Source: Candidatus Levyibacteriota bacterium
GTDB taxonomy: Bacteria > Patescibacteriota > Microgenomatia > Levybacterales > UBA12049
Assembly (NCBI GenBank): GCA_963790825.1
Contig: CAWBPM010000003.1
Span: forward strand, 1-54,352
DNA: 54,352 nucleotides
Reading direction: 5' to 3'
Shown: piece by piece, positions 1 through 54,352 of the stretch
Position numbering within the stretch: position 1 is the first letter of the stretch
How the letters are laid out: the number at the start of each line of letters is the position of its first letter
Made by a program: the position numbers and the translations under genes
The notes under the pieces: model-generated
Seen by the model: only the letters and a program-made list of their open reading frames with translations
Told to the model about the DNA's origin: nothing
Database searches by the model: none

Positions 1-1625
1 GGTGCTGCTGTTTCAGAGCCGTAAATCGAGGAGGTTGGCCGGTTTATAATAACAAGCATTAAAAATCTCGGATTTTCGGCGGGACCAAAGCCGATAAATG
101 ATGCAATTGTTTTAGTTGGATCGTAATGACCGGCAATTGGAATTTGGGCCGTACCTGTTTTTCCCGCAATTCGGTAGCCGGGAAGCTTTGTCCATTTCGA
201 TTCGCCGTTCTCAACAGCATTTACCATAATCTCTGTCATTATTTTCGCAGTCTTTGCTGAAATCGGCTGAGAAAGAACTTTTGCTGGAATCGGAATGATA
301 TCCCCCTCCGGGGTTTGGATAGATGCTACCACATGCGGCTCCATCCGGTTTCCATTATTGGCAATTGCTGAGAAAGCAGTGAGAAGTTCAATGGGCGTAA
401 CAGAGATTCCTTGTCCGAAAGCAGTTGTCGCATAATCAATAGGATACCAGGAATCCTGTGGTCTCATAAACGGTGTCACTTCACCCTGTAAGTCGATTCC
501 GGTTTGTTGTCCAATACCGAATTTATTCAGATATGAGAACATTCTGTCATGTCCTAGTACTTCTGAGACATAGACCATGCCCACATTATCGGAGTTTTGG
601 ATTACATCAATCATGTTTTCATTTGGCTGGTACTGATCATTCCATGTATGTATCTCATATCCGCCAATTGAAACCGGACCTGTGCAAATCGGACAATGGG
701 TGTCAGGTTTTAATAGGCTTGCATCTATCGCCGATGCCATGATTAACGGTTTAAATGTACTTCCCGGCTCATAGGTATCGGTAATAATCGGATTCTTATA
801 TAAATCATCCGGGTATTCTGTGTAGTTTCCCGGATCGAACGAAGGAAATGCCCCCATCGCCAGAATACCCCCTGTTTTTGGATCCATAACTACTGCTGAG
901 CCGCTGTCCGCGCCATACAGTTTGATTCCTTTTTTTAATTCGCTTTCCAGCATAAACTGAATTGTTCTATCGATATGAAGCGTGAGAGTTCTTCCGTCGG
1001 TTTCCGGCCCCTCCGTATTCATTTTCGCCAGGATCGGATGGCCTAGTGCATCGTGAATTTGCACTGCATAACTGCTTTTTCCTTTTAATTGTAAATCATA
1101 AAACCCCTCCAGACCAAAATAGCCTTTAGGATTTCCCAGGTCGTCCTTCCCGACAAAACCTAATAATTTTGCGGCCATTGAAGCTTCAGGATAAAACCTG
1201 ACTGATTGTTCTTCAAATCCGACACCCGGTAATTGCAGTTTGCTAATTTTCTCTTTTGTGTCATTGTTAATTGCCGACTTGAGTGCTACCCAATATTTAT
1301 CTTGGTTTGCCGATAGGAGCGCGCTGATACTACTGCTTTCCGTATCCAAGAACGGAGCAAGCTTATGGGCAGTTTCTTTATCATCTTTTACTTCTTTCGG
1401 ATTGATAAAGACAAGGTAACCTAGACGGTTCGCTGCAATTGGAAATCCGTCATTTGCTTTAATCTCGCCTCTTTCAGGAGTTAGCTGGATAGTATTTCCA
1501 TATTGTGCCTCTCCCATTTCTGTCAGTTCCTCCGCGCGTACCGTCTGCCAATAAAACAAGCGTGTAAGAATTGTCAAAAAAAATCCAATGAACAGAAATA
1601 AAATAAATCGATATCGCCAACTCAT
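1..1625 (-). CDS. ftsI: Class B penicillin-binding protein (FtsI/PBP2-type transpeptidase), runs off the left edge; absent from ORF track
   Basis: Manual translation of segments from ATG 1625 (ATGA overlap with upstream stop): MSWRYRFILFLFIGFFLTILTRLFYWQ (TM anchor), PERGEI, YEPGSTFKP (SxxK), NSDNVG (SxN), AGKTGTAQ (KTG); canonical position after mraZ-rsmH-ftsL. Confidence 0.93.
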   Translation of the reverse strand, partial: MSWRYRFILFLFIGFFLTILTRLFYWQTVRAEELTEMGEAQYGNTIQLTPERGEIKANDGFPIAANRLGYLVFINPKEVKDDKETAHKLAPFLDTESSSISALLSANQDKYWVALKSAINNDTKEKISKLQLPGVGFEEQSVRFYPEASMAAKLLGFVGKDDLGNPKGYFGLEGFYDLQLKGKSSYAVQIHDALGHPILAKMNTEGPETDGRTLTLHIDRTIQFMLESELKKGIKLYGADSGSAVVMDPKTGGILAMGAFPSFDPGNYTEYPDDLYKNPIITDTYEPGSTFKPLIMASAIDASLLKPDTHCPICTGPVSIGGYEIHTWNDQYQPNENMIDVIQNSDNVGMVYVSEVLGHDRMFSYLNKFGIGQQTGIDLQGEVTPFMRPQDSWYPIDYATTAFGQGISVTPIELLTAFSAIANNGNRMEPHVVASIQTPEGDIIPIPAKVLSQPISAKTAKIMTEIMVNAVENGESKWTKLPGYRIAGKTGTAQIPIAGHYDPTKTIASFIGFGPAENPRFLMLVIINRPTSSIYGSETAA

Positions 1626-1906
1626 TGTGTATAAGCTATCGGTAACGGAGCCGGTATGACAACTTCTAATTTATCTTGTGTGAATCCTTCTTTTTGCGCC
1701 TGAGCAGAGATATAGGTTAACGATGAAACTTTAAGTATTTGTTCTTCAAGTAACTCATTTTTCTTTCTATAGCTGTCAATTTGATCCTGTAATGTACCCA
1801 ATGTCAAACCGGTCGTTGACAGATTGTTTGACACTCCGACATATACGACCGACAGCAGTATGATGACACATACCATAAACATAATAATAGTGATAGGCAG
1901 TTTCAT
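1622..1906 (-). CDS. ftsL: Small bitopic membrane protein with coiled coil, FtsL-like
   Basis: 94 aa, N-terminal TM then heptad-like stretch; lies between rsmH and ftsI. Symbol rests on synteny and architecture. Confidence 0.65.
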   Translation of the reverse strand: MKLPITIIMFMVCVIILLSVVYVGVSNNLSTTGLTLGTLQDQIDSYRKKNELLEEQILKVSSLTYISAQAQKEGFTQDKLEVVIPAPLPIAYTQ

Positions 1907-1920
1907 AAAATAAACTTTTC

Positions 1921-2820
1921 TTATTTTTTCTCAAAAACACGTAATTTTGCACTTCTGCTTCGCTGGTTCATAGTTTTTTCCTCTTCTGTCGGCTCAACCG
2001 GTTTAGTAGTTAGTATTTCTCCCAGTTTTTTCCCCGAAAAATCATTAAATGTCTGTTTCACAATTCTATCCTCAAGTGAGTGAAAAGAAATAACTACAAT
2101 TACTCCACCGCTCACGAGAAGTTCTAAACATTTCGGTAATGCCTCCCGCAAATTATTTAATTCGTCATTTACCGCAATTCTAAGCGCTTGAAATACCCTC
2201 GTTGCCGGGTGTATTTCACTTCGCGTTATAAAAACGCTTCGTTTAATAATGTCTCCCAGCTCCTCAGTCGTTTCAATCGGTTTTCTCAGACGTTCTTTTA
2301 CGATATTTCGGGCGATTCTCGCTGCGAATTTTTCTTCTCCGTATTTCAAAAAGAGCTCAGTTAACTCGTCTTTACCCAGTCCATTTAGTAAATCTTTCGC
2401 TCGGACTGCCAAATCCCGATCCATACGCATATCCAGCTCCCCGACACGTCCGAAACTAAACCCCCTCTCCCCTGTGTCTAACTGATGGCTGGAGACTCCC
2501 AAATCGAACAGTACACCATTTGCGTCATTAAAGCCGCTTTGCCTCGCAATCTCGTCGATGTCTTTAAAATTACCTTTTATTAATACTGCATCCCTCCCTA
2601 CTACAATTTTTTGACCAATGTTTTCAGTTTCTAATCTTTTCTTTGTATACGTTAACGCCTCCTGATCGGCGTCAATTCCGAGGACTCTTCCGCCTCGTTT
2701 CAATATTTCCATGCTATGACCGCCACCACCCAGAGTAGCGTCAATATATTTCTTGCCCGCTCGGACATTGAGAAATGCAATAACTTCCTTTACAAGGACA
2801 CTCGTATGATACTCATTCAT
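1921..2820 (-). CDS. rsmH: 16S rRNA m4C1402 methyltransferase RsmH (MraW)
   Basis: HTSVL, DATLGGGGHS, DLGVSSHQLD, HPATRVFQALRIAVNDEL, ISFHSLEDRIVK, RSRSAKLR. Confidence 0.97.
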   Translation of the reverse strand: MNEYHTSVLVKEVIAFLNVRAGKKYIDATLGGGGHSMEILKRGGRVLGIDADQEALTYTKKRLETENIGQKIVVGRDAVLIKGNFKDIDEIARQSGFNDANGVLFDLGVSSHQLDTGERGFSFGRVGELDMRMDRDLAVRAKDLLNGLGKDELTELFLKYGEEKFAARIARNIVKERLRKPIETTEELGDIIKRSVFITRSEIHPATRVFQALRIAVNDELNNLREALPKCLELLVSGGVIVVISFHSLEDRIVKQTFNDFSGKKLGEILTTKPVEPTEEEKTMNQRSRSAKLRVFEKK

Positions 2821-3251
2821 TCCGTGTTATTTCGGGCAAGTTTTTCTCCGATCGTTTCCATAGTTTTAAGTGCCTCGGACTGCTTCTCTTTCCACTCTTT
2901 CTTATCCCAAATTTCTACATATGTATCAAGACCAATAAACAACAGCTCTGTTTTAATTTTTCCATGCTCACGTAAATATTCAGGTAATATAAATCTGCCC
3001 TGACTGTCAAAACTAATCGTCGTTGCTCCGCCAATAAAAATTCTTCGCAAGCTCCGCACCTCCGGTAACAGAGACGACTTACCTTCAATTTCTGCTTTAA
3101 AAGCAGACCAGCTCTCTTCCGAGAAAGCAACAAGTGATTTCTCAAACCCGTATGTCAGTATTACTGTTTTACCCAACTCATCTCTAAACTCTTTTGGGAA
3201 AGCAACTCGAAATTTATCACCAATTTTTACATTATGCTGACCTGCTAACAT
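2817..3251 (-). CDS. mraZ: Division/cell wall cluster repressor MraZ (ATG 3251 preferred over TTG 3260)
   Basis: MLAGQH..KIGDKFRVAFPKEFR, DSQGRFILP, G.DTYVEIW; duplicated AbrB-like halves; upstream of rsmH. Confidence 0.95.
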   Translation of the reverse strand: MLAGQHNVKIGDKFRVAFPKEFRDELGKTVILTYGFEKSLVAFSEESWSAFKAEIEGKSSLLPEVRSLRRIFIGGATTISFDSQGRFILPEYLREHGKIKTELLFIGLDTYVEIWDKKEWKEKQSEALKTMETIGEKLARNNTE

Positions 3252-3263
3252 ATTTTCCAAAAT

Positions 3264-3290
3264 TCACCACTTTTCACCACCTATCACCAC
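3264..3290 (-). promoter_or_regulatory. MraZ operator: three direct repeats GTGGTGA at 10-bp period
   Basis: Forward TCACCAC at 3264-3270, 3274-3280, 3284-3290, just upstream of mraZ; matches known GTGG-type MraZ boxes. Confidence 0.85.
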
Positions 3291-3298
3291 TTTTAACT

Positions 3299-3327
3299 AT
3301 ATTGATACTTTTAGATAAGTTTGTCAA
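3299..3327 (-). promoter_or_regulatory. Putative sigma70 promoter of the dcw operon
   Basis: TTGACA (3327-3322), 17 bp, weak -10 CAATAT (3304-3299); start site would fall next to the MraZ boxes. Confidence 0.5.
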
Positions 3328-3366
3328 TATTTTCTTTAACAGATTAGCGCAATGAGTAGGAACTGG

Positions 3367-3381
3367 ACACAATATCTAGTG
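3367..3381. promoter_or_regulatory. NrdR-box-like palindrome upstream of mraZ
   Basis: ACACAATATCTAGTG vs NrdR consensus acaCwAtATaTwGtg; single copy. Confidence 0.5.
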
Positions 3382-3465
3382 CTTTTTGTATTACGGAGTT
3401 TGTAAGAATTTCTTAAGAGAGATAAGAATAAATTAAAATCGTTAGTTTTTAATAAAACCTACGCT

Positions 3466-3945
3466 TTATAAACTGAGTGATTGTTCTGCTTGATATACTT
3501 TACCGTTAGTTTTGCTGATTTTTAAAGTCAACTTAGCAGATGTAACTCCAGTATCATATTTACAAATGTTTCGCGAACAACTGCCTAAATCCAGAGGTTT
3601 TTCTGGTTCTATTTTTGTAACGCCCGGCTGTACATCAATTGTACCGATGACACCTCTTTGCTGATCACCGGTAGCAGTATAGGTTAACTCATAATCAACT
3701 GATTTTATTCCAGCAGGTTTCGTAATAGTAAACATAATCTGTTTATTGCTATTTAATGCCCGCATCGATAAGCCCAAATCCGAGGCTGTCAAGGTCGGAA
3801 TTATATCTGTTTGCTGATCTGAAGATTGATCCGAAGAGGCAGATGGTGTTTTATTGGCAGAGAGAATATAAAAAACACCGCTGAGTAATACGATAACAAG
3901 AACAATGATACCAATAATAATTTTTTTATCTTTTAAGAGTTGCAT
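3466..3945 (-). CDS. Hypothetical single-pass membrane protein with extracellular beta-rich domain
   Basis: N-terminal TM, S/Q/D-rich linker, LGSCSRNICKYD Cys pair; own promoter. Confidence 0.8.
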   Translation of the reverse strand: MQLLKDKKIIIGIIVLVIVLLSGVFYILSANKTPSASSDQSSDQQTDIIPTLTASDLGLSMRALNSNKQIMFTITKPAGIKSVDYELTYTATGDQQRGVIGTIDVQPGVTKIEPEKPLDLGSCSRNICKYDTGVTSAKLTLKISKTNGKVYQAEQSLSL

Positions 3946-3951
3946 TCTTAA

Positions 3952-3979
3952 ATTGTAACAATTTTTAATGGTTTGTCAA
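3952..3979 (-). promoter_or_regulatory. Sigma70 promoter, leaderless type
   Basis: TTGACA (3979-3974), 16 bp, TGn-TACAAT (3957-3952), 6 nt, ATG 3945. Confidence 0.7.
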
Positions 3980-3992
3980 CCAAAAAATATAG

Positions 3993-5732
3993 TTATCTGT
4001 ATGCTTTTGCTAAAACAGCTTCTTCTTTTAAATCGATTGCTCCGTTTGTATGCGGGTAAGGTTTTCTGCCACTGAAGCAATGCGTACAGAAAATATCCTG
4101 ACTGTGACCCGTGGCTGCTATTAATCCCTCAAGACTTATGTATCCTAGAGACTTAAATCCTAAATACTCTGCACGCCTATTAATGTCAGGAATCTGATTT
4201 GCAATCAACTCTTCCCTGGTCGGAGTCGCTACGCCATAATAACAGGAATGGGCTGACTCTGGAGAAGTGATTCTCCCATGAAGCTCCGGTATTCCAACCT
4301 CCTGTCCGATAACCCGAAGTTTTTTTAAAGTATCTCCTCGTACAATTGAATCTTCTACGATTACCCCAACCATATTTTCTTGAGGAACAATCTGTTTGGG
4401 AGTATTACTAATAATGTTAAAATTGGAGTCCATGAGATAATCAACATACTCTTTTTCTGCATCACTAAAGTTATCAAAATGGAATGAATCTTTAATGCCA
4501 TAGAACTTTGATCCATTCAGTCGTTTATCGGCAGGTTTGATAAAATTTCTCCCGTAATAAGCACTTGCTAAGATTCGCTCGTCATATATTACCCGTTCGC
4601 CCAATGTTTTCCTTGCTTCTCTAAAAAGCCCCAGTGCTCCAGGCCTCCCAGAGTTAGGAATAGCTAAAACAACCAGAGTTTTATCATCTTCAACTTCAAC
4701 AGGATGCTCTTGCCACAATCTTTGCCCGGCTCGAAAACGAGTTTTAAATATATTTTTATGCATAAAGTCACTGTCTGGTCGCATCATATAGACGAACTCA
4801 AACAAGCAAGACTGCTGCTTGTCGGCAGGTGCATATTCTATTGTTTTTACGCCGTCGTCGTCAACTTGTATTGTTTCTCCCGGACGAACTTCACGATAAT
4901 TCCTGCCTACTCCTGTATATTGGAAAGCGCATGATTCAACTGACAGGGCATATCCTTTCGTGTCTTCTCCTGTACCAACTGCTCCAATGAACCAAGGTCT
5001 CAGACCGTAGGGATCCCTGGAAGCGATCACCTGATCACCATCCGTTACTGCAAATGCCCATCCTCCCTGGAACTTTTTTTGTGCATTGATGACCTTTTCT
5101 GCAAGTGTATCTCCTTTTGCATAAACGATTGCGTTGAGCGCAACCCATGAATCGCTGTCCGGCTTATCTTCTCCTTTTTCAACTTCTCCCAAGTCTTTTT
5201 CTATTTGCTGTGCATTGGTTAAATTTCCATGGTGAGCCAGGGTGATTCCACCAAGAGTTAACGGCTGTATGTTATGAATATTTTGTGATCCACCTGCAGT
5301 GGGATATCGGGTATGCATAATTGCAATCTTAGGCTCCTCAAGTCTAGGGATTCTCATTCCTTCTTGTAGTGCAACTGCAATTGTTCCGAGTTCTCGAACA
5401 GTATCAGACCTTGGTCCACTCGCTATATGGAGTCCAACTGCTCCTTCCGCACGATGTTGTAGTGAGGTTCCACCCATAATGGCCAACGTTGTTGCGTTTA
5501 TCTCTTCGGGTTTGCTGAGATACACAGCAAATAAGCCGCACTCGCTCATAATTTTTTCCGGTTCACTGAAAGATGTGGAAGAAGTGTAAAATCCCATTGG
5601 GATAGACTGTTCGTTTTGTATTTTGTCAATTTCATGCGGGAGGAGAGTTTCTTGCTTGCCTGAAATCGCGGTGACTCTGCACGCTTTATCGAGACTGGAA
5701 AGTTGCTCTGGTGGAGGATTTTCCTTCGCCAT
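3993..5732 (-). CDS. purF: Amidophosphoribosyltransferase-like protein (divergent PurF, Fe-S type)
   Basis: SE-CGLF Ntn Cys, LQHR, HTRYPT, SRDPYGLRP, CLFEFVYMMRPDS, EDSIVRGDT, CYYG, CTHCFSG. Confidence 0.88.
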   Translation of the reverse strand: MAKENPPPEQLSSLDKACRVTAISGKQETLLPHEIDKIQNEQSIPMGFYTSSTSFSEPEKIMSECGLFAVYLSKPEEINATTLAIMGGTSLQHRAEGAVGLHIASGPRSDTVRELGTIAVALQEGMRIPRLEEPKIAIMHTRYPTAGGSQNIHNIQPLTLGGITLAHHGNLTNAQQIEKDLGEVEKGEDKPDSDSWVALNAIVYAKGDTLAEKVINAQKKFQGGWAFAVTDGDQVIASRDPYGLRPWFIGAVGTGEDTKGYALSVESCAFQYTGVGRNYREVRPGETIQVDDDGVKTIEYAPADKQQSCLFEFVYMMRPDSDFMHKNIFKTRFRAGQRLWQEHPVEVEDDKTLVVLAIPNSGRPGALGLFREARKTLGERVIYDERILASAYYGRNFIKPADKRLNGSKFYGIKDSFHFDNFSDAEKEYVDYLMDSNFNIISNTPKQIVPQENMVGVIVEDSIVRGDTLKKLRVIGQEVGIPELHGRITSPESAHSCYYGVATPTREELIANQIPDINRRAEYLGFKSLGYISLEGLIAATGHSQDIFCTHCFSGRKPYPHTNGAIDLKEEAVLAKAYR

Positions 5733-5764
5733 CTTGGTAAACTACCAAATCATTCTATAGAATT

Positions 5765-5779
5765 ACTATATCTAGTATA
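5765..5779 (-). promoter_or_regulatory. NrdR-box-like motif overlapping a TATACT -10 upstream of purF
   Basis: ACTATATCTAGT (5765-5776) shares AC(A/T)ATATCTAGT with 3369-3380; minus-strand TATACT at 5779-5774. Confidence 0.45.
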
Positions 5780-5800
5780 CTCTGAGTAGATGAACTTCTG

Positions 5801-7282
5801 TCAAGAAGCCAATTTATCGGAAAAATAATTGGCGAGATTTTCTATTTTGATTCGCTCCTGTTTTGCGCTGTCTCGGTCACGAACCGTTACTGTATTGTTA
5901 TCCAAAGTCTCAAAATCAACTGTAACACACCAGGGAGTTCCGATTTCATCTTGAGCCAAATACCGCTTTCCTATATTTCCCCGATCATCCCAGGCAATCA
6001 TAAATTTTTTCCGTAACTCCTCATAAATTCCCCGTGCTTTTGTAATTAATTCTTCTTTATTTCCCAGAAGAGGAAATACAGCCACTTTATATGAAGCAAG
6101 ATTCGGGTGCAATTTTAAAACAACTCTTTTTTCTTCTTCTGTGTATGCATCACAAAGCATCATGAGCATCAATCGGTTAATCGAGACAGCGGGTTCTATA
6201 ACATGAGGCAAGATTTTTTTACCGGTATATGGATCGGTAATTTTTAATTCTTTTTTCGAATGTTTCTCATGCTGAGCAAGGTCGTAATCTGTGCGATATG
6301 CTAATCCCCATAATTCTTTAAATCCAAAAGGAAATTTATATTCAAGGTCTTCCGTCCTCTTGCTATAAAAAGATCGCTCTTCATCGGTGTGCGGACGCCA
6401 TCTCAGATTTTCCTCACGAATGCTGAGCTTTTTTGTGACAAAGTTCCATATTTCTTTTTTCCAGGTTTCAAAAAGTTCCTCCCAGTTACTTGCCTCCGGA
6501 TCAAAGAAGTACTCTATTTCAGCCATATCAAATTCTACTGTTCGGAATATCAAATTTCCCGGTGTTATCTCATTTCGGAAACCTTTTCCTGTTTGTGCAA
6601 TCCCAAAAGGCAAACGGACGCGAGTTGAATTAATTACATTCTGAAAGTTTATAAACATTCCCTGGGCTGTCTCTCCCCGCAAATATGCTTGTCCCTGTTC
6701 ACCCTCCACTATACCAAGCTGGACTGGAAAGAGTTGGTTAAATTTGCGGACAGGAGTCCAATCATGTTTTTTACAATTAGGACATTCGGGGTCAAAAAAC
6801 TTAACTAATTTATTCAATAATTCAATTGACAATCCTTCGACTTTACCTGTTTTTACAACATTTAATAAAACTTGCTTCTCTTGGTTGTTAAAAGTTCTAT
6901 CATTCTCTGCTTCTAAAGTTTTTTTTAGTAGATCTCTTGGTATACCTGTCTGAGATTCTATGTAATCCTCCAATAGATGATCTACTCTCGTTCTTGTCTT
7001 ACAACTTTTACAGTCGATCATTGCATCCGCAAAACCAGCTGTGTGTCCTGATGCTTCCCAAATTTTGTGATGCGAGATAGAACTTGCATCAAGCCCGACA
7101 ATATCATCCTTTTTGTGGACAAACGTATCCCACCAGAGATCTCTAATATTCCGAAGTAACTCAGTCCCCGTTGGACCATAGTCATAGGTGTTTGCAAGCC
7201 CTCCATAAATCTCTGATCCGGGATAAATAAATCCGCGCCTTTTACATAACGCAACAATTTTCTCCATTAATTTTTCGTCCAT
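5801..7282 (-). CDS. glyQS: Glycine-tRNA ligase, alpha2 dimer type
   Basis: LCKRRGF, YDYGP.G, WEASGH, YLRGETAQGMF, FRNEITPGN.IFR, HVIEPA, IGKRY..QDEIGTP. Confidence 0.97.
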   Translation of the reverse strand: MDEKLMEKIVALCKRRGFIYPGSEIYGGLANTYDYGPTGTELLRNIRDLWWDTFVHKKDDIVGLDASSISHHKIWEASGHTAGFADAMIDCKSCKTRTRVDHLLEDYIESQTGIPRDLLKKTLEAENDRTFNNQEKQVLLNVVKTGKVEGLSIELLNKLVKFFDPECPNCKKHDWTPVRKFNQLFPVQLGIVEGEQGQAYLRGETAQGMFINFQNVINSTRVRLPFGIAQTGKGFRNEITPGNLIFRTVEFDMAEIEYFFDPEASNWEELFETWKKEIWNFVTKKLSIREENLRWRPHTDEERSFYSKRTEDLEYKFPFGFKELWGLAYRTDYDLAQHEKHSKKELKITDPYTGKKILPHVIEPAVSINRLMLMMLCDAYTEEEKRVVLKLHPNLASYKVAVFPLLGNKEELITKARGIYEELRKKFMIAWDDRGNIGKRYLAQDEIGTPWCVTVDFETLDNNTVTVRDRDSAKQERIKIENLANYFSDKLAS

Positions 7283-7288
7283 GAGCGT

Positions 7289-7297
7289 ATAATAGCA
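7289..7297 (-). promoter_or_regulatory. Extended -10 leaderless-type promoter of glyQS
   Basis: TGC-TATTAT, 6 nt, ATG 7282; no Shine-Dalgarno. Confidence 0.6.
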
Positions 7298-7336
7298 GAA
7301 AAAGAGAATTTTAAAAAGGTGGCTTTGTTGAGTCTT

Positions 7337-7882
7337 TTATGAGAGTTTTTCAAAGATATCTCTGCTCTTTAATTTTCGCTCCAGAATATTTTCAATGAAC
7401 GCCTGAGTATTTAACCGCTTTGAATCTTCACGTTTCTTATGCCAGTAACCAAGCAAGCTTAACAGTTCTATCTCAAAGTCGTGCAAAACTAAGAGTAAGT
7501 CATTTTCAATTATCAACTGTGATAAAACGTTTTGCATTAAATAAAATACCTGCTGATTTTCCTGATTCTCCGGACAAAACCCATCAATAAGCTCACAAAT
7601 GTGATAGGCAAATCCCACTTTGGTTAAGTCTTCTTTCAAGGGAGAAAAATTTTTAATTGTTTGGGCTTCGGTTAATATATAAAGAGAGGCCCCTCGATAA
7701 AGTGTAAGCGCTGAGTGATTAAGTAGTTCTACATGGGGCGAGCGGCGGCTGGGAATTCTTCTGATTCCCGCTGCTTTAACCGATATTTTTCCCAGGTACC
7801 TAGTAAAAATTGTCAGCATCCGATCTGCTTCTCCAAAATTTCGTCTTTTTATCACAATACCTTCTGCTTTTATTGTTCTCAT
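7337..7882 (-). CDS. recO: DNA repair protein RecO (short form)
   Basis: EGIVIKRRNFGEADRMLTIFT..GKI...A.GIR; FE..LL..LGY; next to glyQS. Confidence 0.92.
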   Translation of the reverse strand: MRTIKAEGIVIKRRNFGEADRMLTIFTRYLGKISVKAAGIRRIPSRRSPHVELLNHSALTLYRGASLYILTEAQTIKNFSPLKEDLTKVGFAYHICELIDGFCPENQENQQVFYLMQNVLSQLIIENDLLLVLHDFEIELLSLLGYWHKKREDSKRLNTQAFIENILERKLKSRDIFEKLS

Positions 7883-7946
7883 AGAGAAAATGGCAATATA
7901 TTTTAGTTTAGCCTACTTGGGGAATTTCGGCAAGTTTACGCGTGTT

Positions 7947-9890
7947 TTATAGATTAATTTTTGTTTGTTTATCTGCGTAAAGTTGAAATTCTTGCTGCTG
8001 ATTTCCGTTGACAGAAAGTGTGTATGCGTTTCCATCGGTTCCCGGCTGCTTTTGAATAAGAACAGGGAGTGAGTTACCGGATACCTTAAATGGTAACGTG
8101 TATGAGATAGTGTAGGTCGCTACGCCCATCGGCCTGACACTGACTAATCCATCAAATACTGTATAACCTAGATCTTCGTACGTAGTCAGCTTTACTTCCG
8201 ATCCGGTACTACTGATGAGCGTACTTCCTTTCGGAACGTATATTCTAATCCAGTCACGGTATTCCGCATTAAGACACAATCCTCCAGTAGCTAAACTACA
8301 GTCAGAAGGCGCAAAAGGATCTTTGTAATTGATGGTGATTGTTTTTGTGATAGTTCCGTCACTTTTCGTTTGATAGTTCGTACTAACTGCTTCACTAACA
8401 AAGAGATTTGTTTTTGCTCCTGAAAAATTTGTTTCATTAATATGTAAATAATCACCGTCAAAATTTTTAATTTGCCCCGCAGCGTTTAGAGCTTCCAATC
8501 CTGACTGCGCATTAGTATCATTGAGATCAAATAGAATATGTTTCTGGTTGGTCAAAGCGATCATATCCTGAAACAACGCACCCCAATATTTTTTCGGCGA
8601 AGATGATAATGCTTTTTGAAGAATAGTTGTTAACAAAGAACCAAGCAGTGATTTTCTGTCCGTTTTTATATAATTTACCGGACGGGAAATATTATTTTCA
8701 AGTTCATAAATTACTTGTGGACAATTACACCTCGGATCGTTTTGATCGGTAAATGTAATACCGTCTGATGTTACCTGATGATCGAGATCTGAAATTGTTT
8801 TAACGAGTACATATGTATCGATTGCGATAATGCCATCCACATTAACTTTCATTGTTGACTCATCATAAAAATGCTGGAATTGTTTCATTGAAGTAATAAA
8901 GTCCGGTGAAAGATTCGAATCACGCAAGTTAAAGGTATATACCTGAAGATATTTCTGGAGCGGCGCTGGAGCTGGTGGTTTATCAGCAATAGAATCATCC
9001 AAAGTATAAATATCACCTGATCTGTCTGCTTGTATGACACCTTCATTGATGCTAAAAATCGAATAACCGGTGATAAATCCGCCTGTCGGACGAAGTTCTT
9101 TATCGTTTTGGAATAGAATCAGATACTTTTTCGCGCTTGTTTCACCCAGAAGCGAAGGGAAAACTTTAATAAGCGGCCGGGATTGGTTAACAAATTGCGC
9201 AGCCTGGTCGGTTAGATCAACCGCTTGCGATAATTCCGTTTCGATTTTATTGCCGAATAGTACCTTGGGATAATGCCATGGCTTTACTCCATCGATTTCT
9301 TGCTTGGTTTGGACAAGCGCTTTTGAAATATCATCAATGCGAGGTGTGATCTTCCCCATAGTCAGAACCGCTGTTTTAATTCGCTCTTCAGCCGAACCAC
9401 CCACAAAACTGCTACCGCCTTTTAATCCCAAAACATCCGCGTATGGTTTTAATGAGTCAACCACTATTCCCGCGGCATTAAGACCATAAGAATCTGCGTT
9501 CAACAGATGATTCGCATCGTTATAATACCAATTCACGACAGGAATAAATCCCAAAAAAGATATCTTATGAAGGCTTTGCTGGGTTTGAGAAAGGCTTGTT
9601 TTTGTTTTATCAAGCTCGTCACTTGCCAAAGCAATATTTTGCCCTTTAATAGCACTTACGAATTGTTTTTCCTTCGCTACTGTCTGCATCGCCAATGTAT
9701 AAGTTTTCTTCGCAGGAATTACCACAAAGAATATAGTCAGGACAATAAATATAACCAGGATAACAAGAGTTATAAAGGCTGGTTTCGTAAATCTTAATTT
9801 TCGTTTTTTACTACTCATATTGCTTCTTTTTTGATCCCTTGCTGCTATTTTGCTTGCTTGTGGAAGTTCAATTTTTTCAAAACCACTCAT
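7947..9890 (-). CDS. DUF4012 domain membrane-anchored protein
   Basis: N-terminal TM, helical stalk, YLILFQNDKELRPTGGF, RDSNLSPDF, DGIIAID, QKQPG. Confidence 0.85.
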   Translation of the reverse strand: MSGFEKIELPQASKIAARDQKRSNMSSKKRKLRFTKPAFITLVILVIFIVLTIFFVVIPAKKTYTLAMQTVAKEKQFVSAIKGQNIALASDELDKTKTSLSQTQQSLHKISFLGFIPVVNWYYNDANHLLNADSYGLNAAGIVVDSLKPYADVLGLKGGSSFVGGSAEERIKTAVLTMGKITPRIDDISKALVQTKQEIDGVKPWHYPKVLFGNKIETELSQAVDLTDQAAQFVNQSRPLIKVFPSLLGETSAKKYLILFQNDKELRPTGGFITGYSIFSINEGVIQADRSGDIYTLDDSIADKPPAPAPLQKYLQVYTFNLRDSNLSPDFITSMKQFQHFYDESTMKVNVDGIIAIDTYVLVKTISDLDHQVTSDGITFTDQNDPRCNCPQVIYELENNISRPVNYIKTDRKSLLGSLLTTILQKALSSSPKKYWGALFQDMIALTNQKHILFDLNDTNAQSGLEALNAAGQIKNFDGDYLHINETNFSGAKTNLFVSEAVSTNYQTKSDGTITKTITINYKDPFAPSDCSLATGGLCLNAEYRDWIRIYVPKGSTLISSTGSEVKLTTYEDLGYTVFDGLVSVRPMGVATYTISYTLPFKVSGNSLPVLIQKQPGTDGNAYTLSVNGNQQQEFQLYADKQTKINL

Positions 9891-9900
9891 GACATTCTAC

Positions 9901-9930
9901 ATCATACGAAATACTGATTATCTTTGTCAA
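9901..9930 (-). promoter_or_regulatory. Sigma70 promoter of the DUF4012 gene
   Basis: TTGACA (9930-9925), 18 bp, TATGAT (9906-9901), 10 nt, ATG 9890. Confidence 0.65.
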
Positions 9931-9947
9931 ACTTACTCGGTGTTTTA

Positions 9948-10619
9948 CTACAAAGCTCCTTTCCCTGAAATCATCGCCCAGGGAGTCTTCGCAATGATAA
10001 AAACGTCATAAAAAAATGACCTGCGTATAACATACTCCGCATCCATCTGAATCCGTTTGTCAAAATTTATTTCACTCCTTCCTGATACTTGCCAATATCC
10101 GGTCAATCCCGGTCTGACCGATAACACCACTTTTACTGAATCCCTTGTTCTGGGATACTTTTTCTGCTGCTCGCGCAGCTCGTCCGGATAATATGCCCTT
10201 GGACCAACCAAACTCATATCTCCCATTACAATATTTGCCAATTGTGGTACTTCATCCAGAGAGTGTTTGCGGATAAATCTACCTACCGTAGTTATTCGTG
10301 GATCATTTCGCAGTTTATAGCTGCCCATCTTGTAGTCTTGATATAATTTAGAAAATTGCGGATCATTTCGTAGTTTTTCATGTGCATTTTCTATCATGGA
10401 GCGAAATTTAAACATTTTAAATGGCTTCCCGTTTTTTCCTACTCTCGAAGGGGTATCCGCAAAGATTGGTCCGGGTGAATCAAATTTTATAAGAATCGTT
10501 ACAACGATAATAACAGGTGAAAACAAAAAAAGTAAAAATAGCGACAGGATGATATCAAACAGGCGTTTGGAAAATTCGTAAAATACACTTTTTTTTATTT
10601 TTGTATAGGTCGTCCGCAT
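9948..10619 (-). CDS. Initiating undecaprenyl-phosphate phosphoglycosyltransferase (Bac_transf; WcaJ/CpsE/ExoY-like)
   Basis: KRLFDI, F.MFKFRSM, DPRIT.VGRFIRKHSLDEVPQL, MSLVGPR, RPGLTGYWQVSGRS. Confidence 0.93.
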   Translation of the reverse strand: MRTTYTKIKKSVFYEFSKRLFDIILSLFLLFLFSPVIIVVTILIKFDSPGPIFADTPSRVGKNGKPFKMFKFRSMIENAHEKLRNDPQFSKLYQDYKMGSYKLRNDPRITTVGRFIRKHSLDEVPQLANIVMGDMSLVGPRAYYPDELREQQKKYPRTRDSVKVVLSVRPGLTGYWQVSGRSEINFDKRIQMDAEYVIRRSFFYDVFIIAKTPWAMISGKGAL

Positions 10620-10659
10620 ACAATGATTATGCTAGATGCTCAGCAGAAGTTCCACAAAC

Positions 10660-11745
10660 TTAAGTAAGTCCCTCATGCTCTGTTCCTTTAAGAGACGCAA
10701 CAAACTTCTTAATTTTGGGGACAGAATCCTTTGGACAGATCAGAACTACATCTGGAGTACTAACAATAACTAATCCATCTAAATCAATTCCTACTATTAA
10801 CTGCTCTGTTTCGTTATGAACTATCGTATCCCGGCTGTCCTCGAGAATAATCTTACCCTTTGTAACATTTGCATCAACGGTATCGCTGAGTGCTTCTTTC
10901 ATCGCTTCCCATGCACCAATGTCGCTCCAGCCTATATCAGCCGAGATAACACAACCGGACTGTGGATTCATTTTTTCAATTATGGCATTATCAAATGATA
11001 TTTTTTCAATTAGTGGATATTCAACGCTAAGAACTTGTTCATATGCATCAGTCCCGTATGCATTATGGATTTTCTCTAATTGCCCGAAGAGATCGGGAGT
11101 AAATTCTTTAAATAACTTCCAGAGAAACCTTGGTGTAGTCGCGAAATAACCTAAATTCCAAGCATGCCTGCCATCTTTACAGTATTCTTGAGCTTTTTCT
11201 AACGGTGGACTGTACTGAAATCCTAAAAATTCATGAACAACCAGTCCGTTAATCTCTAAGGTTTTATTTCCAAATTCAATATATCCCACATTTTGGTTGG
11301 CAAAACGGGGTTTTTGGCCGATAAATACAATTTTTTCAGGATTTTTCAGAACAAGCTTCTCTGCACTTTTTAAAATTTTCCGAAATAAAGCTTCTTCTCT
11401 TACTAAATGATCACTTCCCCAAAGAAGTACGATTGGTTCATCAGGATTTGTTTTTACCATACGGGCGATAACCAATCCTACGGCGGGACCGACATCCCGC
11501 ATCTCAGGCTCAATGATGATATTATTTTCGGGAAGTTCCGGAAGCTGTTCTTTAATAATTTCTTTATAATGCTTTCCTGTAGAAATATAGACATCCTGCC
11601 ATGAAAAATCAGGAAAAAGCTTGTGTACCGCTATCTGAAGCATTGATCTGTCTCCAATAATTTTACCGAATTGTTTTGGCGTGTTTTTCCTTGACAGTGG
11701 CCAAAGCCTGGATCCGACACCTCCTGCAAAAACTATAATCTTCAT
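10660..11745 (-). CDS. manC: Mannose-1-phosphate guanylyltransferase-like nucleotidyltransferase, no cupin isomerase domain
   Basis: AGGVGSRLWPLSR..PKQF, SDH, ISFDNAIIEK, GWSDIGAW, C-terminal beta-helix-like tail. Confidence 0.85.
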   Translation of the reverse strand: MKIIVFAGGVGSRLWPLSRKNTPKQFGKIIGDRSMLQIAVHKLFPDFSWQDVYISTGKHYKEIIKEQLPELPENNIIIEPEMRDVGPAVGLVIARMVKTNPDEPIVLLWGSDHLVREEALFRKILKSAEKLVLKNPEKIVFIGQKPRFANQNVGYIEFGNKTLEINGLVVHEFLGFQYSPPLEKAQEYCKDGRHAWNLGYFATTPRFLWKLFKEFTPDLFGQLEKIHNAYGTDAYEQVLSVEYPLIEKISFDNAIIEKMNPQSGCVISADIGWSDIGAWEAMKEALSDTVDANVTKGKIILEDSRDTIVHNETEQLIVGIDLDGLVIVSTPDVVLICPKDSVPKIKKFVASLKGTEHEGLT

Positions 11746-11752
11746 ATTCTTC

Positions 11753-12841
11753 TTATTTTATACCAGAGTTTAGGATTTTAGCAATTTTTTCGCTTATTGC
11801 CTTTTTAAAGATCTCTTTTCTGAATCGATTCGCTTGCTTCTCTGCGGCAGAGGACGAGAATTTATGTTTCATAAAAATTGGCAATTTTTCCCGTAACATC
11901 TCTGTGGTCTGAGGATAGAAAAACATGCCCGTTCTTCCATCCAATATAGTTTCTTTTGCACCTCCGTCTTTAAATGCTAAGACTGGTTTACCGAATTTTT
12001 GCGCTTCTAAAACAGTAATACCAAAGTCTTCGGTTCCGGGAAATAATAACCCAATACAGCCTATATAATACTCTATGAGCTTATCGTCTGTCAAGTTACC
12101 TAAAAACTCTATAGTCGGGCCGCTGATAGAACGAAGTTTTTTTTCTTCAGATCCAATACCGATAATTTTTAGGTTTATCCCCAGCTCATTACAGGCTTCT
12201 ATAGCCAAATCAATTCGTTTATATGGGACCAGTCTGGACACGACAAGAAGATACGCTTCCCTTTTTGCTGAGACAATTTTTCTTCTTTTACCAAGGCTTA
12301 CAGGCGGGTAGATAACATCGACATTTCGCATATAGTATTTTTGTGTTCGTTTTTTCACTTCTTCAGAAATTGCGATAATTGCATCCGGCCGATTGGATGC
12401 CACACGGTCCCATTTTTTTAAATAATTAACTCCGGGCGTCGCCAACGACCGGAAGAAAGAATTATGAAAATATTCATTATAGCCGCTCCAGAGATACCGT
12501 GTTGGAGTCAGAAGATAACAGATATGCAATGTATGGGGTTTAGTAACAATTCCCTTGGCTGCTTCGCTCGACACCGAAATAACCAAATCGAATTCATCAA
12601 ACGTAAAACTTTCAAATGCCAGAGGCATACAAAGAGGATACAATTCGTGAGATGAGACAGCGAAAGGAAAATGTTGGAGAAAAGAGGTCCGTACTTTAAA
12701 TACGCTTGCCCAGGAAGCTTTTTTTGAATTATAGACAGAAGTAAAAAGCGGGGCATCAGGAAATAATTCATGGAGAGCTAATAAGACGCGCTCAGCGCCT
12801 CCCCACTTATTCAGACGATCATACACCAAAGCAACTTTCAT
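11753..12841 (-). CDS. Glycosyltransferase family 4 (WbaZ-like)
   Basis: GGAERVL, TPTRYLW, SRLVPYKRIDL, EDFGITVLEA. Confidence 0.92.
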   Translation of the reverse strand: MKVALVYDRLNKWGGAERVLLALHELFPDAPLFTSVYNSKKASWASVFKVRTSFLQHFPFAVSSHELYPLCMPLAFESFTFDEFDLVISVSSEAAKGIVTKPHTLHICYLLTPTRYLWSGYNEYFHNSFFRSLATPGVNYLKKWDRVASNRPDAIIAISEEVKKRTQKYYMRNVDVIYPPVSLGKRRKIVSAKREAYLLVVSRLVPYKRIDLAIEACNELGINLKIIGIGSEEKKLRSISGPTIEFLGNLTDDKLIEYYIGCIGLLFPGTEDFGITVLEAQKFGKPVLAFKDGGAKETILDGRTGMFFYPQTTEMLREKLPIFMKHKFSSSAAEKQANRFRKEIFKKAISEKIAKILNSGIK

Positions 12842-13943
12842 ATATAGCTAATGTCTGCCGACTCATTTTCTCCCAGGAGAAATTCCGGACGCGGATTTTA
12901 CCTTTCTGAATATAGCTCTGTTTGCTGGTTTTATCAAGATGAAAAACATATGACATTTTTTCTGCGATATCTTCTACCGAGTAAGGGTTAAAATAAATTA
13001 CGCTGTCCAGGCAAACCTCTCTAAATGAGGAAATATCTGAAACTAAAACGATACACGACGTTGCTTCTGCCTCAAGAGGAGTTAATCCGAACCCTTCCAT
13101 GAGTGACGGAGAAACTAACGCAAGAGCATGAGAATACAGATCCGAAAGCTCCGGATCTGTGATGCTATGGAGAAAAATGAGATCGGGAATATTTTCCTGC
13201 TTCACCCACCCCTCTAACTTGCTATAAAAGTAATCTTCTTTTCCGACAAGCAGAAGTTTTACTTCTTCTTTGGTCTTTTTTTTAAAGGTAATAAATGCCA
13301 AAATCAGTCTTTCCAGATTTTTATGCGGATATGCATTGCCTACATATAAAAAATATTTTCCGTAGCGATCATTAGATTCTCTTTGTTTTTGGACGATATT
13401 ATCATCAACTCCTTCATAGGTAACTATAATTTTCTTAGGATCAACAACTGTGGTTTCTATCAAATCGTCTTTTACCGAGTTAAGCGGTACAATAATTTTT
13501 TTAGCATTTTGAACACCATATTCCAGCACTTTTTTATATCCGAAACGCTTTATGTTATATAAAAACCAAGGAAGTGTTGAGGCTTTTCCCGTAGGAAAAT
13601 GGTTAATAATTAGGTCATGAATTGTAACAATAAACGGTTTTTTATATAAAATCGGTAAGGAAAAATAGGGAAAATGCATTAAATCAAGTTTTTCTTTTTG
13701 TAAAACAGACGCGAATTGAAGCTGTTCTCGTAAACTATGCCAGTGGATATCGGTCACTATTAACTTCCATCTTCGGTTCGCGCTCACTGTCTTTTGCTTT
13801 TGTATAGTTTTTAGATTTTTTGCACTAATAAAAAGAATATATTCATTTTTTTTATCAATTTTCGAAAGATTCAGAACAAGATTACGGATATATCTACCGA
13901 CACCCGTTTCATTCCAAAGTCTGCCGTCAATTCCAATAAGCAT
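12819..13943 (-). CDS. Glycosyltransferase family 4 (start revised to MLIGIDGR at 13943)
   Basis: GIDGR, GVGRY, VTIHDL, YVGNAYPHKN, PSLMEGFGLTPLEA, FSWEK; TATACT 7 nt before ATG 13943. Confidence 0.92.
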   Translation of the reverse strand: MLIGIDGRLWNETGVGRYIRNLVLNLSKIDKKNEYILFISAKNLKTIQKQKTVSANRRWKLIVTDIHWHSLREQLQFASVLQKEKLDLMHFPYFSLPILYKKPFIVTIHDLIINHFPTGKASTLPWFLYNIKRFGYKKVLEYGVQNAKKIIVPLNSVKDDLIETTVVDPKKIIVTYEGVDDNIVQKQRESNDRYGKYFLYVGNAYPHKNLERLILAFITFKKKTKEEVKLLLVGKEDYFYSKLEGWVKQENIPDLIFLHSITDPELSDLYSHALALVSPSLMEGFGLTPLEAEATSCIVLVSDISSFREVCLDSVIYFNPYSVEDIAEKMSYVFHLDKTSKQSYIQKGKIRVRNFSWEKMSRQTLAIYESCFGV

Positions 13944-13996
13944 AATTTTGAGTATACTGCTCAAAGTGTTTTTTATCAATATATATGAGTAAGATA

Positions 13997-15010
13997 TTAT
14001 TTTGCATATATTATTTCAAGTCTATAAAAAAGCGGAGTTAAAAGAATAAAGACCAAAGCAAGAATACTTATTGAGACAAAATTGTCATGGATATTGTATA
14101 GGTTTAAAAGAAAACGAACAGTAACAATTATCGGAACATTCCATAAATATAAAAGATAACTGGCTTTTCCTATATATCTAATAAAACTACTGCTGATTAA
14201 ATGCATGTTAGAAGCATTATCTTTAATAAAAAGAATAAATACTCCGGCAATTAAACCAGGAATTAGAACAATCGAGGTAAATTTATGAATAATAAAGAGA
14301 CCAATCGTCAGGATAAAAAATAAAAAATATTTTTTATGAAAAATTTGTTTCGGATGTAAGTGATATAAAATAAATCCTAATAAAAATGTCGGGAGATATC
14401 GCGGGAGAGTTGAGAGGATTTGAAGATTATATATATCTTGAGAATAAAAAATAAATAGTAAAATTGTCAAACAAACACAGATTATTTCTACTATTAATGT
14501 CTTCTTTAACGAATTTAAGAGAATAAATAAAATCGGGAAGAATAAATAAAACCAAAGTTGCACATAAACATACCATTCTCCAATATCGAGAGAAAAATGA
14601 ATTGGAACCAGAAGTCCTACGAAGGTTACGCTTAAAAGAAAGTTTTGCCAGGTTAATTGATCTATATAACTTGATGGGTGTATAAGATGAAAAGACGCAA
14701 GAAAGGGAAGGGAGAAAATAGCAAATACCACCAGATAATAAAACGGTAGTATTCTCCTCAACCTTCGGAGATAAAATTTTTGCAAGTTTTTTTTATGATT
14801 TTTTTTCCTGCCCCAACTTAGTGAAAGTGTATATGAACTAATGATAAAGAAAAGAGCTACCCCAAAATCGGGAAAAAGACCAATATTAATGAACCTAAAA
14901 TGTTCTACCGGAAGATGAGCTAAAATTACGCAAAGAATTGCAATTCCTTTTATTCCGTCAATAAAGCCCAAGTATTCTCTTTTATTTTCCTGTTTTTTAT
15001 TCCCATTCAT
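13997..15010 (-). CDS. Acyltransferase family 3 (OafA-like O-acyltransferase)
   Basis: IDGIKGIAIL.V...H, GVALFFIIS, FYLRRLRRILP, YIGKASY..YLW; multi-TM, very AT-rich. Confidence 0.9.
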   Translation of the reverse strand: MNGNKKQENKREYLGFIDGIKGIAILCVILAHLPVEHFRFINIGLFPDFGVALFFIISSYTLSLSWGRKKNHKKNLQKFYLRRLRRILPFYYLVVFAIFSLPFLASFHLIHPSSYIDQLTWQNFLLSVTFVGLLVPIHFSLDIGEWYVYVQLWFYLFFPILFILLNSLKKTLIVEIICVCLTILLFIFYSQDIYNLQILSTLPRYLPTFLLGFILYHLHPKQIFHKKYFLFFILTIGLFIIHKFTSIVLIPGLIAGVFILFIKDNASNMHLISSSFIRYIGKASYLLYLWNVPIIVTVRFLLNLYNIHDNFVSISILALVFILLTPLFYRLEIIYAK

Positions 15011-15037
15011 TCAGTAATTATACATTACACTTTGTTT

Positions 15038-16219
15038 TTACTTAACAGACCTATATACACCATCTAGTTTTTTAGCAATGTTTTCCCAATCATATTTTTC
15101 TTCTATTAATTGTCTTGCATTTCTCGCAATTTTTTCATATAAATCTTCACTTTCTAAGAGAGTAACTATCTGACCCGAGATGCTTTCCGGATTATTTGCG
15201 ATAAGTATTTCCTGTTGGTCTTTAGCTCCTAAACCTTCTGCTCCCAAACTTGTCGTAATCACAGGAACCCCTGATGCCATACATTCAAGAATCTTATACT
15301 GAGTACCCCCACCCACTCGAATCGGAGCAAGTAGTAGATAAGATTGAGCATAAATTTCTGCCGTATCTGAGGGAGCATTTTCATCAAAATCTACATGCCT
15401 ATTATCTCCCAACTTCTTTATATCTTCAGGAATATCCTTTCCCACGACCCATAATCTGACTTTCATATCCATTTTTTCTATTTTCTTTTGCAGTAAAGGA
15501 AAAATATTTTGTAAAATCCAGCGAATAGTATTTCTATTTTGCACCCATTTAAAATCTCCGATAAATAGCAACCGTTTTATGCCTGTAATTGTTTTCTTCG
15601 AAGGTTGATATTTTGTCGTGTCTACACCATTAGCTATAACTACTACGTCGTCTCTTTCCATTATTTTCTTTTCTTCCTCAGAAACCGCAACTAATCTTGT
15701 GGCTTGTTTCCAGAATTTTTTTTCAATATTTTTTAATTTCTGTACATCTATATATAAAAATGGGCGGATCAAGAAAAATGCATGGTCGGCAAAACGTTTG
15801 TATACCAGGTATTCTATGTTATGCTCCACAAGAATGATGGGTAAGTTTGTGGTCGGGATATTTTGAAATACGTAAGAAGTTTCTACATGGACAAGGTCGA
15901 ATTTTTCTTTTTGCATTTGCTCTGTAATCTTTTGTTTCATTTCGGGCAGTGTGTGTCCGACTATTAAAAAGGGGTTCATTGAAAAACCCGACATAAGAAT
16001 ATTTGTTGTTGACCACTGTTTTTTTCGCTTGACGGTAATGACTGTTTTACAAAATTCTTTAAGCTTTTCGATATCTTTTTCCGATTGAGTTGTTCTTTTT
16101 TCGCAAATTAGTGTAATTTCATGCCTTTTCGAAAGATACTTTATGAGATTATACAAACGAATATGACCCCCAGAGAAAAGTGGATATGGTAAAAATGACG
16201 AGACAAGTAGAATTTTCAT
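15038..16219 (-). CDS. Glycosyltransferase family 4
   Basis: PYP..SGG.IR, HNIE, NGVD, PIRVGGGTQYKILECMASGVPVITT. Confidence 0.92.
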   Translation of the reverse strand: MKILLVSSFLPYPLFSGGHIRLYNLIKYLSKRHEITLICEKRTTQSEKDIEKLKEFCKTVITVKRKKQWSTTNILMSGFSMNPFLIVGHTLPEMKQKITEQMQKEKFDLVHVETSYVFQNIPTTNLPIILVEHNIEYLVYKRFADHAFFLIRPFLYIDVQKLKNIEKKFWKQATRLVAVSEEEKKIMERDDVVVIANGVDTTKYQPSKKTITGIKRLLFIGDFKWVQNRNTIRWILQNIFPLLQKKIEKMDMKVRLWVVGKDIPEDIKKLGDNRHVDFDENAPSDTAEIYAQSYLLLAPIRVGGGTQYKILECMASGVPVITTSLGAEGLGAKDQQEILIANNPESISGQIVTLLESEDLYEKIARNARQLIEEKYDWENIAKKLDGVYRSVK

Positions 16220-17697
16220 AGTGTCTTATGTAAATCAAAAATAATATATTGTGGCGTCTGCTTAATAATTGCATACGATTTACCTAGCTGCAAGTCCTTT
16301 TCTGTCGGGTCGGCTATGACCAGATATCCTGCTCCCATTTGAGTAAGTGTAAGTATGTCGTGTTCAAAACTCGGCCAGCCGACTCTTTGTGTTTGGTAAA
16401 GAAGCGATGTATCTCCTTCCTCACCGTGGACAAATGCGATAATTTTCGCATTTTTTGGAGTAATTTGATTGACCGCATCACCTGCAGCGGTAATAGACGG
16501 GTGATCAATATCAAAGTAATTTTTCACTTGATTCCAGCCAAACCAGAAAAGACTAATTAAACAAAAAGTAAGAATAACTTTTCCAACAGGAAATTTTCTA
16601 AAAGACCGGGAATATAAAAAATAACTGCCGATCGCAAAGAAAATCGAAACACTTGGCATAATAAGAATCTGATAATAATCATGTTGTACATTACCTGTTG
16701 CAATAACGCAAACATACATTAAAGAACTAACCAGAAATGAAGAGAAAAATAGCCATTCTTTTAATCTCGCAATTTTATAAATACCAAACACAAAAACTAA
16801 AATTCCTAAATAACCACTGATAAGCTTTGTCAACCTTTCATAAAAAATCCAACGGAAAAATGCAGGATGGAAACGAATGCCATTACCGTTAAAAAGCCAC
16901 GCGCTTGCCGGAATTCCTTCCGGATATTGCATCATCCAAATCCTCCAAAAAATAAGCGGTAATAGTGAAATAACCGCGAAAAGCCACAATTCCCACTTGA
17001 TAAAAAATCTCCAACCAAAGCGTTTATAGACTAAAACAAACATCGGCAGAACAAAAAATAAGGCGTATGGTTTTAGGAGAAAAGAAGCGGATGTAAATAC
17101 TAATGCCAAAAGAAAAAATAAATATTTTTGAATTTTAAGTTGTAATTTTGATTTTTTATCTTTGAGTTTTGAATTATCTTCCAGCCATCTGTCAAAGAAA
17201 TAAATTCCCCCGAGTACCGCCATCGCCATTGATGTGTCAGCCAAAATCGTTCTCCCGTAATAGATATCGTAGGGAATAAATACGAAAAAAAATGCAGTCA
17301 ATAATCCAATCATTTTATTACCATGACGGGAGACAATAAAATATAAAAAAAGTGAGGTTAATAATGATGAGAAAATCGTGATTAGTCTCCCCCACTCCTC
17401 TAGCGTAAATCCTGCAAAAAGCATAAATAAGCCCGCCTGCAGTGCATTATAAATTGGGAATTCAACGAATCTATATCCCTGTGGATTGTCTAGGCCTGAC
17501 GGAATATTTGAAATATCCTCAAATCGTGGATGCAGTAAATCAAATCCGTTCTCTACAAAATTTCTTGATACAGCCGAAGTGTCTGCTTGCCGCCAACTAT
17601 GCCAATCGGCAATCGGATTATCAAACCGGTAAAGTCTTACTAAAAAACCGCCTACAAGAATCAGTGCTAATAATATTACGACAGAAGATTTTTTCAT
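16216..17697 (-). CDS. GT-C membrane glycosyltransferase (ArnT/PMT_2 family)
   Basis: WHSWRQADT acidic first loop, EFPIYN, LKP, HDYYQ; about a dozen TM segments plus C-terminal soluble domain. Confidence 0.82.
   Translation of the reverse strand: MKKSSVVILLALILVGGFLVRLYRFDNPIADWHSWRQADTSAVSRNFVENGFDLLHPRFEDISNIPSGLDNPQGYRFVEFPIYNALQAGLFMLFAGFTLEEWGRLITIFSSLLTSLFLYFIVSRHGNKMIGLLTAFFFVFIPYDIYYGRTILADTSMAMAVLGGIYFFDRWLEDNSKLKDKKSKLQLKIQKYLFFLLALVFTSASFLLKPYALFFVLPMFVLVYKRFGWRFFIKWELWLFAVISLLPLIFWRIWMMQYPEGIPASAWLFNGNGIRFHPAFFRWIFYERLTKLISGYLGILVFVFGIYKIARLKEWLFFSSFLVSSLMYVCVIATGNVQHDYYQILIMPSVSIFFAIGSYFLYSRSFRKFPVGKVILTFCLISLFWFGWNQVKNYFDIDHPSITAAGDAVNQITPKNAKIIAFVHGEEGDTSLLYQTQRVGWPSFEHDILTLTQMGAGYLVIADPTEKDLQLGKSYAIIKQTPQYIIFDLHKTL
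17125..17175 (-). repeat. Degenerate 7-nt tandem repeat inside coding sequence
   Basis: Minus strand AATTCAA AACTCAA AGATAAA AAATCAA AATTACA ACTTAAA ATTCAAA, encoding NSKLKDKKSKLQLKIQK. Confidence 0.6.
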
Positions 17698-17702
17698 GTC
17701 TA

Positions 17703-20700
17703 TTACTGAGATGCCCCGGTGTTTGACAGATTACCATTTTTATCAAAAACAAAGATCCGTGCGCTTTCAGATCCTGAACTTTCTGCAAGAGCTATGTTAA
17801 GATTTGGGACGATGTTTGTCGTAGCGTTATTTTTTTTATAGTCAAACCACACTGCGTCCGATAAGCCTACCGGAAATACCCAGGCTTCACCAATTCGAAT
17901 TGGAACATTTACGAAATAAAATACCGGATTTTGAATATCCCCCAATCCTTGATCTTCATACGCATTATTCATGTATTGCAGAACATTATCAGTTATCGTT
18001 CCTGCATGTTGCCAATCTTTCTCGGTGTTCGTTAATTGATTAATTTGGTAAAAGGAAAATAAGATTGTCAAAATAAATACAATAATATATTGAACAATTT
18101 GCGGTATTTCTTTTAGTGCGGAGAAAAGCTTTTGTATAATAAACACAAGAAAAAGAATGACAGCAAACGATGCTAAATACGTATACCTTGGCGCCATATT
18201 ACCAAAACCTAAAAACGGAAGAGAAGGAATAATAAATAAACTAACGCTCATAAGAACGGTTTTCTTTTCCAGGACGGGAAGTTTTTTATAGAAGAGTTCG
18301 TAGATAAGCCATACAAAAAGAATAAGAGCAATAATTATTAGTCCAATGAGTAGGATCTGCTGTCTTCCGTTTGCTCGAAGCAGGCTGTACCAGCCAAGAA
18401 ACGGTGTTCCGATAAGTGAATATGCGAAGAAACCGAAAAGATTTCCGACAAAGTTAAAGGGCAGTTTCAAGATATTATACGTATAGTCGCCTGCTGACCA
18501 TAAACTTTTTGACGAAATTTTTAAACAAAAATATAAAACAAAAGGAACCGCATACCACAGATAGTACAATTTTTCTGACAGTTTATTTGATTTACTAAGC
18601 AGCAGGTCGAAAGCGGGAATTAGGATAAATCCGATAACAGCGAACTCCTGAAAAAGAGGCGCCAGAAAGAGGCTAATTGCTGAAAGAATAATAAGCCAAA
18701 GTTTTTTTGTTTCCTGCCATTTAATTAATAAGTATAGTCCGAGAAGTATAAAAAATGACGCGAATAGATGACCCGACGCAGCTACCCAGTAGATAGTTTC
18801 TCCGTGAGATGCCAGTATAAGAAATATCAAGGCTGTTGTGAATGCATAAAATTTATTTCTTAGAATTCGTATACTAATAAGTAAAACCAGGATGGTCGAT
18901 CCCAAGTGAAAGAGAAGTGAAATAATATGATACGCTACGGGATTTAGCCAGCCGTACTCATTGTTATATAAAAGATACATATATGTTTTCATCGCGGGAC
19001 GGTAAAAAAAGTCCGGTGAATGAAGGAAAAAATCAGTAATAACATTTACTTTTGATTGACAATTGGTGACTCCCAGTTGCATCAGACTTCGACAATCTGA
19101 AACCCAACGGAACCAGGTAAAATCGTCGGCAACGAAATAATTATTAAACATTGTGTAAAAGACAGTGATACTGAGAACGAAAAGGTACATTCCAATGGCA
19201 GGAAGAGAAGTCAAAACATTTATAATTTCAGTCTTCATATGTATTTTCACTTCCTCTTTTTTATATAAGTGAAGAATCCCGACAGTGATTCCAACCATAA
19301 GCCACAGCGTATAGGCAATTTTTGATGCTTCAAACACGTCTATAAGGACGGCATTAAGACCTAACCCGAAAATGCCCGCGCTGACTCCTAAGACAAAGCT
19401 TCTCGTCAGTTTTGAGTTGACAAGTGGCAATATGCGATAGACATAAATCCCATATATAAGAAATATCAAGCCGAAGGCCATAAATCCGAGAATTCCTGTT
19501 TCGCCTAAAAAGCGAAAGTAGTTGCCATCAGTTGCAAGTGTAATTGAAGAATATCCGCTGCCAAATAATGGATCACGCAGAAATGCTTTAATAGCATTTG
19601 GCCATTCTGCCTGGAGACGGGTTGTGATAGAAGCATCAAGCGCTTGCGCTCTTTGGATAACGAAATTACCCTGCAGGTTTTGGATATCTATTGACTTAGA
19701 ATTACCGGATCTACTTCGAACTGTGATATGAGTGGCTTTTGTTACCGAAGATGACGTATTGATACTTACGCTACCGGGATATACTCCCGAACCTTGCGGT
19801 TGTATTTTATTAATGATAATTTCACCATTTTCTCCTTCCTGCTCATAGCCAATCAGCTTTCCTGTCTTTGTATCAATCACCCTATTAACGATCGAAAAAG
19901 TAGCAGCATAACGTGAATATAATCCGTTAAAAAAATGGAGCAGTAAAAGACTGATAATAATAACCGGGATAATCCATTTTTTTTGCTTCTGCAAAATAAG
20001 CATAAAACTAATAGCCAGTAGATACATAGCAAAAGACGTCCGGGATGCGGTCATCATGAGAGCGATTAAAGAAAACGTCGCAAGTAAAGCCAGTCCGATT
20101 TTAATCCACCATTTTTTATAGCCGAATATAAGACTCCCGACTAACGGAATGAGCATAACCATATAAGCTGCAAAATCATAATGCCCGGCAAAAGTGGATT
20201 GCAGCCGGTTTGCAGCATCAAGTACCATTGGAATACCCTTGGCAGATTCTTCATCCATCGTGGAAAAAGCAGGAAAATTATGCGGAAGAAACCTTTGCCC
20301 GAAACCATATCCCACAACTGCAGTAAGTGTCAGTAAGAGAACAATAATAAGTATATTAATTTGTTTTTTTTCTTTTATTGAAGCATACGCTACAAAAAAT
20401 AATGATAGGTATTCAATATGACGCAGAAAGAAAAGAAATGCATTTTTTATATAAATTCCCGGATCACTGGTAATGGTTGGGTCACTCGATAAATGGGGAA
20501 AAATAAATATCAGCCCTAATATGGTTGCGACTAAACCAACGAGCCAAAAAGAAAAAATCGCGATAGTTAGTGGTGATCTCCAGGATGCTTTTTTTCGCAC
20601 TACTTGAAAGAGATAAAAAAGTACAACCAGAAAGATAAGGAAATCCTCTAAACGAATATAAACGTTAATATGCGTGACAGAAATGAGCGGAAGTTTGGGA

Positions 20701-20777
20701 TACAACGGAATAAAAGCCAGTAGAAATAACGAGCAGAAAAAGAGCGAATTATTAGCTATCCACTTCAATAGTTTCAT
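17703..20777 (-). CDS. O-antigen-ligase-like (Wzy_C) protein fused to a second GT-C-type domain
   Basis: N-half: RLQSTF, TASRTS, PLFGSGY, DGNYFRFLGETGILG. C-half: YFVADDF, FYRP, YHIISLLFH, ETIYW. Confidence 0.75.
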   Translation of the reverse strand: MKLLKWIANNSLFFCSLFLLAFIPLYPKLPLISVTHINVYIRLEDFLIFLVVLFYLFQVVRKKASWRSPLTIAIFSFWLVGLVATILGLIFIFPHLSSDPTITSDPGIYIKNAFLFFLRHIEYLSLFFVAYASIKEKKQINILIIVLLLTLTAVVGYGFGQRFLPHNFPAFSTMDEESAKGIPMVLDAANRLQSTFAGHYDFAAYMVMLIPLVGSLIFGYKKWWIKIGLALLATFSLIALMMTASRTSFAMYLLAISFMLILQKQKKWIIPVIIISLLLLHFFNGLYSRYAATFSIVNRVIDTKTGKLIGYEQEGENGEIIINKIQPQGSGVYPGSVSINTSSSVTKATHITVRSRSGNSKSIDIQNLQGNFVIQRAQALDASITTRLQAEWPNAIKAFLRDPLFGSGYSSITLATDGNYFRFLGETGILGFMAFGLIFLIYGIYVYRILPLVNSKLTRSFVLGVSAGIFGLGLNAVLIDVFEASKIAYTLWLMVGITVGILHLYKKEEVKIHMKTEIINVLTSLPAIGMYLFVLSITVFYTMFNNYFVADDFTWFRWVSDCRSLMQLGVTNCQSKVNVITDFFLHSPDFFYRPAMKTYMYLLYNNEYGWLNPVAYHIISLLFHLGSTILVLLISIRILRNKFYAFTTALIFLILASHGETIYWVAASGHLFASFFILLGLYLLIKWQETKKLWLIILSAISLFLAPLFQEFAVIGFILIPAFDLLLSKSNKLSEKLYYLWYAVPFVLYFCLKISSKSLWSAGDYTYNILKLPFNFVGNLFGFFAYSLIGTPFLGWYSLLRANGRQQILLIGLIIIALILFVWLIYELFYKKLPVLEKKTVLMSVSLFIIPSLPFLGFGNMAPRYTYLASFAVILFLVFIIQKLFSALKEIPQIVQYIIVFILTILFSFYQINQLTNTEKDWQHAGTITDNVLQYMNNAYEDQGLGDIQNPVFYFVNVPIRIGEAWVFPVGLSDAVWFDYKKNNATTNIVPNLNIALAESSGSESARIFVFDKNGNLSNTGASQ

Positions 20778-20840
20778 ATTAAAATTGTAATCTCTTTCTA
20801 TATATTTATTTTAAAATGACGGAAATATCAATCATGATAC

Positions 20841-21443
20841 CTATCTGAACCAAGCAGCACGTCCCAATTGATAATGAGGGTCTTTAATTTTCCGCTCACC
20901 GATTATTTGCGCAGGTACGCCGCCTACAATCATATTTTCCGGAACATCCTTGGTAACTACTGCTCCTGCTGCTATTATGGCACCCTTATTAATTGTAACG
21001 CCCGGAAGAATAATTGCTCTGGGACCGATGAAAACATAATCATTAATTTTCACAGGTTCTGTAATTGCCGAGAAATTCTCATCTTGCAGATCATGCTCTG
21101 CATTATAAATCATCACCTCAGAAGCAATATCAACATGGTTGCCTATAGTCAACTTATTCCGCCCATCCAGAACTACTCCTTCGCCGATAATCGTATCTTC
21201 ACCAATTTCAGTTTGTCCGGTCTCATAAAATTTCGCACCCATGTGAATTCGTGATCCCTTACCGATTCTGATTCCATAGGCTCTGTAGAAAAAATTACGG
21301 ATGATGTGGGAGGGAAAGAAACTAATGAGATACAGAAAGAAAATGCCCAGCTCAAAAAAAATAGTATATGATCTCGTTAGTGCCTTTTCCATAACCTGCT
21401 TCGGTGTTAATTCATTTCCTATTCTATCTTTCATGTGTCCCAC
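20841..21443 (-). CDS. Hexapeptide-repeat sugar O-acetyltransferase
   Basis: IGKGSRI, IGEDTII, IGNHVDI, ILPGVTI, AAGAVVTKDVP..IVGGVPA. Confidence 0.9.
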   Translation of the reverse strand: MGHMKDRIGNELTPKQVMEKALTRSYTIFFELGIFFLYLISFFPSHIIRNFFYRAYGIRIGKGSRIHMGAKFYETGQTEIGEDTIIGEGVVLDGRNKLTIGNHVDIASEVMIYNAEHDLQDENFSAITEPVKINDYVFIGPRAIILPGVTINKGAIIAAGAVVTKDVPENMIVGGVPAQIIGERKIKDPHYQLGRAAWFR

Positions 21444-22554
21444 CTACCTCCTCCAATATTTTTATTGTTTCCTGGGCAGCTTTTTCCCAGCTGAACTTTT
21501 TTACTTGCTTTCTTCCTTTCTCAATCATGCTTTTCCTAAGTTCCCCGTCTTCTAGAACCATTTTTATTTTTTTTATAATATCCTGCGTATCTGTCGGTGT
21601 GACATATAAAGCCGCATCTCCTCCTGCTTCCGGCATACTGCTGACATTACTGGTAATAACAGGACAATCATATTTCATCGCTTCGAGAATTGGCAAACCA
21701 AATCCTTCATAAAGACAGGGCCAGACGAAGCATTTTGCATGTTTATAAAACAATGGTAAATCTTCATTTGGTACAAAATCAAGAAACTTTACATCTTTTT
21801 CAATGGCAAATTTTTTCGGAGCAGCTAAGATTTCCTCATATAACCAGCCTTTTTTTCCAATAATAACCAGTTGCAACGAATGATTTTTCGTTTCTTCCAA
21901 ATTGGAAAACGCTTCGATGAGACGGGTGATATTTTTCCGGGGCTGGAGAGTCCCGACAAACAGTAAATAATGTTCGTTTATCCCGTACTTCCGCTGTAAT
22001 TCCTGGATTGGGTAGACATGAGGCGTAAGATCTTGCATAAATTTGATGCCCGGATAAACAACACTGATTCTATCCTGAGGCAAATTATATAACTTAAGTA
22101 TATCACGTTTAGATGCCTCGCTTATTGTGATGATCTTTTTTGCTTTTTTCACAGAATACTTTGTCCATTGTTCGAGCTGATAGAGATCTTTCTTGGCAAA
22201 AAGCTGAGGAAAATGCGAGTATGCAACGTCCATGATCGAAATTACGGTCGGGCAGGGAGAAAAACGCGGTGCATAATGAGACGGCGAAAAGAAAACATCG
22301 GATTTTGGCCTTTGAAAGAATAAATGCACAGGCAGGGCAAATTGTGTCCATAATTTTTTTGGACCAAATACCCTATATTTCATAAGTTTAGAAGTATTTG
22401 GAAAATCTTCCACGGGTTTATTTTTTAAGAAAACTTCGAATTTTTTATCATTCGCGGAAAGTCTTACAAATTCTGTTAATAATTCATACGCGAATTCACT
22501 TACTCCGACACGTTCTGTGACATTTGCTTCATTTCCATCAATGCCGATAATCAT
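21424..22554 (-). CDS. Glycosyltransferase family 4
   Basis: GIDGNEAN, FVGTLQPRKN, YEGFGLPILEAM, SSMPEAGG, FSWEK. Confidence 0.93.
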   Translation of the reverse strand: MIIGIDGNEANVTERVGVSEFAYELLTEFVRLSANDKKFEVFLKNKPVEDFPNTSKLMKYRVFGPKKLWTQFALPVHLFFQRPKSDVFFSPSHYAPRFSPCPTVISIMDVAYSHFPQLFAKKDLYQLEQWTKYSVKKAKKIITISEASKRDILKLYNLPQDRISVVYPGIKFMQDLTPHVYPIQELQRKYGINEHYLLFVGTLQPRKNITRLIEAFSNLEETKNHSLQLVIIGKKGWLYEEILAAPKKFAIEKDVKFLDFVPNEDLPLFYKHAKCFVWPCLYEGFGLPILEAMKYDCPVITSNVSSMPEAGGDAALYVTPTDTQDIIKKIKMVLEDGELRKSMIEKGRKQVKKFSWEKAAQETIKILEEVGGTHER

Positions 22555-22557
22555 AAG

Positions 22558-23124
22558 TTATACTCCTGGATAAATAACAAACAATTTCTTTTCATCTATT
22601 CCTAAAATTTCTTTTGCGTCTTTTTTCGTTGACTCGGAAATACAAAGAAATGCTGACGATTCTTTTTTCGCCCAGGCAAGTTTCCTTTTCTGTATGGAAA
22701 TAATCTTTTTGTCCGTTTCCTCTGGATACTTAAAGACAATCAGATCATAAAGAATCGTCAACTTTTTAGCTCTTAATGACGGTGGCTCTGTCCAGTCCGA
22801 GGTAATGAACAAATCCACATCTCCAATTAACCATTCTACGGGTAAGATATGTAATTTGTTCCAAAGAAAATCAAGTAATGTTGGCGGAATTTTGAATCGC
22901 TTAATTGAAACATTGTGATTTGACTGCGACACTTTGGAAAAGTTAGTCTCCTTGTGGGGAAAATTGAAAATTGAAAATTGAAAATTCCTCCGTAAAGAAG
23001 AATAGAAAAGAATGTACTCATTCTCTTTATCTATAGCTGTCAAATATTTAATTAAGTTTCTAAGATACTCGGCTACCCCTGTATTTTTATACGCTAGTTG
23101 AGATATATCAATACCTATTTTCAT
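22558..23124 (-). CDS. GT4 N-terminal (acceptor-binding) domain only
   Basis: MKIGID, TGVAEY, TILYDL, ISESTKKD, ends VIYPGV at the inter-domain linker; no EGFG donor domain. Confidence 0.75.
   Translation of the reverse strand: MKIGIDISQLAYKNTGVAEYLRNLIKYLTAIDKENEYILFYSSLRRNFQFSIFNFPHKETNFSKVSQSNHNVSIKRFKIPPTLLDFLWNKLHILPVEWLIGDVDLFITSDWTEPPSLRAKKLTILYDLIVFKYPEETDKKIISIQKRKLAWAKKESSAFLCISESTKKDAKEILGIDEKKLFVIYPGV
22959..22986 (+). repeat. Perfect tandem repeat (GAAAATT)x4 inside coding sequence
   Basis: Units at 22959, 22966, 22973, 22980; reads NFQFSIFNF on the minus strand. Confidence 0.9.
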
Positions 23125-23250
23125 TTTATTTTTCCTTGTTTATATAGCATAAAACAATTGACTTATAAAAAAAAGGTATTAATTAATATGAGATTGAACG
23201 ATCCTTCGGGAATAGAAAACAACGAGATCGAATATATCTTCATTTTCAAA

Positions 23251-24198
23251 TTATTTATCCGACGAGTATTTAAGAGGAAAGTGAGCCTTTTCCTCATCAA
23301 GTAGCCTCGGTGTATGGGCAATATTAATCATTAAATCTGCCAGAAATCCGGTGAAGAAAATCTGAAATCCGGCCAAAACAAATAACGCGCCGAATAAAAG
23401 TAACGGTCGTCTGCCAATTGTCACATGGTAAAATTCATGAATAAATGAAAGATACAAAAGCATAATTAAGCCAATTATCAAACAAATTCCTCCCATTAAA
23501 CCAAAGAAGTGTAACGGCCTTTTGCCATATTTTACTAAAAACAACATCGTGAACATATCGGGAAGGTCCTTCCAAAGTTTGGAAAAACCATATTTTGACT
23601 TTCCATACTTTCTCGCAGCATGTTCTACTTCTACCTCATCAACACTAAAACCTTGTTCATATGCGAGAAGCGGAATAAAACGATGCAGCCCGCCGTACAA
23701 ACGTAAACTTTTTGCCGCCTCATTGGTATAAAGTTTTAAACCGCAGTTATAATCATGCAAACGAAGATCAAAGAGCCATCCAACAATATTATTAAAAATC
23801 CAAGAAATAAAAATCATCGAAGATTTTCTTTTTTGGTTCTTTCTCCAGCCACAGACTACCTCAGCACCTTTTTTATGCTTTTCAAGCAGTTTCCAAATCT
23901 CTGACGGTTTATCCTGAAGATCGGCATCCAGCGTCACTATCAGCTCTCCTTTAGCTTTAATAAAACCGTAGGTTAGAGCTTCAGCCTTACCTAAATTTCT
24001 TCTAAAGGAGAAGACATGAACGCGTTTATTTTTTTCTGCCAGTTTTTTTAAGATTTGCAGCGAAGTATCAATTGATCCGTCATCGATAAAAATAAATTCA
24101 TATTCTCCATCAAGAGTCGGCGCAATCTTCATCACTTCCTCATACAAATGAGGAAGTGCCTCCTCTTCATTCAATACCGGGATAATAATACTTATCAT
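23251..24198 (-). CDS. GT2 polyprenyl-phosphate glycosyltransferase (ArnC/GtrB-like)
   Basis: IIPVLNEE, DDGS.D, RNLGKAEAL, DADLQD, HDYNCGLK, HRFIP, two C-terminal TM. Confidence 0.9.
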   Translation of the reverse strand: MISIIIPVLNEEEALPHLYEEVMKIAPTLDGEYEFIFIDDGSIDTSLQILKKLAEKNKRVHVFSFRRNLGKAEALTYGFIKAKGELIVTLDADLQDKPSEIWKLLEKHKKGAEVVCGWRKNQKRKSSMIFISWIFNNIVGWLFDLRLHDYNCGLKLYTNEAAKSLRLYGGLHRFIPLLAYEQGFSVDEVEVEHAARKYGKSKYGFSKLWKDLPDMFTMLFLVKYGKRPLHFFGLMGGICLIIGLIMLLYLSFIHEFYHVTIGRRPLLLFGALFVLAGFQIFFTGFLADLMINIAHTPRLLDEEKAHFPLKYSSDK

Positions 24199-24362
24199 AT
24201 ATTCAATTTAGTATAGCCTTATAATTTTACCATGTTTCAGGTGCTTTAGGATAGAGAATAGCAAATAATATACAGGGCAAGAATTCATAAAATTTTTATA
24301 GGACATAGTACTAGTATACTATAAATTAGCTTGGGATAACAATAAAATTTTACTTATTATGG

Positions 24363-25298
24363 TTATTTCTTAAAAGTTTTTAGGAAAAATTGGTGAGTTT
24401 TTTGCAAGCCTTTTGGCAGTGTTGTGCTGTGTTTCCAGCCTAAAGCATTTATTTTTGATACGTCAAGAAGTCTTCGTGGCATGCCATCCGGTTTGGTCGT
24501 ATCAAAAATGAGCTTTCCTTTATAGCCGACAATTTCCTTTATAAGTAATGCAAGTTCTTTTATGGAAACATCTTCCCCTGTACCGATATTTAGAAATTCA
24601 GGTTTTTCATACTCTTGAAGCATCCAATATACTGCGTTTGCAAGATCGTCCACATATAAGAATTCTCTCCTGCTATTTCCACTACCCCAAACCACAACTT
24701 CGGGTTCTTTCTTTGTCTTGGCAGTATGAAATCTTCGGAAGAGTGCGGGAATTACGTGAGAAGATTCTTCGTCGAAATGATCGTTTTTCCCATAAATATT
24801 TGTTGGCATACAAGAAATAAAATGTTTTTGGTATTGCCTGTATATCATTTTACATAATTCCACTCCAGCTATTTTTGCAATAGCATATCCTTCATTGGTT
24901 GGTTCTACTCTTCCGGTCATAAAATATTCTTCCTTCATCGGCTGGGGACATTCACGGGGATAAACACAAGAACTGCCCAAAAACAATAATTTTGTGGCGT
25001 CATTTTTAAGCGCCGCCCAGATGATATTATTTTGAATTTGCAGGTTTTCGTATAAAAAATCTGCAATATATGTCATGTTTACTTTAATTCCTCCTACCCT
25101 AGCAGCACTGACAATAACATACTCCGGTTTTTCACTCTTAAAAAACGCTTCTACTTCTTGCTGATTGAAGAGGTCTAATTCTCTTCTTGTTTTATAGATA
25201 AGGTTCTTATATCCTTCTTTATCAAACTTTCTCAAGATACTCGATCCCACCATTCCAGTGTGTCCTGTAATATATATTTTTTTATTTTTTGCTATCAT
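24363..25298 (-). CDS. fcl: GDP-L-fucose synthase family protein (Fcl/ColC-like)
   Basis: [59 protein letters not shown]. Confidence 0.9.
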   Translation of the reverse strand: MIAKNKKIYITGHTGMVGSSILRKFDKEGYKNLIYKTRRELDLFNQQEVEAFFKSEKPEYVIVSAARVGGIKVNMTYIADFLYENLQIQNNIIWAALKNDATKLLFLGSSCVYPRECPQPMKEEYFMTGRVEPTNEGYAIAKIAGVELCKMIYRQYQKHFISCMPTNIYGKNDHFDEESSHVIPALFRRFHTAKTKKEPEVVVWGSGNSRREFLYVDDLANAVYWMLQEYEKPEFLNIGTGEDVSIKELALLIKEIVGYKGKLIFDTTKPDGMPRRLLDVSKINALGWKHSTTLPKGLQKTHQFFLKTFKK

Positions 25299-25307
25299 AA
25301 ATAAACT

Positions 25308-26486
25308 TTAACCAAATATCGCCAGTAGTTGCGCTATCTCATCTCCATTAAGCTCCGGATTATTGCCGAAATACATACCGTTTTCGTTGATTAAAGTTGA
25401 GTTGCACTCTCCCAAAACGTCAGTATACTCCGGCATGTGTTTGGTATAAAATGGTTGGCGAGTCATGTCGCCTCCGACAATAGGTCTAACTTCTACTTTT
25501 CCTTTGCATTTTTTAATCAAATCATCGCGAATTTTTTGTGATTTGCAGATAATCGGCACGGCGAAATTTGAAACAAGATCGATATGGTCATATTTAATCG
25601 GATAATAACGATCTGTTCGGGTATAAATCTTTTTTGCCAGTTTTTTAAAGTTTTGTTGTCTTTTTTTTATTATTTCGTTGATGTAGGGAAGTTGCAGATT
25701 GCCAATAAAACCGTTTATCTCGCTCGGTCGAAGATTATAGCCAACATCATAAAATGTATATTTTGAATAGAAATGAGATACGACATTGTGTTTCTTTCGC
25801 AAAAGCAGTTGCGTATCAGAGTCCAAATTCCTGTCCCAACCGTGAGCCCGAACGAGCTTAAGCATAATAGCTATTTCTTTATCATCAGTACAAACCGCAC
25901 CTCCTTCAATTGTCGACATATGATGACCAACAAAAAAAGAAAATGTACTTGCCAGACCAAAATTTCCCAGTTTGATTTTTTTATACACCGATCCTAAAGA
26001 TTCACAATTATCTTCAAGAAGAATGATCTTTCGCTTGGAACAGATTTTTTTAATTTCATCGATATCATCACAAAATCCAAGCAGATTTGTCAAAAATAAT
26101 AATTTAATTGGGAACTTTTTTAAAATCTTTAATAAATTTTTACTGGAAACATTTAAAGTATTTAACTCCACGTCTACAGGAATAGCATGCAGACCGAGTT
26201 GAATCAGTGGCATCGGATTCGTTGCCCAAGTTAAGGCCGAAAAGGCAGCTGAATCAGACTTATGAATTCTTCCTGTATTCAGCAAAGCTTGGACAATCGC
26301 TAAGTTTGCCGAGCTCCCACTGTTAAAAAACACACAATATTTTCTTCCCTGGTATTTAGCAAAATTTTTTTCAAACTTTGCACACTCTGGTCCGATACTC
26401 AGTTGCTTTGCCGAAATAATAAAATTACTCAATTTTTTCTTTGTCTCTTCTTCCTGGTAGAACATTGATTTAATTAACTTTATCAT
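25308..26486 (-). CDS. colD: PLP-dependent sugar 3-dehydratase, ColD-like (DegT family, His in place of Lys)
   Basis: NSGSSANL, EDNCESLG, FSFFVGHHMSTIEGG, RAHGWDR, GYNLRP, VEVRPIVGG; adjacent to Fcl/ColC-like gene. Confidence 0.78.
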   Translation of the reverse strand: MIKLIKSMFYQEEETKKKLSNFIISAKQLSIGPECAKFEKNFAKYQGRKYCVFFNSGSSANLAIVQALLNTGRIHKSDSAAFSALTWATNPMPLIQLGLHAIPVDVELNTLNVSSKNLLKILKKFPIKLLFLTNLLGFCDDIDEIKKICSKRKIILLEDNCESLGSVYKKIKLGNFGLASTFSFFVGHHMSTIEGGAVCTDDKEIAIMLKLVRAHGWDRNLDSDTQLLLRKKHNVVSHFYSKYTFYDVGYNLRPSEINGFIGNLQLPYINEIIKKRQQNFKKLAKKIYTRTDRYYPIKYDHIDLVSNFAVPIICKSQKIRDDLIKKCKGKVEVRPIVGGDMTRQPFYTKHMPEYTDVLGECNSTLINENGMYFGNNPELNGDEIAQLLAIFG

Positions 26487-26546
26487 ACAAATAGTTATTG
26501 AAGACTAAAAAAACTGTTCCAAATACTTCCTTAGTCTACATCTCCC

Positions 26547-27441
26547 TGTTAAGTACCCATTTCTTTAGATAAACGGTCCAAACCTTCTTTTTTAATATAG
26601 TAGTTTAATCTGAACTGTGCCGGACTCATACTTAATGATGTATGTCTTCTTTTGTTATTGTAATAATAAATCGTTTGATAAATTGCCTCGATTAATTCTC
26701 CGAGAGATTTGAATTGTCCCATGTGTTCTAAGTCCACTTTAAACTTACCATAAAATGACTTCTGAAATCCATTCTGCCAGGGACTGGTTTTATCAGCAAA
26801 GAAAATTATTATTCCTTTCCCTTTAACATATGTTTTGTAGTCTTGGCTGGTATATTCTGATCCCTGATCGGAATGCAGGTAAACAGGATCTATTCCGGTA
26901 TTTTTTTCAGCAGCCATAAAAGCTTCCATTACCAAGTTCTTGTTATGGAACCTACTGGTTGCTACTCCTATAACTTCTCTTGTATACATATCCATAATGG
27001 TTGCCAGATAGATAAATTTGCCTTCAAATTTAATGTAGGTAAAATCAGATACCCAGACTACGTTTAGAGCTATAGAGCAAAGCAATTTATACACATTTAC
27101 GCAGTCTTCCTACGGTGCTTTGCCCATGTCCTCTTTTTTAAATGGTTTCTTAACCCTTCTCTTATATGGCCTGATGTTAAACTTTTTCATTACCCTAAGT
27201 ATCCGCTTCTTGTTTGGTTTTAACTCCGGAGCAATACGCTTATGTCCATAAGCTTTATTCTCCGCTAATACTGCCTCTATTTGACGCCTTACTTCCTCAT
27301 CAATCAGAGGACGCTTCTTCTGATACTAGAGTGATTGCCGACTCACCCTGTCACAGTCCTTATGTCCATTGCAACACTAACCTAGCAAAACACTATCGCA
27401 TTGTCAAACTCTACGTATGTCGAAATTCTGAGATCTTACCA
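26547..27441 (-). mobile_element. IS3-family insertion sequence remnant
   Basis: Tentative imperfect TG-starting ends (TGTTAAGTACCCA.. at 26547; TGGTAAGATCTCA.. minus from 27441); no clear target duplication. Confidence 0.6.
26549..27349 (-). pseudogene. IS3-family transposase pseudogene (HTH-like plus rve/DDE)
   Basis: One frame RVSRQSL*YQKKRP..YGHKRIA..KAP*EDC..WVSDFTY..HSDQGSEY..NGFQKSF; TAG at 27328-27326 and 27112-27110; third DDE acid is Lys. Confidence 0.88.
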
Positions 27442-27443
27442 AT

Positions 27444-28571
27444 TCATGAGACTGCAGACTGTTTTCTATCGGCTCGTAAAGAGAACACCAGTTGAAAGGT
27501 ACCTATTATAAGGAAGAGATAAGCCCAGATTGCGGATTTATCGGCAAAAGCATCAAGATGCATGGTGAGCAATATAAAACAGAGAACTAGAAAAAATAAG
27601 GCGAACAAGTATGAAATCTGCGCATCATAATTATCATATGTAAATATTGTTATTCCCCATAGAGTAATTATAATGAGCAGTAAAAAGTTACTCGTACTGG
27701 AAACAAGAAATACTTCAATTAAAATTGTTATAAATAAGATAACTGTTAACAAATGGACTTTTTTTATTATCTTTTCCTCATCAACCAAGTGGATTACATA
27801 AAGTTTATTCATTAACCAATTAAGTAGTCGCGAAATAGAAGTAAGATAACTATCTAAGAAATGAAGAAAAATGAAATACGTAAATTTTGCATTGAAAGTT
27901 ATTGTTCTTCTTTCACTTAGGATATAGTAGTAAGTATAGAAAGGCAGGAAATAGATAAGCGAAGAAAATATTATATCAAAATTTTGCAATGCATAAATAA
28001 ATTTCATATACATAAATTGCAAGAATACTTTAGGAATTTTCAGCTGAGTTTTTGTGAATTGGTACTCGGTAACAATCGTTTGATTTCGTGCTATTGTCAG
28101 TGCGTTATTTTTTGTCGCACCCTTTGAATAAATCTCAAAAGAATATCTTTTTCCTTTAGAATCCGGAATCTTCATAAACCCAAACGGAAATAAATCCAGT
28201 TCATGAAACTGTCCGCCGTTATAGGTGTTCTCGCCAACTAAATGATTCGTATTACTTTCTTTTATTCTGAAATAAACTTTAAAATTGTCCGAAACATTCT
28301 CTCCATGAAGGTTCTTAATTTTTAATGCAATTGTGCCCAGATTATTTTCATAGGCAACAAAATTTCCTTTTATAACACTACCGTCTAAGAGACTTTCTCC
28401 CGGTAATATAAGTGATGCATTATTTTTATTTTCGTAAGGAAGAACAGTGATATGTGCATCTTGTGTAAAGATCTGAAACAGAGAGAAGAATGCGCCAAAA
28501 AGAAACAGGAGTAAGGGAAACATGAATAAATACATTGGTTTGTAGCTGATATATTTTTTTGTTAATTTCAT
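27444..28571 (-). CDS. Hypothetical membrane protein (N-terminal TM, soluble domain, C-terminal TM bundle)
   Basis: 375-aa ORF coupled by 4-nt overlap to the upstream gene; hydrophobicity pattern only. Confidence 0.75.
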   Translation of the reverse strand: MKLTKKYISYKPMYLFMFPLLLFLFGAFFSLFQIFTQDAHITVLPYENKNNASLILPGESLLDGSVIKGNFVAYENNLGTIALKIKNLHGENVSDNFKVYFRIKESNTNHLVGENTYNGGQFHELDLFPFGFMKIPDSKGKRYSFEIYSKGATKNNALTIARNQTIVTEYQFTKTQLKIPKVFLQFMYMKFIYALQNFDIIFSSLIYFLPFYTYYYILSERRTITFNAKFTYFIFLHFLDSYLTSISRLLNWLMNKLYVIHLVDEEKIIKKVHLLTVILFITILIEVFLVSSTSNFLLLIIITLWGITIFTYDNYDAQISYLFALFFLVLCFILLTMHLDAFADKSAIWAYLFLIIGTFQLVFSLRADRKQSAVS

Positions 28572-30838
28572 ATTTTTTTATTACTAAATATTCTCTTCCC
28601 TTCTTGTGTTATTACAATGAGAATCAATAAGCATAAAGCCAGTCCTGATATTATTTCTGTCAGGCTGAAGTATATCTGATTTCTATCAATAAGTATAACA
28701 TAGAGTTCTTTGTCTCCTTTAGCATTTTGCGGTATATCTTTCGGATCGATAACCCATGTATTACTCAAATAGTTTCCCTCAAAATGATTTCTCTGATCAA
28801 CAATAGGATTATTAACCAGAGAAAGTAGTCCGATATCAATAAGCGGTTGAGGAACTAAACAGCGTGTATTTTCCGTCAAACTGAATTCCTCCGGTTTGTT
28901 TTCACATTGCTTACTATAGAATTCTGCTTTATTTATCCAGATAACCTGCCATGCGGGATTAAAAGATTGTGTCAGATGTATTGCAAACGGGCTTTGAGTA
29001 GCAACATGACTAAGCTGGATATAATACGTCGTAGGATCCAGTTGAGATGTTTTATAAAAAATATGGACATTTTTTTGTATAGTATCAGTTGAAATATTCT
29101 TTTCGGAAGAAGATAAAACGACCGGCTTGCCTTTTATGGGCAACAAATTATCAAAAAACGAATTGATATCATCTTTATAGATTACAGTACCGGGTGAGTA
29201 TACAAGGAAATCGTAGTCATTTTTATTTTTAAAAGAATACTTGGTAAAATACTCGTTTTCCGATTTCTTTAATAAACTATTTCTACTAAAAATCTGATTA
29301 ACTTTATTAGTTTTAACTATCGTATCAGTATCATATTCAGGTCCCGCATCAACCCCTTTTACAATATCGTTAGCAGTGATAATATATTTTACGTTTTCAG
29401 TTATTCTTAAATTATTCACGTTGGAATTCTCAATGATATTTTTTGTTATAAAATAGCTTTTTCCGGATATTGCCCGGGGATTATCAAATGAAATCGGTTT
29501 ATAATGAATCCCATTATTGAAGCATTGCGTTGGCGTATTAAATCTATCCATGTATTTGGCCCTCCAACAACTAGAGGGGAAATAATCAGCCGCTTCTGCA
29601 AAACCGAAATAAGGTTGTATAAAATTTTGCCGGTAAGGCTTGGGGATATCGCTGATAATAAACTTCTGCAGTTTAAAATCAGACAAATTTAATAAAGGAA
29701 GCGTTGCCAGTATAATAAAACAGGCGGCGAAAATAGACAATAACCGCTCTTTTCTGTTGCTCATATGGCCTAATAAAAGCAGCAATGGGATGTTACTGAT
29801 ATATAACCCATAAAACGGTGCGTTCGTCAGAAACGGCAAGAACTTGATGAAAAATCCATACGTCTCTCTACCAGCAACAAACCCCAACTTAAAGAAAGTT
29901 AAGCCAAGCAGAAATAATACAAAATTCATCACAACAAAAGCTGATTGCTTCTTCTGAATACTTTTTATAAATCCGATAATAAAGGCTATAAAAAAGATAA
30001 TGCCCAACATCAGATATAAACGATTATCATAAAGGATAATATTTGAGGATTGAAAGAAGTTAAACATATCAAAGAAATTCCCCTTGGCGACAAATGTATT
30101 AAAAACTACTGAAAATCCGAAGATACCGGTTGTTTTTTGCAATAATTGCGCTTGAAGTGTATAAATTAAAGGAAGAAAAAGAAGAATATATAGACTAAGG
30201 AAGATTATAATTTTTCTGGTTTGTATCCTGAAACCCTGTCTGTTGCCCAATAAATAGACGAGGAGTGGAACAACAAGAAAGAAGTTAGCCTGAAGAAAAC
30301 GAATATTGGCTATCCAAAGAAATGAAGCAAAAACATTTAATAACAAATACATCCAAACAATCTTTTCCTTTGAATAAAACTCATAAAAAGAATAAATAAA
30401 CAAAGGTACGGTAGCATAGACAATTCCTTCTCCCCTAAAACTATATAATAGCGGATTAAACGTATATAAAAGAGTAGTGATGAAACGAATTTTCTTATTA
30501 GTAAAAAATAATCCTGAAAATAAATAGAAGCTTATAAAGCTTAAGATAAAAGAAAGTATGGAAGTCGCAATTTGCGAGCCAGTGCTACCAAAAAGATGAA
30601 ATAAAACGAAGAAAAGAATATTTATAAGTATTGTATTAAATGCAATAATGCTTTGATCTGAACCGAGATAATACCCCGCATTTGAAAAAATGTGGAACTG
30701 ATTGGTCAGAAACGCAAGCACTTCCTGAGAATTTTTAAACCAGTATGACTGGTCTTGGTATAACCACAGGCCATTCTTAAATAAGAATGCATTTGCAGAA
30801 ACCAATAAGATTACAAAAATAAGTATTTTGTACTTCAT
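28568..30838 (-). CDS. Large multi-TM protein with C-terminal extracellular domain, probable GT-C (YfhO/AftD-like)
   Basis: About 13 TM, LYTFNP, C-terminal QSFNPAW and NHFEGNYLSNTWVI shared in pattern with 38101..40398. Confidence 0.6.
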   Translation of the reverse strand: MKYKILIFVILLVSANAFLFKNGLWLYQDQSYWFKNSQEVLAFLTNQFHIFSNAGYYLGSDQSIIAFNTILINILFFVLFHLFGSTGSQIATSILSFILSFISFYLFSGLFFTNKKIRFITTLLYTFNPLLYSFRGEGIVYATVPLFIYSFYEFYSKEKIVWMYLLLNVFASFLWIANIRFLQANFFLVVPLLVYLLGNRQGFRIQTRKIIIFLSLYILLFLPLIYTLQAQLLQKTTGIFGFSVVFNTFVAKGNFFDMFNFFQSSNIILYDNRLYLMLGIIFFIAFIIGFIKSIQKKQSAFVVMNFVLFLLGLTFFKLGFVAGRETYGFFIKFLPFLTNAPFYGLYISNIPLLLLLGHMSNRKERLLSIFAACFIILATLPLLNLSDFKLQKFIISDIPKPYRQNFIQPYFGFAEAADYFPSSCWRAKYMDRFNTPTQCFNNGIHYKPISFDNPRAISGKSYFITKNIIENSNVNNLRITENVKYIITANDIVKGVDAGPEYDTDTIVKTNKVNQIFSRNSLLKKSENEYFTKYSFKNKNDYDFLVYSPGTVIYKDDINSFFDNLLPIKGKPVVLSSSEKNISTDTIQKNVHIFYKTSQLDPTTYYIQLSHVATQSPFAIHLTQSFNPAWQVIWINKAEFYSKQCENKPEEFSLTENTRCLVPQPLIDIGLLSLVNNPIVDQRNHFEGNYLSNTWVIDPKDIPQNAKGDKELYVILIDRNQIYFSLTEIISGLALCLLILIVITQEGKRIFSNKKI

Positions 30839-30881
30839 GTATTACGTTTTTCCATCTGTACCAAACGTGATATTTCTGGTA

Positions 30882-30887
30882 TATAAT
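30882..30887 (+). promoter_or_regulatory. Leaderless-type -10 for the plus-strand island
   Basis: TATAAT, 7 nt, ATG 30895 within a 56-bp divergent gap. Confidence 0.65.
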
Positions 30888-30894
30888 AGCATAT

Positions 30895-31671
30895 ATGAAA
30901 GTTATCATTCTCTGCGGCGGAATTGGGACTCGGCTCAAAGAAGAAACAGAATTCAAGCCAAAACCCATGGTTTACGTCGGAAACAAACCGATAATTTGGC
31001 ATATTATGAAGATATATGCACATTACGGATATAATGAATTTATTCTCGCGCTCGGATACAAAGCTGATTACATTAAAGACTTTTTCCTGAATCAGAAAGC
31101 ATTTACTTCCGACTTCACATTGGACACGGAAAATTATGAAACTGAATTTTACCTTCATAAAAGAGAAGGGCCTGAAAATTTCAAAATAACATTCGTAGAC
31201 ACCGGACTTGAAACATTGCCCGGTGAGAGAATCCTCCGTTGCAGGAAATATATCCCGCAGGATGATGATTCTTTTATGGTTACTTATGGAGATGGTGTTG
31301 CCAATATTAACCTAAAAAAACTTGCAGCATTTCACAAAAAACAAAAAACAATCGGCACCGTAACAGGAGTGCACCCTCATTCCAAGTTCGGATTATTACG
31401 TATTGATCATGTCGCTTTAGTAAAGGGTTTTAAAGAAAAACCTATTCTTGCCGACTGGGTAAACGGAGGATTCATGATTTTTGAGCGTGAATTTTTCGAC
31501 TTTCTTAAACCGGGAGAAATGGAACACGAGGGACTAAAGCGTTTGGTAAAAATCAAACAGCTGTCTCTATATAAACATGATGATTTCTGGTATGCAATAG
31601 ACACGTACAAAGAGCTTGAAGAGTTAAATAAGATGTGGGAAAATAACCCTCCCTGGAAGATATGGAAGTAA
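30895..31671 (+). CDS. rfbF: Glucose-1-phosphate cytidylyltransferase
   Basis: LCGGIGTRLKEETEFKPKPMV, WHIMKIY, VDTG, TYGDG, FKEKP, NGGF, IDTYKE. Confidence 0.93.
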   Translation: MKVIILCGGIGTRLKEETEFKPKPMVYVGNKPIIWHIMKIYAHYGYNEFILALGYKADYIKDFFLNQKAFTSDFTLDTENYETEFYLHKREGPENFKITFVDTGLETLPGERILRCRKYIPQDDDSFMVTYGDGVANINLKKLAAFHKKQKTIGTVTGVHPHSKFGLLRIDHVALVKGFKEKPILADWVNGGFMIFEREFFDFLKPGEMEHEGLKRLVKIKQLSLYKHDDFWYAIDTYKELEELNKMWENNPPWKIWK

Positions 31672-32603
31672 CATTTACTAATTCTACTATAGTAGTTACC
31701 GGCGGAGCAGGTTTTATCGGCAGCCACCTTGTTCAAGAACTGGTAAAACAACATGCAAGAGTTATTGTCATCGATAAAGTGAAAAAACCTCTCAGGTTAC
31801 AACGAGTCATATACGAAACCGTCGATATAAGGGATCGGGCCAAGCTTTTCTCTGTTATAAAAAAATATTCTCCACAATATATCTTCCATCTTGCAGCAGT
31901 AACGATAGTCCCCTATGCCTTTATAAATTCCCTTGAAACTTTCGAAACCAACGTTATGGGAACAGTTCACGTTTTGGAAGCAGCCAAGAAGATAAAAAAC
32001 ATTAAAGCTATTATCATTGCTTCATCCGATAAAGCATATGGAAAATTGAAAAAGAAATATTACAATGAGGAAGCTCCTCTCAAGGGTGATCATCCATACG
32101 ATGTCTCAAAATCGTCTACTGATCTCATCGCGCAATCGTATTTCCATACATATCATCTTCCGGTTGTCATAAGCAGATTCGGTAATGTGTATGGCGAAGG
32201 AGACATGAATCTTTCCCGCCTTATACCGGGAATCATGAACTCTTTAATAAAAAATGAAACACTAGAAATTAGAAGCGATGGAAGTTATGTTCGCGATTAC
32301 CTTTATGTAAAAGATGTGGTAGATGGTTATTTATCGCTTGCAAAAAAAATACACGTGACACAAGGACACGCATTTAATTTTGGCTCGAAAGAAACATTAT
32401 CTGTAAAAGAAGTTATTGCAGTAGTTGAGAAAACACTAGGCAAAAAAATTCGTCTTAAAATCTTGAATACGGCAATGAACGAAATTCCCTATCAATCTTT
32501 AAATTACAATAAAGCGAAAAAGGTACTGAAATGGAAGCCAAAGCATACATTTACCAATGTTCTCCCCGCTATTCTTAATTACTATAAAAACAATTTACAA
32601 TAA
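31662..32603 (+). CDS. rfbG: CDP-glucose 4,6-dehydratase-like SDR
   Basis: TGGAGFIG, FETNVMGT, SSDKAYG, PYDVSK, RFGNVYG.GD...RLIP; follows rfbF. Confidence 0.75.
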   Translation: MEVTFTNSTIVVTGGAGFIGSHLVQELVKQHARVIVIDKVKKPLRLQRVIYETVDIRDRAKLFSVIKKYSPQYIFHLAAVTIVPYAFINSLETFETNVMGTVHVLEAAKKIKNIKAIIIASSDKAYGKLKKKYYNEEAPLKGDHPYDVSKSSTDLIAQSYFHTYHLPVVISRFGNVYGEGDMNLSRLIPGIMNSLIKNETLEIRSDGSYVRDYLYVKDVVDGYLSLAKKIHVTQGHAFNFGSKETLSVKEVIAVVEKTLGKKIRLKILNTAMNEIPYQSLNYNKAKKVLKWKPKHTFTNVLPAILNYYKNNLQ

Positions 32604-32606
32604 TCT

Positions 32607-33545
32607 ATGATGAATATCCTTATAACAGGAGGTACGGGGTTTGTTGGTTCAAATCTGACAAGAAGACTTGTAGATGAGGGCCATAAGCCAACAATATTAG
32701 TGAGAAAAAACTCTCATTTCTGGCGCCTCCATAATATTTTGCCTTACATAACACCGGTTGAGTCTGATCTGCAAAACAACAAAGAACTCAAGAGAATAGT
32801 GCAGAAGATTAAGCCGGAATATATTTTCCATTTAGCAACATATGGATCAAATCAAAGAAAGGAAGATGATGCTGTTAACACTATCCAAACAAACATCATA
32901 AGCACGCTTAATTTACTGGAAGCATGCGCGACAATCGGATTTAAAGCATTCATAAACACAAGCTCATCTTCCGAATATGGATTAAAGGATTCACCGATGA
33001 AAGAATCCGACCTCCCGGTACCTGTAAACGTATACGGCATAACAAAAGCCGCGGCAACAAATTTAGCCAATATGTATGCCCGGAAGTTTCACTTGCCAAT
33101 AGTTACACTGCGGCTTTTTTCGCCATATGGATATTTTGAAGCAAAACAACGACTCGTACCTACAATTATTTATCATATGATACAAAAGAAACCTCTCCAA
33201 TTATCCAAACCAACATATGTCCGGGATTTTATTTTTATTGATGACGTTATCGACTCGTACATGTACTTTCTTACCGGGAAACCATATGAGGGTGAGATAT
33301 TTAATATCGCTTCAGGGAAACAGCATACCATTAATGAGGTTGTGCAGACAGCTGAAGAGATACTGGGACCTAGTACCATCAGTTGGAATAAATATGCATC
33401 AAATCAGGATGAGCCCGTTATGTGGGAGGGCGATATTAAAAAAGCAAAAAAAATGATGGGCTGGCAGCCAAAAACCACACTACACAACGGCTTGCAAAAA
33501 GCAGCAAATTGGCTAAAGGCCAATCAATACTTGTATGAAGAATAA
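32607..33545 (+). CDS. NAD-dependent nucleotide-sugar epimerase/reductase (extended SDR)
   Basis: TGGTGFVG, SSSEYG, YGITK, LRLFSPYG, RDFIFIDD. Confidence 0.88.
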   Translation: MMNILITGGTGFVGSNLTRRLVDEGHKPTILVRKNSHFWRLHNILPYITPVESDLQNNKELKRIVQKIKPEYIFHLATYGSNQRKEDDAVNTIQTNIISTLNLLEACATIGFKAFINTSSSSEYGLKDSPMKESDLPVPVNVYGITKAAATNLANMYARKFHLPIVTLRLFSPYGYFEAKQRLVPTIIYHMIQKKPLQLSKPTYVRDFIFIDDVIDSYMYFLTGKPYEGEIFNIASGKQHTINEVVQTAEEILGPSTISWNKYASNQDEPVMWEGDIKKAKKMMGWQPKTTLHNGLQKAANWLKANQYLYEE

Positions 33546-34362
33546 TTTCGATAATAAAAAGATAAACATATTAAAAAAAATAGCTAAAGAGGTACGCAAG
33601 GACATTATTCGCATGAGTTATAATGCCCAAAGTGCGCATACCGGAGGTGCCCTCTCTTGCGTTGAGATATTAGTCGCACTTTACTTTAAGATCATGAAAG
33701 TATTTCCAAAAGATCCTTATAATGAAAACCGCGACAGGCTTTTTTTTAGCAAAGCACATGATGCAAAGGCACTTTATGCGGTTCTTGCAGAAAGAGGATA
33801 TTTCAAAAAAAACATTCTTGAGGGATACGAGGTCAATAACGGCTTACTGCCCGGTCACTCAACACGGCACTGCGTACCCGGAGTAGAGATCTCAGCCGGA
33901 TCTTTGGGCCATGGGTTATCGATGGCCGTAGGAAGTGCTTTTATCAGTCATTCTAAACATAAAATTTATGCAATACTAAGTGACGGGGAATGTGATGAGG
34001 GGTCGACGTGGGAAGCGGCACTCTTTGCGGGAATGCATAAATTGACTAATCTTGTAGCAATTATTGACTACAACAAGCTCCAGGGGTTTGGCTTCACAAA
34101 AGATATTTTAAACTTAGAACCATTCAGGGAAAAATGGGAAAGCTTCGGATGGGCTGTACAAGAAATAAACGGGAATGACTTTAAAGAACTTTTGGCAACT
34201 CTTGATATGATTCCCTTTGACAAAAAGAAACCGTCATTGATCATTGCACATACGATAAAAGGTCTCGGTGGAGTCAAAAAACACATAAATCAAATATCGT
34301 CGCAGTACAAGCCCCCAACTAAAGATGAAATGATAAATATTATTTCTCAATTGGAAAAGTAA
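33535..34362 (+). CDS. Split transketolase, N-terminal ThDP-binding subunit (copy 1)
   Basis: HTGGALS, DRLFFSKAH, GSLGHGL, SDGECDEGSTWEA, DYNKLQ, AHTIKG. Confidence 0.92.
   Translation: MKNNFDNKKINILKKIAKEVRKDIIRMSYNAQSAHTGGALSCVEILVALYFKIMKVFPKDPYNENRDRLFFSKAHDAKALYAVLAERGYFKKNILEGYEVNNGLLPGHSTRHCVPGVEISAGSLGHGLSMAVGSAFISHSKHKIYAILSDGECDEGSTWEAALFAGMHKLTNLVAIIDYNKLQGFGFTKDILNLEPFREKWESFGWAVQEINGNDFKELLATLDMIPFDKKKPSLIIAHTIKGLGGVKKHINQISSQYKPPTKDEMINIISQLEK
33979..34016 (+). repeat. 38-nt direct repeat, copy 1
   Basis: AGTGACGGGGAATGTGATGAGGGGTCGACGTGGGAAGC, identical to 35765-35802. Confidence 0.92.
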
Positions 34363-34367
34363 CATAT

Positions 34368-35285
34368 ATGAGACAAGCATTTGTAGATACATTATTTGCC
34401 CTGGCGAAGAAAAACCCTAATATTATTCTCTTAACGGCAGATCTGGGATTCTCAGTTTTTGAACCATTTATAGAAGAACTTCCCAAGCAATTCATTAATG
34501 CAGGAGTATCTGAACAGAATATGACCGGTATGGCTGCCGGAATGGCAATTGAAGGAAAAATTCCAGTTATCTACTCTATTGTTCCTTTTGTCACGATGAG
34601 AAATCTTGAACAAATCAGGAATGATATTTGTTACCAGAACTTAAATGTTAAAATAATTGGTGTGGGTGCCGGTTTCTCATATGGACCGTATGGACATACT
34701 CATCACGGACTGGAAGACATAGGAATTTTACGTACATTACCAAACCTTACTATTCTTTCACCTGGAGATCCGATCGAAACTAAAATTTTAACAAAAGCCG
34801 CATTACAAACAAATAAGCCAACCTATATCCGGTTAGGTCGAGCAGGTGAACCTATTGTCCACGAAAATATACCTGCTTTTCACATAGGCAAGGGTATTGT
34901 TATTAAAGAAGGGACAGATATCGGTATTCTCGTAACCGGTACTATGGTGCATACTGCAAAACTCGTAACAGAAGAGCTGGAAAAAAGACATATAAACTCG
35001 CAGCTTGCCAGTATGCCGACGATAAAACCACTCGATACCAAACTTATTCAGAGAATAGCACAAGAAACAAAAGCCCTGTTTACCATTGAGGAGCACTCAA
35101 TTATCGGAGGCCTTGGTTCTGCTGTATCTGAGTATTTGGCGGAGAATCATTACGGAAAAGTTTTTTTGAGAATCGGCGTCCCCGATAAATTCTCAACAGT
35201 CATAGGAAAACGAGAATACATGCGTGAAGCAAATAACCTTAGTGTTGAGCAGATTGTCGCTACGATAATGAAAATATTGCCCTGA
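34368..35285 (+). CDS. Split transketolase, C-terminal subunit (copy 1)
   Basis: TADLG, GVSEQNM, EQIRND, G.THHGLED, PTIKPLD, EEHSIIGGLGS. Confidence 0.92.
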   Translation: MRQAFVDTLFALAKKNPNIILLTADLGFSVFEPFIEELPKQFINAGVSEQNMTGMAAGMAIEGKIPVIYSIVPFVTMRNLEQIRNDICYQNLNVKIIGVGAGFSYGPYGHTHHGLEDIGILRTLPNLTILSPGDPIETKILTKAALQTNKPTYIRLGRAGEPIVHENIPAFHIGKGIVIKEGTDIGILVTGTMVHTAKLVTEELEKRHINSQLASMPTIKPLDTKLIQRIAQETKALFTIEEHSIIGGLGSAVSEYLAENHYGKVFLRIGVPDKFSTVIGKREYMREANNLSVEQIVATIMKILP

Positions 35286-35311
35286 CAAATAAGTAGCAGA
35301 GTAATATACAT

Positions 35312-36145
35312 ATGCAAAATAAAATATCTAAACAAGAAATTAAAGCATTAAAAAAAGCAGCTAAAGAAATGAGAAAATATATTTTCTCGATGATTGTAAG
35401 TGCTCATGCTTCCCATATCGGATCTGCTTACTCGGTTATTGACATACTTGTATATTTATATAAACACTTTTTGCATATTAATCCTGCTCATCTAGACAAT
35501 CCTGAGCGAGATAGATTCATTTTAAGTAAAGGATGGGGTATCTCGGCACTTTATTCGGTCTTGGCATCTCGCGGCTTTTTTTCAAAAAAACTTTTGCCGG
35601 GCTACTGCACAGACGGCAGCAAACTGATCGGTTGTGCAACGAGAAATGGGATACCGGGCATAGAAGCAACAACGGGGTCTATGGGGCATGGACTTCCCCT
35701 GGGGGTTGGGATGGCACTCGCGGGAAAGCGGCAGAAGCGGAAATACAGAACTGTCGTAATTATCAGTGACGGGGAATGTGATGAGGGGTCGACGTGGGAA
35801 GCATCACTTATAGCCGGGCATCACAAGCTTAGCAACCTTATTGTCTTTATTGACTACAATGGGTGGCAAAGTTTTGGTCGGACAAAAGATATTCTTCTAC
35901 TGGATCCTCTTGCAGATAAATGGAGAGCTTTCAACTGGCACGTTCAAGAGATAGACGGACATGATTTCCGGCAAATATACACAGCAACCCTTCCCTCATC
36001 GTTAGCAAAAAATAAACCGAATGTAATTATTGCCCATACTGTCAAGGGCAAAGGCCTTTCGCTCCTTGAAGACAGAAATGAATGGCACTATCAAACTCCA
36101 CGCGAAAAAGAGATACAACAGGCGAGAGAGGAAGGATTACTATGA
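35312..36145 (+). CDS. Split transketolase, N-terminal subunit (copy 2)
   Basis: HIGSAYS, DRFILSKGW, GSMGHGL, SDGECDEGSTWEA, AHTVKGKG, WHY. Confidence 0.92.
   Translation: MQNKISKQEIKALKKAAKEMRKYIFSMIVSAHASHIGSAYSVIDILVYLYKHFLHINPAHLDNPERDRFILSKGWGISALYSVLASRGFFSKKLLPGYCTDGSKLIGCATRNGIPGIEATTGSMGHGLPLGVGMALAGKRQKRKYRTVVIISDGECDEGSTWEASLIAGHHKLSNLIVFIDYNGWQSFGRTKDILLLDPLADKWRAFNWHVQEIDGHDFRQIYTATLPSSLAKNKPNVIIAHTVKGKGLSLLEDRNEWHYQTPREKEIQQAREEGLL
35765..35802 (+). repeat. 38-nt direct repeat, copy 2
   Basis: Identical to 33979-34016. Confidence 0.92.
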
Positions 36146-37059
36146 AACAAGCATTTATCGATACGCTGACAAAGGTTGTTTCAAGACATGATGACGTTAT
36201 TGTTATTACAGCAGATATGGGATTCTCTGTTTTTGAAAATCTCCGCGACACTTTCCCACACCAGTTTTTAAACACTGGGGTTACCGAACAAGCGTCTGTT
36301 AGTACAGCAGCAGGATTAGCATTGTCCGGGTATAAAGTATTTTTCTATGCACAAGCAGCATTTGCCACGATGCGCTGCTTCGAACAGATACGCCTTGATA
36401 TCGCGTATAACTTCCTCAACGTAAAGATTATTGGAGTAAACGCCGGGTTTAGTCTCAATCAACTTGGAGTAAGTCATTTTGCAACTGAGGATATCGGTTT
36501 AATGAGAATGCTTCCCGATATGACAATTTTTTCTCCCGGAAATCCACATGAAATGAATTGGTCTATAGAAAAGGCATATGAAATTAACGGTCCTACTTAC
36601 TTGAGATATTCGAAGCTAGATGATAACACGGAGAAAGACTATGAAATTTCTATAGGAAAACCTATTTTAATTTCTGGCGGATCAGATGGGGCTATTTTTG
36701 TCAGTGGCGGAATTATGGCAAATGTAAAGCAAGCAGTAAGACTACTTAAAAAACAAAATATTTCTCTTTCTCTTTATTCAATTCCAACTATAAAGCCACT
36801 AGATAAAAAGAGTTTAATCTCAATTGCGGATAAAAACGAAAACATCTTTACCATAGAGGAGCATAACATAATAGGAGGGTTAGGAAGTGCAATTACAGAA
36901 TTACTTGCCGACTCTTCTTTAAGAATCAAAGTCCACCGTATTGGGGTCAATGATAAATTTACCCCTATAGCAGGTTCTGTTGATTACTTAATTGATTATA
37001 ATGGACTTTCTGCGGACAAAATAGCCTCAAAAATTAAAACTGTTCTGGCAAAAAAGTAA
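36142..37059 (+). CDS. Split transketolase, C-terminal subunit (copy 2; start revised to ATG 36142)
   Basis: MKQAFIDTL parallels MRQAFVDTL of copy 1; ATGA overlap; GVTEQ, EQIRLD, GVSHFATED, EEHNIIGGLGS. Confidence 0.92.
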   Translation: MKQAFIDTLTKVVSRHDDVIVITADMGFSVFENLRDTFPHQFLNTGVTEQASVSTAAGLALSGYKVFFYAQAAFATMRCFEQIRLDIAYNFLNVKIIGVNAGFSLNQLGVSHFATEDIGLMRMLPDMTIFSPGNPHEMNWSIEKAYEINGPTYLRYSKLDDNTEKDYEISIGKPILISGGSDGAIFVSGGIMANVKQAVRLLKKQNISLSLYSIPTIKPLDKKSLISIADKNENIFTIEEHNIIGGLGSAITELLADSSLRIKVHRIGVNDKFTPIAGSVDYLIDYNGLSADKIASKIKTVLAKK

Positions 37060-37080
37060 TAGTACAACCTGTTAAATAAA

Positions 37081-38121
37081 ATGAAACCTTTTTTTTCAGT
37101 TATTATTCCTACGTATAATAGACCCGGAAATATCAAACAAGCTATAGAAAGTATCTTAAATCAAACGTTTAGGAATTACGAGATTGTTATTACAGATAAT
37201 TCTACTAATCTATTATCAAAAACTATATGTGAGAGTTACAAAAATGAAAATATCAGATATTTTAAAAACAAAGAAAATCTGGGTTTTACTAAGAATCTAT
37301 ATAAGTGTATAAATCTGGCGAAAGGAAAATATATATTTATACTCGGTGATGATGATCTACTTCTGGAACGTGAGCTACTGGCAAATATCCATAAACTAAC
37401 TATCAAAAATAAGTACGGTTATATCAGAATAAAATTTATTTATCACAAAGCGTTCAAGAAATTATTTTCGGTCTATCTTAATGACGCTCTTGATAAAAAT
37501 TTAAGGATGATAAAACCAAACAGTAATGAAATAGATATCTATAACTTTATCGATAGATCAATTTACTCTTTTATTTCAGGGTTAGTATTTCTGAATACAC
37601 GTAATTTTACCATCAAGGAAATAGGGTCGAACAAAAAGGAAGATATTGACCTCTCTAACTTTTGGATCAAATATTTGTTTAATATAGTTAAATCACATGG
37701 GGGGTATATTGATATCAATAATACGATTCTGTCACAATGGCCCGAGTATCCCAATCCTGTCTTCTATAATGTCATCGATAACAAGATTCCCGAAGAGAGA
37801 ATATGGGAATTATATAAAGAGTATGTAGATCAAGCAACTTTAAAGACAATCATACATGATTACACAACGATCATTGTCAGAAATTTTCCCAGTATTAAAT
37901 ACTATTCAAATACTGGAAATCTAGTCTTGTTTGCACGAAGATTGGTACAGCTAAATCCAACTCTACTATACAATTTATCGTTTTACTTCTTCTTTCTTTC
38001 TTCATTAATAATTCCTAAAAAAAATTGGTCATTTATCCGAAGCTTGTATCAAGGCAATAAACAGATTACTGACTTGAAGACTAGGAAGAGTTTATCTTTA
38101 TTATTGAGTTCGTTTAGATAA
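37081..38121 (+). CDS. Glycosyltransferase family 2
   Basis: SVIIPTYNR, TDNST, NLGF..N, GDDD; overlaps the convergent gene by 21 nt. Confidence 0.9.
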   Translation: MKPFFSVIIPTYNRPGNIKQAIESILNQTFRNYEIVITDNSTNLLSKTICESYKNENIRYFKNKENLGFTKNLYKCINLAKGKYIFILGDDDLLLERELLANIHKLTIKNKYGYIRIKFIYHKAFKKLFSVYLNDALDKNLRMIKPNSNEIDIYNFIDRSIYSFISGLVFLNTRNFTIKEIGSNKKEDIDLSNFWIKYLFNIVKSHGGYIDINNTILSQWPEYPNPVFYNVIDNKIPEERIWELYKEYVDQATLKTIIHDYTTIIVRNFPSIKYYSNTGNLVLFARRLVQLNPTLLYNLSFYFFFLSSLIIPKKNWSFIRSLYQGNKQITDLKTRKSLSLLLSSFR

Positions 38122-40398
38122 ATTTCTTTTTATCTTTGTAGCCAAATACACCGCACCCACAGCGAATGAGATAATGAAAATAATAAAACCATAGTCTACG
38201 AAAGATTGTTTTTGATAATATAACACAAACTGCATATTTACACTTCCGTCCTTATTGACGGTAAAAAAAGAGGGGTAATTCTGCAAAATCTGGTTGGAGT
38301 TAATCAGCCATTCATTCGCGTATTCATATCCGGCAAGATGATCACTCTCAGATACCGAACTTCTGAAAGTATAGATTAATTCATCTGTTTCAAAGAAACT
38401 TTTCTCTCTAAGAAACGAGTTTTTATTGCTATTTTTATTATCAATAAAATTATTTGAAAACTTAACGGGATATAATTTCCAAGCAGTACTAAAATTATTT
38501 AGGAAATACAATCTCGTGTTTGTAGATAGATTCGTTAGTTCAATATTTATCCGTGTAGGATTTTGAATAGTATACCTCAATAACGGTGTGCGTTTCTGCC
38601 CATAAGTATCAACCGTTAGGAGATCACTTCGACAGCTATCTTTTACGATATATAAAGTGAATCCGCGATAAAGATTATTTTGGTAAACTTTTTTGGAAAC
38701 AATGTCCGGATTGTTATTAAGTAAAGAAAGAAGACTTGAGATACTTTCTTCCATCCTCATTTGGGAAGACAGATCCTCCCGCACCATGATGTGTGAAATA
38801 CCCAATTGTTTCAACTGCGAACAAACATCTTTCTTTTTGCGAATCATTTTTACCAGGTCATTTACTTTCCTTTTTATTGGTGTATTGGGTGTCGAATCAG
38901 ATTCATCAGGAGCTACAAGTTCAAAATCCCAAATATAATAAAGAAAATCTGATGTGTATAAATTATTAATTGACATGTTGAACATCGGTTGTATACCATA
39001 TGTGCCAGGAAGCAAAAGAATTTTATCCGCATTTGCATGGGTTATATCATTACGTGCTTCATAGTAATACTGAGGAATGTTAAACGGTATTAGGGTAGCC
39101 GATTTAAAAAATGAAAATATAAAATACCCGGTAATAAGTAGCATGGGTAAAAGAATAATAAGACCAAATTTGGTTTTACTCATTTTTTTACTTACAATAA
39201 CAGCCCCTGCAAAAGAAAGTGCTAAGTAAAAAATGATAAAAATACCATAATATTTACTGACCGGTCTTCGGAAAGACTGAAAGCCAATAACATTATTATA
39301 TAGCCACATATAAATATTTGAGAATGGCTCGCGCGGGCCTTTTGTTAGAAAAAAACCAACCAGTGTCATACACGTAAGCATGACTATATATCTGTTCTTT
39401 ATTGCTTTAATTACAGCTAACATAAAAAAAATTGCAATTATAATAAAAGAGACAAAAGCGATTGAATTGACATAATAATTGCTGTTTAAAAGGAATAACT
39501 GCCCATCGGGTCTTCCTAAGAATATATTTGTAACACTTGCCATTTTTACCGCAAGGTTAATAGCATTATTTATATAGTAATCCTGAGAAGTTGCCCCGGT
39601 AAGATCATGGAGAGTAGTTGCAAAACCCACGACCCACCAGACGTTTGATAAAAACAGTAAAGACAATACAACCGTCATTTTTCTGACAATCACCTTTATT
39701 GATATTTTCTGAATTATCCACGCTAAAAAGACATATATGAATAAGGTTAGTAAAATCGTATAGACGACTCCGACATTACCAAATGCAGTTGCGCTGAGTA
39801 AGAAAATTAAATAGATAATAAAATATTGCCATACACCCGAAGCTGTCCTTAAAAATAGCAAATCCAGTTGCTTCAATAATAAAGGAAAGAGAACGTAGGG
39901 AACTGCTTGAATAAAATGGCCCGGAGCAATAAGTGCGGCAAATGCAGGGGAAAATGCATAGAGCATCGAAAATAACATTGCTAAAAGTTTAGCTTTTGTT
40001 GACTCTGCCTTCAACTTATATGCAGATATATAATCGAGATAAATATACATAGATACTTCAGAGAAGAAAATAACTATTGCTATGTAAATCAAGCTAATTA
40101 TTAATGAGGTAAGATGTAAAAAATTACCCGCATAGAAAAGGAGATACTCCGGAAATAAATGGGCTATAAAGTAAGCCACATCAATTCCACCATATTGATT
40201 CGGGAAATAAATGAAAAAGTGAGTAAAGATATTACCATTAATACTTATGGGGGAGATATAATCGGCGCTACCTATAAATTGATAGTTAAATATATTATAT
40301 GAATTAAGTACAAATAATAATGAGGTTATTGCAAAAAGGATTAGTATCCAAAAACGTCTAATGCGTTTGGGATATTTAATATGTTTTATTGAATCCAT
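38101..40398 (-). CDS. Large multi-TM protein, probable GT-C (AftD/YfhO-like)
   Basis: GSAD first loop, LYAFSP, NVWW, KGPREPF...FQSFRRPVSKY, C-terminal NNFSTAW and HLAGYEYANEW. Confidence 0.65.
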   Translation of the reverse strand: MDSIKHIKYPKRIRRFWILILFAITSLLFVLNSYNIFNYQFIGSADYISPISINGNIFTHFFIYFPNQYGGIDVAYFIAHLFPEYLLFYAGNFLHLTSLIISLIYIAIVIFFSEVSMYIYLDYISAYKLKAESTKAKLLAMLFSMLYAFSPAFAALIAPGHFIQAVPYVLFPLLLKQLDLLFLRTASGVWQYFIIYLIFLLSATAFGNVGVVYTILLTLFIYVFLAWIIQKISIKVIVRKMTVVLSLLFLSNVWWVVGFATTLHDLTGATSQDYYINNAINLAVKMASVTNIFLGRPDGQLFLLNSNYYVNSIAFVSFIIIAIFFMLAVIKAIKNRYIVMLTCMTLVGFFLTKGPREPFSNIYMWLYNNVIGFQSFRRPVSKYYGIFIIFYLALSFAGAVIVSKKMSKTKFGLIILLPMLLITGYFIFSFFKSATLIPFNIPQYYYEARNDITHANADKILLLPGTYGIQPMFNMSINNLYTSDFLYYIWDFELVAPDESDSTPNTPIKRKVNDLVKMIRKKKDVCSQLKQLGISHIMVREDLSSQMRMEESISSLLSLLNNNPDIVSKKVYQNNLYRGFTLYIVKDSCRSDLLTVDTYGQKRTPLLRYTIQNPTRINIELTNLSTNTRLYFLNNFSTAWKLYPVKFSNNFIDNKNSNKNSFLREKSFFETDELIYTFRSSVSESDHLAGYEYANEWLINSNQILQNYPSFFTVNKDGSVNMQFVLYYQKQSFVDYGFIIFIISFAVGAVYLATKIKRNLSKRTQ

Positions 40399-40502
40399 TA
40401 GTTTTTAATTATATCCAAATACAAGTAAATAGCAATAGAATTAGTTTCCGTTTTATGCTATTATTCAAATATATTCAAATAAGTAAATTATTAATAGTGA
40501 GA

Positions 40503-41393
40503 ATGAATAAACTCAAAAATACTCCGACGGAAATTCCGAACATGTTTTGCTGCCCGACTTGCAAAGGCTCATTAAAAAAAGATAAGCAAATTTTATTATG
40601 TAAAAAATGTAAATCAGAATACAATGTTCTCAACGATATACCCATTCTCCTCAAGGAATCATTATTGACTAAATACTCTTTTAAACAAATAGAATACTTC
40701 AGCGACTCTATAAAAGAACCACCAATCTTTATTGGTTGGATGGATAGCTTTATGCAGAGGTTATATCAAAATTTAAATTTTACAAAAAATACACTTATTT
40801 TGGATTTAGCTACCGGAGACGGATACAGCGCGTTAAAACTAGCAAAAAAAGGGTATGACGTCATTGCGCTTGATTTTACCTTTCCTACACTATTAAGATT
40901 GAAAAGAGAAGCAAAGAAACAAAAGTTATTAGATAAAATTCACTTTGTTTGCGCAGACGCGACAGCATTACCTTTAAAAAATAGGTTCGTTGATATAACT
41001 ATTGCAAATGCGATTTTAGAACATATTCCCAAAGAACGAAAAGCAATATCCGAAGTTAATCGGGTGAGCAAAAAAAGAGCAGGTCTCATGGTAGTCGTTC
41101 CCCTTGCGTACCGATATATATGGCCTTTTTTTATACCTGTAAATTATTATCATGATAAAAGGATTGGTCACCTGCGCAGATATTCCAAAAAAGATTTTGA
41201 GTCTAAATTTAAATCATGGAATATAAAACAAGTATATTATACCGGCCACTTGATTAAGGTGGCGCTTTTTCTTATAGCTTATACATTTAAATTACGGTTC
41301 TTAGATAACACTGCGGAAAAAACCGATTCTCTTTTCATGAATAAACCGTATGGGGCTTCAAATATTACTGTTTTCATGACAAAGTCGGTATAA
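40503..41393 (+). CDS. Class I SAM methyltransferase with N-terminal Trm112-like zinc finger (start revised to ATG 40503)
   Basis: CPTCK..CKKC..IPIL, ILDLATGDG, ADATALP, AILEHI, GHLRRY. Confidence 0.85.
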   Translation: MNKLKNTPTEIPNMFCCPTCKGSLKKDKQILLCKKCKSEYNVLNDIPILLKESLLTKYSFKQIEYFSDSIKEPPIFIGWMDSFMQRLYQNLNFTKNTLILDLATGDGYSALKLAKKGYDVIALDFTFPTLLRLKREAKKQKLLDKIHFVCADATALPLKNRFVDITIANAILEHIPKERKAISEVNRVSKKRAGLMVVVPLAYRYIWPFFIPVNYYHDKRIGHLRRYSKKDFESKFKSWNIKQVYYTGHLIKVALFLIAYTFKLRFLDNTAEKTDSLFMNKPYGASNITVFMTKSV

Positions 41394-41418
41394 GATTTTA
41401 ATTTTCGTTGATAATACT

Positions 41419-42471
41419 CTATGATAAATGCCCCGCGTTACAAATATCCGTAATAATTCTGTCTATGTCATACGTATAGTCCCATTTTGGGTAATGCTTT
41501 TTAAATTTATTAACATCTGATATATACCAAATGTGATCCCCCTCTCTATTAGTCTCTACATATTGATAATTTGCTTTCTTCTTTAAAACTTTCTCAATTT
41601 TTGTGATTGCCTCAAGCATCGAAATATTGGAATGGCGAGACCCTCCTGCGTTATATACTTCTCCAGAACGAGGACTCTTATGATATTGCCAGAACATATT
41701 TACTAAATCATATGAGTGGATATTATCCCTGACTTGCTTACCTTTATACCCGTAGATTGTATACTTCTCGCCGTTTGCAATGCATTTGATTAAATACGCC
41801 AGGAATCCGTGAAGTTTAGTTCCGCTATGTGCAGGTCCCGTAAGGCATCCTCCTCTAAAAACTCCTGTATGCAAACCAAAATATTTACCATATTCCTGAA
41901 CCATAATATCGGCAGCTACTTTTGATGCGCCAAAAATACTGTGCTTTGATTGGTCAATTGTCATATTTTCATCAATGCCGTTATAATATTTATGCGTTTT
42001 AGGCAACTCGTATCTGGTCTTCTTTTCAATTAGCGGTAATTGATTCGGAGTATCACCATATACTTTATTGGTTGAAGTAAAAATAAATGTTGCTTCCGGA
42101 CTGTATTTTCTATAGTTTTCTAACAAAATAAGTGTTCCTAACGCATTTATCGTAAAATCGGTAATAGGTTCTTTTGCCGCCCAATCATGAGAAGGCTGTG
42201 CGGCGGTGTGGATGATAATATCAAATGTATATTTTTTGAATAAAGACTTAATATCTTCTTCATTTCTAATATCCGTATTTACGTGGACATATTGTTTTTT
42301 ATAGAGTTTAACAAGGTTCTCTTTATTCCATTCTGTACTCGCTTCCTGACCAAAGAAATATGCTCGCATGTTATTATCTATTCCTACAATTTGATAATCT
42401 TTCTTTACGAAAAATTTTACAGTTTCTGAACCAATCAAGCCAGCAGATCCTGTTACTAATGCTGTTTTCAT
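41419..42471 (-). CDS. rfbE: CDP-paratose 2-epimerase-like SDR
   Basis: [48 protein letters not shown]. Confidence 0.72.
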
Positions 42472-42503
42472 AAATGTTATTTAAATTACAACTGTATTAA
42501 TTA

Positions 42504-43685
42504 TTAATTTACTTGAGGATTATTTAGAACCTCATTATAAATCTTATCGAATATATTGTTGTAATCAAAACTCTTAGCATAATCAATTGCATTTTTTCTA
42601 TATATCTTATTGGCGTCAGATTTAAACAAATATTGAATAGCATTTAATATGCTTTTTTTATCTTCTTCTACAATAATACCACATTTTCGCTCTGAAATCT
42701 TAGAGGCATTCCATGGAATATCTGTCAGTATAATAGGTACACCGCAAGCAAGATATATTTTTATTTTTGAAGGATCTGCATAATAAGAAATATGTTTCAT
42801 CTCTTTTAGGTAAGGAGCAATAGCTACTGCTGACCTGGCTATTTCTTTTTCCAGTTCTACATGATCATCAATCTGTCCTAAAAAAGTACAATAATCCAAT
42901 ACGCCTTTTTTATTCGCTAATTCTTTAACTATGCTACCATAATCTCCTGAACCTATAATCTTAAAATTAAAGTTAGGGATCAACTTAATAATATCGGGAA
43001 TAATATTTATTATTAATTGTACTCCTTGATATTGAGAAATATTACCAACGAAAATTAATGTGTTTTTATCACATCTCTCGTACGGTATCTTCTTTATTCT
43101 CTTTATCCATGCCCCTATTGGCACTATCCTTTGCGATTTAATATCTTTTTTTGAAATATTTAAATATTTTACTCTTGCGGGCCCCATTCTGGGAGAAAGA
43201 TCCCAAACCTCATCACTATTTTTAAAGCTTGTTCTATTAATGAAATGATAAATATAGTTTTTTATAACAGAGGAAAACCTATTATAAGGTACAAAGTCAA
43301 TTACCCAGTAACATGTTTTTTCAACTTTGTTCGATAATTTCAATAAGTTGCCAAATGATACACAAAGCCCATCCAATCCTATGTATTGCCTCCAATAAAT
43401 TTTCGCCTCAAGTACCCATTTTACGGTGAAATACATTTCTTTTATATATATGAAAGGTTCAGGCAGATAGCTAAAATCCTGAGTTTCAACATGTTTATAT
43501 AATTTACCCTCCTTATACCAAATAAACTTACTTTGTCTATCTTTAGCATTCGCAAAGCTATGCATTATATGAAGAATATTGGCAAATTTATGAGAGTTAA
43601 GATATGTTACTAAATCATCGTCACAAAGATGAACTACCTTATGTGTCACTATAACTATATTTTTTCCATTATAGATTTTTTTCAT
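42504..43685 (-). CDS. Glycosyltransferase family 4 (divergent, AT-rich)
   Basis: FVGNI, IIGSG, APY, DPSKIKIYLACGVPII. Confidence 0.85.
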   Translation of the reverse strand: MKKIYNGKNIVIVTHKVVHLCDDDLVTYLNSHKFANILHIMHSFANAKDRQSKFIWYKEGKLYKHVETQDFSYLPEPFIYIKEMYFTVKWVLEAKIYWRQYIGLDGLCVSFGNLLKLSNKVEKTCYWVIDFVPYNRFSSVIKNYIYHFINRTSFKNSDEVWDLSPRMGPARVKYLNISKKDIKSQRIVPIGAWIKRIKKIPYERCDKNTLIFVGNISQYQGVQLIINIIPDIIKLIPNFNFKIIGSGDYGSIVKELANKKGVLDYCTFLGQIDDHVELEKEIARSAVAIAPYLKEMKHISYYADPSKIKIYLACGVPIILTDIPWNASKISERKCGIIVEEDKKSILNAIQYLFKSDANKIYRKNAIDYAKSFDYNNIFDKIYNEVLNNPQVN

Positions 43686-44623
43686 GAATTTGAAAATATA
43701 TTATACTTTATATCAATAATCTTGTGGTAACACAAAGAACTAAGATATAAACCTTTACCAGCGTATACTTTTAATGTGTTCTTAAATGAATAATTTTCTC
43801 TATATTTTTTTAAAAACTTAAGTATATCTTTATATGTAATTTCTTTAACTAGACTTTTGTCTTTATTTTCTATAATACTCCAACATTTCAAAAAATCCTT
43901 ATCTGAAAGAGCTATGATCGAAAATCCCTTCTTTTTAAGAAAGGAGTAAAGGGCATAAGCAGTAAAATTTTGGAGATGTTCGTTATATAAGAATTTATTA
44001 AGACTGAATCCCCCGGTAGGCTTTAATAAATTTGGAACTTCTAAATAAAGTAAACCGTCTTTGGTAAGTAGTTTTTTAACCCTTTCCATAAAACTGTCGG
44101 GATCATCAACATGCTCAAGCGTATGATTACAAATAATGATGTCAAATTTTTTATTTATTTTAAGTTCTTCGAGAAGTAATGGCATTATTTTAACATGAAA
44201 CATATACTCTCCTAAACTCGATGCCTCTGAAGACGGTTCCAATCCTAACACATTACTCTTATATTTCTTTTGCAAATAATATAGATTCTCTCCATATGCA
44301 CAACCAACATCTAATACACGTTTGCTTGAGAAGTCAACATTTTTTACCGCAAGAGATTTTTTAATCTGCCTCTCCCCAAGGTTCATCAACATACTTCTAC
44401 TTACAAAAGCTTTTCGTACTGACAGAGCAGGTGATTTCTTAAAATAACCATCTTTCTTATAATATACGTGCGTTGATTTGCTCTCTCGAGGAATAAATAC
44501 TAAACCACATTTTTTACAAAGATAGTTATTCGCTTCACAATAACCTAACTTTTTCAGAGAAATGAAATTAGTATTTTTACCACAGACAAAGCAATGTAAT
44601 TTATGCTTTTTTGAAATTCTCAT
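43682..44623 (-). CDS. Class I SAM methyltransferase with N-terminal zinc-binding motif (probable start 44623)
   Basis: CFVC..CKKC, VLDVGCAYG, GLEPS, NHTLEHVDDP, LEVPN, EHL..F. Confidence 0.85.
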   Translation of the reverse strand: MRISKKHKLHCFVCGKNTNFISLKKLGYCEANNYLCKKCGLVFIPRESKSTHVYYKKDGYFKKSPALSVRKAFVSRSMLMNLGERQIKKSLAVKNVDFSSKRVLDVGCAYGENLYYLQKKYKSNVLGLEPSSEASSLGEYMFHVKIMPLLLEELKINKKFDIIICNHTLEHVDDPDSFMERVKKLLTKDGLLYLEVPNLLKPTGGFSLNKFLYNEHLQNFTAYALYSFLKKKGFSIIALSDKDFLKCWSIIENKDKSLVKEITYKDILKFLKKYRENYSFKNTLKVYAGKGLYLSSLCYHKIIDIKYNIFSNS

Positions 44624-45668
44624 ACATTGAAATAAACTGATCAACCCTATTTTTGTATGTATGTTCACGCAATACTTTTCTTTGTCCAGTTTTTATAATA
44701 GCTTTTCTTTTTTCAGGATTTTTTAAATAATAATCTATTTTATCAAACCAATCATTCTTATTCTCCCCAATAACGAGTTCTTCTTCGGAAAAATACTTCC
44801 GTAGGACTCGAATATTATCACAGATTTCAAACCCGCCGCACGCTAATATTTTAAACGTGCGCTCATTGAAGTCATGTCCAAATTTTCTTTGGTGATCCTC
44901 ATGAATATTAAGCGATATCACTGATGAAGAATAAACCTTTCTTTCATCATCAAGAGAAAGTGGCAATTTTCTAACTTTTTTCAAAAGAGATATATTAAAA
45001 TACTGTCCCGCTTTTTGTATGTAGCCCAACATTCTATTGGAAAATGTCCAGTCACTTCCATAAACAGAAACGGCATATTTCTTCCGCAAAGGTGTTATTC
45101 TCTCATTGATAAATTTTCTTTTTTCCGGCAGGTAACTACCTACGAATGAAATATTGCTGGAAAATTTTTTATCAAAATCGTTGTAATACAGTTTTGGATT
45201 TGCCGCCAAGATGACTGTATAAAATGGATAGCCCGTTGCTTTTGTAAATCCATCCATTGCAGGATCATCCTGCTGGTACCAATTGAAAAATATATCCCCT
45301 GCCAAACCTTTTTTAATTAAATTAACAAGCCCAGATTGGGATCTCAGCGACTGTGAACCGAATTGATTGAAACTTACGTTCCATAAACCTATTTGGTTAA
45401 AAAATATCATTCCTTTTTTTCTATATTCTTTTAATAAATCCAAATCAAGAAATTTTAGTGTATATGGATTTAATGAGGAAATAAAAATATCAGGCCGATA
45501 TTCCTTTAGAAAATCCTTAAGATTATCTTCGGAAGTTAAGGGTTTAAACGGATAGCCTAGCTCTAGAAACGCATCTTTATATCCCTCATATATAAACCTG
45601 GCCGCGTATACTGTTTCAAGACTAGGGATATGATACAGGATCTTTATTTTCTTTTTATCCACTGTCAT
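44601..45668 (-). CDS. CgeB-family glycosyltransferase-like protein (probable start 45668)
   Basis: SFVGS, VYGSDW, SLNIHE, NERTFKILACGGF, EHTY.NR. Confidence 0.82.
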   Translation of the reverse strand: MTVDKKKIKILYHIPSLETVYAARFIYEGYKDAFLELGYPFKPLTSEDNLKDFLKEYRPDIFISSLNPYTLKFLDLDLLKEYRKKGMIFFNQIGLWNVSFNQFGSQSLRSQSGLVNLIKKGLAGDIFFNWYQQDDPAMDGFTKATGYPFYTVILAANPKLYYNDFDKKFSSNISFVGSYLPEKRKFINERITPLRKKYAVSVYGSDWTFSNRMLGYIQKAGQYFNISLLKKVRKLPLSLDDERKVYSSSVISLNIHEDHQRKFGHDFNERTFKILACGGFEICDNIRVLRKYFSEEELVIGENKNDWFDKIDYYLKNPEKRKAIIKTGQRKVLREHTYKNRVDQFISMYENFKKA

Positions 45669-45672
45669 TAGG

Positions 45673-46635
45673 CTAATGATCGCCTTTGTCTTTTTTTTTG
45701 ATTGTATCATAATTTAATAAAAACCACTCATACTCTTTTTCTATTCCTTTGAGCAGTGAAATTTTTGGCTTCCAACCGGTGGCAAGCAGTTTTGTAACAT
45801 CAAGTTTTTTTCTCGGTGTTCCATCGGGCTTTGAAGTATCCCAACGAATTTCGCCTTTGTATTGAACAATACTTTTTACCAGTTCCGCAAGTTCACGGAT
45901 CGTTAGATCCTCGCCGGAGCCGATATTGATAATTTCCGAATCATCATAGTGCTCCATAAGATATACGCATGCGCTTGCCATATCGTCAACATTTAGAAAT
46001 TCACGAAAAACATTACCGCTCCCCCATAAAACCACTTCCTTCTTTTTTTGGACTTTTGCCTTATGAAATTTACGAATCATAGCAGGCAAGACGTGCGAGT
46101 TTTGTAAATCAAAGTTATCATTCTGACCATATAAATTCGTCGGCATTACAGAGATGAAGTTCGTTCCATACTGCTGGTTAAAGCTCTGGCACATCATAAT
46201 TCCTGCAATTTTCGCAATTGCATACGCATCATTTGTCTCCTCCAATTTACCGGTAAGAAGATATTCTTCTTTTATCGGCTGAGGAGAAAATTTCGGATAA
46301 ATACACGAGCTTCCTAAAAATTCCAACTTCTTGACTTTATATTTCCAGGCATTAAAAATTACATTATTCTGTATCTGAAGATTATCATAAATAAAATCTG
46401 CCTTTTGCGTTTTATTTGCCATAATGCCGCCGACTTTCGCGGCAGCAAGAAACACATATTCGGGTTTTTCTGAAGCAAAAAACGCTTCAACTTGCAGAAA
46501 GTCACGAAGATTTAATTCTTTTCTGGATTTCGTAACAATATTAGTATATCCGTTTTTTTGTAAACACCTGACAATAGCTGTGCCAACCAAACCGCTTTGA
46601 CCACCCGCTACATATATTTTTGCATTTTTTCTCAT
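45673..46635 (-). CDS. fcl: GDP-L-fucose synthase family protein (second paralog)
   Basis: [56 protein letters not shown]. Confidence 0.92.
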
Positions 46636-47657
46636 TATTTTCTCCTGACAAATAATAGCATATTAATCAATGTTAAAGCCATTAAAACTTCATACAGTAT
46701 GATAAAAGTTAATTTGAATTTGTTTACCACGTAGGGATCCCTGTGCCGAATAGTCCGCAGAGTACTAAAAATAAATTTCAAGTTTTTACTTTTTATCCCT
46801 GCGATAATATTTAATAAAGTTCGTTTTGATGCGAATAAATAGCTATCTCGTATAAAACTATGTCTTTCCTGTTTAGGAAACATCTCGAGTATTTTTTTAT
46901 TTTTGATATAATACTCCGTTAAATTATAGAAAATATCCGGGGATAATCCTTTTTTATGAAGGATAGCAATTGTTTCGGAAGACGGACTATACCGCCAGGA
47001 ACTTAAGTACGTATCAATATAATAAAAATCATACTCAGTTGCTATCCGCATGCATATCTCAATATCATTTATAAATTTGAATGACTTATTAAATGTGCCA
47101 AGTTTTTCAAAACATTCTTTTCTGTACATAATTCCACTCGGAACACAGCAGGGATAAACACGTGTCAAAAAATCTTTCAGAATAGTTTTTCCACTGACAA
47201 ATCCATCATGATTCATATATTTATATAAATGCTTCATTCTTTTAATCAGATAAAACGTAGGGTATATTCGCTGCCCGCTTACATCAATAATTTTCAGCGG
47301 AGCCATAATAACTCCCACTGTAGGATTTTCTTCCATTGCAAAAACCATCCTCTCCAGACATTCCGGCTCAAGCAGGTCATCATCCAATAAGTACTTTACG
47401 TATACACCTTTCGTATACGTCAGAATTTTAATGATGTTACTGAATGAATCCGTGCTCTTCTCGTTTTTGTGGTAATTAATTCTTTGATCATGCATTTCCT
47501 CTATGAAATCTTTGGTTTTATTATCCGTACTATTGTCGCTTATGATGATTTCAAAATTCCGGTAAGTCTGCTTGTAACAAGACTCAAGAGCAGCTTTGAG
47601 AAGATCAGGTCTATTATACGTAGGAATACAAATTGAAACGAGGAGGCCTTTTTTCAT
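46635..47657 (-). CDS. Glycosyltransferase family 2 (probable start 47657)
   Basis: [26 protein letters not shown]. Confidence 0.9.
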
Positions 47658-47688
47658 ATATGGGTTGCAAAGAGAAATACCAGCGGAC

Positions 47689-48912
47689 TCATAAATACTT
47701 CTCAAGAAAAGCTGAGATTACCTTTTCAAGCTTTTCTAAATGTTTCTTTTCTATTCCATGGTGGCATCCGATGATGAATCCTCTTTTCATGATTGCGTCT
47801 GCCTGAGGAAAATCGTTAAGTCCTTTATGGAAAATGCCTTTGAACCCCGGCTGACGCAGAATATTACCGGTAAATATAACACGTGTTTGAATATTATTTT
47901 TTTCCAAATATGTCGTAAGCTCTAATCGTGAAAACGGAGCATCTTCAGTAATAGTAAGTGGAAATCCCAGCCATTGTGTGGTAACTTTACCATCCTGCTG
48001 CGGATTTATGAAGAATTTTTTATATTTTTTGAAAAACTTTTGTAGATAAGCAAAGTTATATTCTCTCGTTTTTTTGAATCGAGGCAATTTCTCAAATTGG
48101 GCATTTCCGAAGGCAGCACCCATCTCGTTGGGAAGAAAATTATATCCAACCTCATTAAAGATAAATTTCGCGTCATAAGGAATATTTTCTACTTTGACAC
48201 TAAACCGTTTTGCAATATCTTCCGTCTCTCCTATCAGAGCAGAACTTCTTCCCCATCCTCTCAGCATCTTTGCTCTATCAGCCCATTCTTTCCTTTGGAC
48301 CATAACCATACCGCCATTGCCGCCTGCCGTAATAATATGCGAGCCAAAAAAACTTGTAGTAGAGATGTCCGAATATGTTCCGGTTGGCTTTCCGGCATAT
48401 GTCGCTCCCAACGTATCACATGAATCTTCGATAATATACAGTTTATGCTTTTTTGCGAGAACTGAAAGTCTTTTCATATCCGGAACATTTCCAAGAAGAA
48501 ACGGGACAAGAATTGCTTTTGTTTTTTTGGTAATCAACTTCTCGATTTGATCAACATTAATAATGTACTTCCCCTCCTCAACGTCGGCAAACACAGGAAC
48601 CAGCCCTTTTTGTAATAAAGGCGCAACTGTTGTTGAAAAAGTGAGAATAGGAGTAATTACTTCCGATCCTTGCGGGAGATTTAATAATTCTACTGCCAGA
48701 AGATTTGCAGAAGATCCGGAATTTACCATAATTCCGAATTTTTTTCCGAAGGCTTTAGCAACCCTTACTTCAAACTCAGCGGTTTCACTTCCTAAATTAG
48801 TTCTATGTTCCTCCATCACTCTAACAACCCTGTCTACTTCCGACTTGTCATAAACGGATAGAGCATATGAAACACGTAAGGATGTATCTGTTTTTTTCTT
48901 TCCGGCTGTCAT
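47689..48912 (-). CDS. RfbH/E1-like PLP-dependent sugar dehydratase lacking Fe-S ligands (probable start 48912)
   Basis: NSGSSANLLA, EDSCDTLG, SFFGSHII, GWGR, KRF..YDAKF..GYN, IQTR.IF.GN; TATAAT 8 nt before ATG 48912. Confidence 0.8.
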   Translation of the reverse strand: MTAGKKKTDTSLRVSYALSVYDKSEVDRVVRVMEEHRTNLGSETAEFEVRVAKAFGKKFGIMVNSGSSANLLAVELLNLPQGSEVITPILTFSTTVAPLLQKGLVPVFADVEEGKYIINVDQIEKLITKKTKAILVPFLLGNVPDMKRLSVLAKKHKLYIIEDSCDTLGATYAGKPTGTYSDISTTSFFGSHIITAGGNGGMVMVQRKEWADRAKMLRGWGRSSALIGETEDIAKRFSVKVENIPYDAKFIFNEVGYNFLPNEMGAAFGNAQFEKLPRFKKTREYNFAYLQKFFKKYKKFFINPQQDGKVTTQWLGFPLTITEDAPFSRLELTTYLEKNNIQTRVIFTGNILRQPGFKGIFHKGLNDFPQADAIMKRGFIIGCHHGIEKKHLEKLEKVISAFLEKYL

Positions 48913-48973
48913 ATAACGCAATTATATATCGTTACTCAAATAATTCAAGAGACATTTTAAAACAACTCCTTGT

Positions 48974-49762
48974 TTAGTCAAAAGACGGATTTATTTTCAC
49001 TCGTTTAATAACATAGTCTTTGTCGTAATAATGGAGTATTTTCAATCGGTAAAAAACAGCAAATGTGTCCCACAGCATGGAGAAAACGGCTTTCCATAAA
49101 TTTTTCACCATGATACTGCTTCCCCAATCAAATTTTAATTTTATGGGTGCTTCGACAATTTTTTTATACCCGAGGTAATGAGCGACTGCCAATGTTTCAA
49201 CATCAAAAGCATATCTTTTCACGGCAAGTCGGGGGAAAACATCAAAGACAACATGCTTTCTAAATATTTTTAATCCTACTTGAGTATCGCGCACCGATAA
49301 ACCGAATAAAATTTTAATTAATGTTCTATACCCCCATGATAATATTTTCCGCTGTATAGGATACGATACAACGGAATCGGGATGTAACTTGCTTCCGATG
49401 ACAATATCGGCATCATGCAAATTCATGAAATAAAGCATTACCTCAACTCCCCTCGGGTCGATTTCCGCCCCTCCGTCAAGAAATCCTATAACGTCTCCCT
49501 TCGCTTTTAACATTCCGTACCGCACCGCGAACCCTTTTCCCTTGTTTTTTGGATAACCAAGAATTCTTATTTTCTTATTCGTCAATAATTTCGGATTAAA
49601 TGTCACATCTTCTCTCCCGTCAATAACAAAAATCAGTTCGTATTGTACCGGAAGTTTGGCAAAAACTTTCTCAAGAACTTTTATCTGTTTTTCAATTGTT
49701 TTTTCCTGTAAATAGGTAGGCAGAACCAGAGAAATAAGTTTAATTTCTTTTTTCTTGCGCAT
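48974..49762 (-). CDS. GT2 polyprenol-phosphate glycosyltransferase (DPM1/Alg5-like)
   Basis: NKGKGFAVRYG, IVIGSK, RDTQVGLK, AFDVE. Confidence 0.85.
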   Translation of the reverse strand: MRKKKEIKLISLVLPTYLQEKTIEKQIKVLEKVFAKLPVQYELIFVIDGREDVTFNPKLLTNKKIRILGYPKNKGKGFAVRYGMLKAKGDVIGFLDGGAEIDPRGVEVMLYFMNLHDADIVIGSKLHPDSVVSYPIQRKILSWGYRTLIKILFGLSVRDTQVGLKIFRKHVVFDVFPRLAVKRYAFDVETLAVAHYLGYKKIVEAPIKLKFDWGSSIMVKNLWKAVFSMLWDTFAVFYRLKILHYYDKDYVIKRVKINPSFD

Positions 49763-51011
49763 ATAATTTAATATAATATAGTATAAGTGAGATTAAGAGT
49801 AAAGTAGTAATTCCCATGGAGATAAAAATAACCTGAGCAAGCGACTGATGAAAAAACCACAGTAAGAGCACTTGACAGAAGGCACTTATAACAATAGGTA
49901 AGTAAATACCGGTTTTTTTAATAGACAAAAAGAAGTTGATCATTACATTTAATAGGGAATAAATGACAATAAAGAGTGAAAATAGCCACAAAAGCGGGTA
50001 CATTCGTAAATATTCATGGTTTTTGAAGAGGACCGAAATTACAAACTGAGGAAAAAGTATGTTACCTGCCATGATTATAACAGCAGGAAGTAGTGTCAGG
50101 AGAAGAGACATAAAAAAGAGCTTATTGTATCTCTCTTTTTTTGTATGCTTTTGGACAATAAGCGGGAACATGACGGTGCTAATCGGTGCCGTTACAAAAA
50201 ATATAATTTTCCCTACAAGGGATAATCCTGCATATAACCCGGCTGTTTGTGGATTAAAAAAATGTTTGACCAAAAGGATATCCGTATTAATAAATGCTGT
50301 AAATCCGAGAAAAATAATAGCTGCAGGTGCTCCGAATGAAAATATTTCACCTATATTAACTCTGTTGTCCATATGTACATTTTTCAATACAATTCTTAAC
50401 GGATAGAAGCTAATAAGAATCGTGATTAGAAAAGAAAGAATATATGCCCACATAACCCCTTTTACCGAATAACCCAGCAGTAAAAATATAATCCCGAATA
50501 AAAGTTTTAATGCTGTTCCGGCGATCGATAGAAGCGAAGAAGAAAGGAAAGCAAGTTTTGCCTGTAATAAGCCTGTATTAACCGTACCAATATAGCTTAG
50601 AAACACAAGAAGTCCGACGAGAACAATGAGTGAAGTGTCGTGGATATGAAAAAACCTCTCTACATAGGAAGAAAAAACGAGAGATGAAACAAGAATAAAA
50701 ACTCCAATGATTAATGAAAAAATTCCCAACCGTATAAATAGAGTACGTACTTTCCCGTATTCACTATGTGCAAAGTAACTGGCAGCAAACCGAACTACAG
50801 TGGGAACCATTGCTCCGGCAGGTATGGTAACCAAAGCGAAAAATGACATGAGACTCGCAACTACTCCATAATTAACAATACTAAGGTTTCTGGCAATAAA
50901 AATACTAAAGAGAAAACTAAAAAAATTTGCGGCATTTGCTCCTATAAACATAATAAAACTCCCCGAAATAAGTGGATGCCGCAGAGAGTTTTTCAAGTGA
51001 GTAACATTCAT
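49740..51011 (-). CDS. wzx: Oligosaccharide flippase (Wzx/MOP family)
   Basis: About 12 TM, AR.L...YG, NTDILLVKHFF, AGLY, GKIIFF, VMFP. Confidence 0.85.
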   Translation of the reverse strand: MNVTHLKNSLRHPLISGSFIMFIGANAANFFSFLFSIFIARNLSIVNYGVVASLMSFFALVTIPAGAMVPTVVRFAASYFAHSEYGKVRTLFIRLGIFSLIIGVFILVSSLVFSSYVERFFHIHDTSLIVLVGLLVFLSYIGTVNTGLLQAKLAFLSSSLLSIAGTALKLLFGIIFLLLGYSVKGVMWAYILSFLITILISFYPLRIVLKNVHMDNRVNIGEIFSFGAPAAIIFLGFTAFINTDILLVKHFFNPQTAGLYAGLSLVGKIIFFVTAPISTVMFPLIVQKHTKKERYNKLFFMSLLLTLLPAVIIMAGNILFPQFVISVLFKNHEYLRMYPLLWLFSLFIVIYSLLNVMINFFLSIKKTGIYLPIVISAFCQVLLLWFFHQSLAQVIFISMGITTLLLISLILYYIKLYAQEKRN

Positions 51012-51115
51012 GAGTTAATGAGTTGATAACACAAGTTAAGAAAATTTGGAATCAGTTATAATGTCGTCGTCTAGTCTAGTAAGAAGTTTTTGGTTTTGCC
51101 ATATCATATTTCTCT

Positions 51116-52285
51116 TTATTCCTTCTTTCTTTCCAACTTTATTAGCACTATTTCTTTCATACCAAATATACTAATTATGTATAAAACAGGAAAAACAATA
51201 AACAAGTATCTGGAAAAAATTTGTCCAGAACTTAAAAAGACTAGATATATAACAGCCCAGATCATCAAAACTTCAATTTGAAGATTATGTTTTATTTTCC
51301 GGAAAATGTAGAGAGTAATTGTTGCAAGTGAAAATGTAGTAATAATCGGCCACATTGGAGACCACAGAGGATCCGGGATAACTGGCTGATTACCAAACCA
51401 TACATACCAGCGATCTAAAAAGATTAACGACCATACGGAGAAAGGTAATATCAACTGACTTTTGTGATAGAGAAAAACATATTTTTGTATCCCAAGAAAA
51501 CTAAAAAAAGAATAAGACTTGAAAGAAAAAACACGGATATATGTAAGCAGTAAGATAACAATCGAGATAGGAAACGTAACGGTATATGGAATGATAGGTC
51601 TCCAATACTTGTGTAAAAATAAGAGTCCATACATTGCGGCGACAAGTGTCAAACCGGAAACAAAAAACTTTGTAGAAATAAAAAAACCTAAGAAAATATT
51701 CGTAATAAAAAAATATAACCAGTACTTTTTAGTTTTTAACGCCTTATTAAAAAAATATAAGCAGAATACCACATACGTCAGCTGCATAATATCAAAAACT
51801 GGTACTGCGATAAACTGATTTTTAAATAGAGGCTCGAAACTATACAGAAGAGGTGTAAGGAGCGCAAGAGCTGTAGACGAAAGAATTTGTTTTCCAAGCA
51901 TATACATAGCTAAAATAGAAAGTACCCCAAAAATGACAATAACTATGCTTTCATTATTAAAGAGCAATTCGGAAAGTCCAATTAAGTATTTACCTAGCGG
52001 CGGCGCATCAACATTAATAAGGATAGGACTTACTCCCTTTATATATTGTCCACCAGCGTATGCATATAACATCTGGTCAGAAATTATAATCGGGTGATGT
52101 TTTCGCACATATTGAGAATTATCATATAAATATTTTAAATGCGGTACTTTTTGCCAGTAATTAAAATCCAGGTATTGACTTCTCTGCTGAAACAAGAGGA
52201 GACAAATGTTAAAACAAATGATAAGAAGCATGAGAAGCACTATTACTTTCTCTCTTCTGTGTAGAAAATGCATAGAAGTATCCAT
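51116..52285 (-). CDS. GT-C membrane glycosyltransferase (PMT/ArnT-like)
   Basis: SDQ.LY, DAPPLGKYLIG (PMT HPPLGK-like), STK, RYL; multi-TM. Confidence 0.75.
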   Translation of the reverse strand: MDTSMHFLHRREKVIVLLMLLIICFNICLLLFQQRSQYLDFNYWQKVPHLKYLYDNSQYVRKHHPIIISDQMLYAYAGGQYIKGVSPILINVDAPPLGKYLIGLSELLFNNESIVIVIFGVLSILAMYMLGKQILSSTALALLTPLLYSFEPLFKNQFIAVPVFDIMQLTYVVFCLYFFNKALKTKKYWLYFFITNIFLGFFISTKFFVSGLTLVAAMYGLLFLHKYWRPIIPYTVTFPISIVILLLTYIRVFSFKSYSFFSFLGIQKYVFLYHKSQLILPFSVWSLIFLDRWYVWFGNQPVIPDPLWSPMWPIITTFSLATITLYIFRKIKHNLQIEVLMIWAVIYLVFLSSGQIFSRYLFIVFPVLYIISIFGMKEIVLIKLERKKE

Positions 52286-52300
52286 ATAGAAGCACTTTTC

Positions 52301-53269
52301 TTATACGTGTCGTTTGTGCCACATCCAGGCTGATTTGATAATCGTTTCCAGATCTGAATATTTAGGATTAAATCCCAAAAGGTTTATAGCTTTCGTATTA
52401 TCAGCAAAAACTTTTGGCGGGTCGCCTGCCCGTTTACTCTCAATAACAATCTGAAAATCTTTTCCGCTGACTTTTTTTACCATTTGCAATACTTCCAAAT
52501 TTGAATATCCTTTTCCGGTACCCAGGTTAAAGTAATTACTTTTTTTATTTTTTTCAAAATACTCAATTGCCTGAATATGTCCGGCAGCCAAGTCTAAAAT
52601 ATGTATGTAATCACGGATACACGTTCCATCCGGTGTTTCATAATCATTACCAAAAAGTATAAACGAAGGAAGTTGCCCCAAAGCTGCCTGGATCGCAATG
52701 GGTATAATATGTGTTTCAGGATTATGATCTTCCCCCAATGTTCCATCAGGAAACGCACCTGCTGCGTTAAAATAGCGCAAATTAATATAGTGTATACCGT
52801 AAATTTTTTCATACCAATCAATTATTTTTTCAAACATTAATTTCGTCTCTCCATACACGCTTTCAGGTTTTTTCGATTCTTCCTCTGTTACCGGCAGTTT
52901 CTCAGGCGTTCCGTAGATCGAACATGATGAGGAGAAAATTATCAACGGAATTTTCCGTTCTTTCATAAACTCCAGGAGATTTAATCCTCCCTGCAGATTA
53001 CTACGGAAATATTTATAGGGATTTTGCATGGATTCGCCAGCGTAGGCGTAGCCGGCAAAATGAATAACCGCGTCAAATGTTCCTTCTACACTTTTTCGTA
53101 AGAAGTCAAGATCTAACAGATCACCAACGATAATCGGACAATTTACCGATGTTTTGTGACCATACACAAGGTTATCAAATACTACGACGTCAAAGCTTTT
53201 TTTTTGCAGCTCATGTACCGTCGCACTGCCGATATAGCCGGCCCCACCTGTTACCAAAATCCGCTTCAT
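52301..53269 (-). CDS. galE: UDP-glucose 4-epimerase
   Basis: TGGAGYIGS, GESMQNP.KY, YGETK, LRYFNAAGA, DGTCIRDYIH, NLGTG.G.S, RAGDP. Confidence 0.95.
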   Translation of the reverse strand: MKRILVTGGAGYIGSATVHELQKKSFDVVVFDNLVYGHKTSVNCPIIVGDLLDLDFLRKSVEGTFDAVIHFAGYAYAGESMQNPYKYFRSNLQGGLNLLEFMKERKIPLIIFSSSCSIYGTPEKLPVTEEESKKPESVYGETKLMFEKIIDWYEKIYGIHYINLRYFNAAGAFPDGTLGEDHNPETHIIPIAIQAALGQLPSFILFGNDYETPDGTCIRDYIHILDLAAGHIQAIEYFEKNKKSNYFNLGTGKGYSNLEVLQMVKKVSGKDFQIVIESKRAGDPPKVFADNTKAINLLGFNPKYSDLETIIKSAWMWHKRHV

Positions 53270-53276
53270 AGTACTT

Positions 53277-53282
53277 ATTATA
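53277..53282 (-). promoter_or_regulatory. Leaderless-type -10 of galE
   Basis: TATAAT, 7 nt, ATG 53269. Confidence 0.6.
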
Positions 53283-53367
53283 CAGAATTTTCAATAAATA
53301 AATAGGGATATTTTAAATATTATACTTGGAATGGCTGTAGATTTACCTTACAATATACATATTACAT

Positions 53368-54352
53368 ATGTATATTCTTAATGCATTTCTTCTTTCATTC
53401 GCTTCAGTATTTCTGGCTGAATTTGGTGATAAGACGCAGTTAACCATTCTTCTTCTGACTCACAAAACCAACAGGCACCTATTATTTTTGACAGGAGTAA
53501 TTTCCGGTTTCTTTTTAGCTGATATTTTGGCAGTTATTGCCGGCCAATTTCTTTCTTTCGTTCTTCCTGCTACGTATGTTCGGATTATTGCCGGGATTAT
53601 TTTTATCCTTTTTGGTATATGGTCACTTAGAAAAAGGAGCGGGAAAGCGGAAGATAAAAAACAAATGGGAAATCCATTTGTAACAGGTCTTCTATTTATT
53701 TTTTTGGGAGAGTTTGGCGATAAGACGCAGATCGCGATTGCACTTCTCGCAACGAAATATAATCCTTTCCTCGTCTTTTTCGGAAGCCTTTGCGCGCTTG
53801 CATTAGTTTCCATAATTACCGTGTATTTGAGCAAGTTATTTTTATCCAAAATCAATAAGAAAATTCTAACAATTGCTTCGGGTATATTGTTTATCGTCCT
53901 TGGCATACTCTTTATCACTTTGTCTTTGAATAAGTCTAATACGCAGATTCAAACTTCTCCTTCTTATGCATTACTTTCTTCATCCTGGAAAAATTATAAA
54001 AATCAATTTATTTCTAACGGCCGTGTTATAGATACCAGCCAAAACGGAGACACGACTTCTGAAGGTCAGAGTTATGCATTGCTTCGAAGTGTCTGGATGT
54101 CCGATAAGCCGACATTTGACAGTGTTTGGAATTTTACGGAAGAAAATATGAAGCGTCCGAATGATAATCTTTTTGGCTGGAACTGGGGCAAACTAAAAAA
54201 TAATGCCTATGGTTTTATAGCAAACGGTGGGGAAAATACTGCCAGTGATGCTGATTCAGATATTGCTTTAGCATTAATTATTGCCGCAAATAGATGGGGT
54301 GAAGAAACGTACCTGCAAGATGCCAAAAATATTCTTCATGATTTTTGGATAT
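53368..54352 (+). CDS. GDT1/TMEM165 (UPF0016) transporter fused to glycoside hydrolase family 8; runs off the right edge; absent from ORF track
   Basis: Manual codon-by-codon translation from ATG 53368 with no stop: two EFGDKTQ motifs (53419, 53710), then WKNYK..GRVID..TTSEGQSYALL..LFGW..ASDADSDIALAL...RWG. Confidence 0.88.
   Translation, partial: MYILNAFLLSFASVFLAEFGDKTQLTILLLTHKTNRHLLFLTGVISGFFLADILAVIAGQFLSFVLPATYVRIIAGIIFILFGIWSLRKRSGKAEDKKQMGNPFVTGLLFIFLGEFGDKTQIAIALLATKYNPFLVFFGSLCALALVSIITVYLSKLFLSKINKKILTIASGILFIVLGILFITLSLNKSNTQIQTSPSYALLSSSWKNYKNQFISNGRVIDTSQNGDTTSEGQSYALLRSVWMSDKPTFDSVWNFTEENMKRPNDNLFGWNWGKLKNNAYGFIANGGENTASDADSDIALALIIAANRWGEETYLQDAKNILHDFWI

Follow-up and report, generated by a model that had tools for sequence, protein, structure and literature searches.

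A block of eight closely spaced genes in the genome of a Candidatus Levyibacteriota bacterium carries two distinct split transketolase-like enzymes in tandem, alongside RfbF-like and RfbG-like genes and a glycosyltransferase gene. This tandem of two subfamilies is a new element, and none with both pairs was found elsewhere among 160 related loci. The two pairs are very likely non-housekeeping parts of a nucleotide-sugar pathway, and gene context, from which the acceptor is deduced, tips the balance modestly towards their branching a 4-keto sugar. The island as a whole can tentatively be described as a CDP-deoxysugar branching module with two interchangeable carboligase types that give alternative products. 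The whole stretch of DNA analysed, 54,352 nucleotides, is referred to here as the window.

Organization of the island

The island occupies positions 30895-38121 on the plus strand, and its content was established by ORF calls and domain scans. It is listed here with its surroundings.

26549..27094, minus strand: remnant IS integrase of 181 aa with just the rve core (PF00665, 68.5 bits)
28568-30838, minus strand: neighbour on the upstream side
30839..30894, plus strand: divergent intergenic region, 56 bases
30895..31671, plus strand: RfbF-like sugar-1-phosphate cytidylyltransferase, 258 aa (NTP_transferase; best NCBIfam match TIGR02623)
31662..32603, plus strand: RfbG-like CDP-hexose 4,6-dehydratase, 313 aa (extended SDR; best match TIGR02622)
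32607..33545, plus strand: extended SDR, 312 aa (Epimerase family)
33535..34362, plus strand: TktN1, the pair 1 half with the ThDP (PP) domain (Transketolase_N, PF00456, 120.5 bits)
34368..35285, plus strand: TktC1, Pyr and C-terminal half of pair 1 (Transket_pyr, PF02779; Transketolase_C, PF02780)
35312..36145, plus strand: TktN2, the pair 2 half with the PP domain (Transketolase_N, PF00456, 141.3 bits)
36142..37059, plus strand: TktC2, Pyr and C-terminal half of pair 2 (Transket_pyr and Transketolase_C)
37081..38121, plus strand: GT2 glycosyltransferase, 346 aa (PF00535, 85.8 bits, residues 6-101)
38101-40398, minus strand: neighbour on the downstream side

The gene order in the original prediction is thus real, and the block is indeed inverted relative to the surrounding glycan locus, with minus-strand genes on both sides. 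Spacing is tight, with overlaps of 10, 11 and 4 bases and gaps of 3, 5, 26 and 21 bases. TktC2 most likely starts at 36142, where an ATGA overlap joins it to TktN2, rather than at 36082; read from there, it opens with MKQAF, which lines up with the MRQAF that begins TktC1. The predicted promoter of the island's own stands in part: a divergent block needs its own transcription start, which implies a promoter at 30839-30894, but only a TATAAT hexamer was seen there (30882-30887, ending 7 bases before the ATG of the RfbF-like gene), and a consensus promoter scan of 30839-30894 returned no two-hexamer site. The integrase remnant lies 3.8 kb from the inverted block. The source genome, 1.46 Mb at 95.6% completeness, fits the predicted reduced-genome cell.

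Genes for an activated deoxysugar

The RfbF-like protein, the sole strong match in the genome, covers the full length of TIGR02623 (glucose-1-phosphate cytidylyltransferase, 1-255/255) at 266.3 bits, with a cut-off of 300.25, and has orthologues of 55-71% identity in related cassettes. Its RfbG-like neighbour reaches 200.8 bits on TIGR02622 (CDP-glucose 4,6-dehydratase), for which the cut-off is 278.45, and is matched in the PDB by the dTDP- and CDP-glucose 4,6-dehydratases 6BI4, 1RKX and 1WVG, being around 40 residues shorter than the latter two. Aligned to 6BI4, it places S-D-K opposite the T-D-E of dTDP-glucose dehydratase and has the YxxxK motif; the acid/base pair of CDP-glucose 4,6-dehydratase we take to be Asp-Lys, from Yersinia and Salmonella structures. 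Because both proteins fall below the NCBIfam equivalog cut-offs, neither the nucleotide nor the sugar is certain.

Three further genes of interest lie elsewhere in the window.

24363-25298: Fcl/ColC-like SDR (443 bits), adjoining the next gene
25308..26486, minus strand: second His-type (ColD-like) DegT-family enzyme, carrying His instead of Lys at the cofactor position
47689..48921, minus strand: PMP-type 3-dehydrase resembling RfbH/E1 but lacking the Fe-S cysteine motif (NF011936, 361.6 bits, cut-off 423)

Aligned to the Yersinia E1 structure 3BCX, the 47689-48921 protein has His in place of the PLP-binding lysine, at the position of E1 His220 (Lys in the 3BB8 mutant). It has no Cys in the stretch of the [2Fe-2S] motif; three are present there in 20 RfbH proteins from cassettes. 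It lacks both the Cys-rich motif and an NF011936 score above the cut-off. Encoded 10 kb from the island, it is the probable partner dehydrase, and in five other loci (L035, L036, L038, L042, L140) an orthologue of 65-70% identity is the immediate neighbour of TktC. Orthologues of the ColD-like enzyme, at 65-68% identity, likewise co-occur with cassettes (L140, L143, L049).

Two pairs outside the pentose-phosphate type

Pair 1 and pair 2 are 44-48% identical (48% between TktN1 and TktN2) and belong to two distinct subfamilies, with orthologues elsewhere of 60-74% identity for TktN1 and 59-74% for TktN2. In E. coli transketolase numbering, used throughout, both retain G114, D155, N185 and E411, that is, the ThDP/Mg motif and the cofactor-activating Glu411, together with His26 and His473. 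Their reading frames are full length, and no frameshift or decay is visible in either.

The lining of the active site is altered. In the E. coli and yeast literature, Arg358, Ser385, His461 and Arg520 form the substrate phosphate pocket. Asp469 recognizes the hydroxyl at C2 of an aldose acceptor. TktN1 has His261 replaced by Gln, and TktC1 has His461 replaced by Gly, Asp469 by Tyr and Phe434 by Ile. TktN2 carries His66 to Trp and His100 to Cys, and TktC2 Arg358 to Lys, Phe434 to Gln, His461 to Asn, Asp469 to Leu and Arg520 to Lys, so that the two pairs differ at 8 of 18 compared positions. Since Arg358 and Arg520 are either retained or replaced by a similar residue, an anionic group, phosphate or diphosphate, is probably still bound. 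Contacts of H461, R358 and R520 in the E. coli enzyme are mentioned in PMC10787763. The absence of His100 sets the second subfamily apart, being seen in 10/10 pair-2-type rows, with retention in 21/21 pair-1-type and 69/70 other rows. Among pair-2-type proteins, the natural replacements are Cys, Ile or Ser for His100, Leu, Met or Tyr for Asp469, and Asn, Ala or Ser for His461.

Losses at His461 and Asp469, for which the local alignments are unambiguous, extend well beyond the island. Both residues are gone from all 91 pairs retrieved with the island proteins, as from both island pairs, and both are kept in 24/27 split pairs from 27 relatives and 13/19 from a phylum sample. Row by row, His461 is retained in 39/39 canonical sequences, and Asp469 is missing from 101 of the 102 accessory ones. 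These accessory sequences form a clade of their own (102 of 141 rows, FastTree support 100; 44 of 58 rows under LG+C20, SH-aLRT 99), within which each of the two subfamilies is recovered with support of 99-100. The genome also encodes a third, fused transketolase with the canonical H26, H66, H100, H261, R358, S385, H461, D469 and R520. Separate clade, residue losses and this canonical copy together place both pairs outside the pentose-phosphate type. Grouping of both pairs with pentose-phosphate enzymes, which would have contradicted the original prediction, is not seen in the trees.

Related cassettes in other genomes

Members of the accessory clade are found in surface-glycan loci not only of CPR and DPANN but also of many further phyla, and across many phyla its pairs are linked with CDP-hexose 4,6-dehydratase and 3-dehydrase genes. 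RfbF and RfbG, counted at an identity of at least 38%, share the locus with an accessory split transketolase in 21/80 genome loci and 9/80 metagenome loci. Around the canonical split transketolases of relatives, no RfbF-, RfbG- or RfbH-type gene was found in 20 control loci of 12.5-20 kb, where 22 glycan queries gave no match at all and the genes nearby encode RF, RecA, RNase Y and glycerate kinase. From this difference (21/80 and 9/80 against 0/20), the arrangement of the island exceeds chance.

The linkage varies with subfamily. Among the 68 loci that hold a complete pair and span at least 8 kb, RfbF and RfbG are present in 9/15 of pair 1 type, 4/7 of pair 2 type and 8/46 others, and an RfbH-type gene in 11/15, 3/7 and 6/46, respectively. 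Only 21 of the 68 hold RfbF and RfbG; across its full breadth, the accessory clade is not bound to CDP-glucose chemistry. RfbH-type genes lie directly downstream of TktC in 7/18 pair-1-type and 3/9 pair-2-type loci, and one cassette RfbH is a full equivalog (664.5 bits, cut-off 423).

Each subfamily also occurs singly in the same setting. The order RfbF-RfbG-SDR-TktN-TktC is found with a pair-2-type enzyme alone in L140, L143, L144 and L145 and with a pair-1-type enzyme alone in L043 and L049. On the tree of RfbF and RfbG, the two types are intermixed, and the island is sister (support 98) to L144, a pair-2-type cassette with the gene order of the island minus pair 1.

Orthologues of the island SDR (40-52% identity) directly precede TktN in 5/9 pair-2-type and 4/18 pair-1-type loci, a position that suggests a ketoreductase or epimerase acting on a branched sugar. 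Its best PDB matches are UDP-GlcA 4-epimerase-like and UXS-like proteins, and by sequence it looks like the tightly NAD-bound epimerases and decarboxylases, unlike a plain reductase. The GT2 is, by position, a candidate transferase for the branched product; GT2 proteins of 31-32% identity directly follow TktC in L034, L039 and L041, and partial matches (32-36%) follow TktC2 in L138, L139 and L144.

A proposed pathway

Given the linkage with 4,6-dehydratase and 3-dehydrase genes, a ThDP-dependent carbon-carbon bond-forming step on a CDP-4-keto-(3,)6-deoxyhexose is the best reading. The RfbF-like enzyme would activate a hexose-1-phosphate with CTP, and the RfbG-like enzyme would convert the activated sugar to a CDP-4-keto-6-deoxyhexose, from which the Fe-S-free RfbH-like dehydrase may remove the 3-hydroxyl. 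Each split pair, predicted by analogy with a solved split transketolase to be an alpha2-beta2 ThDP enzyme, would then add a ThDP-bound two-carbon unit at the C4 ketone, yielding a 4-C-branched tertiary alcohol, which the SDR would reduce or epimerize and the GT2 would move onto the glycan.

The pairs probably act in parallel on different donors and give alternative products, a view favoured by parsimony. Pair 1, with its His100/His473 donor pocket kept, would probably transfer a hydroxylated ketol unit (a glycolyl branch), and pair 2, in which His100 and His66 are gone, probably draws on pyruvate or another donor without the hydroxyl group (an acetyl branch). These donor assignments draw on one or two positions and on likeness to engineered enzymes. 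His100 is described in PMC13663882 as the main donor-pocket difference between E. coli transketolase and DXS, which has Phe or Tyr there. PMC10787763 reports that E. coli variants with H100L and D469T take pyruvate and that D469T creates a hydrophobic acceptor surface. Replacement of His100 is a mark of pyruvate-using relatives and engineered variants.

Alternative readings

The enzymes might not branch a nucleotide sugar at all, but make or cleave some other pathway molecule, for instance by supplying an unusual ketose or 2-oxo donor, split a ketol side chain, as proposed for DesAB, or act on a lipid- or phosphate-linked sugar. Retention of Arg358 and Arg520, or of Lys in their place, is in keeping with such roles, as is the absence of RfbF and RfbG from two thirds of accessory loci; desAB, in the account of PMC3735941, illustrates by hypothesis that split transketolase relatives can be recruited to non-sugar ketols. 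Some cassettes (L040, L046, L085) also contain a YerE-like ThDP enzyme, true TPP_enzyme_N/M/C proteins being present in some related loci (e.g. L046:6960-8747), and the transketolase there must do something other than replace YerE. We nevertheless consider this unlikely: the tightest and commonest neighbours make a 4-keto-(3,)6-deoxy NDP-sugar, the sole known acceptor class for ThDP-dependent branching in glycans, and domain scans find no kinase, isomerase or aldolase in the island for a free-sugar route.

One pair could instead be a redundant passenger, the tandem being a snapshot of a module swap, with pair 1 placed in a pair-2-type cassette or vice versa, and only one pair mattering or both giving the same product. 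The sister relationship to L144 speaks for this, the intermixing of types on the RfbF and RfbG tree indicates that swaps happen, and the inversion and integrase remnant are close by. Against this, the cofactor motifs, Glu411, His26 and His473 are intact in both pairs, the full-length frames are tightly coupled and free of decay, and the active sites diverge at the 8 positions noted above, which makes a passenger rather improbable.

According to the original prediction, the two pairs may act in turn on one CDP-sugar, adding two C2 units, the second perhaps on the side chain, to build a C8-C10 branched sugar resembling erwiniose or caryophyllose. Two different enzymes in one tight operon would suit such a scheme, the strongly divergent pocket of pair 2 is what a different substrate would lead one to expect, and a tandem absent from 160 other loci could encode a product beyond those of single-pair cassettes. 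This part of the prediction finds little favour with us, as other loci have just one type or the other in this slot, alongside the same RfbF, RfbG, SDR and RfbH partners, and the types are swapped between orthologous cassettes. The first product would, moreover, bear a ketol side chain, presumably donor-like and a poor acceptor. Known long-branch sugars are attributed, in PMC12247030, to YerE-like enzymes using one long 2-oxo acid donor without iteration. Finally, that these are ordinary pentose-phosphate transketolases supplying sugar phosphates in a glycan locus by chance, as their Pfam and NCBIfam names and intact cofactor motifs might suggest, is scarcely credible in view of the loss of His461 and Asp469 (with His66 and His100 in pair 2), the separate clade, the canonical fused enzyme and the 37 of 40 sampled relatives that lack these subtypes and have a canonical transketolase.

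Relation to known systems

The best PDB match of the island pairs (205.8 and 216.5 bits) is the split transketolase of Carboxydothermus hydrogenoformans (6YAK/6YAJ), which is likewise encoded by two genes and shares the ThDP/Mg and Glu411 motifs. That enzyme and the housekeeping pairs of CPR relatives keep His461 and Asp469, whereas the island pairs do not, and clade and neighbours differ. DesAB, a putative steroid-17,20-desmolase of Clostridium scindens whose role has reportedly been confirmed since, is a split transketolase relative working on a tertiary alpha-ketol/ketone pair; likened to the island by description, not sequence, it differs in its steroid substrate, catabolic role and cortisol-induced operon. 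Its reaction, hypothesized in PMC3735941, would run opposite to the transfer of a hydroxyacetyl group to a ketone.

Similar in proposed chemistry are the split-gene transketolases of the Streptomyces miharamycin and amipurimycin pathways, for which PMC12247030 gives the proposal that they move a hydroxyacetyl group onto a keto sugar. They belong to antibiotic clusters and a nucleoside-type sugar, their activity is proposed only, and the likeness to the island is again one of description, not of sequence; the same source assigns a further 13 candidates (Krug et al. 2024) to Streptomycetes without exception. Laboratory changes at H100 and D469, as covered in PMC10787763 and PMC13663882, lead to pyruvate use and to non-phosphorylated, non-polar acceptors. 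Compared with engineered E. coli transketolase (H100L/D469T) and DXS, pair 2 has natural replacements at the same positions and the further changes His66Trp, Phe434Gln and His461Asn/Ala/Ser.

A functional counterpart is the CDP-yersiniose A pathway of Yersinia pseudotuberculosis (DdhA/RfbF, DdhB/RfbG, E1/E3, YerE, YerF), which shares with the gene set here a putative CDP-glucose start, a putative 4,6-dehydratase, an E1-type 3-dehydrase, a ThDP enzyme placed to add C2 at the C4 ketone and an SDR beside it. YerE performs the analogous transfer on CDP-3,6-dideoxy-4-keto-glucose, as stated in PMC12247030. The island differs in that its E1 relative has no Fe-S motif, two carboligases take the place of one, and no E3 was seen. 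YerE is a single-chain flavoenzyme of the decarboxylase/AHAS type, and the island enzymes carry transketolase domains on two chains in place of the TPP_enzyme_N/M/C architecture of YerE-like carboligases; as the superfamilies differ, the likeness is in function only. The pairs are read here as functional analogues of YerE from another superfamily, and, having two active-site linings, the operon would turn one CDP-keto intermediate into either of two branched sugars.

Genomic setting of the island

The window covers the opening 54 kb of contig C3, in a genome (G000) of 1.46 Mb that is 95.6% complete. The bulk of it is a single large surface-glycan locus on the − strand, which holds a GT-C protein, many GT1, GT2 and GT4 genes, methyltransferases, GalE, two Fcl-like SDRs and a ManC-like gene, together with the membrane proteins listed below. 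Within this locus, eight genes lie on the + strand, joined by overlaps or gaps of at most 26 bases, and ORF and domain scans bear out the gene order given in the original prediction. The start of TktC2 is best placed at 36142, in an ATGA overlap.

30895-38121, + strand: island, from domain scans, in the order RfbF-like, RfbG-like, extended SDR, TktN1, TktC1, TktN2, TktC2, GT2
17703-20777, − strand: very large membrane protein of 1024 aa with a Wzy_C/O-antigen ligase domain
38101-40398, − strand: very large membrane protein of 765 aa with a weak GT-C (AftD N-terminal) match
49740-51011, − strand: Wzx-like flippase of the glycan locus

A promoter of the island's own is implied by its divergent orientation, besides which the only sign is a TATAAT hexamer lying 7 bases 5′ of the start codon. 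A search for sequencing runs that would give expression data on 30800-38200 listed none. A consensus scan found no two-hexamer promoter in the intergenic region 5′ of the island, and a terminator scan found none after GT2; with 21 promoter-like sites against 30.2 expected, the promoter scan is not informative.

In the related loci L140, L143 and L049, the cassette (RfbF-RfbG-SDR-TktN-TktC) and dehydrase genes are all on one strand, while in the window the block from RfbF to GT2 is inverted. A repeat search around the block found no inverted or direct repeats marking an inversion or insertion at its flanks. It picked out just two notable direct repeats, 34367-34390/36141-36164 and 34423-34463/36197-36237 (83-88% identity), and both consist of codons that are homologous between TktC1 and TktC2. 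GC content per gene ranges from 0.36 to 0.43 across the enzyme genes, and no clear foreign segment is seen among them. Close to the inverted block lies a truncated IS integrase (26549-27094, − strand; rve core only, 181 aa), between a ColD-like/Fcl-like pair and two large ORFs without family match (27444-28571 and 28568-30838). A 30% identical relative of the 38101-40398 protein is found directly 3′ of TktC in surveyed locus L040. An ORF running off the window end (53368-54351, + strand) carries GDT1 cation/proton antiporter repeats together with a glycoside hydrolase family 8 domain.

A separate clade of split transketolases

The genome encodes a third, canonical transketolase outside the window, a fused protein of 765 aa (fetched locus L261:5330-7627, about 188.3-190.6 kb of C3, − strand) that adjoins a release-factor gene and keeps all catalytic residues. 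Its Transketolase_N domain covers residues 10-219 and its Transket_pyr domain starts at residue 460; the intervening stretch is longer than usual, and the N-terminal part of the protein apparently contains some 130-140 inserted residues that have no Pfam match.

Active-site residues were compared, in E. coli numbering, across 139 split pairs, the fused protein of G000 and E. coli TktA. The fused enzyme keeps His26, His66, His100, His261, Arg358, Ser385, His461, Asp469 and Arg520, and all nine are kept in 24 of 27 pairs from genomes of the same family or order and in 13 of 19 pairs of the phylum sample. His461 and Asp469 are both missing from the two window pairs and from all 91 pairs retrieved with the window proteins from public genomes and metagenomes, and the Phe434 position in these same pairs holds Ile, Gln or, in two rows, Leu. 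Such accessory rows form one clade (FastTree support 100, 102 of 141 rows), which is also obtained under a mixture model (SH-aLRT 99, 44 of 58 rows); the one split transketolase with a solved structure (6YAK/6YAJ) belongs to the canonical type. Grouping of both pairs with the pentose-phosphate enzymes, named in the original prediction as the outcome that would speak against it, was checked, and both pairs were placed in the separate clade. A housekeeping role for pair 1, raised by matches of about 70% identity across the CPR, was rejected because the relatives mostly carry a pair 35-42% identical to it and the active-site residues differ. In a related genome (G004:C23, fetched as L251, 7787-9583 and 9672-11417), two canonical transketolases adjoin each other, one fused (about 636 aa) and one split.

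Two subtypes in tandem

The two pairs are 48% identical in their N halves and 44% in their C halves, and each is closer to relatives elsewhere (60-74% for pair 1, 59-74% for pair 2); the tandem is therefore not a recent duplication. Homologue searches gave roughly 240 close homologues. The pairs fall into separate subclades of 21 and 10 rows, respectively (support 99-100). His261 is replaced by Gln in 19 of the 21 pair-1-type rows, and Asp469 by Tyr in 20. The pair-2-type rows all carry His66Trp and Phe434Gln (10/10 each), none retains His100 (Ile in eight, Ser in one and Cys in one), and His461 has become Asn, Ala or Ser and Asp469 Leu, Met or Tyr.

Single-pair cassettes exist for both types: the pair 2 type stands alone in RfbF-RfbG-SDR-TktN2-TktC2 in L140, L143, L144 and L145, and the pair 1 type alone in the identical order in L043 and L049. 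A tree of RfbF and RfbG places L144 as sister of the window (SH-aLRT 98) and mixes the two transketolase types among its branches. The simplest history would start from an L144-like cassette, into which a pair-1 module was inserted after the SDR and before pair 2.

What is new in this window is that two subfamilies stand in tandem. None of the 160 surveyed loci has two TktN genes, and no other genome with both subtypes was found in samples of 400 genomes of the phylum and 400 of the class. The best non-self identity to TktN2 is 52% in the phylum sample and 53% in the class sample, and in the latter two strong TktN2 matches occur in G000 only. A genome of the same family, G002, carries two accessory pairs that belong to other subtypes and lie in convergent orientation, 2.4 kb from each other (G002:C2, fetched as L225, 9700-11447 on the + strand and 13860-15595 on the − strand). 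An SDR 40% identical to the cassette SDR of the window adjoins the second of these (13860-15595), and RfbF and RfbG were not seen in the 20 kb fetched around them.

Association with deoxysugar genes

The neighbourhoods of accessory pairs were surveyed in 160 loci, 80 from species genomes and 80 from metagenomes. RfbF (at least 38% identity) is present in 24 of the genome loci and 11 of the metagenome loci, and RfbF and RfbG occur together in 21 and 9, respectively. Clustering of 1901 ORFs places a DegT-family gene in 76 of the 160 loci and an extended SDR in 75. Where a DegT gene lies directly 3′ of TktC, it often codes for a true RfbH/E1 3-dehydrase, as at L044:11724-13028 with 664.5 bits (cut-off 423). 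Among 93 DegT rows, 53 have the usual Lys, 20 have His with a Cys-rich Fe-S motif and 20 have His without the motif, three of these being window rows. Counts for each subtype, from loci that hold a complete pair and span 8 kb or more, are as follows.

Deoxysugar genes in loci ≥8 kb that hold a complete accessory pair
Pair 1 type: RfbF and RfbG in 9/15; RfbH-type gene in 11/15
Pair 2 type: RfbF and RfbG in 4/7; RfbH-type gene in 3/7
Other accessory: RfbF and RfbG in 8/46; RfbH-type gene in 6/46

As a control, regions of 12.5-20 kb surrounding canonical split transketolases in relatives, 20 loci in all, were searched with 22 glycan-locus queries, none of which matched at any of them; the neighbours there include RecA, RNase Y and glycerate kinase. 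Cassettes occur in Patescibacteria and in records labelled Omnitrophica, Planctomycetota, Dehalococcoidia, Acidobacteria, Iainarchaeum and Bilamarchaeaceae, and a literature search found no description of a transketolase in a CDP-deoxysugar or surface-glycan cassette. At L046:6960-8747, and also in L040 and L085, a YerE/AHAS-type ThDP enzyme (TPP_enzyme_N/M/C) shares one sugar cassette with an accessory split transketolase.

Other candidate pathway enzymes in the window

The RfbG-like protein has YxxxK, and S-D-K where dTDP-glucose dehydratase has T-D-E, a pattern that we take to be that of CDP-glucose dehydratases; the RfbF-like and RfbG-like proteins both score under their respective equivalog cut-offs. 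Two DegT-family enzymes lie elsewhere in the locus.

47689-48921, − strand: RfbH/E1-like DegT protein, aligning to Yersinia E1 (3BCX) with 245.6 bits
25308-26486, − strand: second His-type (ColD-like) enzyme, adjoining an Fcl/ColC-like SDR (24363-25298)

The first has His at the cofactor position and lacks the Fe-S cysteines. Although 10 kb away, it is counted as a probable part of the island system because orthologues of 65-70% identity directly adjoin TktC in L035, L036, L038, L042 and L140. The second has orthologues of 65-68% identity in the related loci L140, L143 and L049. The locus thus holds two sets of a His-type (PMP) DegT dehydrase and an Fcl/ColC-like SDR (24363-26486 and 45673-48921, both on the − strand), whose SDRs score 443 and 470 bits against a cut-off of 500. 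Together with the ManC-like gene (10660-11745) and a Gmd that lies at another place in the genome (C3:167209-168156), these sets suggest that the locus also serves a second 3,6-dideoxy pathway, of GDP-colitose-like type. For a possible division in which each pair serves its own pathway, one the CDP and the other the GDP-colitose-like set, no one-to-one mapping is seen, since single-pair loci of either type carry both dehydrase types.

Proposed function of the two pairs

According to PMC12247030, YerE adds activated acetaldehyde to CDP-3,6-dideoxy-4-keto-glucose, no structure of a ketone-accepting transketolase exists, YerE-type enzymes are the only experimentally known case of ThDP-dependent branching of nucleotide keto-sugars, and hydroxyacetyl addition to a keto sugar by split-gene transketolases is proposed for two antibiotics, never having been shown in vitro. 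His100 of EcoTK is presented in PMC13663882 as the main donor-pocket difference from the pyruvate-using DXS, and each of the ten split transketolases tested to date retains it. In PMC10787763, variants of the E. coli enzyme carrying H100L and D469T take pyruvate, D469T giving a hydrophobic acceptor surface. Set against such engineered transketolases, the pair 2 type has natural replacements at His100 and Asp469, the positions mutated for pyruvate use and new acceptors.

The analysis shows gene order, clades, residues and linkage. On the basis of the YerE and split-transketolase precedents, the role of His100 and the H100L and D469T variants, we infer the following substrates and order of steps. 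Both pairs would be ThDP carboligases with the C4 ketone of a CDP-4-keto-(3,)6-deoxyhexose as acceptor. The donor would be a hydroxylated ketol for pair 1 and a non-hydroxylated compound, such as pyruvate, for pair 2, with the two acting in parallel on one intermediate. The SDR would act after branching, and GT2 would be the transferase. Several features speak against this reading: no RfbF/RfbG is seen in two thirds of the accessory loci, a YerE-like enzyme is also present in a few cassettes (L040, L046 and L085), the SDR resembles epimerases and decarboxylases, and Arg358 and Arg520, or Lys in their place, are kept.

The action of transketolases on a CDP-keto sugar, as originally predicted, is the best-supported reading. 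The accompanying claim, that the two enzymes carry out two successive C2 extensions, is the least parsimonious option, and we consider it improbable. There is similarly a slim chance that both carboligases work together on a single CDP-deoxysugar, one after the other or at two carbonyls, to yield a doubly branched or chain-extended C8-C10 surface sugar; if true, this would be without precedent both as an iterative ThDP route to a higher-carbon sugar and as a case of a natural transketolase taking a ketone on a nucleotide sugar.

Significance

The novelty lies in a well-separated clade of split transketolase relatives; their acceptor pocket is rebuilt, and they occur in the deoxysugar cassettes of many phyla, CPR bacteria and DPANN archaea among them. 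The operon puts two natural subtypes beside each other with common upstream enzymes, and expression of the eight genes would be a test of new sugar-branching chemistry. It is a possible source of natural ketone-accepting transketolases for biocatalysis, and would inform on the surface glycans of uncultured small-genome bacteria.

Follow-up and report, generated by a model that had tools for sequence, protein, structure and literature searches.

The stretch of DNA analysed here (the window, 54,352 nucleotides) corresponds to C3:1-54352, part of a 418-kb contig in a 1.46-Mb genome that is assembled in 4 contigs and 95.6% complete. At the 3′ end of the window, on the plus strand, lies a gene that joins a GDT1-type transporter to a glycoside hydrolase of family GH8. 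Its open reading frame starts with an ATG at position 53368, is truncated by the window end at 54352 (328 aa inside the window) and continues on the contig to C3:55032, giving a protein of 554 aa; from stop to stop the frame measures 563 aa. On the 5′ side, an AT-rich intergenic region of 98 bp (53270–53367) separates the gene from one for a GalE-like NAD-dependent epimerase on the minus strand (52301–53269; PF01370, E = 3.7e-53), so that the divergent transcription from galE proposed in a preliminary description of this DNA holds. The epimerase gene is the last of a minus-strand glycan-synthesis locus; next to it on that strand is a gene for a multi-helix protein of 389 aa that matches no Pfam family. 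Further 5′ are genes for a Wzx-type flippase, GT2 and GT1/GT4 glycosyltransferases, a DegT aminotransferase, a methyltransferase and a second epimerase. The fusion gene is directed away from this locus. On its 3′ side are a gene for a 115-aa membrane protein of the Phage_holin_4_2 family and a convergent gene for a dockerin-bearing protein. An Rfam search of the 98-bp upstream region revealed no Mn riboswitch (the sole match was a chance-level miRNA, E = 0.26), and the number of promoter-like sites in the divergent region was not above chance (8, compared with 9.2 ± 2.8 in shuffled sequences). No Shine-Dalgarno-like sequence was seen before the main ATG or before the internal start candidates discussed below.

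Both families were detected in the window portion of the protein with scores far exceeding the curated Pfam cut-offs: GDT1 (PF01169) with E = 3.8e-38 in two stretches and GH8 (PF01270) with E = 8.5e-29. The complete 554-aa protein matches PF01169, again in two stretches, with E = 1.8e-37 and 127.9 bits (cut-off 27) and PF01270 at residues 201–518 with E = 3.5e-45 and 155 bits (cut-off 24). When scored on the DNA with PF01169, the two GDT1 repeats reach 66.7 bits (repeat 1, helices 1–3, 53392–53616) and 77.5 bits (repeat 2, helices 4–6, 53683–53904). The first EFGDKT motif starts with E18 at 53419 (residues 18–23, 53419–53436) and the second with E115 at 53710 (residues 115–120, 53710–53727), the glutamate of the TSEGQ motif (E232) is at 54061, and the ASDAD motif begins at 54241. 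The preliminary description had located all of these motifs correctly and had claimed a single in-frame GDT1-GH8 frame, which is confirmed by its extension along the contig to 554 aa and by the presence of both Pfam families above cut-off in the window part and in the full protein.

The GDT1 half (residues 3–4 to ~183) aligns at 56% identity with free-standing proteins of 184 aa (P0226 and the homolog in G144, the closest relative), which end a few residues past the G-I/V-x-F core of helix 6. The motif of the GDT1/UPF0016 family consists of two copies of E-x-G-D-K-T, as given in the available text of PMC4067407 and PMC7380456, and in Vibrio MneA alanine mutants at the E, D, K and T positions of EFGDKT are reported to abolish function (PMC7380456, available text). 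At these reportedly essential positions, E, D, K and T are retained in both motifs of the fusion. Judged from its sequence, the GDT1 module is complete, with both defining motifs intact. A profile search of the genome identified the fusion as its sole GDT1 gene.

Hydropathy analysis and an AF2 model both yield six helices, at residues 2–33 (kinked), 37–65, 68–87, 103–130 (kinked), 133–158 and 164–188. Lysine and arginine residues number 3, 6 and 4 in the loops between helices 1–2, 3–4 and 5–6, respectively, compared with 0 and 2 in loops 2–3 and 4–5 (13 vs 2). By the positive-inside rule, this bias places the N-terminus and the end of helix 6 outside, and the GH8 domain would thus be extracytoplasmic, like the free-standing GH8 forms. 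The outside orientation of the helix 6 C-terminus is predicted to be the same as that of the native GH8 anchor. The membrane-tethered GH8 enzyme of the preliminary description is consistent with this topology, because the lysine and arginine distribution is predicted to place GH8 on the outside. The central loop (residues 88–102, 53629–53673), with 6 K/R in residues 86–104, is modeled by AF2 as coil with low pLDDT at 91–97 and is predicted to be cytoplasmic, as is the central loop of the family in the available text of PMC7380456. Taken together, hydropathy, K/R counts and AF2 predict the two antiparallel three-helix clusters and the cytosolic central loop expected of a family member. In its two E-x-G-D-K-T motifs, its antiparallel pair of three-helix repeats, its basic central loop and the length of its body (~185–195 residues), the protein resembles bacterial two-repeat GDT1/UPF0016 proteins (Vibrio cholerae MneA, Synechocystis SynPAM71) and eukaryotic Gdt1p/TMEM165. 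In contrast to these proteins, it runs on without a stop after helix 6 into a 360-residue enzyme, predicted to lie on the outer face. The GDT1 members covered in the available text of PMC4067407 and PMC7380456 are transporters only, as are all 21 of the other GDT1 proteins in the order.

The GH8 domain comprises residues ~199–554, with its N-terminal part at 53962–54352 in the window, as delimited by Pfam, by an alignment of 10 sequences (A1: the fusion and 9 GH8-only proteins), by a PDB alignment and by Foldseek. Among the matches listed, 119 other proteins (356–427 aa, PF01270 only) are 51–60% identical to this half and cover 61–71% of the 554-aa query. A PDB sequence search gave matches with E values down to 1.1e-27. 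Residues E232 (54061–54063), D294 (54247–54249) and D432 (C3:54661–54663, beyond the window) align with the catalytic positions of the CelA chain in the PDB alignment and are invariant in A1. We take their CelA equivalents to be E95, D152 and D278 and their roles, as in the CelA/BcsZ subgroup, to be the acid, the substrate-distorting Asp of the A-S/T-D-A-D signature and the base, respectively. The 1KWF chain has Q at the position of E232, consistent with an acid mutant.

In the AF2 model (mean pLDDT 81.8) the barrel begins at residue 199 and most of the GH8 domain has pLDDT >90; the input alignment (A3) held 36 GDT1 rows and 6 GH8 rows and is therefore shallow for GH8. The top Foldseek matches are CelA, BcsZ and CMCax (1CEM, 3QXQ, 9B87, 1WZZ), with target TM-scores of 0.76–0.84 and a probability of 1.00. 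From these alignments and the model, the domain looks like a catalytically intact (α/α)6 endoglucanase-like domain. It has in common with the GH8 endo-β-1,4-glucanases BcsZ, CMCax and CelA the (α/α)6 fold, the catalytic Glu and both Asp. Its score with the NCBIfam BcsZ equivalog (NF008305) is 133.6 bits, however, below the cut-off of 299, and in further contrast to BcsZ-type enzymes, which are periplasmic and soluble, it is predicted to be membrane-anchored.

The two modules meet in or just past helix 6 (residues 164–188, 53857–53931): alignment A1, the C-termini of free-standing GDT1 proteins and the AF2 helix place the junction at residues ~186–195. In A1, the basic N-terminus and single hydrophobic helix of the 9 GH8-only proteins align onto GDT1 helix 6, and similarity to the GH8 family restarts at an Asn-Ser-type turn past this helix. 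A linker of ~10 residues (189–198, 53932–53961; pLDDT <50 at 190–193) joins helix 6 to the barrel, and neither hydropathy nor AF2 reveals a second helix between the two. Together with the completeness of the GDT1 half, this alignment suggests that GDT1 is essentially whole and that GH8 lacks only its own signal-anchor. Because there is no second helix, neither loss of a stop codon nor a small indel can account for the fusion. Read-through of two adjacent genes would have left a second anchor helix and a spacer; as neither is present, and as GDT1 and GH8 are not neighbors in any relative examined, it was rejected. Short peptides of helix 6 resemble those of the GH8 anchors, with an N-K-K-I-L-like basic start and a G-x-L-F-I-x-L-G-I-like core. 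This similarity could have mediated a true recombination or eased a false join.

We therefore considered whether two separate genes had been joined in silico, by a chimeric join or a collapsed deletion. The architecture is a singleton, the genes are separate in all relatives, and the peptides shared by helix 6 and the GH8 anchors are where a false join would arise most easily. However, the join is in frame and leaves exactly six helices with the correct topology, and the loss of both an anchor helix and an intergenic spacer is beyond a simple indel or stop-codon error. A 1053-bp region matches the genome at one place only, and words of at least 18 nt from positions 53800–54050 do not recur elsewhere in the 95.6%-complete assembly. 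In their tetranucleotide profiles, the two 54-kb segments flanking the junction show a correlation of 0.99 with one another and of 0.992 with the genome mean (median for adjacent chunks, 0.986), and GC is even across the junction (0.35–0.41). With the same composition on both sides, an inter-organism chimera was rejected, and the length of the contig and the small number of contigs in the assembly also speak against an artefact. Thus, the assembly-based checks give no sign of misassembly, with a residual doubt, and we regard an artefactual join as unlikely.

The same architecture was sought among 5.8 billion protein clusters, 1.84 billion representatives, 245 genomes of the order, 401 genomes of the phylum and 160 loci. 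A word-indexed search with the full protein (8000 candidates, 691 matches) returned both Pfam families in the query only, among the 120 matches listed, and the protein cluster of the fusion has 1 member from 1 contig. When residues 1–200 were searched among proteins of 304–970 aa, 10 proteins were obtained and GH8 was found only in the query; the corresponding search of shorter proteins gave 2756 GDT1 relatives, the best 120 of which are 159–202 aa long. An exhaustive phmmer search of the 1.84 billion representatives produced 7191 matches, and among the best 150 only the query itself was matched over residues 1–554. Longer GH8 proteins with N-terminal extensions of 85–245 residues were considered as candidate GDT1 fusions and rejected, as 10 of 10 scanned carry GH8 only. 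Four such proteins were inspected: the extensions of P0123, P0126 and P0129 are P/S/T-rich, and P0136 has a different hydrophobic N-terminal region. A search of the ESM Atlas gave no usable match.

At the level of genomes, GDT1 is present in 22 of the 245 genomes of the order, including this one, and the other 21 proteins are free-standing (68–249 aa, stop to stop). In the phylum sample, 4 of the 401 genomes, again including this one, have GDT1 above the cut-off and none of the other proteins is long; GH8 is common. A junction-spanning query returned 160 metagenome and genome loci, 151 with GDT1 and 9 with GH8, and none with both within 3 kb. Likewise, GH8 was not found within ~1.5 kb of GDT1 in any of 10 related genomes. 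The GDT1-GH8 combination was not found in the literature searched, and none of that literature unites Candidate Phyla Radiation, cellulose synthase and endoglucanase. In the available text of reviews of GDT1, the word ‘fusion’ refers only to the two-repeat transporter itself (PMC4067407, PMC7380456), and the architectures of 149 family members are given in Table S1 of PMC4067407, according to its available text. Thus, the fusion is a new architecture of two well-known families and a singleton in every search made, in agreement with the earlier suggestion that it is undescribed: no second instance was present in the databases, genomes or literature searched.

G144, from another genus of the same family and with a genome that is 86% complete, is the closest relative; each half of the fusion is 56% identical to its counterpart there. 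In G144 the 184-aa GDT1 gene is free-standing on contig 23 and is followed by a convergent gene, and the GH8 gene (394 aa) is on another contig, contig 10. The GH8 gene is flanked there on one side by a gene for a P/T-rich membrane protein of 206 aa and on the other by one for a cellulose-synthase-like GT2, and the arrangement of P/T-rich protein, GH8 and GT2 also occurs in G034 and G005. A cellulose-synthase-like GT2 lies directly downstream of GH8 in 10 of 11 other loci, and the 11th ends at a contig end. The orthologs in relatives thus share with BcsZ-type enzymes a position directly upstream of a cellulose-synthase-like GT2. No GT2 gene is located next to the fusion gene, and this feature of a cellulose synthase operon is missing from the present genome; the fusion differs from BcsZ-type enzymes in this respect and in having a whole transporter as its anchor. 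With the GT2 of the relatives as query (51% identity between the proteins of two relatives), no orthologous cellulose-synthase-like GT2 was found in this genome; the best match, with 35% identity, is part of a GH26 fusion encoded on another contig. Thus, GH8 has left its usual operon here, and because no synthase-like GT2 lies beside it, its substrate in this organism is uncertain. The preliminary description had held that separate genes in all related genomes would speak against the fusion. The two genes are indeed separate in every available relative, but the nearest is only 56% identical, so that the separation argues against conservation of the fusion and not against its existence here. 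The collections contain no relative with >56% identity in which conservation of, or purifying selection on, the fused state could be judged.

GH8 domains are joined to a variety of other modules. We found them fused to PMT_2, LPG_synthase_TM, a Ser/Thr protein kinase, P/T-rich anchors and GT2-PilZ-TPR, and GH8 forms of ~860–950 aa recur among the representatives (two were scanned, P0124 and P0137, both with PMT_2). The fusion is one of three proteins of this genome that combine a polytopic membrane module with a glycosidase domain; the others are polytopic-GH8 (731 aa) and GT2-GH26 (880 aa). In PMT_2-GH8 (~870 aa), LPG_synthase_TM-GH8, kinase-GH8 and P/T-rich-GH8 proteins, GH8 is C-terminal and directly follows the last transmembrane helix, as it does in the fusion, and the 731-aa protein has the same layout. 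The fusion differs from these proteins in that its N-terminal partner is an ion transporter and in that it was seen only once. Given the many membrane modules to which GH8 is fused, and the similar proteins of this genome, an exchange of anchors is the simplest reading of the fusion. The variety of partners would fit anchoring better than a specific link to metals.

The preliminary description proposed instead that the enzyme is coupled to metal transport and possibly serves the adjacent glycosyltransferase genes. In a broadened form of this idea, the transporter would deliver Mn2+ or Ca2+, or consume H+, beside the tethered enzyme, with metalation or activation of the enzyme, tuning of the local pH or extracytoplasmic glycan processing tied to the neighboring glycosylation locus as possible effects. 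Several observations are compatible with such coupling: (i) The modules are physically joined by only ~10 residues. (ii) A large glycan-synthesis locus adjoins the gene. (iii) A dockerin-bearing protein is encoded convergently downstream, and dockerins bind Ca2+. (iv) Eukaryotic Golgi members of the GDT1 family supply Mn2+ to glycosylation enzymes (PMC7380456, available text). (v) TerC proteins, which are related to GDT1, are proposed in the available text of PMC10550928 to metalate exoenzymes during secretion. However, no other case of GDT1 and GH8 being adjacent or fused was found (0 of the 160 loci and 0 of the 10 related genomes): the other 21 GDT1 proteins of the order are free-standing, and in G144 the two genes are on different contigs. 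GDT1 is rare in the phylum (4 of 401 genomes), in contrast to the common GH8, many unrelated anchors are joined to GH8, and the usual partner of GH8 is a cellulose-synthase-like GT2 (10 of 11 loci) rather than GDT1 or an O-antigen-type locus. The fusion gene is, moreover, transcribed away from the glycosylation locus, and catalysis by GH8 enzymes is not known to us to require a metal. Coupling is thus without support from conservation, gene neighborhood or known GH8 chemistry, and we consider it rather improbable.

A different possibility is that GDT1 serves as a non-transporting anchor, or that a separate GH8 protein is produced from an internal GTG or TTG start in the loop between helices 5 and 6. 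In-frame GTG and TTG codons are present ahead of helix 6, near residues 152–154, and a product initiated there would resemble free-standing GH8 proteins, with a basic N-terminus and one helix. As the fusion appears to be young, decay of either part may also not yet be visible. Loss of transport is difficult to reconcile with a protein in which both motifs and the six-helix body are intact, which is 56% identical to its nearest free-standing homolog and which is the only GDT1 of the genome. The internal starts are not preceded by a Shine-Dalgarno-like sequence, although this is a weak argument, as the same applies to the main ATG. Both variants of this explanation seem doubtful to us.

We favor, as the most probable explanation though with appreciable uncertainty, a real, young and lineage-specific fusion in which GH8 exchanged its anchor and both modules remain functional and independent. 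A deletion or recombination would have joined the 3′ end of a gene for a six-helix GDT1-type cation/H+ antiporter to a BcsZ/CelA-like GH8 gene, just past the site of the former signal-anchor of GH8. Helix 6 of GDT1, running from inside to outside, would now be the anchor and would keep the GH8 barrel at the outside of the cytoplasmic membrane. From the residues retained, the transporter would export Mn2+/Ca2+ or exchange it against H+, and the glucanase would cut β-1,4-glucan outside the cell. We assume that the two modules are independent, and most likely each works on its own.

Seen once and unconserved, the fusion says little alone about GDT1 or glycosylation biology. There is a slight chance that it has been selected rather than being neutral, and that the flux of cations or protons at the transporter's outer mouth controls how active or how stable the tethered glucanase is. 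If so, it would be a bacterial, single-polypeptide counterpart of the cation supply by Golgi Gdt1/TMEM165 to lumenal glycan enzymes or of TerC-assisted exoenzyme metalation. The protein also provides a ready-made construct for asking whether GDT1 can bear a large domain on the outside and whether an enzyme tethered in this way responds to the local flux of cations or protons. If the junction is true, it is a clean natural case of the last helix of a polytopic transporter becoming the signal-anchor of an exo-enzyme, and it adds to a pattern in bacteria with small genomes in which GH8 and other glycosidase domains are carried by whatever membrane protein is at hand.

In relatives of the source genome (G000) and in metagenome contigs, a cellulose-synthase-like GT2 gene lies directly 3' of the GH8 gene in 10 of 11 loci (drawn from L003, L004, L211 and L029–L037). 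In all three loci for which the ORFs were read (L003, L004 and L211), a P/T-rich single-pass membrane protein is encoded 5' of GH8, and in some proteins, e.g., P0123, a P/S/T-rich part is fused to GH8 itself. The GT2 usually found after GH8 in relatives has its top G000 match (35%) in an 880-aa protein encoded on the minus strand of contig C2 (~387544–390186; L016:346–2988), which combines a cellulose-synthase-like GT2 (PF13632/PF13641) with a C-terminal GH26 domain (PF02156, E = 7.1e-16).

Fusion of GH8 to other modules is found elsewhere in the broad GH8 group, in which a C-terminal GH8 is joined to PMT_2/PMT (GT-C-like), LPG_synthase_TM or a Ser/Thr kinase (fusion set: P0124, P0137, P0142, P0152, P0169 and P0204). 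One 1684-aa protein has the reverse order, with GH8 N-terminal to GT2-PilZ-TPR. GH8 forms of ~860–950 aa occur many times among the matches listed for the representatives (the best 150 of 7191), and both of the two that were scanned contain PMT_2. G000 itself encodes a second GH8 protein, of 731 aa, on the plus strand of C2 (~238764–240959; L013:397–2592). Its GH8 domain spans residues 376–689, and its N-terminal half is polytopic and gave no Pfam hit. After this gene lies a 245-aa ORF, which looked glycosidase-like when judged by eye.

On the upstream side of the GDT1-GH8 fusion, a 389-aa multi-helix membrane protein (window 51116–52285, minus strand) is encoded between a Wzx-type flippase and the GalE-like gene; it had no Pfam match at E ≤ 0.01 and, on position, could be a candidate polymerase or ligase. 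Downstream, the plus strand encodes a 115-aa membrane protein of the Phage_holin_4_2 family (C3:55126–55473; L002:3259–3606; E = 1.4e-35), and convergent to it is a minus-strand gene (C3:55475–56527; L002:3608–4660) whose product has a P/T-rich linker and, at its C-terminus, a dockerin domain.

Among the matches listed for the GDT1 half, the nearest named relatives include archaea (Woesearchaeota, Nanoarchaeota, Thermoplasmatota and Altiarchaeota) and WOR-3. Within the order to which the window belongs, just 22 of the 245 genomes carry GDT1, and these all belong to one family. This patchy distribution of GDT1 is compatible with lateral transfer.
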